This document shows, one piece after another, positions 1 to 64,000 of a stretch of 64,000 bases of DNA (position 1 is its first letter; each line of letters opens with the position of its first letter). The position numbers were made by a program, and so were the translations under genes. The notes beneath the pieces are model-generated. The model had not been told where the DNA came from. It worked only from the letters and a program-made list of their open reading frames with translations, and did not search any database. The stretch lies in assembly GCA_051362555.1 (NCBI GenBank), contig CM120641.1, positions 1,550,001 to 1,614,000 of the forward strand. Direction: 5' to 3'. The DNA is from Lingula anatina (lineage: Eukaryota; Animalia; Brachiopoda).

Positions 1-49
1 TGGGTCGGCCATATTTGACCCTCAGACTAGTTAGTCCCCTATTCTGAAT
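1..49. mobile_element. Fragment of the MITE family seen intact at 39690-39845
   Basis: Near reverse complement of 39696-39744 (...ctagttagtcccctattctgaat). Confidence 0.7.
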
Positions 50-59
50 TATGCCATGC

Positions 60-984
60 ATTAAAATTATATACTGATATTAAGACATGACAAATTATTT
101 TTATTCAACCCGCCCTTATAAAAATTCCCTGTATGAATTAGCATAGGATTTCCTATAGAAATTCCTATAAGATTTCCTATAGGATCCTATAGGAATTTTT
201 GTAATGGTCTTAACATAAATTAAAAATCAAAATCGTATACTGATATTTAAACCAGATTCATTATTTTTCATTCAACACGGCCTTATAAAAATCCCCTATA
301 TGAATTAGCATAGGATTTCCTATAGGTTCCTATAGGAATTCCTATAAGATTTCCTATAGGATCCTATAGGAATTTTTGTAATGGTCTTAACATAAATTAA
401 AAATCAAAATCATATACTGATATTTAAAAAAGATTCATTATTTTTCATTCAACCCGGCCTTATAAAAATTCCCTATATGAATTAGCATAGGCTTTCCTAT
501 AGGTTCCTATAGGAATTCCTATAAGATTTCCTATAGGATCCTATAGGAATTTTTGTAATGGTCTGAACATAAATTCAAAAAAATAATTTCAGCTTCAATG
601 ATTTGGTACAAAAACATTCCTAATGATAAAATATTTCTCCATAAAAGATGACTTTACAAATGATCAATTTTTCAAGATTTCTTTAAAATAGAAATTAAAG
701 AATTTCTATAGAATCCTATAGAAGACTAAAAGATTGTGCATTATAAAAAATAAAAAGCATTTTTGCTTTAATAGTGATACATAATTGACAATTCAACTGC
801 TAAAATTGACCTATATCAAATATCTATTGTTTAGAATGATATTTGTCTATAAGATATGCATTTTTCTCAAGATTTTAACTTGCAACAATTTCCTATAGGA
901 TCCTATAGGAAATCCTATAGGAAATGTGCCCTATAGGATCCTATAAGATTTCCTATAGGATCCTATAGGAAATTTTCGTAAGGG
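60..984. repeat. ~178-bp tandem repeat (about 3 copies) rich in CCTATAGG palindromes, probably a satellite-bearing non-autonomous DNA transposon in a PARG intron
   Basis: Units start near 60, 218 and 396. Repeated TTTCCTATAGGATCCTATAGGAA. The right end GGAAATTTTCGTAAGGG (to 984) is an imperfect inverted match to CCCTTATAAAAATTCC near 114. Confidence 0.7.
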
Positions 985-1243
985 CATATATACTGTTTTG
1001 ATATATTCTTTACTCAAGAAAGCACATATATTCAAGGAAACTGATTGTATACATTAAATTCACTTTTATTTCAATATTTTGACTGAATACTATGCACTTG
1101 GCTTTTATATCAAAAAGTGATATACCTTTTTGTATCTTCATTTACTTAGTAATAAAATAAACATAGCATAAAAAACATATCTGAAATCAGCATTATGTAA
1201 GACTAGCTATGTAAACAATCCCCCATTGAAATGCCTTGTTTAC

Positions 1244-8752
<7,509 letters not shown>

Positions 8753-9167
8753 TTTACTACTCCTGCGACATAAAAGGCAGGTCAGAGTAACACAGCGTAA
8801 GACTGGCCTCTCCGTTTTGACTCTAGAAAATCAATCTTGTATGTTGAAGTAACTAGTTACAGGGCAATCAAGCAATTTAATTGTTCATTCTCTTCTGTTG
8901 GAGCATTGTTGTTTGTCTAATTAGCATTGTAAAATTATAATCTGAATATGCAATCTTATAATTAAATGCTTAAGTCCGTAAACATACAATCTATGGTGTC
9001 GTTACTAGGAAAACATCCATATGGAGCTCATAAGGAAATGGGAAATACGCACGTCTAATGTCATGAAGGGTGCCAAAATTGGTCACACTTTGCTATAAAG
9101 CGAAAGAAATTAACGTCAACATTAACTATCTCCTTCACAAAATTTCACTTTTAAATCACCAACTTAC

Positions 9168-9280
9168 ACCAAAAGAAAGTGGCAGTCAAAATGTTATCAC
9201 GTCAAACAACAAAGAATCATTATACTTCCACTCTATTTACTTACTTTCATTTCGGCATTGCAAAATGCACTCGCAAGATT
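9168..9280 (-). other. PARG: Probable non-coding first exon (5'UTR) of PARG
   Basis: Minus-strand donor GGT|GTAAGT (intron starts 9167). An acceptor (ttttatgtcgcag|) opens the ATG exon at 8762, 10 nt before the ATG. TSS position is approximate. Confidence 0.55.
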
Positions 9281-9378
9281 TGTTAGTTTGTTTGGTCTCA
9301 TAAAGGTCTGTCTTGCGTGAAACTTCGAGAGTAGGAAGTATGTGTCGCCCTCTTTGTCCCTCCATCTTGGAAGCAATC
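9265..9378. promoter_or_regulatory. Bidirectional PARG/RPS24 promoter with TCT/5'TOP initiator
   Basis: Pyrimidine tract CTCTTTGTCCCTCC from ~9350, ETS-like AGGAAGT ~9333, YY1-like CCATCTT at 9362, two TCTCGCGAGA-like words (9269-9278, 9311-9320). This is typical ribosomal-protein promoter content. Confidence 0.65.
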
Positions 9379-11393
9379 ATGGTATGAGCGTACATCATAG
9401 AAAATATCTGTTCGAATCAAACGTTCACAAGCCCATCACACAACAAGAATATCTGAGAGCAGTCCTCAGTAACATTTTAATTGCCTAACTGTTTCAAATG
9501 TAATTAAACCTTGGTTTACTTGTAGCACTTGCACGTTGAAGTTTGAAGTGTCGATCTTACTAGTATTTGATTTGACTGTGAAACATGCCAGAGTTTCTCG
9601 TCAGCTGTAGCATACTTCTCTTTGTCATTATCCTCAAAGCCAGATTCCCACACTGCAGGCGTTCTATAGTTGTCTTTACCCAGAGACTGTGGTTGTTCCT
9701 TATGACAGAAGGCATCGGTCGATCCGATGTGTTTATCATACGGGGATCGTGCATCAAAATTGACTGAACTGCAGTGAAAGACTAACCACTCCACTCGTGT
9801 TATTTGAACCCATTATCCCTGCACCAAATTCTAAATAAATTGAGTTAGTCCTGAGGGAGACTTGTCCATAATAAAAAGAGCAGTGGTATGGAGGCTCTAC
9901 ATCTTGGCACAGTGTGTACATAGAAAAGAAACTAAAGGCACTGCTGTATGTTGCTCTTCAGTTTAAGAATAATACTAGTATTTATTTTTTGGTGGAACTG
10001 CTTTCTTTTACATTAAAGATGAAAATGCTCCTTTCCAGCAACTTTAACATGATTTGATTTTTTTTTTGTTTCATTATAGAGTGAGGGTGCAGCAACTTTG
10101 CGAACGCGCAAGTTCCTGACCAACCGTCTACTATGCCGGCGGCAAATGGTATTTATTGGCCTATCATATTTGTTTTTCCATCATTAGTCAGTAGTGCAGG
10201 TCACTGACATGTAAAGGAAGCAAATTAAGACTTTTGTCCTATACTTGATTGGCTGGTACAATATGTAAAACAGATGTAATTAAATGCACTGAAATTTCCA
10301 TGACATTTGAAGCAAAGATAACATGAGTAAAGTAATTAGAACAATAAACTTGTTTTAAAAGCTTATTCTTGTATTATAGGAAACGCATCTGCAGTTCCTT
10401 AATTTATTTCATCTTATAATTGATTTTGTTGATTTTTCTCCTTAGATTGTGGATGTCCTGCATCCAGGCCGTGCCACAGTGCCTAAGTCCGAGATCCGTG
10501 AAAAGTTGGCACGTATGTACAAGGTGACTCCAGACGTCATCTTTGCTTTCGGATTCAAAGCACAATTTGGAGGTGGAAAAACAACTGGCTTTGCCCTCAT
10601 CTACGACAGCCTGGACTTTGCTAAGAAATTTGAGCCCAGATACAGGCTTATCAGGGTAAAGGAATGGCCGTGTTATTTTGATGATTTTTTTTTTTTTTTT
10701 AGACAATTTAGTATTTAACATATAGAATTGCACTGTGATTTATGGGTAATGAAACAGTATTTGTTTTTGGTAAATGTGTTTTTAAGACATTGTAAGTGTA
10801 AATTTTTAGCTTAATCAACAATTATTGCCTGTGATATTAAATACATTAAATGTCTTTCTTAAGCAGCTACAGGTTATTGGGAAAGGAAAGCAAAAACCTT
10901 TTCCCCATTAACATTTAATTAATCCTACAGAAAAGGTGCTTTTACGAGTCTTGTAAGCATTCAAAAAAAGATATAATTATTTTAATTGCCAAATTTTTAT
11001 TTTAGCTGATATAATACAGAAATTTGATGGATTGAACTTTGATTTAAATTTTAGCATGGTTTAGCTCAGAAAAAACACACTGTGGCCAGAAAACAGAGGA
11101 AAGAACGCAAGAACAGACAGAAGAAAGTGCGTGGTACGAAGAAGGCTAAAGTGGGAGCTGGAAAGAAGGTAGGTTGATATTGAATTTGCCTCACATTAAA
11201 GAAAACAAAGTTAAAGCCAAAAATTACTCTACTTAAATGAACTTACTGAAATGGATATTTTGGATGCTAATAAAAAGCTTTATTATGGCATAGTACAAAG
11301 TTTAAAATAGGATATTATCTTAACCTTTTCATTTAAATTTTCTCAACCTTAGTCTGTATTTTAACTAATTACGGCTATTTCTATTTTCAGTAA
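9379..11393 (+). CDS. RPS24: 40S ribosomal protein S24 (eS24)
   Basis: Exons 9379-9381 (ATG only), 10080-10148, 10446-10655, 11055-11168 and a last exon opening with TAA at 11391-11393. Protein [38 protein letters not shown]...[28 protein letters not shown]...[26 protein letters not shown]. Confidence 0.97.
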
Positions 11394-11461
11394 AACCTCA
11401 GAAGAACAGGTGGAGAAAATCATGGACTTTCTATTTCTATTCAAAATTACAGAAATATGTA

Positions 11462-11467
11462 AATAAA
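11462..11467 (+). terminator. RPS24 polyadenylation signal
   Basis: AATAAA about 70 nt after the stop, followed by a GT/T-rich downstream stretch. Confidence 0.65.
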
Positions 11468-11543
11468 AAAAAGAACATTGAAGAAAATATTTGTTATTGA
11501 TGTTGTTGACATGGATACTTGCTGTAAAATGAACTGCCTGTGT

Positions 11544-11695
11544 AGGCCTGAAGGTGGCAATTTCAAAAGGGTGGTTCTTTTCCTGTAAAAGTGGACCTTT
11601 TACCATAACCTCTGTGAACCTAGATCAAATTTTTCCCAGATCGTACCTTTTCCTGGCAAAAAGGACAGTTCATTTTAATCCCTTGACTATGGGCC
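11544..11695. mobile_element. MITE-like dispersed repeat (AGGCC...GGCC ends)
   Basis: Shares AATTTCAAAAG...GTTCTTTT...TAGATCAAAT...CCCAGA...ACCTTTTCCTG with 55819-56003 and, partially, with ~61474-61540. Confidence 0.6.
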
Positions 11696-13595
11696 AGCTT
11701 TGAGCTTGTTGTGGGGGGGGGGGGGGGGGGGGGGATAAAAAAAAAGTAATTTTCGTGGATAAAATTGAAAATCTTGGAAACCGAGTAGAAAACAATTTAT
11801 CAATCTTCGAACTATGATCATAGAAAGAAACCATGTTTTAATGCCTTTAACACCAATGGTATAAATTGAGCAATGATTTTAGCTGCGCTTACAACGGCTG
11901 TTTTTAAATGGTGCCTAGGTATGTATCCCAGCAGCATTTTGCAGTGGTAACCATATTTGGAAATTGGGAACATCTATCCCTTCAAAACAATACTGCAATG
12001 ACGATTGTCTTTATTTCTCTAGTGTTATGGAATTGCAAAAAGAATTCCTTATTATTAGATCGTAGAAGTAGAGAAAGTATTAGATACATAACTGCAGATA
12101 GATGGATACATGGTTCACTTCTAACACCCACGAAATGTGGCATGTTTTGCTTGCACACTTAAAAAAAAATGGGTGCAAATATGAAATGCAGATTTAACCG
12201 AATAATTGACAGTTTCTTTGGATATTTACCCTGTTTGTCTCCAGCTTAACTCAAAAACTTGGAAGGGTTTCACTGGCTATGTTTTTAATAAACAGCTTCA
12301 TTTGGCAGAAGCTCAAGGAGGGGTGGGGGGGGGGGGGGGGTGAGCAGAGGAGGGGGGCACCTGACTGAACAAGCTCACCTGAGGGGTGATGGGTGGTAAT
12401 ATTTATCACAGCCCTGGCTTCCCTGATGTAGTCCGACTGTCAGCAGACAAAATATTGGTTGGCAAATCGCGTTGGCAAAAGGCGAATGAATTTCCTATAG
12501 CAATTGACAGATTTAACTATTGGTTTATTATGAATTATTAATTTAAAAAGTTGCAGATGGATTTTGATGAAATTTTTAGGGTGAGTCAGGCTAACTTAAA
12601 AGTGATAACATTTAGTTGGGGATCCAGATAACTATCGAAATCCAAAAATCCATTTTTTTTTCTGTGAAATAACACAATTTATCCATGTACAGTCCTTTGC
12701 AGAAGTTCCTCTTTCTGGGTGCTTTTCTTGTTACTTCTTAACTAGTTTTGGTATTCCTATCTTCAATGTGTTGAGTTGTCTTCTCTAACACATTGAGTTG
12801 CACACCCAAGAACAACCAGAGAGAATAGGCTACTTTGTGTATTTATCTTGTTTTCTGTGATATTTTAACCGAATTGAATACTTCCAGGGTGATTTATTCA
12901 TACTTTATGCCTGATAACATAAGAATGTAAGTTAATCCTAGAGCTAACCACATAAAAGCTATTGTGTAACTGTGATGTGATTTGTAATATAATTCATGAT
13001 AAATTTAGAACTGTTATATGTCTGATTTCTTTAATGAAAATTCATATCCCTGTTATCATTTTCAATGTAAGCAGAGGACCATGTGGTTTTTTGTTGAACA
13101 CTCACAATAAAATTCTTGCTTTTAAAGTATATAGAGGCAGATCCAGGATTATTTGAAGGAGGGGTCCGGAACGACAGGCCTGGTATGTGAAGCCGACCAT
13201 CACCTCTTGGAGTGGGGTTCGGGGCCTGCTGAAGGTCCTGAAAATTCTTTGGTGTTTTGGAGAGCAGACGGTGCCCTTTGGCTAGTTAAAAATGTAATTT
13301 CAAGGGGGGAATATTGGTGTGTTATATATTTTTTGGTATACCGTACGCTACAAAGGAAATTTAAGAGATGGTAGGCATAATCATGATTTTTATTATACAA
13401 GTACAATTAAAGAAATTTTCTGATGGTCTACAACAACTCTCTTTCACTAAGTGACTGTTGCTCCAATGAGTTCCTATTCAAAAATGCATCATGGCTCAAC
13501 CCGAGAAAACAGTTACATATGTATCCCTGCTATATGTCGATCACTACATCTAAGAACACAGATAAAATTCTAATATTTAGCAATTACTTACATAC

Positions 13596-13828
13596 CAGGG
13601 GTGGATCCAGGATTATTTGACGGGGGGTCTCCACAGATGCAAAGTGTGGAGTTCGGGGCCTCCTGAAGGGCCCGAAAGATTTTGGTATTTTAGATGGTGA
13701 ACAGTGCCATTTGGTACAGTTTAGAACTATGATTCAGCTAGTCAAAATTCTAATTTCAAGGTTGGGCCATTCGTGCAATTTTTTCAGAAATCGAAGGGGG
13801 GGTCAGGACCCCCCTGAATCTGCCACTG
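13596..13828. mobile_element. CAGGGGCGGATCCAG-type MITE
   Basis: Termini CAGGGGTGGAT...ATCTGCCACTG, flanked by the 5-bp direct repeat CATAC. Truncated relatives at ~13132-13300, ~18240 and 28238-28318. Confidence 0.7.
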
Positions 13829-16800
13829 CATACTGTTGTCAATAAATGCTGATAATCAAATATATGGGTTGAAAGAATTAAGATGGTAGTACAGTGTAAT
13901 CCCATATGCTCACCCTTATACATGTATGTACTGGCTTTTGATTTAACAAGAACACTCATTTAACAGCTAGGCCCACATACAGTGTAAACTGGGTGCCTTG
14001 ATATGCTTATGTAAGATGATTTAAGGGGTTAAAATGAAATCTACACCTGCTTTATAGCATTTAAATGGTGGAAGGATTGATGAGTTTGTTCAAGATAGAT
14101 TCCACCATTTCAGCATCCTTAAGTACCTGCAGTATCCTACGGGCTCCCTATGTGCATTTCCATTTCAATTGATTTTCAATAATGCTTCTTGGCACTTTCC
14201 TATCTTTGCATGCATAGATCCAAGTTTCTTCCATATCTGTATGTCTTTTTAATTTTTGAAATCGATTTATTCATTCATATGTTTGTTCATTTGTAATATT
14301 ATTGGGGGGGGGGGGGGGGTAATATTTTTTCCCATTTAGTCCTCTCACTACATTGAGAATATTGATGATAACATCATAATTGCCCATCAAACTTAAATAT
14401 GATAACAGCAGTCTCTACTTCTACAAACACAATTTTCATCCTTGCATGGACATTTTCTGGGAGGGGCCTTATACGTACCTGTTATACAGTTAAGAAGGTC
14501 TCTTGTGTATAAAGACAAGTTTTTTTTTCATTACAAAATGGCAGATTGGGCCCCTGCCTTTTACCAAAATATTAAATCGTAAAGTTTTAACATTTGCGAT
14601 CAGTGAGCGTGTTATATAATCAGAAAGGGTTACAAGTGGTACGTGCCATTTGTATCTCTACAAAGCTCATCTTTTCTAAGTCAGACCCTAGACCATTCTG
14701 ATATCACTCATGATAATGTTTATTTGGTAAAATTGAGGAAATTAGATCCAAGTTTCATGCTGTTGCCTTGGCTTCCTAACTTGAGCCAATCACATTCCAA
14801 TGTCGTCTTATGGATCAAATTAGGCACAACTAAATTGACTGGAAACAACCTTTTCATAATATGAGTGCAGAAAGCAACGGCACTGTCGGCTGGTAAGTTG
14901 GTCGTGGTCATGTGTGTAATTTCTTTTGAACTGTGTGATGTAGGATTCCTCCTCCTGGAGATGATAGGTATTACTTGGCTTACAGACAAATGCTAGCTGT
15001 TATTTCAGATTTGTTCATAAGTTAATAAGTGGATCACAGATCAATTTGAAGTCATGTTGGGCAGATGGTATTGTAATGCATAACATGCTATCAGTTGAAT
15101 TATGGCATTTCTCATGCTGTTTGTGGCTAGTTACAAGACAATTATCCTAATATGGTTCGTTGTGGTTTTTATTTGTTTTCAGATCAATGTTGGGGTTGGA
15201 GGGGGGGGGGGGTGAAATTAATCCTGCATGCTGAGCACAGGATTGCTATAGAATTTATATAGAGCTGTAGAACCAATTGAGTAGTTAAAACCTATTTTGA
15301 TATAATTCTTATGAATATATAGTGATACAGAAACAGAAGAACATGTCAGAGTGTTCATTCATCTCAGACAACACACTAATCATTATTTTTGTTTGAATTG
15401 GTAAACTAATCTTAAGTAAACAAATCAGCCTTTTTATGCTTTTGTTTACCATAATTATAAAGCGAATAAAATGCATTTGCATGGCAGTATATGTTATGCT
15501 ACAGTGTATCATCAATCATGCATGTAAAGATTTCAATGTTAAGATACCACACATATGAATAGGGATGTATGAATAGGGATCAAAGGCAAGAGAGAAAAAA
15601 CATTACTGAGACAGATTTTGTCTCTTTTTTACTTTGCTGACTAAATCCATTAGTCATTTGAGCTGATGATCTAGATGTTGGTAAAAAGTATGCTATGTAA
15701 TAAAGCATTGTATTACAGTGGGCCATGTGCAGGTCTAGATTGTCTGTCATCACTTCAGCTCTCTCGTTACAGTATATCCTGTCAGAGGAATCATGCAACG
15801 CTGGTTATTAGTATAAAGTGAGTATTTTAATATCTACATTGTTGAATGTTTGTAGAGGATCATCATCACATCATTGGCTATTGTGCTGGTGATAATTTGC
15901 GGAATCTGGAGAATGGGATGTGGATGAGATGTTTACTAGACAGGTGAGGTCATATGTAGACATGTGCACTGAGACATGATTGACTGGTTGGGTTCCAGTT
16001 TGCTGTTTGGTGCTTGATTTTACTGTGACATGAGCTGAGCTGGGTCAGCCAGTGTATATCACCAGGGCACTGCTTTAAATGTCTGATTCAACAGGTGAAT
16101 CCTGACTTGGTATTTGCTGAGTAGGATATGCTATAGAGGTAAGCGTCTGCATCATTTTTTAAATCACAATTTGCTCAGGTTATTTGTCCCCCTTTTGCTG
16201 AAAGATACAATAGCAACAAGCAGCTCTCCTAAGCTAGGTTATTCAACAGACTTCTTAAGTCTGCATCCTTGGCAGATTATTGTGGGTCAATTTTTCACTG
16301 TGCTTAAGTAACTTTGTACATGACACCATTCTGTCCCATGCATGTAGTGTCAGAGGATTGGTTGGTTTAACCAAAACCTATTAAGGGGTCTGGATATCAT
16401 TAAAGGGGGGAGGGGGAGGGATAAACACCAAGCAATCCAACCATGCAACCATGAAGGTGCCATTCTTGAGACCATGCATTCATATGCATACATCCTGAGT
16501 TGAACCTGAAAAAGTAGGAAATGAGCTAATTAAGAAAATAATTTTTCATGGAGGATGATATGGTCCTCATCAATAATGAAACAATTTAGCCAACTTGATA
16601 ATGTGCATTTGGTGTTTGTTCTCCAGCTGCAAAAATGCTTGCAGATATATTGAATACCTAATACATATACAAGTATCTGCATGTGCGTGCAGCGTGGAAG
16701 GTACATAGGATTCGGGAGCAGGGTAAATGGCAGAAAAACTTTACTTAATGTATGTAGGTCAGTGTCATTTTGTGAAATCAAGCAGTGTGACCACAGGGAT

Positions 16801-18777
16801 AATAAATCATTTATTTATGGTAGAGTGAGCTTTTTAGAGACCAGTCGTGCTGTGTATACAGTGTTCATCATCAGATATATGTGTTGGTGTTATTCAGGTA
16901 TCTTGATATGTATTATGCCACGAGGATTAGCAATTGATTAATTGTTGGGTATTGGAAACAAATGCATATTGTAAATAAGTATACTTGTAGGCAGATATGA
17001 GGGGTCCACACTTAATTTTGGCCAGAAAAGGTTCACTCTGGATTGAAATCTGATGTATCAGTTATTATATGTCATTTCTGAAGTTGGGTCAACTTTGTAT
17101 GGGAATAAAAAAGGACTCCACTTTTTCAAGACATGCCCCTCCCCCTTCAGCCCATTTATAATTGCTGGCTCACTAACATGCATAGGTTGACAACATTGTA
17201 TATATTTGAACTGTGGGCCTTTTATCAGGATATTCCTGACGACTATAATTATCCTGCCTGTTTTATGTTTTTCTGCATTAAAGTGCTTTTAGACAAAATC
17301 CCCATCTCGCCGTTTTCAAAACCTCCACTGGGTATTATTTATCAAACCAAACGATGTCATACATTCAGTGCTTGCCCAATCTTGTTATGAACCGAGTGAA
17401 AAGTAGCAGTAAAATGTCTTTTCTTGTGTTAATTTGTGTTATGTGGTTATGGCAGTTGCATAATGAAGTTGTTCGTATCTCTCTTAGGTTGCTTGTACAG
17501 CTGAGCAGGCATTATTTGTAATACATTGTAGTCTTAATTGTCAGTACACTTGCCAAGCAGTCTGAAAGGAATGATAGATATTTTGATGGAGTGGATTTAC
17601 ATAATATTGAGTCATATCTTTTGTCATTTTCTCTGGTGAGAGACGAGATCATGGGCCCATGTTTATACTAATGGCAGAGAGAGATTTTTTTTCAGTTTAT
17701 ATTATATAAGTATTATAATTTTTTCACTAGCTAAAATATGCATGGTAAGTTTTCTGTGCTAACTGTGTTTTGTAATTATAATAGCTATAGTGATTATGAT
17801 TACATTATTATGATGCATCTGACAATTAATGCATTAGGCAAACAGCAAAAAGGTACGGTAAATAAAATTGGAGTGGTCTGTGGTTGATGTATGGCATTGG
17901 GTAGACTTTGGAAGTGCAAGGATATTCGTCTTAAAATATATATATAGGAGGCAAATTATTGGCATGAAGAACACAATAAGAAGTGATTCTTGTTACAATT
18001 AATTTCAGTGCTTTTCTCTTCATTTCCTATAAAATTTCATTCTTTTTATATGTTCAAAAAGAGAGAAGGCAGGTAAAAAAACTTTGGTTTAATTACATGA
18101 AAAACACATTTTTGTGATAAAACATGAATCTAAAATGTTTTGGAGAAAAGATATCAATTTCTTGCCTCTCCTTTCTAATTTAAGAAGCAAAGTACATGAA
18201 GCTTGAAGTTTAATAATCAATTAACCAATGCAGTTAAGTCAGGGGTGGAACCAGGATTATTTTAGGGGGCAGCGCAGATTCGTGGCAAATTTAAAATGTG
18301 CAATAATAATAATTAAAGTAGTATGGACAGTTTTTTGTTGGCCATAGAAAAGTCGCACCGTGTAGCAGGTTCAGTTTTATCTTTTTATCAAGTGCGTTTT
18401 GGGATGCAATTGTGAACCTCTGAGAAAAAAAATCATACAGATTAGTTAAGCACAGGTGATGAAATTAAAAATCAGAAAATAATTTTGCCATCTTTATAAA
18501 GTCTTGTATAAACATTTTTGATTAAAATGTGGTAATTTGTATTTGACAACTGGTGTTTGCTACATCCGATACACAGTTACTGATCAAGAACCTACAGTTG
18601 TCTGTTGTCATGGCATTAATTTTACTAGTGCTTGAATTTCTTGCTAATGTTTCCTCTTAAATGGCCAATTAAGTGATTGTCTCAAGAGACAGATTGCGTT
18701 TGCTCCAGGCCTACATATCGTTACCAAAAATTGCATACTTGAATGAGTATGAAGTCAACATTGCCTTTTTGGTTAAT

Positions 18778-20070
18778 CAAGGATGCAAGGATAATTTAGA
18801 GGTGTGGGTGCAAGGATAATTTGGGGATGTGGGTGCAAGGATAATTTGGAGGTGTGGGTGCAAGGATAATTTGGGGGTGTGGGTGAAAGGATAATTTGGA
18901 GTTGTGGGTGAAAGGATAATTTGGAGCTGTGTGTGCAAGGATAAGTTGGGGGTGTGGGTGCAAGGATAATTTGGAGGTGTGGGTGCAAGGATAATTTGGG
19001 GTATGGGTACAAGGATAATTTGGAGGTGTGGGTGCAAGGATCATTTGGAGGTGTGGGTGCAAGGATCATTTGGAGGTATGGGTACAAGGATAATTTGGAG
19101 GTGTGGGTGCAAGGATCATTTGGAGGTGTGGGTGCAAGGATCATTTGGAGGTGTGGGTGCAATCATCATTTAGAGGTGTGGGTGCAAGGATCATTTGGAG
19201 GTGTGGGTGCAAGGTTTATTTGGGGGTGTGGGTGCAAGCATCATTTGGAGGTGTGGGTGCAAGGATCATTTGGGAGTGTGTGTTGATGGGGTGTGGATGC
19301 AGATATAACTTGGAGGTGTGGGTGCAAGGATAATTTGGGGTGTGGGTGGGGTTTGTGGGTGTAAGGATCATTTGGATGTGTGTGGATGGAACAATTAATT
19401 TTGATGGGGTGTGGATGCAGAGATAATTTGGAGGTGTGGTTAAAAAGATAATTTTGGTGTGTGGAAGAAAATATAATTTGGGGTGTGAGTGCAAGAATAA
19501 TTTGGGGATGTGGGTGCAAGAAAAATTTGGGGGGGGTGGATGCAGGGATAACTTGGAGGTGTGGGAATAAGGATAATTTGGAGGTGTGGGTGCAAGGATC
19601 ATTTGGAGGTGTGGGTGCAAGGATCATTTGGAGGTGTGGGTGCAATCATCATTTAGAGGTGTGGGTGCAAGGATCATTTGGAGGTGTGGGTGCAAGGTTT
19701 ATTTGGGGGTGTGGGTGCAAGCATCATTTGGAGGTGTGGGTGCAAGGATCATTTGGGAGTGTGTGTTGATGGGGTGTGGATGCAGATATAACTTGGAGGT
19801 GTGGGTGCAAGGATAATTTGGGGTGTGGGTGGGGTTTGTGGGTGTAAGGATCATTTGGATGTGTGTGGATGGAACAATTAATTTTGATGGGGTGTGGATG
19901 CAGAGATAATTTGGAGGTGTGGTTAAAAAGATAATTTTGGTGTGTGGAAGAAAATATAATTTGGGGTGTGAGTGCAAGAATAATTTGGGGATGTGGGTGC
20001 AAGAAAAATTTGGGGGGGGGGTGGATGCAGGGATAACTTGGAGGTGTGGGAATAAGGATAATTTGGAGGT
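18778..20070. repeat. 25-bp G-rich minisatellite (GGTGTGGGTGCAAGGATAATTTGGA)n with a 483-bp higher-order duplication
   Basis: Period of 25 read directly (18801, 18826...). Identical ORFs at 19103-19333 and 19586-19816 fix the 483-bp offset. Confidence 0.95.
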
Positions 20071-20887
20071 GCTGGTAGGACATAATAGGCAGAAAAGATT
20101 GTAATTAGCATATATCTACTGATGGCACGGCAGGCAACTCTAGACTCCAGTATCTGTGTGAAATATTAAAGATACATGTTTATGTTGAGTGAGAAATGCC
20201 CTGTAGTGTATATTAATTATAAGTACATGTAAAAAAATTTAAGGCCCAGCAAGTAGCTTATAAGACACGAAGGATACATTCAAGCTTAATTCGGCTAAAT
20301 TGACGTCTGGCACATGAACAGAACAAATGGATCAAAGCATGTTTCAGTTGAAAATTCGCTGTTGAATTATAGATTATATTTTCATGATTGTCTTTTCTCT
20401 GTCTGCAGAGCTTTTGTCTGTCAATTCTTCCTGTTTTTGAAGAATGACTTATCAATATGTTTCTGAGAATCTCACATCACTGAAAAATGTTGAGCTGTTG
20501 AAGGCTTTTCAGTTTCTACTATGAGGACATGTTTTTCCTGCGTCGTCTCTCTCTCTCTGTTCACACTTAGTTAAACTTTTGCATCATGCTGCCACACAAT
20601 ACACTGTATCAATGAATTTGTTAATTTGTTAACATTTGATCCGTCAGTATGAATCCGACTCTGTTCCTTTTTTTTTTTTTTTTTATTCAATGTGCAGTTC
20701 TGATTGAGTAATTCTGACAGTTACCAGACCTGAGATAACATAATTGATTATATAGCCTCTGGCTGAACACTTACATGGGGGATAATAAGTTTGTTTGCTC
20801 AGATGACTTAACTATACAATATAAGATCTGTGAATAGAAAAAGAATTTCTGAATCAGCCTTGGGCTATAGGAGCTTACCACTTATAC

Positions 20888-20974
20888 AGACACACCCACA
20901 CCCTCTCACCCACACACACACACACCCACACACACACATGCACACACACATGCACACACACAGAGTGAGTCTGC

Positions 20975-21009
<35 letters not shown>

Positions 21010-21030
21010 GAGAGAGAAAGAGAGACAGAA
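20888..21030. repeat. Compound (CA)n/(GA)n microsatellite
   Basis: Read directly. Confidence 0.9.
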
Positions 21031-21639
21031 AGGGAATATTCAGTTTGTGCATTGTTTCACATTATCACTTAAGACAAATGGTTTGCCATTGATGTGCTTT
21101 TAGACAAATTAGATTATAATACAAGGCACAGCGGCACACACTGTTGCTTATCAGCATCTCTGTGTCCATCAATGGAATCACTAGAACCTGTATCAATTAA
21201 GTGCAGTTGAAGTGATCAAAACTTCTATGGTATTAAAAGTTGGTGTTCAAGTGTTACAAATGGTTCCAAACAATTACATTTTTCTAAGTAATTATTCACT
21301 GGTAAGAAGCAAGAATATTAAGGTGGGTATATTATGATGATGCATTATCTTACACATTCATTGAGATTATATTTTACATTTTGTTTCATTTATTATAAGT
21401 TGAAAGGGAACCTATATAATTATGTCAGAGTCAGGGCCTGATAACAGCTAGAGTGTGGGACCTGTGCAGTATGCAATGTGCTAAAGATGCATTCAAACCC
21501 AACCAAACACCACCATATAGTTTCAAATAGAAACGCGGAAAGGACACTGTCCAGTGTAATGGGGGCTTTAAGCTGAGGGTGCAAGGTGTTCAAACGTGTT
21601 AATTGTACAAAAGTAACTTATCTATAGAACCATTATTGT

Positions 21640-21806
21640 CAGGGGGGATTTAGGCCGTCTTCTGGGTCTTCCAGATGACGGTCAGATTTTCAAGTCTACA
21701 TTGATAGGTATCTAATTTTTTCTGTTGGAAGAGGGTCTAAATTGGAGGATGGATCAGCAAAGATAATTTGGAAGACTGTCAGAAAATAGCTCTGGATCCG
21801 CCCCAG
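21640..21806. mobile_element. ~167-bp MITE, same subfamily as 34656-34823 and 51623-51790
   Basis: Closely matches the reverse complement of 34656-34823. Flanked by ATTGT on both sides. Confidence 0.85.
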
Positions 21807-23297
21807 ATTGTTGTTTTCCTCAAGATAAATCTGGCATACAGAGATTTATAAAGACAATATATAGTGCTAAATGAACCCAAATTAAAAAAAAAATGACCTG
21901 GTAAACATAATTGAACACAGTGACTTTGATGAGAAAATGAGCAGAAGCTGATATTGGAGCAAATGTGGGAAATACTTGGAAGGGAAATCGTAAATCATTT
22001 CACACATTATTCTTCCCTGTTCTTAATTGTTACATTTGCACTGATGAGGCTTTTCTGACTTTTGTTGAAATTCCGACTTTTTCAGGGTCATTTGGGTCAT
22101 TCTTGAGAATTGTGTACCCTGGAATCCAGCCAATTTTCCTACTTTTTCAGTGAGGAATGGTTTCATCCCTGCATTTGTAAGACATATTGGCCTATTACAT
22201 ATTATGTCATTAAAAAAAATTTGTCTGGATGATTTCTTTATGACCGACAAAGATTTCCTTGAATTTAGGAGGGGCTAGTGAAATTTGTCTGACGTCTGAC
22301 AATCCTTGAGTATAATGAAAGCTGCCTTTAATAATGCAAGAAAAGTTAATATTGTTTAAGCCTTCATATGAATTTTTTTATAATTATTGTTGAAGTTAGA
22401 GAGGCAGAGCTTAGGAGCGAAATTGTGCACGATTTCTAAAGCTAGGTGATGGCCTACTACGGAATTGTGCTTGTACCACATTAACCTGCTACCGGTCCAT
22501 TGGGAGAATTAATGACAGACACAACGAGGAGAGGAAATTAGAGGAACACCAGCTTACTGAGCACCTCCAACCTTTTCTGAATTCATCACTATCCTGCACA
22601 ATACCCCAAATGTTGCAGGTGCCTATTTGTAATTAAATATTCAATGGAATTCCATTTGATCACACGTCAGTTGTCATTTCTAATATCCTAGCAAAGACAT
22701 ACACACACACACATATATATATCCTAGCTAATGCTAGCCTTATTGTGTTTAATTTGAGGTACTTTACACCTTTGTATCAATTCATTTTCACAGAACTTGA
22801 GGGGGAAATGGGTTATGCATTAACAGCATCCAATTCAGAGAGTGATATGAGTCTTGTGTAATAATAGCTAGCATACATAATGTCATCAATGGAAGTGGTT
22901 TCTTTGTGATTTATATTCAATTCAATTCAAATTTTCCTTTAGATCCAGGCTATAAATATTTCATGCTGCTTATGCTTCTTGTTAATATTATTGGGCGAAT
23001 AAAGAAATTTTCATTTCTCAAAATAAACCTGTTACAATACCATAAGATTTTATTTAACATCATTATTATTATTATTATTCACCCTATATATGTTTGTATG
23101 GTACATTTTACTGACAATTAAATTGCTCTATCTTTTCAATGAGGAAAATTGTGAATTTTACATAAATTTTAATTTTAAGTCATTAAATATTACTTAAAAT
23201 AGAACATTCCCATTTAGTGGTAGCAACAAAATTAAAAAGCAGGCTACGCTATAGTTCAATTGTATGCAGTAAAAGCACCATACATGCAATAAAGAAG

Positions 23298-23344
<47 letters not shown>

Positions 23345-24245
23345 TGATTATAAAGTCATGGATCTGGAAGTTGACAATTTTTGCCCATTGAAAAGAGCAC
23401 CATAGTTGGGCAAAAGTAGATAGGCCTATCATCTTTCTCTGAAGCAATCATTAAGGAAAGAATATTGCTTTACACTGATACATAGTATAGGCCTATGGTG
23501 GGGAGTGATTAGCATATAATAAATCTCTAGGTTTTTTTTTTCTTGTAACATGCTGAGGAAAAGAGCTGACAAGATCTTGTTGGCCTGCATGCAGACAGAA
23601 ATTATTGAATGAATCTACTGGTACTTAATTACCATGTCTCTCAGCCTCTTTGTCTTCAGTTGTCAATAGGAAATACCAGCAGATTGAATCAACTTAGTTA
23701 TTATTTCATAAATTTACTTTGGTTTTTATACAGACATAAGCCATTTGCTTTATTTTGCTCTGGTTTGACATCGAATAAAATGTCTAAATTTCTCCATCTT
23801 AGGTCAGAATGTGAGGCATTATAGTTATTGTTATTACTAGTACAAGTTTCATAAAAAAATATAAACAGGACAGTAAAACAAGATTCAGACGGATTGTTAA
23901 TATAGCAAATGGTATCATCAATAACACTACATTATGAGCTGTTATTCAATTTACTGAATTTACCGCTATTTAATGGTGGCTAAATTCTTTTTCTGTTAAT
24001 TGATGTTTCACAAGTACTTGCATCATTTACACGTGTATATACTAATGTATTCTGCTGATGTAATTCTCTGTTCTATGGAATATATGTCAATTATAAGTAA
24101 ATGGGACACACCTAGGGATGTTAAAATATCACTTGATGCTATATTAATTTGTTTGTAATTGTCTGTTGTTTAAAATTTTATCACAATTCTATTTTCATTT
24201 AATAAATTCTAACAAGATGTTTTTCGGGAATATAAACACCATATA

Positions 24246-25090
24246 TTAGGGGACCATTCCCACAGATATTTGGATTGATCTATCTCCCTGGGGAGTCTTA
24301 CTAATACCCCGTTCACACTACAATCTGAAATATCCGAATTTTTGCAATGCGAATTACGGGTGAAAAATCCGATTCGGTTGTCTGGCCACACACAGCAAAG
24401 GGAAACCGAATCGTGCACTGAAAATTCAGGTGGAGGTTCTGGTTTGAAGAATCGCGCATGCGCAGAATCCATGAAAACAAAAATATGGCGCCAATCATTG
24501 CTATTCTCGCACTCAGTTTTTTTTCTCGTGTGTTTGTTTTTGGAACATCAAATTTAACCCAAAAGTCGTCAAAAGGAAGATTTAAGTAAGATCTGGAAGA
24601 ATTTGACGGATACAAGAAGGAGAATAGCTGGGTTTCGATGGAGGGTGTGGGTCCACTGACCTGGCATGTTGCTTTTCTTTCCCGCGAGATTTGCTACTGC
24701 ATGCGCAGTGCGATCTAAACAGGTGGCCCTTCCAGTAAAGTAACAGAATCTCTGGAGAGAATCCAGCTCGCTAGTAGGATTTTTGGAAACCGGTTTACAA
24801 AAATCCCCATGCGTTCAGACTACCACAATAATTCGAATCTTGACCTAATTCGCTATTTAACCGGTTAAATGACTGCAGTGTGAACGGGGTATAAATTGCT
24901 ATCAAACTAACCGGCTTAAACATCTGTTACGCCTAGTAAAACTGTTAGAGGGTAATTATCTTTACCCTTAGTTGATTTGGTAGGCGTGACAGACATTTAA
25001 GCCTCTTGAGCTGATAGCAATTTAACGTGAACCCCCAGGGAGTTAGGTCGATCCAGATGGATCGATCTAAGTATGGGAATCCAGTCTAAG
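24246..25090. mobile_element. Foldback (hairpin) element interrupted by a nested insertion
   Basis: With 24305-24891 removed, the left arm (ATTCCCA...CTCCCTGGGGAGTCTTACTAAATTGCTATCA...TCTGTTACGCCTA) is inverted to the right arm (TAGGCGTGACAGA...TGATAGCAATTT...CCCCAGGGGAG...TGGGAAT). Confidence 0.7.
24305..24891. mobile_element. Non-autonomous PIF/Harbinger-like DNA transposon, 587 bp
   Basis: Perfect 15-bp TIR TACCCCGTTCACACT / AGTGTGAACGGGGTA, with a TAA target duplication at 24302-24304 and 24892-24894. CpG-rich interior, no transposase. Confidence 0.85.
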
Positions 25091-27149
25091 TGACAGTGTT
25101 TGTAAGGTCAATTTTTCACTAAGCCTTTATTGCACACGACATTAAACTAGTAAAAAGCCAGAATATATTTTAATAATGTGGCACTATTTGTCATGCTAAA
25201 GATAGATTTGATCTTCGTCAGCAAGTGAGTGATTTAAAATGTGATACTGAGACAACTTAAGGGTTTTCTTGTCATATTGCTGGATTCTTTGTCAGGACAA
25301 GTTGTTTGGGAAATGTGTTTAAAAGGCATAAAGGAGCAATTTTGAATTACTGGTGTTTGCAGTGATATCGGTATGACATATATGGAATGAGTGTTATGAG
25401 GAGTATACATGTAGTATATCAATTCCTTCAATAATTGCAGTGCTGTTGTAAAATTAACATACAGATACCAGAAGAGTTGGCAAATGTGAAGATCTTTCAA
25501 CAAGTTATTTGCTGTTTTAGACATATCAAGTCAGAAGTCGTGTAAGGCTGATGTTTTCAGATGGCCTTGTCTTTTTTTTTCAAAAAAAAAGATAGATTTG
25601 ATCTTTCAAAAAAGTTGTTTTATCATCCTGGCTTGTTGTTTGCTTTGTAGATTTAATCTGGTAGGTATGTCAGATGATGAATAAAACATGCAGTTAGCAT
25701 TTGTTCTACATCGTATAATATCTGCTTCCTGCCATGATGAAGAGTTTCACAATGAGAATTATTAACTGCTCGTTATAGAGATATATAGATTTTCTTATCC
25801 TTCTAGAGGGAATTGAACCAGAAAATTTAACGATACACAAGTTTCAAGGGGAGTTTAGTTTGACTTTCTGAAATCATTTCCTTTGAATGCCTGTCTTAAT
25901 TTTGTGTGTTGGCATAAATGATTTCACACTATAGATTTCTTCAGGATATTATCATTGATTTAGTGTTGTACATTGAAGCAAATGGTTATCTAGCTGACAA
26001 ACACACACATAATAAATTGTCTTAGGAATTAGTTTAACAATGACATTTAAACCAGTTCATGGTTGCTTGATATGCAATTGACACTATTAATAGAATTTGC
26101 TTTTGCATGAAGAATTTCATTTTTCAAAATGAGTTTTGTTTTTGATACCATTTGCTTTCCTTGTTTGACAAAAAAGGCTACTTAAATTTGAACTGTTATT
26201 GCCAAATGTTTCAATCATTTCTTTATTAATTTTTACCAATTGTGGCAAAGTATAGATTTGCCAGTCAAATGCACAAAGGGACTGGTAATAGCAGTAACTT
26301 TGTCAGAGGCAGGGTGATCTTTGAGGTTAAGCAGGCTTTTATTAATTTAATTTAAGGCCAGTGATGCACATGAAAATTCAATACAGGTCTCGATGTGGCC
26401 CCAGTGTGTGCCTCTTATTTATTTAGTTTTTTTGTTGTTCGGGGAGATTGTTTCATTCTTTTAGAGAATGGTCAACAATAAAGATGTTTTAAATCGATTT
26501 TGGCCATTATCTGTAGGAATTGGTTCTTAATTGTGGTTTCTGCCAATAACACTGTGGTAACACATTGCTTGCTCTTGAGTCATTATCTTTTATGTTACAT
26601 GTATGTAACAAGAAAACAAGGCAATTTGCAGAAGATATTTTAAGTAATATGGTGCAATTTAAGAATAATCTTCAGTAATTAATTGCAATTTAAGCATAAT
26701 TGTGTTGAAAATAAATACCTAACACTGACTGTTGAAAAATTAGGAATTAAAGTCCTCCTGTAATCTAGATTCATTCCTTCTTTCATGTTGTCAGTTATTG
26801 CATGTCCCTAACTATTGTACAGTAGATACCGCTACCTGCCTAGCTTTCAAGTGATATTTACTAATCCATCAAAAGCTACATTAGAGGTCTATAAGATGAG
26901 TATGTAATTGCCAGGAAGAAAGAACCATTTTAATCTCAAATGATTCCGATATTTCACTGTGCGGTACATTAAGAGAAAGCTAACACTTGCCCATTAGAAC
27001 CAAGCAGCACCACGTTCATCTTCGCGTACATCATCACATAATGTAGATTTTATCATATGCATTTTTTGTACCATCTATTATGTTTGATTATCAGATGTGC
27101 TTGATATTAGACTAACCAACTGCTGTTTGCCATTGGTGTGTTTGTAGTA

Positions 27150-27242
27150 GACTCCCGGTAGCAGACTCAGGAAATTACACGCCATAGAGTTGCCCTCATA
27201 ACAATAGTGTGCCGAGCAGCACAGCTTCTACACAACGCAAAG
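27150..27242 (+). other. Probable non-coding first exon of the galectin-like gene
   Basis: GC-richer block ending AAAG|GTAGGT. The next acceptor (tttttactcctag|, exon starts 27902) opens directly on ATGATG. Confidence 0.5.
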
Positions 27243-27901
27243 GTAGGTTCGTAGAGGAAGTGTGCTGTATTGAGAAAAATTATTTTGTAATGTGCTGTCT
27301 CCATATGTTTTAACCAGTGAAGGCTGACGTGATATGTTTGAGTTAACTCAGGTGGAATATGTGGCAGTGCTAAGTACTTGTGTTATTAATTTATTAATAT
27401 TTATTTATTTTCGTAACAAAATTCCTGTTATATGCATTTAGTTTAGACAGAGTGAAGAGATTTTTGTCAATTTTACAAATTTTGAATTAAATAAAAGTTT
27501 GAATGCTCCTCATATATTGTGACGTCTGTCTTTTCTACACAGTTTTTGTGCTTGACAGATTTTGTCTTTGGATGTCTGATTCATGCACAAATGTAGGTCA
27601 AAAGTTTTAACATATTTTTTTATTCCTCATGAATCAATATTTAAATCAAATGACACTCACCACAAACCAAACAATTTGTGAGTACACCTGAGAAAAAATG
27701 GAAGTGAAATTGAAGGCTCAAATTTGATCACGTATTCATGTACCAGTACACTCGTACCGACCTGATGTGTGTTTCCGTTTATATCTAGGAGATATTGCTA
27801 AAGTAAGCCACTGGGTTTGTCTCAACTATGTTTTCATGTACATTTCACACCCATGAAAAAGAGTACTATTTCTCCTTTCTATGTGTATTTTTTACTCCTA
27901 G

Positions 27902-30900
27902 ATGATGCGGCAATACCCATATACAGTAGAGGTGACCAAACCACTAAGACTTGGAACTGTTGTAGAAGTACAAGGAGTTCCTATTGCCGGGGCAAATGAG
28001 TGAGTATCATCTATACAAGGCCATATGTCTCTGCAAAGAAACTGGAAGAGCAACATTCTGGCTATGCTCAATAGTTATTAAATCCCTATGTTCTTTTTTT
28101 TATGTCATGGAAAATAAGTGTAATCTATGTGTTGGGAGGGAATTCATGGAAAGAATTATTTAGCTTGTGTAATACATGTTTGGAAGACGAAGGCCAAGAT
28201 ACGTATGTATTATAGTTACTCTGTTGCTGACTGACTCCAGTGGCAGATTTAGAGGGGGGGGGGGGGGACGTCTTTGTATCCGTAGACATCCCTTCAAATA
28301 ATCCTAGATCTGCTCCTGCACGTATTATTTTGAATGCACTTTGTTCTTTTAGAGCCACATTGTTAAGGTTACCTTCCTTAATTATCAACATACTAATGGT
28401 TTGGGAGTTCCTCACCTCCTGACCTGTCGTTCTTGAAAGCTCGATTCCTCCTCCGCCTCCCCAGAGGAATACAATGGTAGGATTAATGCCCTGAGTTCAC
28501 TTTCAAGATGGCAGGTCGCATTATATACTTCCTCTAGCCTGACAGGGTTTATTGGAAATTTGAAAAGACTTGGAAGGAGGGATATTAGGGAAAAGAGAAA
28601 AAAAGAGCTTGAGTAATTATTTGATCCAGAGGAAGGAAACATTGCCAGAATGTCTTTTTTTCCCTAGATTGTGTTATGTGGCTAAGATATTTGTAGCATA
28701 TAGAATATAAAAGTTTCAGGTTTCAATGGCAACCAAATTTGAAATTAAGGGCACCTCAGTTTCATTACCATTCATGAAATAGGGCATGGCTATCCTTCAC
28801 CCCCCCCCCCCCCAAAAGGCCCACAAACCCCACCTAAATTGCCTCTCATGTTAACAATGAATATTTAAAAATATTTTTGTAGATTTGTGGTGAGCCTTTT
28901 AGTCCAGCGACCAGGGGCGAGACAGGCAGACATTGCTTTACAGATGAAACCACAGCTCAATGGGAGCACAGAGATAGGCTGTGTCTCAATAATAGCTGAC
29001 GAGCAGGACGAACAGATCAACTACTTCCCGGTCTTCCCGTTCAGTCATGATCATTCATTCTGTTTGGAAATAACAGTGAAAGAGAGTTACTTTCAGGTAG
29101 GGTGATTTTTTCCCCATTTCCATATACATGTTTAATTATGTACTAGCTCATATTCCGTTTCAGTTGGCTTTGTCTTAGGTTTTGCAGTATTTGCTGCTCT
29201 GCCTTGAAACCGGAACCACTGAATTGGTTAGTTAATGCAATTGTCATGTCTTGTTGAAGAGCACTGCATTTTTGTATGGGAACACAGGTGAAATACTTCA
29301 GTGACTAAATGCCTTATTCATCTGCCTTAATTGTACTGAAAGGAAGACCAAGTCATATATAAAAGCATAAATGCTTTAGTTAAGCAGTGGTATACCCTGT
29401 GTAAGGAGTGGAAAAATCATGCAGTCAGAACAGGGAAAAACCTCTATCATATTGTAGCTGCTGGATTTAGTTCAGATTTCACTGAAACTTGGACATAAAT
29501 AATTTGTTATTATGTCCAAGACTGAAACAACACCAAACTATAATTAATTATTTTAAACTTTAAAAAAGTTTAACAGCTGACTCCTATGTTTTTTTTTGTA
29601 TTTTGCATAAACATTTTAATACCATACAAACATTAATGTCATGTACAAAACCTGACTATTATGTCAACTAATTATATAATAAAAACAACATGAAATGATC
29701 ACCCTCCCCCCCCCAAAAAAAAATTTTTTTTCTTGAACTTTTTTTAAAATTTTGACTATTTTATAACTTTTTATAAAAGTTAATTGTTTTAAAGACATGT
29801 CAGAAAGTACATTTTATGAAGGTCTAAATTGATAAATCTTGAATTGGAATATAATAATTAGAATATATATAATAAGTGCAGCATTTCAAAAATATAATTG
29901 ATTATCACAACTTACAACAAAATCAGATTATTTTGCCGGATTATCAGGGGAGGGTTTCCTGTGTATTATAAATGCACAAGCCAATGTATCAGAAAGACAT
30001 TAGCTATATAAAGAAAGCACTACAGGTTGACGTAAAGACTGATCGAGACTGAACATTATATCTGTCTGACGTTGTCATGAAGATGGAGCTATAGTTATCT
30101 TTGAAGATTTTAAGACTTGTAGGTGAAAAGTGGTAAATGGACAATTATTCTCAGTTCTCAAAAAAAAATATATCAATCCATCCCTTGTTATTTAACTTGA
30201 GAAAAGACCTCAGAGAGCAAGGACCCTTGCCAAGACAAATAATGAACTAATATTTAACCATTAATTAATAAGTAATAAGTAGATCTGTGGCCACCAAAAT
30301 CTAATGATATGTTCCTTGGTCCACTCCTGACCTGTCCTGAAAATTTCATCAAAATCGGTTCATCACTGACAAACAAAGATAGCTGAAAACATAATCTCAT
30401 TGACAGAGGTAAGTTTGCATTCTGAAGATGTTAACCGGAAAATATGAGGTCTCCGTATTAGTACAGCTGTTAACATAACTATAAACTCTATCTAAATATC
30501 AAAAAGTCTAAAAGTTTTGTCTGTAAATGTAGTGTACCGTTAGTAATGGAGAGGCAAACACTTAAGCAAACCTTTAAGAGTCATTTAATACCCTCTTAAA
30601 CTGGAAATTGCTATGAATAATTTAGTAAGACACTATATCAAGTATTTGAACCAATATAAGTATAGCTGACTATAGCTATATATATACATACTAGTATGAG
30701 GGTAAGGTAGGTAAAATTCAGTTGCTTTAACTGGCAATTATAGGGCATTTATTTCTAACAGTAGATGCATGTAATTATATATATATATATGGAAAGTTAC
30801 CAAGCAACAGAGGATTCAGACTGACCATTTGGTGACTGCGTGACGTTCAGGTATGCGTACAGGTGAAAAGTTTACACGTAAAGACAACTTATTAAGCTTG

Positions 30901-33900
30901 AGGCTTAAAACATCTATTAAATCATGTCTGCTGGAAATTCAAAGGCACTTCTTAGCTGGTAGAAAACAGCTCTTTTTTAATACACATTTGTTGCACCAAG
31001 GATGTAATGCATTGTATTGCAAACACAAATGTAGGGTGACCTACAGTGATACAAAAGGCATTTTTTTTTTACTTGCTTCTTAAAAGTCTTTATTTTCGTA
31101 AGGCATTGGAGCAGGGGGGGAATAAAATGATTTTCAAAATAATGTCTTTTGTCACTATATAGTATTTTAAAACTTCAATTGTTTGCATTATTTTAACCTA
31201 CCTTAAATTCTCTAAAACAAAAAGGAAAACAGTCATTTCTATTCAATGAAGTGTCCTATTTGTCATAATTACATCTGATGACCTGCAACAGTCTTGTTAA
31301 TTTTAAAAATATTTCTTTTTCTCCCCTCAACTTTCAATGCATAGTGTTTGACATGGTTTACCTCATTTTTTTTTTATTTTTGCCATTTAAAATTCAGAAG
31401 GGTTAGAGAAACAAGTTGTTTTTTTAACCTGCCTATACAGTTTAAACAATGCAGTATAATGAAATTTTTATGCACACCTTCTGCTCCATTTTGGTGTGAC
31501 CCTGTATTTGCAGTTCTGTTTTGTAAAGCTGCACATGAAGTAGGTCATCGTTTTATGTTTATTTATATATATATCTATATATACGGTACGACCAGCTTAT
31601 TTTGTACACTCATTTTACTTTTCTGTTTATTATGATGTAAGGTTAATTTGATTAACATTAATTTTATTTGACAATCAACCATAAGTTGAAATGTGTAGAT
31701 ATTGATATAGATAAATTTATTAAGTACTGCATTTTGACAGAGGACAAGTAAAAAAGTCAGGTCATTAAAGTTTTAAGCATGTTTCAGAATATGTTATTGC
31801 ATGATCATCACATGAGTATTAGGACAGGAATGTTACTTGCAGATTTAGAACTGTTAATTATTATAAATCAACACACTTTATCATCAGCTTGTATCTTCAG
31901 TAATATAAACTCTAGACAAATGCACTTTTTTATTGCTGATCAAGGATGAAAAATATTTAAAGATATTTTATTTTTCTAGTTTAAAGATTATTCAGTAAGT
32001 TTTTGCTTGCATGCAAGGGTTGATAATAAATAGTTCGAGAATACTGGGTATTAGCTACAGTTACTTAATATTTAGGTGAAGGATTAATTCAAAATATGTT
32101 GTAAGTAAATTACTTAAAGCTCATTCTCAATGAAATTACCATCCTACAAACCAACTCCGATAAAAACATGCCTCCTGTTGTTTTCAACATACTCATATAA
32201 TCACCAGCTTTTGTATATTTTACTTAACGCCTGCAGGAGGGCGCATGTTTTAATCTGATTGCATTCAGCAAGAGTCCCCCTTGGAGTTAGTGAGCATTAT
32301 ATAGGTCGACAAAATTCTTCGTGATTGATAGAAAAGCTGGTTCTTTTACAATTACGGTACATTGGAAACAAAAGAAGGCGTGTTAATCTCTTAATCTGAT
32401 TACATATAGGTAGAGTTCCCGCAGGGTGTGATCAACCTACGTAGAACGACAGTTTATTGGGAATGAGGCTTTAAGATGCATTCAGATTATAAGTTATCAT
32501 TCCAGCAGGATCGATCTATATCGGCAGGGATTCTTGCTTAAGGCGCAGTTATTGTAATCAGCTTTATTGTCTGGCATGCCCCCTTGTAACTTAAAGTACT
32601 TGGATAAAGTCGGGGGAAACTTTGTGGTCCTTGATGTTCTTGTTGTTCTGTGAGGGGGCAATTGTCAGACAATTAAGCTGATTACATTGCCTGGGCCTTA
32701 GCGAGAATCCCTGCTGAGTTAGATTGATTCTGCTGAACTGATAATTTTTAATCTGAACCCAGCCTAAGATTGTCAATTCCAGATTAGTGTGGATGGGAAG
32801 CATTTAATGGACTACAGTCACCGGACACCTCCACATCACATTTCCCATGTAGTTTTGGACGGAGATGCCATTTTCCAGTCAGTAGAGTTCTTCTCAGCTG
32901 AAGAATTTCAACAGAAGTCAGATTTTAAAGCCAAGGATCTGACGTACCATGAGCGAACATTGAGTTCCGGCTATACCTCCCAATCAAGTGAGCATAACTT
33001 TGATGTAGAAAGCATGGAAGACAACTCGTTTGAGGATTCCAATTCTATTCCTCTCATAGAGCATCAGCATGGGCAGAGGTACAAAGAAAAGAGAGATGTG
33101 AATAAGTATGGTGTTGGAAATAGTGAGGAGCCTTTAAGAGACCATGTGGATTTTGAGGCACAAGTTTCACCACACAAAACTGTCTTTACTTTCAAGCCTG
33201 AAGAAAGAGATATTACTACACGATTGGTATGTAAATTAAGAATGTCACCAAAAATGTATGATATATTAAAACTGAACGACAAAATACAAGTTGTTTATGT
33301 TTAGTTTGATGGCATATAGTTAAAAAGGCAAATAAAGCAGGAAAAAATTTATATGGTTTTCAAATCAATGTGTATTGTTTGCAATATAAAACTTTCACTT
33401 AGTCGTATTTTCAGAATTCTTTTCAGATTGATTTTGAATTTGATCATTTACAACTGAAGTCATAACTTTTTACATTTAACTATAGGACTTACCCCATTTT
33501 CTTGAGATACCAGATGAGTTTGGAGTGGGACGAGTCATCTATATTGATGGAGTTGCATGGAAAGACTGCAAGTGGTAAGGATATGTATGGATTGATGAGA
33601 AAAACCTGTTTTTTTTCACTAGTTATACTGTGTGTGTGTGTGTGTGTGCGTGCGCGTGTGTGTGCGTGCGCGTGTGTGTGTGTGCGTGCGCGTGTGTGCG
33701 TGTGTTTGGAGGGGGGGGGGGGCAAAAACAGGGTACCAACAAAGCCCTAGGGAGGGTGTGTACTTAGATCCTCTTTGCAACTTTAATGGTTTACCACTGA
33801 ATAAATTAATTGATTTAAGCAGTTTGTAGAAGTAAATTGTTTTCCATAAATATGTAGAATCATTCTTGGCTTTTGTGCCAGAATTTCTCAAAGAAAACTA

Positions 33901-36900
33901 GATATGTTAGGATAAATATTTCATCATGTATAAGGTTTTGATGTTTAGTCAAGGGTATGTATGTGGCGAGTATCTCAGTTTGTGGCTCGATGACTGCAGT
34001 TTGGATGAGCAATAACCTGTAGAGGGTTCTCTACTATTGCTCTGTATTTTGGCAGAAGTCAGATATTACCAGTATTTGGCGTTGTATGATGTTTAGCATA
34101 AACACAACAACCTGAAGATTTACGTGGCGATTGCCTTGTCATTTGTCTGCATCATGATGTGTTATGCAGAATAATGGAGGTTGCTATTTCTCATCTCTTT
34201 AATTTAGATAACTGTAAAAGTTTCTTTACCCAATACTTGGTTATGGTTATAAATAATCATAGAACTACTGGTATAAAGTCTTAAGTGTATCTTGTATATG
34301 CATCCCTGAAGCATTTATGGGGATATCGTTCAGCTAATGATTTATTTCCTGCTCATGAACTGATGTGATTGAGTTTTTGGTTTCAGTCTCAGGAGTCAGG
34401 GCTGCTTGACAAAGTGTAAATTGACCCAAATTCAATACCATTTGCGAGGATAATGCTTCAAGCACTGTTTAACTACGTAAATCCTCTAATAGAGAGTTAT
34501 CAATTTTGCATGAGCCTTTTATCAAGAGGAATATTGCATATCTCACAGATTGCATGTTTCTAAGAAAATTTCTGAATACTGGTAATATAATATAACTGAC
34601 AGACTTTTTTGCCTTAAAGTGACAAAGGGTTTTGAATACATGTGAATTGCATAAGCAGGGGCGGATCCAGAGTTATTTTCTGACAGTCTTCCAATTTATC
34701 TTTGTTGATCCATCCTCCATTTTTGACCGTCTTCCGACAGAAAAAATTAGATACCCGTCAATGTAAACTTGAAAATCTGACCGTCTTCCGGAAGACCCAG
34801 AAGACGCCCTAAATCCGCCCCTGCATAAGCCTCTCTTGTTGAACAAGTGATACTTTTTGGTCATATTTTAACAGGTATACATGTATGCCATGTGATCTTT
34901 TTGTACTTGCCATAATTCATGTTGTTGCAAATTTTGAAAATTTTGTCAGTTTAAAAAGCACACATTTACCTGCATGCAAAATTAAGGTTATAGGCACTAA
35001 TACTTCCATTTCTCTCTATATATGTGCAGTCATCAATCCCATTGCTTTATAAATCTCACTGGACTTCAAAATTGTTATCCAATTACATGAATACTGCAGG
35101 AGTGACATTTTGACTTCTCATGAATGACATGTCATGGCTTTTAAATCAACTATTAATGTCACATTTTACAGAACCATAGGCAGATTTCAGATCAATTTGT
35201 ACTGAATCTCAGATGTTATAGCTTGTGAAGCTATAAAAATTGATGCAACCTTTTGGTAAATCAAGCAGCATGTGTGTTATCAAGTTTTTAATGTTAAACT
35301 CATAACTTTTGGCCTTTGATGAAACTCAGAATTCTGTGATACGTTTGTTCATTAAAAGAGAGTACAGGATTGTCTTCCCAACCTTAAAATGGTTTTATCA
35401 ATTTTGTCACATTTTCCAGAGTTAAGGGTCTGAAACCTCGATTGATCTAGCTGTTTGTTAAACGATGAAAGTATTAGTAGCATTGTGTCAAGTGTGATTT
35501 GATTTAGCAGCCTTCCAAGGAGTTCTAGGAAAAGGTCTTCCCCTTTGTGCACATTGGTGATTGATTCCGTTTTAGTTTAATCAAGTTTATCCAGTCGGAA
35601 GAAAAGTAGACATACAGATTTTAGAACAACCTTATTGAACATACCATGTATACATGGCATTTAGCTCATTTTTTGTGCACTAGTTTCTAATTAAGCCTAA
35701 GGATAATTGGAAACAACAACATTAGCGAGGTAATCCAATTCCTAACATATTAATTTTTTTCTAATTGGTTTCTTGGATGTCAATTTACCTCTTTTATTAG
35801 CCAGAAAAAGATGTCAATAGATAGATACATAGATAAATAGAAAGATAAAAAATTATGAAAGGTGTTCACTTCAGGCAAGACACCTTCTTGTAGTCTTCAG
35901 CTTGGGAAGTTGGAGAAATTGCATATTGAAAAAGAGTGCGTGTAGCTTGAAAATCTAACTGATAGAAAAGATAAAAGGTTTACTACATAATGGCATACTG
36001 CAGTTTTCACAGCAGAGGCATACAACAGGTACAAACTGATGACAAACAATAATAATTCAAGTCTTGAAAGAGACCCTTTCAGTTTCTGTTGCTCTCATAT
36101 TGCATAGAACTTCATGTTAGAAAATGTATTGCATTTACCAGTTCTCCTAAATTACATATTCTATCTGTTACCAGAGTAAATACAAGCACAAGACAAAGCA
36201 CAACAGTTTGAAAAAAGACAGGATACCCGGGCTCCCAAATATTTTATTACCTAAAACTTGTTAATTCTCTCCAGTGTCGTATGACGTTCTTTGGATACTT
36301 TTCCTGTCCCAACATTTAATTGGTATATTACCGATGTTTAATTAGTTTATTAGATAACATTAAACATCTTTTCTTTGCCTGAGTAAGGTACGTCAAGGTA
36401 CATCAATGGAAAGATAAGAAACTGATGCAGAGTTCACTGATAGGCAAGGCTTGTTTGTGCAGTTTTATGTAGCCAGAAAAAAAAGGGGTTGAAAAAGATT
36501 AAATTTTTACTACATACATGCATACATACATACATATTGCAGAGAGAGAATGCCCCCCCCCCCAAAAAAAAAAAAAAAAAAAAAAAGAAAAGAAAAAGAA
36601 AAAAAGATAGATAGATACTAGTTGATTATCTCCAGACATATTTTTTGGATGCTTTGCTTGTACAACCGTTATGAACATTTACCTGGTGTGTAGTTCCCTT
36701 TCATATTTTTTATTTTTAAGGTTTGAAGTCTGTTTGCAGACTGGCAGTGAAAAGCTCCCACACACAACAGCTGTCTTCTCATTTCGGCCAGATTTCCCAT
36801 CCAGAAGTACAACTTGTAATACATTTGTCCTGAAAAATTGGGGCCTGGAAAGAATCCAGGAAGACAACTTTCCATTTGAGGCTGGGAAACCATTTTTGAT

Positions 36901-37576
36901 GAAAATTTTGGCAAAAGAAGAAGGCTATGAGGTAAGTTGGTTTCCTTGGTAAGTTCAGGGTTGCTAGGTTACAGGGTAACTATGGAGATTCATTAAAATC
37001 AGGGTTACCGCATAAAGAGAACACATACAGGGAGGAAATTTTTCTGCCATTTGGATAATTTGATTTTGAATTCATGTAAAATGGGGATTTTAGTTCAGAT
37101 CTGCTTTTTTTTTAATGTCCAAACATTTACATTGAGTGGAAAGTGTGTAAAATATTGATGTCATTATATCAGACTATTCTCAGGAGATTTCAATAATGCA
37201 GCATCTAAGAAAGCGAATGTCTTATCTGTCAATTTAAAAAAACTATAGAAGACATTAGTGTTATAAGGGTATTTGCGTACAAATGTCATTTATTCCAAAG
37301 ATTACACAAACCGATGAGTTTGGATCACGCCAGACCTCTGCCATGATGATAGCAACCTGTGGTTGGATAATGATATTATATGGCATCTGTCTCGCAATTA
37401 CAATATCTTACATCTGTTCTCTATGTAACATCACGCAGGGTCAAGTATCCTTAAGTTACAGCAGGTGGATTTTAATACCTTTTATGTGCATTTTTATGTG
37501 ATGATTCTTTATATTTTTGAATATGATGAACTTGATCAATTTATCTTTCCCGTACAGTATTTATATCTCCTCCTGA

Positions 37577-37622
<46 letters not shown>

Positions 37623-40600
37623 AATACAATACAATAAATTTTATTTCATGTTGGTTTTAAATTGAATGGAAACATTAGCTTTACAGCTATTCTCCGACTG
37701 GGTAAGGACAAAAACATATCTACAATAATGCAATATTACACTCTCTCTCTACTGCGGGGTTGGGGAGGGGGTGCAGGAGGAAGGGGTTGGATAAAAAAGC
37801 ACATACACTTCTGAATCAAATTCTGAAACAATTCATCTGTCAGTGCCAGAAAAAGTCATTTCAGCCCCTTGAGATTCCCAATCCAAAATTTCACCTAACT
37901 TACATTTGATTTCTTAGCTAAGAAGTAGGAATCTGTCATGTGGTTTACTATATTATATCTTACATTGCGTTCAGTATGACATTTCATGGAATATCACATT
38001 ACAAATGGATTACAATAATTTTCTGGGTTTGTTTCATAGACACAGACATAAAAATACAAACAAAACGTGCCCTTGTGGTTGACCTTCGTGTCTTAAAAAA
38101 GTGCAGCCTTAATAAAATGTATCAAAATATCATGGACAGTAAAAGAAATTGCATACATCTTCTTCACAATGTATAATAGAATGTTTCAGGCTTTTAGTAA
38201 ATCTGCACGCCAAACAGTTTTGGTGCCATAAGCCAGTTGTTTTCCCAAAGGGCTTTGTGGTTGACCACATGTTTTGTTATTAGGCTTGCTGTGAATTGTT
38301 ATTGCAAAGATATTCTTGCCTGCAGGACTTGTAAATCATTGACATGTGGTATGGTTTAAGACAGGCGGATAATGATGTATTGTTAACATATAGTAATAGA
38401 CGAGATATGTAACAGAATATACAAATCAAGATGGAAATAAAATTTAGTTTATTTTTTTTAATGCAGATGAGTTAATTTTTTTATATTTTGTAATCTAGCA
38501 CTGAGAACAATCATGTGTTGTATTTATGTCTCTAAACACTTTAAACACTACACATGTCAGTGGTTGGCGGGCTTTAATCGAAATATTTGTAAGTGATTTC
38601 TAACATTAGTTCACTTGTGATGAGACACATAAGATTACACTTATGTGGCTAATATAAAATTAATATATTTGTCTTAACTTCTCTCTTTGTTTTTGTTTTT
38701 TTTAAGGTATTTGTAGATGGCATCCTGTACCTTGAGTTCACTCATCGCCTGGCCATGGAGAGAGTGACACATGTCATGGTCAATGGCAACGCTGATTTCT
38801 ATACAGTAGAGTGCCCGGATGAATTGGTAAGGAAACCCCCACCTTTCCCCTCCCCACCCCACCCCACTTCCTATCCTGTCCTATCCTTTTTGCCTTTTTA
38901 AACAGGTTTTTGTGTGTTGAAAGCCAAACAGTACACCAGAGGCCAACAACCCTTTATTAATTGTTCCTGTGAATACAACAGTATATTGATGCCTGGCCAT
39001 TCACCTGACAGAAATATTGCATGTGAGTAGAGGTATATTGTATACCTTAACCCATCTTCTACATTTCAGCTAGCATTTGCCCTTAGAAATGCATTGTGTT
39101 GCACATGCCTGAATGCATGGTTTTAAAACATGTACAATTTATAATATAATATTACTATTATATAATATTAATTATTTTACTTTTTCTTTAATTCATCAGT
39201 TAAGTTTATTTGGCATCATGAAGTATTCATGACATTCAAGTATCATTCTGATTGTGTTTATTTTCAATACATAGGAGCTGCCATATTGCAGTGCAATTCC
39301 TGGTGGCCTACATGAAGGCAAAACCATATTCTTTACTGGGACCCCTCTAGGAGATGGCTGCAAGTAAGATATATATGAACTATTATTAACATAATTTACA
39401 ATTGAGATATAAAATTTTGGCAAATGAAAAATTTAATGAGATTAGGGAAATATACATTTTTGCTTTACTTTGCTGAAAAAAAAATAGGAAAGAAGTGTTA
39501 GAAATAATCAGTGCAAGGTTCTTAGGTCCCAGGAGAGTAATTTCCTGCTAAGCCAGGGAAATGGTTTTCTTATTGACTAGAATGTTTATGAGTAATATTT
39601 CATGAAGCATGACGTGATTTTTAGCCAAGCCGTTTACCCTAGTGGCCTGGATGACTGCTGAAAAGCTATAAGCATTTCAGGCTTTCATAGGCCCCATTCA
39701 GAATAGGGGACTAACTAGTCCGAGGGTCAAATATGGCCAACCCACTTGAATACTTCCCCACAGGATATCTATTCAGTGTCTGTTAGGGGATCAGATGGCA
39801 AGCTTTGACCCTTGGATTAGTAAGTCCCCTATTCTGAATGGGGCCATACTAGGGATGTTAAAGGGGGTTAGCACACCCTTCATTTTTCATCTGTTTCTTC
39901 TTCTTCAATACCTTTACGCTGACTGGCATGTAGGCTGTGTTTGCCTGCCTTAAGCACTTCTAGTATGAGAGCTTGAAGCATGTAGAGTATTTCAAGTCTT
40001 TCAATGGCTTATGAAGAGATAAATGTATGAGCCAAAATTAGATCAAATCATGTTATTTGAGATAAAAGCTTTCATTGCTTGAATGTGAAGTAAAACCAGG
40101 CAGCCGGCACCACATTAAGGCTTGTTGATCAGTGATAATTGTGAACAAATGGGCCTATTCACATTGAATGGTAGTTCTATATGTTATAACCAGTTGTGTA
40201 TACCCAAAGGTATATTTACTTGACAGTCATATGAGTGCGATGGATGATTCATCCATTGTATATTATCTGTTAATGGGAAATTTAGTAAAATGACAATTTT
40301 ATTATTGTCCAATGTATATTGCCACTTTCTTAACTTCAAAAATGGCTACATGTACAGCGCACTGGCAGTTTTGGGATGATACTGATAGAACACAGATGAC
40401 AGGAAAGGGAAAGAGAAGATAACATAAAGACAAAAAAACTTTTTGTGCCTTTCCTTGTCTGCATGGTGAATAAATTAGCTATAGATGGCGCATACAGTCT
40501 CCGTGCCCTGCTCCTTCCTCTTATTCTCATCTCCAGTGTGATTATCCTCAAAACTTCTCTAATTCTTTTTCCCATTTTTTTCCCAGTTTTGAAGTTGGAT

Positions 40601-41203
40601 TACAATGCAGTACAAAGCCTGGATCGCACATTCCGTTTTACTTCAAAGTGAACTTTGCTCCTGACGCCAAGGCGACCACTGCTTCATTCATCAACCATGT
40701 GTGGGACGCTGGGGAGAAGTTAGAGGGACCGTTGCCTTTTCAGCCAGATAAGAAATTTGTGATGAAGGTTGTTGTGGAACCTGAATGCTTCCGGGTGAGA
40801 TTGCTAGTGCATTGTGGTAGTTGGGATTGTGGTAGTTGGGATTGTAGTGTTTCCATTTGATAGTACACAATGCTGTGATGTGAACCTCACTTGAGAGACA
40901 AATCACACATAATTAATTCATGTATCATTTTCATCACGTTTTACATATACATTATTTTTATATGAAAATTGCTAACAGTGGTAATCATCTTCATTCCTGT
41001 GAGGTAGATATAAACCATATGATCATGTTTTAATTTGTATCAGGTGAAAGTTGATGATGAGAACTTCCTGGAATTCAAGCATAAACTCCCCTATGAGAGG
41101 ATCACACACGTGACAGTGGACGGGGACTTGGCACTGTATTCTGTCACCTACAGGGACCGCTGGGTGGGTAAAACATAAGTATATGCACAGTTGTGTGTGT
41201 GTA

Positions 41204-41244
<41 letters not shown>

Positions 41245-42076
41245 ATGTACAGGACTGAATGCATGTACGTGTGCATATGTGCAGACGCAACATGCGTGAA
41301 CTTGTATATTTATGCATGTACATGTCTATGCTTGTCTACACATACATGCATTTAAACTTGCAGAGCTGTTGCAATAGTCAGAAAGTACATAATGGTCCAA
41401 AGGTTTGATAGTCCGAATTAATGCATGAATAAAGTGTACAGTGTACTGTATGTAATAAAGTTAAGTTCATCAGAGGCATGTACATAAAACCAATGAACCT
41501 TAGGATTATCAAGACACCGACGAATTTATGATAATGCTTGATTTGTATATAAAGCTTAAGGAGTGCATAAAAATGAATAAGATACATTTAAACATCATTT
41601 TGAAAAGGAAGTGAGGTAGGATAAACAAAAACATACGGCCACCAAATGACAGTCATAAAAATATTGCCCACCAAAACACAGCTGTAAAAACATTTTCCTG
41701 TCACAGTGTCACTCTTGGATGTGTACATGCAACCACATGTAAAGAACATACCTGAACATGCTCTGGAGTGATTGGGCATATCATTTGATATTAGTGATCA
41801 TATTGTACATCATTATTGTAGAGAGAGATATCTATTGATTGAATATTGAATATATGGTTGATGACATGGTGTTACATTTCATATTCTCATCCATAGGGTT
41901 TATATATTCATGCATGTTTTGGAATAAAATTCTCCCATGCTACCAGTATTACAAATCATAATTTATGACATAATTGTATAATTGATGTTATATTTCAGAT
42001 TGGTCGCAGACAGAGTAAGGCGTACCACATCGTCAAGTCTTGCTGCCCAGTATGTGTGGGGTGCGTGATAATGTAA
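27902..42076 (+). CDS. Three-domain galectin-like protein (556 aa) with degenerate CRDs and C-terminal CaaX (CVIM)
   Basis: Exons 27902-27999, 28883-29096, 32783-33226, 33486-33574, 36721-36931, 38707-38826, 39275-39363, 40587-40794, 41044-41163, 41999-42076 total 1671 nt with consistent phases. Galectin-fold hallmarks repeat three times: YPY/LPH/LPY..IP.G..G, FEV.L, FPF..G.PF...I, V.VDG....F.HR...ITHV.V.GD. Confidence 0.88.
30281..30412. mobile_element. Degenerate non-autonomous repeat, possibly Helentron/HINE-like
   Basis: AAATTTCATCAAAATC core, also present in reverse at ~12555-12580. Ends in a small hairpin (AATCTCATTGACAGAGGTAA). Family assignment is from memory, not a search. Confidence 0.35.
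32235..32320. mobile_element. Arm fragment of the foldback family at 6949-7490
   Basis: TTAATCTGATTGCATTCAGCAAGAGTCCCCCTTGGAGTTAG matches the reverse complement of ~6960-7000. Confidence 0.6.
33629..33722. repeat. (TG)/(CG) mixed microsatellite plus poly-G
   Basis: Read directly; alternating purine-pyrimidine tract. Confidence 0.9.
34656..34823. mobile_element. Intact 168-bp MITE
   Basis: TIR CAGGGGCGGAT / ATCCGCCCCTG with flanking direct repeat CATAAG (34650-34655, 34824-34829). Confidence 0.9.
37579..37620. repeat. (CT)n microsatellite
   Basis: Read directly. Confidence 0.9.
39690..39845. mobile_element. 156-bp Harbinger-like MITE
   Basis: Perfect 23-bp TIR GGCCCCATTCAGAATAGGGGACT / AGTCCCCTATTCTGAATGGGGCC with a 3-bp ATA duplication. 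Confidence 0.88.
41193..41239. repeat. (TG)n(GA)n microsatellite
   Basis: Read directly. Confidence 0.9.
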
Positions 42077-43798
42077 CATCACAGGGGCAGATTTTACTGG
42101 TTTCTGAGTCTTGGCCAAGGAGGTTAGATTTCTCAAAATACCCTGTATGATATTAAATTGATGCCTTGACTTCTGGATAGACTCTAGGAGCAATGATGCA
42201 GATGGATTGAAAACTTTTTTTAATAATAGTTTGATCATTCCAGGACATGCAAATAAATCTCAAGTGCAATATTGTTGTTGTTGAATTTAGGTATGTTGCA
42301 TTCAATCCCATAAATACAAGATAGATTGAAACTTGAAATATTCTAGAAAGAATGGTCCCACTGTAGATATTGAACAGTGCCTTATTGTGCCAATAGAACA
42401 GAAGATGGAGGGCTTAATTCAAAACACTAGTGTCTCACTTCATTCTGATGTTGGTGTTGTTTGCCTTAATATCCTCAGTTAGTCATGAAAAATTGCCTTA
42501 TTGTAACTTAATTGGTTGTAAAACTTTTATGTTAAAACACCAGCTACAAAATTAAAAAAAAGAATGGTTCTATGCTTGCACCTACCAAGCAAAAAAATAG
42601 ATAAATCCAGTGCCTGAGAAAAAATATGTTTGTAATTTTTGTTTCGGCAAATATTTGTTGCTTTGCTGTGCAGGCACAACAGGAAAAAGTTGCTTGAATA
42701 TTGTATTGCAAGGAGAGTAAATCTCTGTTAATTTGTTGTATTTTGAATACTTTTATTCTGCTGTTATCTAGATCTGTTGCAATTTATCTTATACAATAAG
42801 GTGGAATATCTGGTAAGCACGCCATTAATTAATAATGAGAAACAAATGTCAAGGAAAAATTGCAACTTTTAACTTTGGTTTTGTACCCTTATAAGTAGAG
42901 GTAATATGTTTAGCAGGTGTCAATAACAAAAGTGATTCTACTGTAGAATTTGTAGAACTTCAGGTGGAATTTGTAAGTTTAGTTGTGTGTATTTCCAATA
43001 ATTTCTACCAAAATAAAAGAAAAGGGCAAAAAGATCATATGCTCACCAAGAAGCATACCAGGGTTATTAAAAAGTCCCATATTCTGTCTCCCCTTTCTGG
43101 TAACTATGGATATGATCAGGTGTGGGATGTAACTGGGAAAGTATATTTGCAGCACAAATTTGGCAGTTATGAATAGCTTGAGATATTCCAGATTTAATAA
43201 CATTTTATAGGAATCATACTACACTAACGTGTACTAGCAGCACTTATTATAATTGTCTGGTCAACTATAATGCAAATTTATTAACATTACATCTATCAAG
43301 GGGAAGATACATGCTATACTTCCCATGTTTTACCCTAAATGAAAAGTACTTTTTATTTCAAGATTTAATATTATTGATATACCTTTTTTTGGGTCTTGTT
43401 GGGGCTGTATAACCGATTTAGGACTGTATAATGCTATTAAAGCATAATCAAAGTTTATTTTAGAGACATATTTACAGGAAAAATGCATTTGTTAAAACAT
43501 GAAGTTATCATATGCTTATTCTTAAGACAGAAAGCATTATATTATATTATATTTCAGATTTCTTATAAAAATATATATATATGTTAATTTCATAGTGAAA
43601 TATTTAAAAACAGTGTTTATCTATACTTGGATGTGTGAACAAGATATAAGTGGACACAAGGTAATATTATTGTTTATTTCTTGCTCATCTTAGGACTTCT
43701 CACTATGGATATCTTTGTTTTAACAAAGCTATATGTAGTTTCTTTCTAATTCCTCATTAGCACTTTAACATAGTGGATGTTTTCTTTATGAAATGTGA

Positions 43799-43808
43799 AA
43801 TAAATAAA
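43799..43808 (+). terminator. Probable poly(A) signal of the galectin-like gene (3'UTR about 1.7 kb)
   Basis: Overlapping AATAAATAAA followed by a T/GT-rich stretch. Confidence 0.45.
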
Positions 43809-44905
43809 GGCTTATTTTTTGAAAAAGTTTGTTTCTCAGCATTCATTATAACACCTGTCATATTTTGAAACATTTTTATTTTAACAGTAAAAATTGTGCA
43901 TAGGAGTTGAAACAAATACTGAATTGATGATGACTGTTAAGTTATAGTTTTTCAGGTCCAAGGAACACATGATGTGCACTTAAGTAGTGAGCCACTTTGT
44001 GATCATTATAACACACAGAGTATACAGTACGACCAAAGAGCACATTGCAAAAAAAAAAAAAAAAAAGAGAGAGAGAGAGAAAGAGAATCATCTGCCCAGT
44101 AATGAATGGAATGAATAATGATGATAATATCTGATGGAAATAGCATTATGTAACCAAACTATACTCTTAAAATAGACGACAACCACGACTCTGCATGTTA
44201 GCACGGAAATTCGTGCGTTAGCAGTCCTATTAGAGTTTTATGTAAAGCGCAAATGAAAGTGGTAATACACAGCTTTTCGTGCTACATTAATTTGCGTGAT
44301 ATTATTAGGTATGAAGAAGCGAACTAATGTATTTTTAGTTTGCAATGAATTACGGTTGAAACTAAAATGAACTATGGTTAATACTAACATATATAATTCT
44401 TAGCCATCCCTATTTTTCTTTCTGCAATTCTATCGCTAAAAATCTAAATTAAACGTGGCAATACAAGTAGATGTATTCTAGAAAACCACATTATGAAATT
44501 GTATTGGTAATTTTAGAAAATAGTTCATTTGGCACAAAGGGAAATCTCTATTTCCTGACAGTTTGGCACACGCAGACTGACGTCAAAATATCACATGTTC
44601 AAGCTAACAAGTCAAGTCAAGCTCTTTTTGTTTCATCGAATAAGATATATCGCTACTATTCACAGATGCGCTTCTCAATTGCTGTAGATTTTAGTTGCGC
44701 TCAAAGGTTCTTGTTTCCAATTCAACCACTAAATCGCTGTTTTTACAGGCAAATACCAGATTACATGTAACTGTCGCCTGCTTGTACTAAACTCATAGTA
44801 AGCGACGTAAACTGAAACAAACTGAACACGACATGGCTATTTAGCTACATGTAAAAAAAACACTTATTTCTAGAATCTCATCCAAGATTGTTACAGTAAA
44901 ATAGA

Positions 44906-45904
44906 CTAGGCTTCACCCTCCTCTCCCGCATTGTCTTCTTCTTCTTCAGCATTTTCTATATGTTTCTTTTTCTCTGGTAGAAAACCATCAAATATATCAA
45001 CAACACTCTCTGAGTTCAGCTTGATCAGCGACTGGTAAATTGAGCGTTCTTTTCTTAAAGAGGCTTCTGTTCGCATTGAATGAAGTTCCTCAATACTGCT
45101 AGATAATGGAATTTTTTTCAAAGGACGAGACTCAGGTTGATACTTGCTTTTCCTACTTGGCGTCCCCCCTTTCGAAGCCAGGGCTAAAAACTCCGCTTCC
45201 TGAGCTTGCATGTCGTCAAAATGTTTCAAAAGTTTCCTGTGTATTTCTTTTCTGCTTTCACTCAGTTCTTTTAATTTCTTTTGGCGTTTCAGTTTGTTCT
45301 CGGCACGCAGTTCCTCTTTCGTTTTCTGTGGTTCTTTTTTCACTTTTTTTACCACTGTTTTGACGGGAGCTGGTGCGCCTATGCGAGGAAGGACAAACGC
45401 CATGGAGCGAACTTTTCCCCAAGCTGCGGGCTTGGCTGTCTTTTCCCCTTCGACTTCAGCATTAACTTCGTCTTTTTCCTCAGGGATTGTTGACATGTGT
45501 ACTTCTGTCTTTTCTTCACTTTGAGCGTTTTTGTCGATATCCTCCTTCCTTACGACCTGAACTTTTTTCAACATAGTGTAGAAGGATTCTTGTTTACTTT
45601 GGAATTTCGCCATTTTCTTTCGATCTTCCTCTTTCCGTGCTCTGGCTATTTCAAGTTGTCTTTGCCTCAGCTGTTTTAATCTCATCTCAACGTCCGACTG
45701 GTTACTGACCAGAGCCTCGGCGTGAAGGCGTTTGGCGAAGTCCATCTTAGTTTTCTGGTATTCACAGACCTGTTGCACGAGCTGGTTCACTCTCTTGGTC
45801 CTGCGTTCCGCACGCTGTCCGAGGTCGAAAATCAACAACGCTGGGTTGTCAACTTCGCCAGTATGGGCGTTGGCAAGTTTTGTTGTTCCCGAGAGTCCCA
45901 CCAT
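44906..45904 (-). CDS. Uncharacterised single-exon 332-aa Lys/Glu/Arg-rich, probably coiled-coil protein
   Basis: 999-bp open frame in AT-rich DNA, AAG-ATG-G context, in-frame stop 11 codons upstream, helical charged segments and an acidic tail. No family recognised. Confidence 0.8.
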   Translation of the reverse strand: MVGLSGTTKLANAHTGEVDNPALLIFDLGQRAERRTKRVNQLVQQVCEYQKTKMDFAKRLHAEALVSNQSDVEMRLKQLRQRQLEIARARKEEDRKKMAKFQSKQESFYTMLKKVQVVRKEDIDKNAQSEEKTEVHMSTIPEEKDEVNAEVEGEKTAKPAAWGKVRSMAFVLPRIGAPAPVKTVVKKVKKEPQKTKEELRAENKLKRQKKLKELSESRKEIHRKLLKHFDDMQAQEAEFLALASKGGTPSRKSKYQPESRPLKKIPLSSSIEELHSMRTEASLRKERSIYQSLIKLNSESVVDIFDGFLPEKKKHIENAEEEEDNAGEEGEA

Positions 45905-46816
45905 CTTTTTTCTGTGATCACAAGTCTTGTGTTTTTACGTAATTATTTCATTTCTTGTCCCTCCTTGCCAGTTAGTGACTGTAAAAAGCCTGAGAAGCAG
46001 CATTACCCGGGGAGTTATGGTGGAACTGCTATGCATGTTATTACTCCTTCAAATATCACAGTCTGAAAGCTACTTTTCTTCAACGTAAACAAAGCCATGT
46101 TTTGCATCTACATTTCCCTTGCTCTTCATGTGAGAGTGACGCGTTTTAAGTAAATCTGTTCAAAGTCTAAAATTCACGTTTGTGCACCACATTATAAGCG
46201 ACCCGTCCTCGACACTACGCATGTAGTTATGTGACTGAAACCTAGACACACTAGCACTGGAAACAAATAATAATATCGCCACAGTTGATTGAAATAACTT
46301 AATCCGATTCTATTCATTCACAATCGAATCGATCGGATAATGCACCGAGTGGTTTGTGTTTACGTTTGAATTAGGAAGTACAATGTCAAATGCAACAGTA
46401 GGGGGCAACGGGCTTGGAAATGTTTCTATAAAATCTCTTTAGCCAAAGATTGGCATATAGATCCTTGCTTAACCGAGATTTAACCTGTTTTGATTGACAC
46501 ATTACACCGTTATTGTGAATTAAGCGTATGAAATGCTAAACTAAGGCCCTTTCGGACCCCGTGCGGCTCTTTCTTATCAAATCAAACACTGTCAATTTTT
46601 GAGAGTTCGTCAAATGAGCCAAGTTTTGCGTGTAAAGAACGTAATTTTAGTTGGAAAAAAGAAGAAAACTTTGTTTTGCGTCCGCACCGGAGCCAATGAT
46701 TGAAAAGCGAAAAAGCAAACCGCTATCGTCGAATGTTCACCCCCCCCCCCCCCCCCCAACGCACACACACACTCCCTTAGATCAGTTTTATCAGTAAAAT
46801 TAATCTGGGCACGTGA

Positions 46817-47512
46817 CTATGCTCTTATTTTGACGGCGGTACCAGGGGTACCAGTATCAAGTTTTTCATCTCTATCACTTTCACGTTCGATCTCTGTATC
46901 TTGTCTGTTCAACCCCTCGCCTGTTCTGATTAATACGTCTGTAAAATTTGTTTGTGATAAAATAAATAAAGAGACACTCATTTTATTGGCGTATTCTCAC
47001 GGTACAACGGCAACATTATTTTCTTTTTTAGCGCCATTTAATGCGTCCATAAGGTAGTTAATTGTTTTCTGTATTTTGTTACACACTACATTTGATCACA
47101 GACTTAAACTCCTATTATCATTTATTTCTCCTCGTGTCTGGTTTACCTAAATATTGGCATTCACTACTCAACTTGCAACTGCCTCCTTTGTCTTGAAACT
47201 TTTCAACAAGTAATTATTATCGTAACCTACAAGTAATTATTATCATAACCTGACTAGCCATGGCGCAACAGTATCCATACCCCAGGCAAGGGTTAAAACA
47301 ATACTTTCGTTGAATAATCGCTGACCAGTTTCTATGTTGTCCAGCAATTATAAACAGGTGTCGATAGGTTTGTTTATGTATTTTTCTTTTCATTGGCACA
47401 TTTATTTTCTGCCACGCAGGTCCAATATTCCATAATGTAAAAACAAAGTTGCATTCTAAACACCAGTTTTTAGTGCGGATTTGGCCGGTTTTGCGTTTTG
47501 ATCGCCAATCAT
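46817..47512 (-). CDS. Candidate small spliced ORF (~56 aa, longer if upstream exons are coding)
   Basis: Exons 47520-47464 and 46938-46817 join in phase: MIGDQNAKPAKSALKT-DVLIRTGEGLNRQDTEIERESDRDEKLDTGTPGTAVKIRA*. The mini-exon 47843-47812 (ctgtag|...|gttagt) is also phase-compatible. Confidence 0.4.
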
Positions 47513-48229
47513 GAACAATCCTAGGGAGTACCAGTTGTCTAATTCTCCGCTTATCAAAATATTTACCATTACCTATGGCGAATTATTAAAATATTTCTGA
47601 TGAATTTTCAAAAGACTAAAACAAAAGTTATGTGACCATTTGTACTGGTACATGTACGTAAGCTGTGGCCCCTCCCCCAGTGTCGAAAGGTCTGTTTATC
47701 GAATGTTCTTCCAAGTTGTATTTCAGACAATGTTGACGAACATCTTTGTTGTGTAAGGAATACATCGCTCCATGACAGGTGCATGGTGGAATTTGTACAT
47801 AATAAACTAACCTGTGGTGTTTTTACTAGTTGCCCTTGTCCATCTACAGAATGTATAAATGTTAGCTATATAAAGAGAGAAGGCGGGAGTCGTACATTTT
47901 CCCCTATATGTAGAAACTTAATGCAAAAATCCAGAATCGACAAATTTTGAAGGCCGAAAACAAGAAATACTCTATAGTGGCACAAATATTTCAAGCTGGC
48001 TTTTATGCATAGAAAATACGGCACTTTGTGAAATAAACATAGGGTGTGGACAAGGGTAGTATATCCAAAGCTTCCGCCTCAAGATTGTGGGAGTTACCTT
48101 ATATTACTTTTATGTAACATACAAGATCAGTTGCGTGTTATGGTGAAGTCCTTAGTGCTAACTTCCCAAATGTAAATAAATAAATATATGAATTTAGTCG
48201 ATAAAAAAATCCCGATCACCAAAATGTTC

Positions 48230-48660
48230 ATATTTCAGCCCACTCGCTGCTCTAGCTGCAGCTGCCTGTTACTGCGAGCCGTTTTGGATTGTCTCCGAAA
48301 AATATGACATTGCAGCAAACAGGGAAGATACACCCATTTTGTGAAAGAAAGAGTCGAAAAATGTAGTGGCTTGAGTTCCAGAGTATTTGATATTTTTGGC
48401 TGCCCAAAACGTCGGAAATCTGTGAACAGTCGGAAAAGTCTTTATCCCCTCAGTAAACGGGTGGCGTTTGTAGAGAGATAGCCTAACACATCCCCCCTCC
48501 ACACCGTTCACGTGGATTGAAACCAGGCAGTGGTTAAGTGCTCAAAGCTTGGAGAGATGCTGGCGGAATTTGCATGACATTCGTGACGGAGTCGCGTGAG
48601 GTGCACGGAATATGACGTTTGTCGTCGTGTCAGAAATGCGGGTTAGAAGGACACTTGTAA
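48230..48660. promoter_or_regulatory. CpG-rich promoter-like island, probably driving the minus-strand transcript(s) to its left
   Basis: Local GC/CpG enrichment, CACGTG, ATTTGCAT octamer and TGACG motifs. Confidence 0.4.
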
Positions 48661-49690
48661 AAATATTCAAAGATCGCACATGTTATATAAGAGGTCTTTA
48701 CATCCGCTGCTCTCGTCATGAAATATGCCGTTAGAAGTTTAAAACGGCTTGAACTTACTGAAAATGTTTATTCTGGTTCTGCAAGGTAGATCATACAATG
48801 AGCGTTCTTATGTATTTGTGACTATCACATTGCTATGTATTGCAAAATTTAAATAATGCTAAGTTTCTATATCTCTGAGCAAAGCATTCTCATTGCAATC
48901 CAATGCTAGTCCACAACCATAGATACACGTTACAAATATTCAACATCATCAAATAATTTCTATCATTTAATAATTAATCATTGAAGGTACTTTTATATGT
49001 TTCTGAAGTTTTATGGAAATGGTAAACACATGGTTTAAAAAATCCTTGACATATTCTTGATGTTGACAAAACAAGTCAAAATTCTACAATATACAAAAGC
49101 AGTAAAATAGGTCAAAAGAAAGAGACAGAGGAAATTTAATTTAGTGAATTAAATCTCACATTACAGTTCAATTTCAGTCTTATGTCTATGTTGGAGGTAT
49201 AATATCACTACTTGACACATGGTTACAAGTTGTTTTACTTCAGCGCCTATGTTCAATATATTTATAAAATACAGAGTATGTGAAAAACTATTTTGATAAT
49301 ATGTCACAACAATATGTTCACGGTATGCATGAAAAATACATGTAATTAAGTAAATTTAAATTTATTCAAATCAACAGCTTTTTCATATCTGTAAGTGCTT
49401 TTTCATATCTGTAGTAAAACTTGTAAAACACATTAAAATATATGATATCTAACTTTTATAAAATTTTTTAATATCTTTTGCACACTCCTCTTAAACCTAA
49501 AAGAATGAAATTTGCATGTGTCCTATAATACATCACATTAGATATATCACAATAACCCAACATAGTATCTAATCCTTTGCACAAAATAAAACAATTAATT
49601 AAAATAAATAAATAAAATAAAAATAAAAACAAAATATAATCTCAAATATTTCTCTTCAAACCAGTTCCACGTAATTTAAGTATTATAAGC

Positions 49691-52600
49691 CTACAAAGGC
49701 CCCACAGGCGTGGTGTGAGGAGCTATCATATCATCAAACAGTGGCGTATACACCACATGGTCTGCCGAATATCCGAACGCCTGTGGGCCAACAACTTTCA
49801 ATGCTTCAGGAGATCGCATGACAGGCGAGACTGGGAGGGCAAATACGACCACACGAAGCCCATAACGCATTTCCTCGGTAGGGATGGGTTCACCGGCATC
49901 CTTGGTTACCATGGTGATCAAGTCTGGTGTACATGCTAGTGTCTGAAATATAGGAAAATATTTCTTGAAACCTGATAGGATTTTTCAGAATAGGCCTAAC
50001 TTCACATGCCTACACTTTTTGACTAAGAGTACCGTGAATTGGATAGATCGCCCAAGTATAAAGATGAGTAATTTTGAGTATTGAAACATCCTATATTTTA
50101 CAGACCTCAAAATTATGTCCATCTTTCGTATGTCTGGCAACAAGAAGCTCATTCTGAAAATCCACATGTAAGTGCTGGCCTGAGAAAGGCTCCGTGCCTG
50201 CTACCTTGATCTTTCCCCTTGTGAAACCAGCCTCTGTGGACCTTTCCACATCCACCACCTTTTTACAATAAAGAAATAACAAAAATACATGATAATCATA
50301 AACTTTCATAATTCTAAAAAACGCTGAGGAGAAGTCACAAAAATTATATAAAACTAAAATTAAAAATTCAAATTAATCACATAATGGAAATGGTTGAAAG
50401 AAGAAAAATGAACTGATTTTAAAATTGTAGAAGTCACTCTCCATTAGCAAGGGTTGAAACTTATGGTGACCATATTTTTATGAAAAAACTTGATGAGATA
50501 GCTTAGATGAGACGTTTTTAACATTATTTCCTAGTAACATGGGGGTCCATCAAGTCACCCCTCAGCAAAGAAAGTCCTGATTTCCTAGGCATGTAGATGA
50601 CAGTGTAACAATGAGCTTAAACCATCATCTATACATTCTTATTACTTTGATGATGGTGCCTGTTAATCTTCCATTTAAATAAGTGGATTTCAAATTAATG
50701 AGATCATTTTCTGGGAAAAAGCTTTTAGGCAGACAATTATTGTACTCTACAAAATTACAAACACACTCTACAACATCTGATACGAGACGGCAGGAAAATA
50801 TCATTTGAAATGTACCTGCCGTCTGCTTGTAACATAAAGCTATAAATAATGTTGTCTTTAATCATCCTACCGAAATAATCACTTAAGGTGCACTTGGTAA
50901 TGAGTATTACATGATGGACTTTTAGCTCATCATGAAATATATTTGGAAAGCAAAATCCGTTTTCAAAATATCACCTTGCCAACCAACAGCACTTTCCCCC
51001 CACTCTCCTGTATCACAGCATCCACAATGGAAGACTTTTGTTTGCGTGCACATAATATACTGTTTCCCAGCCTCCAAGTCTGGCTCATGGAGTACAGAAC
51101 AGTGGTCTTCATCATCTCATCCTTGTTCAGGGGAGCCATAGTGAGCCCTGCAGCTAACCTGAAAAAAAAGGTGCAGTGATTTGTTTACTTGGCTGTTTAT
51201 TTGTTTGCTAGTTTAATCATTCACACAATACTGGCCAAGACAATTCATTAGTGGGGTTATATAATAAATCTCAAACAATCAATACTCTATGCTTGTTTGC
51301 TAATGTCATATGGATGATGGTGTGAATGTCTGTGGTTACTTGCACACATTTTCATTGAAGAAAACATGTATCTACTATGATGTATATAATGAAACAAAAG
51401 AAAAATCTTCTTGTAACCACTGGATTCAGGATCATATTTCATCATAACATGATGTCAAACCAAATATAGGTTTTTGAGGTAACAAAAGACTTAATGAGCC
51501 TCTTTTCAGGTATACATGTAGTATTCAGTCTGGATTTCAAACCTGATTCTAGTTATTACCAAGAATGCATTACCAAGGTGTTACTTATAATTACAATACA
51601 ATGCACAATGTGCTAGTAAATACAGAGGCGAATTGAGACCGTCTTCTGGGTCTTCCGGAAAACGGTCAGATTTTAAAGTTTATATTGATGGGTATCTATT
51701 TTTTTCTGTTGAAAGACCATCAAAACTGGAGGATGGATCAACAACGATAATTTGGAATACTGTCAGAAAATATCTATGGATCCCCTCTTGAAGTAATTGT
51801 GTGTGACCATATTTGATTCTTTATTACACCATTAGCAGTTTTCAATTTCTCATTCAGGAAGACAGAAAGGGAAGGCAGAAACTGCCTCTTTCATTTCTTC
51901 TCTCTGTCCCTCTAATACTATCTCTCACTCTTATCAAGTGATGGTCACATGTATAACATCAAGTAATACTAATAACTTGACACAACTACAAAAATATTAA
52001 TAGTTTTCTTTCTAAATTACGTGACATAACTTTTTTTACTACCTCAATAAAATCACTTAGAGTAATGTTGATAATTAAATCAACGAGATTACTATAGCAA
52101 CTGATGACAGCAAATTACATTTATATTTGAACAGAATCCCCATGGTATACGCCTGTGTTGACATAACAACATACTGTACTAGTACAAATAAATTTATCAG
52201 GCTTCAGCTTGTTCCCAAATGGAATTTCTTTGGTACTTTTTACTTAATTAACACCATCTTAAATTGCTTTTATGGATTCAAGAAGTGGAAAATGAAACAA
52301 ATAAAATCAAATCCCCAAGGTTAGTGAACTTACAAGCCTTTTTTTCTTGGATAAATTCAATAATTGAAAAATGACACCATCAAAATCATCAAAATGGCTC
52401 AAATCCAGAAAAAAATCAATTAATAAAAATGTAGTCAGAATAAAAGAAGAAAAGATAAAAGAGAACAAAAATTCTCACAGAATGTAATTCGATAATAACC
52501 CTTCAGCTAAATGAGATAAACTTCCTGTGGTAATATTCTGATGCAAAAAAAAAATATAAAAATAATAATAATAATAATAAAAAAATAAAAATAAACTAAA

Positions 52601-55600
52601 AAAAATAAAATGTTTTATCTGTTGTGAATTAGTACTATTTTGGTAACAAGAGATCCATGGCTTCACATTAATGTATCCATGATGGGTATGTGTTTTCACA
52701 AAACTTATTAATTTTATTATGACCATTATTTTTGAAAGAAATTATTTGTTTAAAGATTCATTGGAATGGATAAAATAGTGTACGTGTCCAAAAAAGAAGG
52801 ATAGTTACATTTCATACACTGTAAGATAAAATGCAAATAAAATGAAGAAACAACTGTAAAATGTCTTTTTAATGTATAGAAGAATTAATTTACCCCATGG
52901 GTTGAATGGCGGCTCTAAAATGATTCTCGATGTCCTTGGCTGTTCCTGCAGTAAGGATCACCCCCTGGTTTCCACAATCATCTGTAATGCATGCTGGGGC
53001 CATATCTTTACCATAGATAGATGGTGCAAACATCTGTCAAAACAGAAAAAAAACTGTTCTTACTATCTTTTTTTTGTGAATTCAATTATTATGCAGCATA
53101 GAGCAACACTTTTTATACTTATGATCAATGTTGCCAAACAGCACATATAATTGTGTCCCCAGAACAGCAGTTTTAAAAGTTGCTTGACTTGTTACATTAT
53201 AATTATTACTCAATATAAGGTTTACTAGTGCTGTTTGTCCTTGGCCAATCCTAAAACTGTCAAGAATGCAGTTTTATCAATCACTACAAGCAATTAAAGA
53301 CAGCCCATTAATCACCTTAAAAGGTATTACAAACATTTTTCAGTGTTCGTCTTTGATGAACACGGCCAGTATATCCAATATTGCAAATTTGGTCAAAACA
53401 ATCAAATTTGTAATGCTTTTAAGGTTATTGTGATATACAGATCAAAAGTAACATTCTGAAAGCTACAACAAACATTTTTACCCATACCTTGGGTCCATCG
53501 TGTAGAATGGGTCAAAGTCTGTATATTGTGCCAGAACAAATAATGTGTTACACATGCAAACAGTTACTGGTATATGAGTTCTGTTTTCTGTTATATTTTT
53601 GTTTGTTAGTTTCATAGTTATTCATTTTCTGAAGTTACTCATCTTGATATATCAACTAGTGTTGTTTATGTCTACCCTCACTCTTCATAATACCTCTTTG
53701 AAACACCGAGTTTCTCTCCAAGTGTGTTTTAACTGTATATACATGTATAATGTACTTTATAAATAAAAAAGCACACCAAACTTTACACTGTTATTATTTG
53801 GAATCCCAAAAATAAAGAGAAAGGGAAAGAGAGAAAAAGTGGTTTTGGCAATTCATCAGAATTTATACAAAAATTGCTTGGATTTAAGGGAAAGTTGAGA
53901 GAGAGAGAGAGAGAAAGAGAGAGAGTGAGAGGGAGAAATAAACATTATCTCTTGAAAAGATCAGCAACAAAAATGTATATTTTTCGTAATGTTTTCGTGA
54001 TAATAATCACTCACATTGAAACATAAATAATTATATATGAAACAGCTATTTTTTGCTTTTGTCACAAGAGCACCATCAGGTGGAATTCCCACTATTCCAA
54101 TACGTACCTGAAGTTCAGGGAAAGCTCTCCCCATGCCGTCACAGTCTACAACAGGCAGGCCAATCTCTGCAGCCACTATAAGAGGCTCCATGGCATTCCA
54201 TCCACCAATCTCTGCACACATGATTGCTGCTAACTTCCTGGCACCCATTGAACCTGTTCTCTCTGGTGGGTGCGGGTATGCTGAAATATACCTTATACCT
54301 GCCCCCTCTTCCAACTTTAACCCATCTGAAAAATAATGAAAAATAGTGTTTTTTTTTATTAAACATTGGGTGATTTTTTCATCAACAAAATTAAGATTGC
54401 AATTAAAATGTCTGGCATTTGTATCATGCAGCTATTTTATCATACACTACCATAATATGCCATGCTTGTTAAGTATTGCTTTATTGGGCAAAATGCATAA
54501 GAACACTAGCCCTCTGCCTGGGGGTAATGTTGGCCCACCAACTGAGCAATACATGTATCACCAAAATGAGATTAACAGATATTGTCCAGTTTTCTATCTT
54601 GAAGCCATTTTTAGGTCATGCAATAACTATAGGTTTCCTCTCAAAAATATAACAAAGAGCAAATATCTCACCAGAGTTCTTCAGTTGACCATCTTTATAC
54701 TGGTGTCTCAGGTATAAGTCTTCAAGAACCCGTAATGCAGTGGGCAGTTCTCTGCCACAAGGAATTTTCTCCGTCAAAACTAACGGTGCACCCATGAATG
54801 CTACATATGCAATCACATCTTCTTCTGACAGGTGTGGATAGAGCCTAAAAAGTGTGATTTAAATTTTGGTAAATGTTAAAGAACTTCAATACCACTTGTA
54901 TTATATTAATCTACATAGATTCCTGGAGATTCAGTAACCTTTAATTCAATACCACTCATTTATGATATCACTAAATCAATTGTTTAAAATGATTTATAAT
55001 CTTACTGGGATATAATAAAGAATTAGTGATAGTATATCCCATATATTTCATCAAAGGCCTGTGAAATCTGCAGTATAGGCCAGATCAATTCCTATGTACC
55101 AGATGACCACGTCAAGCCAGTTATCCCATTGTCTGTGGCTCAGCGGGATTTTTCTACACACTAATGATCATACAGAGAGACATCACTGCATATGTGACAA
55201 TAAAAATCAATACGAAAGCATTATTACTATCATTTGGCAAAATACAAGTGCCCTCTCAGGCCAGTGTCCTTGGGCAAGTGCACTCTCAGGCCAGTGTCCT
55301 TAAGCAGGTGCCCTCTCAGGCCAGTGTCCTTAAGCAGGTGCCTTCTCAGGCCAACCACTTATTATATCAGATGCATGGTCAATTAATTCTGCCAATGCAC
55401 ACTGCCTTAAGGAATTATCTTATCAACAAAAAATTCAGTTTCCTCAAAGAGCCTAGGGCATTGATTTGCATGCTTCATGCATAAACTATTTTAGAAATGA
55501 CCTTCACTGTCATACAAGAATCACTGCCCACAATCCTCAGAGAGAAATTTGAATTCTCTTTGAGGCCATTCAGAATGAGAAGAGCCGAGTGCTAGCTAGG

Positions 55601-57166
55601 CCATGACCTAAATATGGTGGACCTACATGAAAGGAAGACCGTTTAATCCTGTAATGGTCTCTCTGTCTCTCACATGGCTCCCCACGTTCACTCGGCTCTT
55701 CTCATTCTGAATGGCCTTTTTGTCACACAGAAATGATCTTTGTTAATCATCAACAAACAATTTATTACAATATACCACAACATGAAACATCCACAACCCA
55801 TGGGTTTAGATCCTAGATCAGGCTAGTAGCCATCAATTTCAAAAGTGGGGTTCTTTTTCCCCCCAAAAAAAGGGCCCTCTACAATGAAACCTTTGTGTAC
55901 TTAGATCAAATATTACCCAGAATGGACCTTTTCCTGACAAAAAGAGTTTTTTTGAACCCCGACGCGCCTCCCACCCCCACCCACCCACCTATAGTTATGG
56001 CCTATAGATTCATTGCCAATGTTCCAATGTTGTTACTGACAATACCTCACATGCACCTGTAGGTTTCATTTTCTTAAGACAATTAAGACAAGACTTATCT
56101 GCTCTCTGCACAATTAACTAATAATGACTGCGATCATCACAATAATTTCTTGGTATTTATTCTTAATGAAATATGCTATATGTCTTTTGGCAAAGGCACT
56201 GCCAGCTAGATTAACTTCAGAATAACCCAAACCTTTCTTAGAGACTGTAATACCAACATATATTGGTATCATGATCTAGAACCAGGACAAGGCACTGTGG
56301 TCTATGTCCAGTTTTCCCCATTTATAACTTTGATTTATTTATAACTTTGATTTCAACATTTATGATCAAATGTGCAATCAACTCATCAAACTTAAATTCA
56401 TAATGAAAGCATCAGAAAAGTTTTCCCAAATCCTTATTCACAAAAGCTTCTACCTACCTATCAGGTGTAACTATCTTTATCTTCTTGCCCTCTTTCAAAG
56501 CATGAAGACATCGAAGTCTGCCTAAATATGGGCTGCCACCCCCTCCACACCCCATTATACCAGCCCCTACACTGATACATTCTATATCCCAGGGAGAGAG
56601 CTCCCATTCTCCACTGGGGGTAATGGTAGGAGGCACCTGCTGGGCTGTCACCTCAGTGAGGGTGTGATCCTTCAATCTCTGTTCCTCTGCTCTTAGCTGT
56701 TCCTCTGATACTGAAGTGGATATATGTATATATACACACGAAAAATAAAAGAAAAAAAAAGAAAAATTATTGAATCACAAATCTCTTTTTCACCAGTGTT
56801 TTCACCATGTTTGGCTCTTTGGGGGCGGGGCTGCATACATGTGTGTATGTGTGTGTATGCATGTATGTTAAATCATTAGATGAAATGAGAAAAATCTGAA
56901 AAAACTAACTAGTGATTAGTCACAGTTAGGATTTACTATGCCTTAAATTTTAACTGGTATTCAATTAAACTACTGAAATCAACCTTATTCAAAAATCTAC
57001 CTTCTCCTGGTATTTCTGGAGGTACAGGCAGGGATCCTCCTGGTTCAAAGATTGTATCATGTTTTGTGCTGCCATCTAGTGTCTGCAGACTTCCCACAGC
57101 ATGTATGTGTATCCTGGTGGCATTACCTGGGAGATAGGCCAGGGGAACCTCTGCCACCTCTGTGAT
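49691..57166 (-). CDS. Hydantoinase/oxoprolinase (HyuA-like) + DUF917 (S-methyl thiohydantoin desulfurase-like) fusion, last 8 exons; 5' part outside the window
   Basis: Phase-consistent exons 57166-57001, 56710-56458, 54844-54672, 54325-54108, 53033-52894, 51158-50975, 50258-50106, 49942-49691. EVPLAYLPGNATRIHIHAVG is the C-terminal signature of the hydantoinase-A part. GAGIMGCGGGGSP, EIGGWN, VVDCDGMGRAFPELQM, GFTRG, FQNE, PDLI, EEMRYGLRV and VVGPQAFGY are DUF917 motifs. Confidence 0.9.
51623..51790. mobile_element. Diverged copy of the 168-bp MITE
   Basis: Co-linear with 21640-21806. Confidence 0.8.
55245..55333. repeat. 30-bp tandem repeat, about 3 copies
   Basis: GTGCCCTCTCAGGCCAGTGTCCTT repeated. 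Confidence 0.85.
55563..55717. mobile_element. 155-bp MITE with 29-bp perfect TIR
   Basis: AGGCCATTCAGAATGAGAAGAGCCGAGTG / CACTCGGCTCTTCTCATTCTGAATGGCCT. Shares CCATTCAGAAT with the 39690 element. Confidence 0.88.
55819..56003. mobile_element. Copy of the 11544-11695 repeat family
   Basis: Co-linear similarity. Confidence 0.6.
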
Positions 57167-58280
57167 CTGAATGGGGCAGGGGTTTTCAATTAATTTCATA
57201 ACACTTTTTTTAAGATAGATGAAAAAAAAGTTACCACTGTGACAAAAAGGGCAGAAACATGACAGAAATAATAACATATTCAGAGTAACTTGGATGCTAT
57301 CAATAAAGTGATTAGTTCCAAATACTTAACAAAAATTGATAAAGTAGTCACTTTAACAACTTTCTATCAAACCAAATTTAATGGATTTGTCTGTTCAATA
57401 ATAAATGTGTATTGACTAAATAATGAACCATATGCTAAAGGAGACATGCAATGTGAAATGCATGAAGACATTTTCAAAGGACATGCAACATAATACACAA
57501 CGAGTCATTTTCAAAGAAGCAACATTCATTTTTCCTTTAGCTATTCTGTCAATCATAAAAGAAATTTACATTTATTCATGCCATGGATAGATATAAATTG
57601 TAATTAATGGATTCAATAAATTATGTATCACTAAGGTCCACAAGTATTAAAAGATACTCAGACACATAAATTGAATTAGAAACCAACTTCCATTTGCATC
57701 TGATGGTAAATCCTAATTTGATAAATAGAGTTTTGGAATGTTGCCAACATTCAATTTCCTAAGATCAAAACTTCCATTTATTTCAACAAGGGCTGCTGAC
57801 CCTCTGATTATACTCTGACTATATTTGCCCGTACGAAGTAGGATTCCATCCATTTAATTGATTCTTGAGTAGTCAAATAAATTTTCCTTCTTCAATTCAA
57901 ACATCATAGTTTCCTTTGGGAGACAAGAGCATGTATTCTGGCAAATACAAGCATAAATTTACATAGTGGGAAAGCTTACAGCAGAGAAACCAACAGATCT
58001 AAGCTAGTGCAACACCGCTTTAATATTATTGCAGAAAAATTGATTCAAAATTATTGATGTACTATATGTCAAAACATAACACTTCATATTCTCAATTAAC
58101 TTCAGCCAGTTTATACAAATAATGTGTTGTAAGTCTGCATACTTAATCTCCTGCTCATAAATAGCCTGGATAGTCGACTAGTAGCTAAACTCACAACTGT
58201 TGTTGTACAATAACACAAGAAAAATAGGGGTCTCTAGTGGACTTAATGTATCACAGCGACTGCCACTGCCAGGACTGGCA

Positions 58281-58399
58281 TATATAAGGCAAGGAACTTG
58301 AAGCAAGGGCTCAGGAAAGTCACTGATATAGCTGCAACTCTCCTGAAGACCACAAAACCAAATTACCTCAGATTAGGAACCAGAGACAGCATCAAACAG
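58281..58399 (+). promoter_or_regulatory. Candidate TATA promoter and non-coding first exon, antisense within the hydantoinase intron
   Basis: TATATAAGG at 58281, Inr-like TCAG 30 nt downstream (58311), strong donor CAG|GTAAGA at 58399/58400. Confidence 0.45.
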
Positions 58400-61300
58400 G
58401 TAAGATGTACATGTAACTGGAGAGATAACCACATACATACAATACATGTGACATTCCAATATCTAATGCAAACTTAGTATGGTTGCATGCACAGGGAATG
58501 GACTTGCTTACATAACTAGTTGCTTGATACAGAAACAATAAAATAAGTATTGAAAATTTTATGACATTCAATCAAATTGAAAATTGACACTTGGGCAATA
58601 TGTGTGTGTGCGTGTAAATGTGAATGTGTGTGTATGCGTGCGTTGCATTAATAAATATAGCAACTTAGTCATAATGGAACAGTGATGTCTAATAGCACAC
58701 AGTGTTCTATATAAAACTGCATGCCATTCAACTGTTGTGAACTGAATATCAAATTCACGTCATATCTTAAACACCATGGGGTAATTATTCATTTTGTGCA
58801 GATTGGAAGACAACTGGAGATGTCTCTCTGCTTTGTCATGCTTTATCTAGAATAACACCTCTTTTGGATATTGTGCAAGTTCAAGGAATTATTCAAGATA
58901 TTCAATCCAAGTTTTCATAAAACACTAAAAGATTTAATGGAATTATACAATGACATCTACACACGAGTGAACGCAAAGATCCATTAAATCAGGAAAATGA
59001 CAATAAATATTTTAGAAGAATTATATATTGCTGCTTGTAATATGCATAAAGTTGTAATAATTAACTGATCATCTTGAAAGCTGCAAACATGAAATTTGGA
59101 AGCATTTAGGAAAAAATTTAATAAAAAAAAATGGGTTTGCAAAACAAGGTTAATAATAATATCTGATTGATAAATTTCTGTGACAGATATATTTCAGAAT
59201 CTACCCTCAGAATGCTGACTTTAATGAGATTATACAGGGCATCAGGGCCTGTATATTTACTACTCTCACAGATAGACTGAATATTATTCAAGCAAAAGTC
59301 TGTTGCTACTCTGAAGTGTAAATAGGCTGGTTCCTGATTAAATTGGCTAAATTAACAACTTCTGTATTCAGTTAAAAAGGAATTGTTTTTAAGCAGTGCT
59401 GTACATGTGTTAACCTTACTGTAAGTTGCGAACACGTAGTCTGAAGGACTCCTCACAAAATTTGGACCAAATCGGCAAGTTCTCATGTGCCACGTGTGAG
59501 AGCGGCTGACAATAAATACATTTCTAAGTATTTCCCAGAATGCGCATTTAAGGACAGCCAGCCTTAATGCAATAAACGTTTGCCGAGATCAGTGTTATTG
59601 CTTTGAAAAGGGCTGTTGGGAAATCCTGTACACAGTTTATTATCTTTCGTTTCATTCTGATTTAATCAATGGGAGAAGGTACTGTACATTACTTAAGAGA
59701 GGAAAAGTTTTTAATTTTACATCAAAATTAGATTGACCTGGGTTAACAGTAGTCTTCAGCAGAAATAGAAAAAGAGAAAAAAATCTCCAGAGAAAATTTA
59801 AGGCACACAAAGTTGCAACATGGAATTTTACCATGTAACTGAGGTCTGTTAGGAATTTGAAATACTCTGTGCACTTCTTGAAAAACCCACCGAAAATTTG
59901 GGATTTTTTTCACAATTATTGCAAACATGTTTAAGTTTTAATCAGACACCATTTTAAGACAGTTTATACAAGCTGGGTTTTACAATTGACTTTCCATCTC
60001 TAAGCATTAAAATCCTTTATTGCTTAAGTACTTCAAAGTAAGCATATGAAAAGCCTGTGATTTTTAAATCAAAAATTGCACAAAATCATACATTGGCATG
60101 CAAACCAATTATTTCCATCTCACTTTGAACCTGTACTGTTGAACATATAACTCTTAACTGTTGCAATTTGTCATGTTAGTACATCAAACAATGCAGTAAA
60201 GCTAATTTCTGTCTGAATAAATCTTATATTTGAACAGATCTTTACGCTAAGTGCTTTTAATTCAACCACATGAAATATTTGTATATCTTTATAAGTATAA
60301 ATACCATTAACATAAAAATTCAAAGATACTCGTAATTTTAATCATACTTATATCATTGTAAAAGTGGCCTAAAAGTGCAAGACACCAGCCCTTGATAAAT
60401 ATAGAACTGTTTCAATTTTCAAAGGCAATGCAATGAAGCTTGAAATGCATCTAACCAAGGAATCATTAAAACCGAAGAGCTTCATTACCTCACATCACAG
60501 CTATTATTCCACTACTCAAAAATAACAGGATGTTGTGGAAGCGGCCATGCCCCAGTAAGGTGAAGGATTTACGATAATTCTAAAAGCTTATAGCACAAAT
60601 AAGGTGATAAGGCAGCCACTCAAATAATGAAGGTGAAATATTCCAGTGGAATTGTTAGTTCTGTGAATCAAATAAAAGATGAGAGCATTGCACTGTCTGT
60701 GAAATTCATCAATTGTTTAGCATTTTAGTTACTATTGGAGAAGCTAAATTAAATCTGTAAATGGGCAGAAATCATATTAGCAAAACTAAACATTGATTTT
60801 TTTGTGGACTTCTGTTTTGAAAAAATGCTGTGCTAATTAACTGTTGTGTCAAATGCACCACCTTACAAGCACGACCACCCAGCCCAATCGGACAATCCTT
60901 CACATCCCATAATAATATCTCTTCATTAATTATAAACATTAAAACTGGCCCATGATGGAACCTATTTACTAAGGAGCTGGGAGGCTGGGATATCAGAGAG
61001 ATTAGAATGTCTCCTGATGGTTAGAAATTGTAATCACACCATCTGCTGAGTTGTTGCAGCACTGGTTGATAAATCATAAAAATTGGACCGCACATTTTGC
61101 AATGGGAGTTCATTTTATTCATATTTCTAGTTACTAATATACACAGATAAAGATAGGAGGTGGCTTAATTAATGAAAGCATTCTATGCTCTCCTGTACTA
61201 GTAATAAATACAATAACAAACAACATTTATAGCTATTTACTTAAACCTAACAAAGACATTTATAAGAACAAGAATCAAACACAAATGCACTTTGGAAATA

Positions 61301-63890
61301 ATTCTTATTTTATACCAGCAGACAAGACATGTAAGGAGACCATCAATCACTCTGGCTTTAATAGAACTTCAAAGTGAGCAGAAATAGAAACTGCTCCCAT
61401 CAATTAATAAGCAAGGACTTAATTGATGCATAAACAAAAAGAAACCACAGAAGTCAAATGGAAAAGTAAAATCCAGGCCTGTAGTCAGAATTTTCAAAAG
61501 AGAGTTTTTTTTTTCTGAAAAAAATAGACCCTTTTTCCACAAAACTTATTTATATTGTATATTATTTTCGGTACTAGTATAAAACATGGAAAGCTTTTCT
61601 ACTTAGTGTGGACATCTCCAGCCAATTTTTCCAGTCAAAAACGTGATACTGTGATGACTCAATATGTTCAATCGGGGAAAATTAACAATCTTTTGGATAC
61701 ATAATTTTTGAATCATTAAAACATATTTCTCTTTTGCATTTGTGGTGTTTTACTGTACACAACAGAATTATAAAGCACCCTGCTTTTCAATTTTGCTGCT
61801 CACACTCAATAAGAATGTTCTAATTTTAATAAATAAAACTTTGAAAAATACAGTACCTGTAAAATTCTAAATTTTCCCCATTGAAAGGGTTAATCTTCTC
61901 CACTGAATGATCCCCCCTTCCAATTAGCCTGAAAATCCAACTTCTGGCATTAAAATATATATACCCATAATATATAATTATCTGATATATTGCAGATATG
62001 TAGAGTATACATAAAACACAGTTTTCTCAGTGCGTTCCACATGGAATATCTAGTTTCCTGTACATTTCTGCCCCCGGGTCTCCCTTTCCTCTGGTTACCA
62101 ATAACCACTCATTTATGGTTACATGTACAACACGATTACAGCTCCGCAATTTGTCACACCTGACAATCAAGATCTAATACTGTCCTTCCACATGTTCCGT
62201 GAGGGTCTGATTTTATTATAAGACTTATAAAAATTCTACATTTAAAATTTGCCAGCGGATTCTTTTTTAAAGTGATTGCTATCAAGAAATCAAACCAGTT
62301 TATTATCTATCATCTAGTTAGTATATATCAGTTTTAACAGTTTTAATTATTAAAATAAACATCTGGTATGCAGTTCGACCGGTGCCGAAAATGAGGACTC
62401 CAAGCTGCCTGTTTCCAGTGAAGTTTGATCACCTGATGAATGAAGCAATGATATCAATACAAATATCAAACCTATTTGCTACTATGAATTGCTGCACTTA
62501 ATGAGATTTCCACCTCAAGAAATCGGTTTAATTTCTTACGTGGGGAAGCCATAATCGTGGGTGTTTTATACAGAGTTGCACAGAAAAACTTGCACAAGAG
62601 TGAGTGAAGACTTATATATGCAGCAATTAACAAAATCAACAAACCCCTCAGTCCTGTGAGATAATGAAAAGCTTTGGAAACCTCTAGTTGCAGAGTTTGT
62701 ACAAATTTGTGTGAGTTTCACCTAAAGTTTATATAATCTTTGGTATCTATAAGCAAAAAAAAAAAAAAAAATTAGCATTTGTGAGAACCTGTGGATATAT
62801 CATTTTCATAATACTGCTGTATACTGCAGACTGATGTTGAGCTAAATGTGCAATGATCATTCTTTTTTACAAATAGGTCTTTTTTGCCAAATCTGGCAAT
62901 GTAAATGGTTTTGTTTACATCTTTAACCCTTGATAAAGTTCCAGGTCATCAACATACAAGTTAAGTATAATTTCAAAATGGCCACCAAAACTACTATGAA
63001 ACAGAAAAGTATATCTAGAGATGGTCACTAAAACTGTATATTTGTTATAAACTGAAATAAAAAAAATACACAAGGTGCTAAAACCCCCATTTCTATACCA
63101 TGTCTTATATTTTCTTCTCACTGCTTTTGTTTTCATTATCATGAGTTGTTTTTTATAGAAAGGTTCCTGTGCCTGTCATATATCCCTGACAATTTCTCAA
63201 TCAAAGATGGGGCACTGGCTGCCCTCCTATCTTGCTTCTAATAGAATCCAATAAGAATGTCTATTAAGAGCAATCAAAGTGACCCAAGCAGATTGCCTGT
63301 GAAAGCTGCACAAGAGGACACTTGATCAGAATGAGCAAAATCTAATTTACTCAGGAACAAAGAGGAAATCTAATATAACTGTAGAAAGAAAAATGGCGGT
63401 TATAAATCATTCATTTTTTAAGTCAAATAGTTGATGCCCCATATCATTAGGTAATGATAGTTATTTGAAAGTGGATATCTTTGAACATGAAATAAGCCAA
63501 ACTATAAATAAAAAAATAAAAATAAATGACCACAGCATAAAAAGTCACATGTATGTGCAACAGTTTTGTTCCACTTACAGTATGATAATTATCTGATACA
63601 GCATGCACTGTCCTCCATCAGTCACCTTATTCTTACCTGAATATTAGAGTTTTTCAGTTATTTTTCTCATAAAAGGTATATTATTGAATATCTATCAGTC
63701 TAGTAAAAATTTAAACAATTCAGATATTGTTAGAAAAAAGGTTCAATGTCATCTTAAAACAACTTTAATATAATATAATATATAAACACCTAACTTTAAT
63801 ATAATATATAAATACCTATTAATAAATAGTCTGATTTCTATTTTCCTTCCTACTGTTTGTACATGTAGTATACAAGTATTGACTGTCTGA

Positions 63891-63995
63891 GGTCACCTCT
63901 TGGCTAGGTTCAACTTGAAGCTGGGAAAATTGATCAACGCCAAAGGCAGAGGTCAATTATCCTCGCTTCAGGTTGAACCTAGTCGAGAAGTGACC
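63891..63995. repeat. 105-bp near-perfect palindrome (hairpin MITE-like)
   Basis: 31-bp arms with 4 transition mismatches, and pairing continues almost to the centre (GCC AAA GGC). Confidence 0.8.
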
Positions 63996-64000
63996 AAAGC

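What the first reader, a model, noticed from the sequence alone, without database searches (positions are those of the whole stretch)
41999..42076. Galectin-fold protein with a Ras-style lipidation tail (SCCPVCVG-CVIM*) on its own terminal exon
Seen: splicing the 120-nt exon 41044-41163 (same length as its paralogous exon 38707-38826) to the acceptor at 41998 gives IGRRQSKAYHIVKSCCPVCVGCVIM-stop, and the protein has no N-terminal hydrophobic signal. Known: CVIM is the K-Ras4B CaaX farnesylation motif, upstream cysteines and basic residues are the second membrane signal in H-/N-/K-Ras, and galectins are normally soluble and unlipidated. Inference: a farnesylated, probably palmitoylated multi-galectin scaffold tethered to the cytosolic face of membranes. 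I do not know a described example of this architecture.
Basis: partly seen in the sequence, partly recalled or inferred. Interest (0 to 1): 0.85.

Follow-up and report, generated by a model that had tools for sequence, protein, structure and literature searches.

The report
Sugar-blind triple galectin with farnesylation tail
A lamp-shell (brachiopod) gene makes a spliced RNA for a protein with three galectin-type domains that have lost most of their sugar-binding residues and that ends in a lipid-attachment signal like that of Ras, so it is likely a membrane-anchored protein scaffold rather than a sugar-binding lectin, although the lipid itself is only predicted.

Summary
RNA reads join donor 41163 to acceptor 41999 (53 reads in 3 of 7 runs laid, all from one study of a diverged population); no joint at the alternative donor was listed. 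The ten-exon model gives a 556-aa protein identical to an uncharacterised Lingula anatina record. It has three galectin-fold domains, no hydrophobic N-terminus, and a disordered tail ending in CVIM with three upstream cysteines. The two read differences inside the CaaX codons are synonymous.

None of 152 other galectin-like proteins fetched ends in a strict CaaX. The only orthologue-like hit (Owenia, partial record) stops before the tail, so conservation beyond Lingula is untested.

Best reading: a farnesylated, probably palmitoylated scaffold on the cytosolic face of membranes. No lipid, location or partner has been shown. I found no prenylated galectin in the library searched, though palmitoylated galectin-1 is reported. 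The scan had not noted this protein before. New variant of a known kind; interest 0.5.

The parts
27151..27242 (+). candidate 5' non-coding exon (no ATG, in-frame stop)
   Evidence: AG/GT ends and in-frame stop; X7 depth in bin 26814-27479; its joint was not among the rows shown, so it is unconfirmed
27902..27999 (+). coding exon 1, start ATG; start of domain 1
   Evidence: joint 27999>28883, 15 reads in X7; same start as P0001
28883..29096 (+). coding exon 2, core of galectin-fold domain 1 (0 of 7 sugar-binding residues)
   Evidence: joints; Pfam PF00337, 3 stretches
32783..33226 (+). coding exon 3: end of domain 1, predicted helix 143-165, disordered Ser/Glu/Asp-rich linker to about residue 250
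   Evidence: joints; AF2 model; composition
33486..33574 (+). coding exon 4 (89 nt), start of domain 2
   Evidence: joints
36721..36931 (+). coding exon 5, core of domain 2 (keeps N315, W322, E325; H, N, R, R replaced by S302, R304, D306, I327)
   Evidence: joints
38707..38826 (+). coding exon 6 (120 nt), end of domain 2
   Evidence: joints
39275..39363 (+). coding exon 7 (89 nt), start of domain 3
   Evidence: joints in X7 and X1
40587..40794 (+). coding exon 8, core of domain 3 (keeps only W461)
   Evidence: joints
41044..41163 (+). coding exon 9 (120 nt), end of domain 3; donor GT at 41164
   Evidence: joints
41999..42076 (+). coding part of the terminal exon: 25-residue tail (532-556), disordered in the model
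   Evidence: 53 junction reads in X7-X9; pLDDT under 50 for 533-547 and 550-556
42041..42055 (+). upstream cysteines C546, C547, C550 (candidate palmitoylation sites, at -7, -6 and -3 from the CaaX cysteine)
   Evidence: sequence; palmitoylation is inferred
42062..42076 (+). CaaX box CVIM (C553) and stop
   Evidence: sequence; read differences at 42064 and 42070 are both synonymous
42077..43805 (+). 3' UTR of the terminal exon; AATAAA at 43799
   Evidence: continuous depth in X7-X9 falling off after about 43800; signal position

Best explanation
The gene is spliced to encode three galectin-fold domains that lack most sugar-binding residues, followed by a tail ending in CVIM that is predicted to be farnesylated and probably palmitoylated, so the protein likely acts as a membrane-tethered protein-binding scaffold on the cytosolic side of membranes. 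Shown: exon structure, C-terminus, fold (model), loss of the binding residues, purifying selection. Inferred from general CaaX biology: cytosolic synthesis, farnesylation of C553, removal of VIM and methylation at the ER, palmitoylation of one or more of C546/C547/C550, and trafficking to plasma membrane or endomembranes as for H-/N-Ras. Inferred and weakest: the rigid domain 2-3 pair sits near the membrane and binds proteins through non-sugar surfaces, while domain 1 reaches out on a roughly 100-residue flexible linker.
For: Junction and C-terminus. Fold: Pfam PF00337 E 5.9e-79 with 3 stretches; AF2 with an 88-row alignment, mean pLDDT 80.9, 352 residues at 90 or more; Foldseek single-CRD matches at about 1 A rmsd to galectin-4, -7 and -8. 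Binding residues kept: 0, 3 and 1 of 7, whereas 268 of 321 aligned domains keep 5 or more (residue list from PMC3396283, passages). Selection: 23 of 30 coding differences shown for X7 are synonymous against 21% synonymous sites; both differences inside the CaaX codons are synonymous, seen in 36/36, 30/30, 28/28 reads (42064) and 35/35, 23/30, 29/29 reads (42070). CVIM was listed as 100% prenylated in a yeast assay table (PMC10320760, passage); X = Met directs farnesylation, and palmitoylation follows farnesylation in H-Ras (PMC13524398, passages). Galectin domains bind proteins without sugar: galectin-1 binds the Raf RBD (PMC4834570, abstract); galectin-8 is solved with an NDP52 peptide (4han title).
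Against: No lipid, location or partner is measured. No orthologue with an intact C-terminus was found: the Owenia record is partial, and two word-based searches returned only P0001 and P0041. 0 of 152 other fetched proteins end in a strict CaaX, so the tail may be a Lingula-only addition. The within-CaaX synonymy rests on two sites (about 0.03 by chance with equal rates), and the variant tables were truncated (302 and 286 rows not shown). The junction was seen in one study only; 4 of 7 runs showed none. Domain 2 still keeps N, W and E, and all three domains have K or R at the Asn46 position, so another ligand in the groove is possible.
Confidence: 0.62

Rival explanations
1. The protein is prenylated but still binds a small acidic ligand (phosphoinositide head groups, sulfated or otherwise unusual glycans) through a remodelled groove, acting as a membrane-tethered sensor, for example of damaged endomembranes, rather than as a plain protein scaffold.
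For: K55, R304 and K442 all sit at the Asn46 position; only 15 of 321 aligned domains have K or R there, including domain 3 of the Owenia protein. Trp68 is kept in domains 2 and 3.
Against: His44 and Arg48 equivalents are lost in all three domains, and the replacements differ between domains and between Lingula and Owenia. No binding data.
Confidence: 0.17
2. The farnesyl group works as a protein-binding handle or a conformational switch: the protein stays largely soluble with the lipid tucked into one of its own domains or a chaperone, and is released to membranes on a signal or on palmitoylation.
For: Galectin-8 N-CRD binds farnesylated K-Ras4B, with a modelled pocket flanked by D25, D28, E133, D136 (PMC7017085, passages); domain 2 keeps two of these four (D262, E370). 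Farnesyl switches are known, e.g. Ykt6 (PMC13524398).
Against: Direct binding of galectin-1 to H-Ras was disputed (PMC4834570, abstract and section titles). The galectin-8 pocket is only a model, and I did not test how common the two kept acids are among galectins. Three upstream cysteines favour stable anchoring.
Confidence: 0.1
3. The tail is not lipidated; its four cysteines bind a metal or form disulfide-linked oligomers after unconventional secretion, and the CVIM end is incidental.
For: The CCPxC pattern recalls the end of von Willebrand type C repeats and CxxC metal sites (recalled, from no call). Galectins are secreted without a signal peptide (PMC3396283). Conservation outside Lingula is not shown.
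Against: Pfam finds no family in the tail at E up to 1; the tail is unstructured in the model; CVIM sits exactly at the C-terminus and is a strong prenyltransferase substrate, which a cytosolic protein would meet; composition-based chance is about 0.0005.
Confidence: 0.08
4. The CaaX exon is a minor or mis-annotated isoform and the main product ends otherwise.
For: An alternative GT lies 4 nt downstream of the donor; 4 of 7 runs laid showed no terminal junction.
Against: In the three runs that express the gene well, the only terminal joints listed are 41163/41999; depth is zero in intron bins 41186-41316 and 41579-41709 and continuous over the 3' UTR. Four NCBI accessions carry the identical protein.
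Confidence: 0.03

Closest known systems
Tandem-repeat galectins (human galectin-4, -8, -9; lophotrochozoan 2- and 4-CRD galectins, including Lingula galectin-4-like P0015)
   Same: CRD sequence and fold (best PDB sequence hits galectin-9 and -8, E about 1e-25); three exons per domain; no signal peptide. Three-CRD forms are described as rare in lophotrochozoans (PMC8878817, passage) and in sea cucumber AjGal1 (PMC10343441, passage).
   Different: Binding residues are lost; there is a 110-residue acidic linker and a C-terminal CaaX exon. P0015 keeps four H-x-N-x-R-type triads and has no such tail.
Galectin-related proteins GRP/LGALSL and mammalian GRIFIN
   Same: Galectin fold without carbohydrate binding, regarded as co-opted (PMC3396283; PMC10343441).
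   Different: GRPs are described as single-domain vertebrate proteins; I found no report of a lipid tail on them. Orthology was not tested; the nearest relative found is an annelid protein.
H-Ras / N-Ras / K-Ras4A membrane anchor (farnesyl plus palmitoyl); K-Ras4B (CVIM plus polybasic)
   Same: CaaX with X = Met, upstream cysteines, some basic residues, on an unstructured tail.
   Different: No GTPase domain; no hexa-lysine run. That CVIM is the K-Ras4B box is recalled; the calls show it only as a model substrate.
Galectin-1/-3/-8 as Ras nanocluster scaffolds or farnesyl chaperones
   Same: Sugar-independent use of a galectin domain at the cytosolic membrane face, next to a farnesylated tail.
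   Different: There the galectin and the farnesylated tail are on separate proteins; here they are one chain. No Ras or Raf link is shown for this protein.
Owenia fusiformis CAH1791775.1 (P0041, partial, unnamed)
   Same: 37% identity over domains 2-3 with the same short junction; each domain pairs with its counterpart in a 321-domain tree (local support 0.90 and 0.91); also lacks Asn46 and Arg48.
   Different: The record stops inside the last domain, so its C-terminus is unknown.

Membership tests
Galectins (strict) | CRD sequence similarity and beta-sandwich fold | tested here: met
Galectins (strict) | Conserved His44, Asn46, Arg48, Asn61, Trp68, Glu71, Arg73 | tested here: not met
   0, 3 and 1 of 7 kept; domain 1 is less certainly aligned at the 61-73 positions
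Galectins (strict) | Beta-galactoside binding | not testable with these tools
   needs a binding assay
Galectins (strict) | No signal peptide or transmembrane helix | tested here: met
   best 19-residue hydropathy 1.28 overall and 1.19 in the first 40 residues; hydropathy only
Galectins (strict) | Each CRD encoded by three exons | tested here: met
   98/214/part of 444, 89/211/120 and 89/208/120 nt with the same phases; rule from PMC10343441
Galectin-related proteins (GRP/LGALSL type) | Galectin fold with degenerate binding motif | tested here: met
Galectin-related proteins (GRP/LGALSL type) | Single-CRD, prototype-like architecture | tested here: not met
   three domains
Galectin-related proteins (GRP/LGALSL type) | Orthology with vertebrate LGALSL | not tested
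   no named LGALSL row was placed in the tree
CaaX-prenylated proteins | Cys at -4 of the true C-terminus, aliphatic a1 and a2, X = Met | tested here: met
CaaX-prenylated proteins | Isoprenoid actually attached, aaX removed, methylated | not testable with these tools
   inferred from PMC13524398 and PMC10320760
CaaX-prenylated proteins | CaaX conserved in orthologues | tested here: inconclusive
   kept in the diverged reads of X7-X9; Owenia record partial; no other orthologue
H-/N-Ras-type dual lipid anchor | Cysteines a few residues upstream of the CaaX | tested here: met
   C546, C547, C550; palmitoylation itself untested
K-Ras4B-type anchor | Polybasic lysine run next to the CaaX | tested here: not met
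   4 K/R in the 25-residue tail, none within 8 residues of C553
Ras GTPases | GTPase domain | tested here: not met
   only PF00337 found at E up to 1
von Willebrand type C repeat | Multi-cysteine repeat ending in CCPxC | tested here: not met
   0 Pfam families on the 25-aa tail; only four cysteines present

The most novel reading that the evidence does not exclude
This is the first recognised member of an old lophotrochozoan branch (brachiopod plus annelid) of prenylated pseudo-galectins that joins in one chain the two halves of the vertebrate galectin-Ras module: a Ras-type lipid tail and galectin domains that bind farnesyl or signalling proteins, working as a self-anchoring nanocluster scaffold or farnesyl switch.
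Probability: 0.12. Interest if true: 0.8.

Novelty: new variant of a known kind. Interest (0 to 1): 0.5.

Why it matters
Galectins are treated as soluble lectins that reach membranes by binding glycans or partner proteins. A galectin-fold protein with its own encoded prenyl anchor and no sugar site would be a natural test case for sugar-independent galectin function on the cytosolic membrane face, including the disputed farnesyl pocket. The limits are that CaaX tails are grafted onto many folds, that the tail is so far seen in one genus, and that no partner or phenotype is known.

Tried and rejected
No whole genome is held for this window, so Lingula paralogues and the prenylation enzymes could not be surveyed. 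The look-up of sequencing runs listed no indexed RNA holder, only 9 raw-read runs added by species label; 7 of the 9 were laid, X5 and X6 were not. A single-sequence AF2 model was useless (pLDDT 31.7) and was replaced by an alignment-based one. Orthologue hunts: an exon search among longer proteins and a full-length search each returned only P0001 (1 of 33 and 1 of 4067 candidates); a two-row profile of domain 3 plus tail with P0041 returned only P0041 (1 of 800). The representative search listed 150 of 951 hits, so 801 weaker hits were not inspected. Both Atlas searches gave ordinary galectin clusters. The domain tree used 321 of 525 domains; proteins of 700 aa or more were left out. Rejected: alternative donor, intron retention (would end after four residues), N-terminal signal peptide, transmembrane tail, K-Ras4B-type polybasic anchor, VWC remnant. 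Literature searches for a prenylated galectin showed none in the rows listed: 30 of 34, 20 of 24, 3 of 3, 11 of 11, 25 of 92, 2 of 2 and 20 of 466. One search gave nothing relevant. The Lingula immune-gene survey (Gerdol et al. 2018, PMID 29278680) is not held and may list this gene among three-CRD galectins. PMC7127388 on GRP is also not held. No supplements were read. Earlier scan notes held nothing on this sequence or on galectins in this genome. No complex prediction was run because no specific binding pair is claimed.

Full report
Observation. The stretch 41999-42076 follows an AG acceptor and encodes 25 residues ending CVIM-stop. Raw RNA reads laid on 24150-44100 gave joints for all nine introns of a ten-exon gene in run X7. 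The terminal junction, donor 41163 to acceptor 41999, was seen in 19, 13 and 21 reads of X7, X8 and X9 and in none of X2; X1, X3 and X4 showed none. It is listed in two rows because one allele has a synonymous Arg codon two codons before the donor. No joint at the alternative donor was listed, and depth continues through a 3' UTR to about 43800. The spliced frame is 556 codons with one stop and equals P0001, an uncharacterised Lingula anatina protein with four NCBI accessions. X7-X9 are one study and are mostly 90-99% like the window, so they stand for a diverged population. X1 matches the window at the listed sites but covers the gene thinly.

Is the gene under selection? Of the 30 coding differences shown for X7, 23 are synonymous, against 21% synonymous sites (binomial 1e-10, no correction for transition bias). 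These 30 come from the 40 rows shown out of 342. Two differences fall inside the four CaaX codons and both are synonymous (42064, 42070). Only 6 of 36 possible single changes there are synonymous, about 0.03 for two. This is modest evidence that the box is kept. Other differences in the tail exon could be among the rows not shown.

Anatomy. Pfam finds only PF00337, three stretches. The AF2 model built on 88 rows has three confident beta-sandwich domains (about 5-141, 254-388, 393-528), a helix at 143-165, a disordered linker at 164-245 and a disordered tail. Foldseek matches single CRDs of galectin-4, -7 and -8 at about 1 A rmsd; pTM is 0.52, so the arrangement of the domains is not known. Each domain is split over three exons with the same phases. 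There is no hydrophobic N-terminus or transmembrane stretch, and a candidate upstream exon has no ATG and an in-frame stop.

Of the seven residues that define the galactoside site (PMC3396283, passages), the domains keep 0, 3 and 1, while 268 of 321 aligned domains keep five or more. The His-x-Asn-x-Arg triad is lost in all three. All three have Lys or Arg at the Asn46 position, seen in 15 of 321 domains. The protein is therefore galectin-related, and probably not a galactoside lectin. Lingula has a separate four-domain galectin with intact triads (P0015).

The tail. C553 heads a canonical CaaX. Met at X directs farnesylation, and palmitoylation follows farnesylation in H-Ras (PMC13524398, passages). 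CVIM is listed as 100% prenylated in a yeast assay table (PMC10320760, passage). C546, C547 and C550 lie 7, 6 and 3 residues upstream. The basic residues are scattered (net +5 over residues 528-553), so the anchor resembles H-/N-Ras more than K-Ras4B. In the window, 7 of 3531 stop-ended peptides end in a strict CaaX and only this one has two or more upstream cysteines. Across real proteomes the box is estimated in 1-2% of proteins (PMC10541624, search listing).

Relatives. The representative search gave 951 hits and listed 150. None of the 152 other proteins fetched ends in a strict CaaX; one ends in C-x-x-x. One hit behaves as an orthologue: a partial Owenia fusiformis protein, 37% identical over domains 2-3, whose two domains pair with ours at local support 0.90 and 0.91. 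It also lacks Asn46 and Arg48, so the degenerate gene may be as old as the brachiopod-annelid split. Its record ends inside the last domain. Two further searches found nothing more. Whether the tail is old or a Lingula addition is open.

Mechanism. Most likely (0.62) the protein is made in the cytosol, farnesylated at C553, trimmed and methylated, palmitoylated upstream, and held on the cytosolic face of the plasma membrane or endomembranes, where its domains bind proteins. All of these steps are inferred. Precedent for sugar-independent galectin scaffolding: galectin-1 binds the Raf RBD and promotes H-Ras nanoclusters (PMC4834570, abstract and outline), and galectin-8 binds farnesylated K-Ras4B (PMC7017085, passages). 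Rivals: a tethered sensor of an acidic ligand (0.17), a farnesyl switch with a self-bound tail (0.10), an unlipidated metal or disulfide tail (0.08), a minor isoform (0.03).

Comparison with what is known. Three-domain galectins are described as rare but known (PMC8878817, passages; PMC10343441, passages). Non-binding galectin-related proteins are known. Palmitoylated galectin-1 (PMC10716590, passages) and transmembrane galectins show that membrane attachment is not unheard of. Passages of PMC11186620 added nothing. I found no galectin-fold protein with its own CaaX in the rows listed by seven searches. The library lacks most subscription journals, and the Lingula immune survey that covers three-domain galectins could not be read. 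The scan had no note on this sequence; unchecked notes on other genomes describe CaaX tails on a dead calpain and a Bcl-2 homologue, which suggests such grafts recur.

Verdict. A real, expressed and selected gene with an architecture I could not find described: three sugar-blind galectin domains plus a Ras-type dual-lipid tail on its own exon. Both parts are known kinds and the combination is so far seen in one genus. New variant of a known kind; interest 0.5.

Noticed in passing
window 10446-10715 (+): Exon of a ribosomal protein S24e gene upstream of the galectin-like gene (Pfam PF01282, E 1.8e-29).
   Followed up: partly
window about 49694-56774 (-): Spliced gene with S-Me-THD-like N- and C-terminal domains (PF06032, PF20906; five exon-sized frames hit), a family I recall mainly from microbes (DUF917).
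   Followed up: partly
window 44909-45934 (-): A 342-codon stop-free frame, Lys/Glu-rich and coiled-coil-like, with no Pfam match, converging on the 3' end of the galectin-like gene.
   Followed up: partly
window 21642-21809 and 34653-34820: Two inverted copies (90%) of a 168-nt element; reads pile up on 34656-34823 to depths of 160-900 with loose ends on both sides, as for a dispersed repeat common in transcripts.
   Followed up: no
window 39690-39845 and 32471-32767: Short intronic elements with terminal inverted repeats (50 nt at 88%; 68 nt at 79%), MITE-like.
   Followed up: no
window about 18780-20100: Degenerate tandem array that gives long open frames on both strands; not analysed.
   Followed up: no
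P0002-P0014: Very long proteins (1100-3800 aa) with 7 to 19 matched galectin stretches; not checked whether real or fused gene models.
   Followed up: no
P0074 (Aplysia LOC101859875): A 574-aa multi-domain galectin-like protein with no intact triad whose last domain falls next to domain 3 of this protein in the tree (support 0.85); it has no C-terminal tail.
   Followed up: partly
window 27902-43800, runs X1-X4 against X7-X9: The gene is well covered in the three runs of one study and thin or absent in four runs of two other studies at similar numbers of letters read, which may reflect tissue or stage.
   Followed up: no
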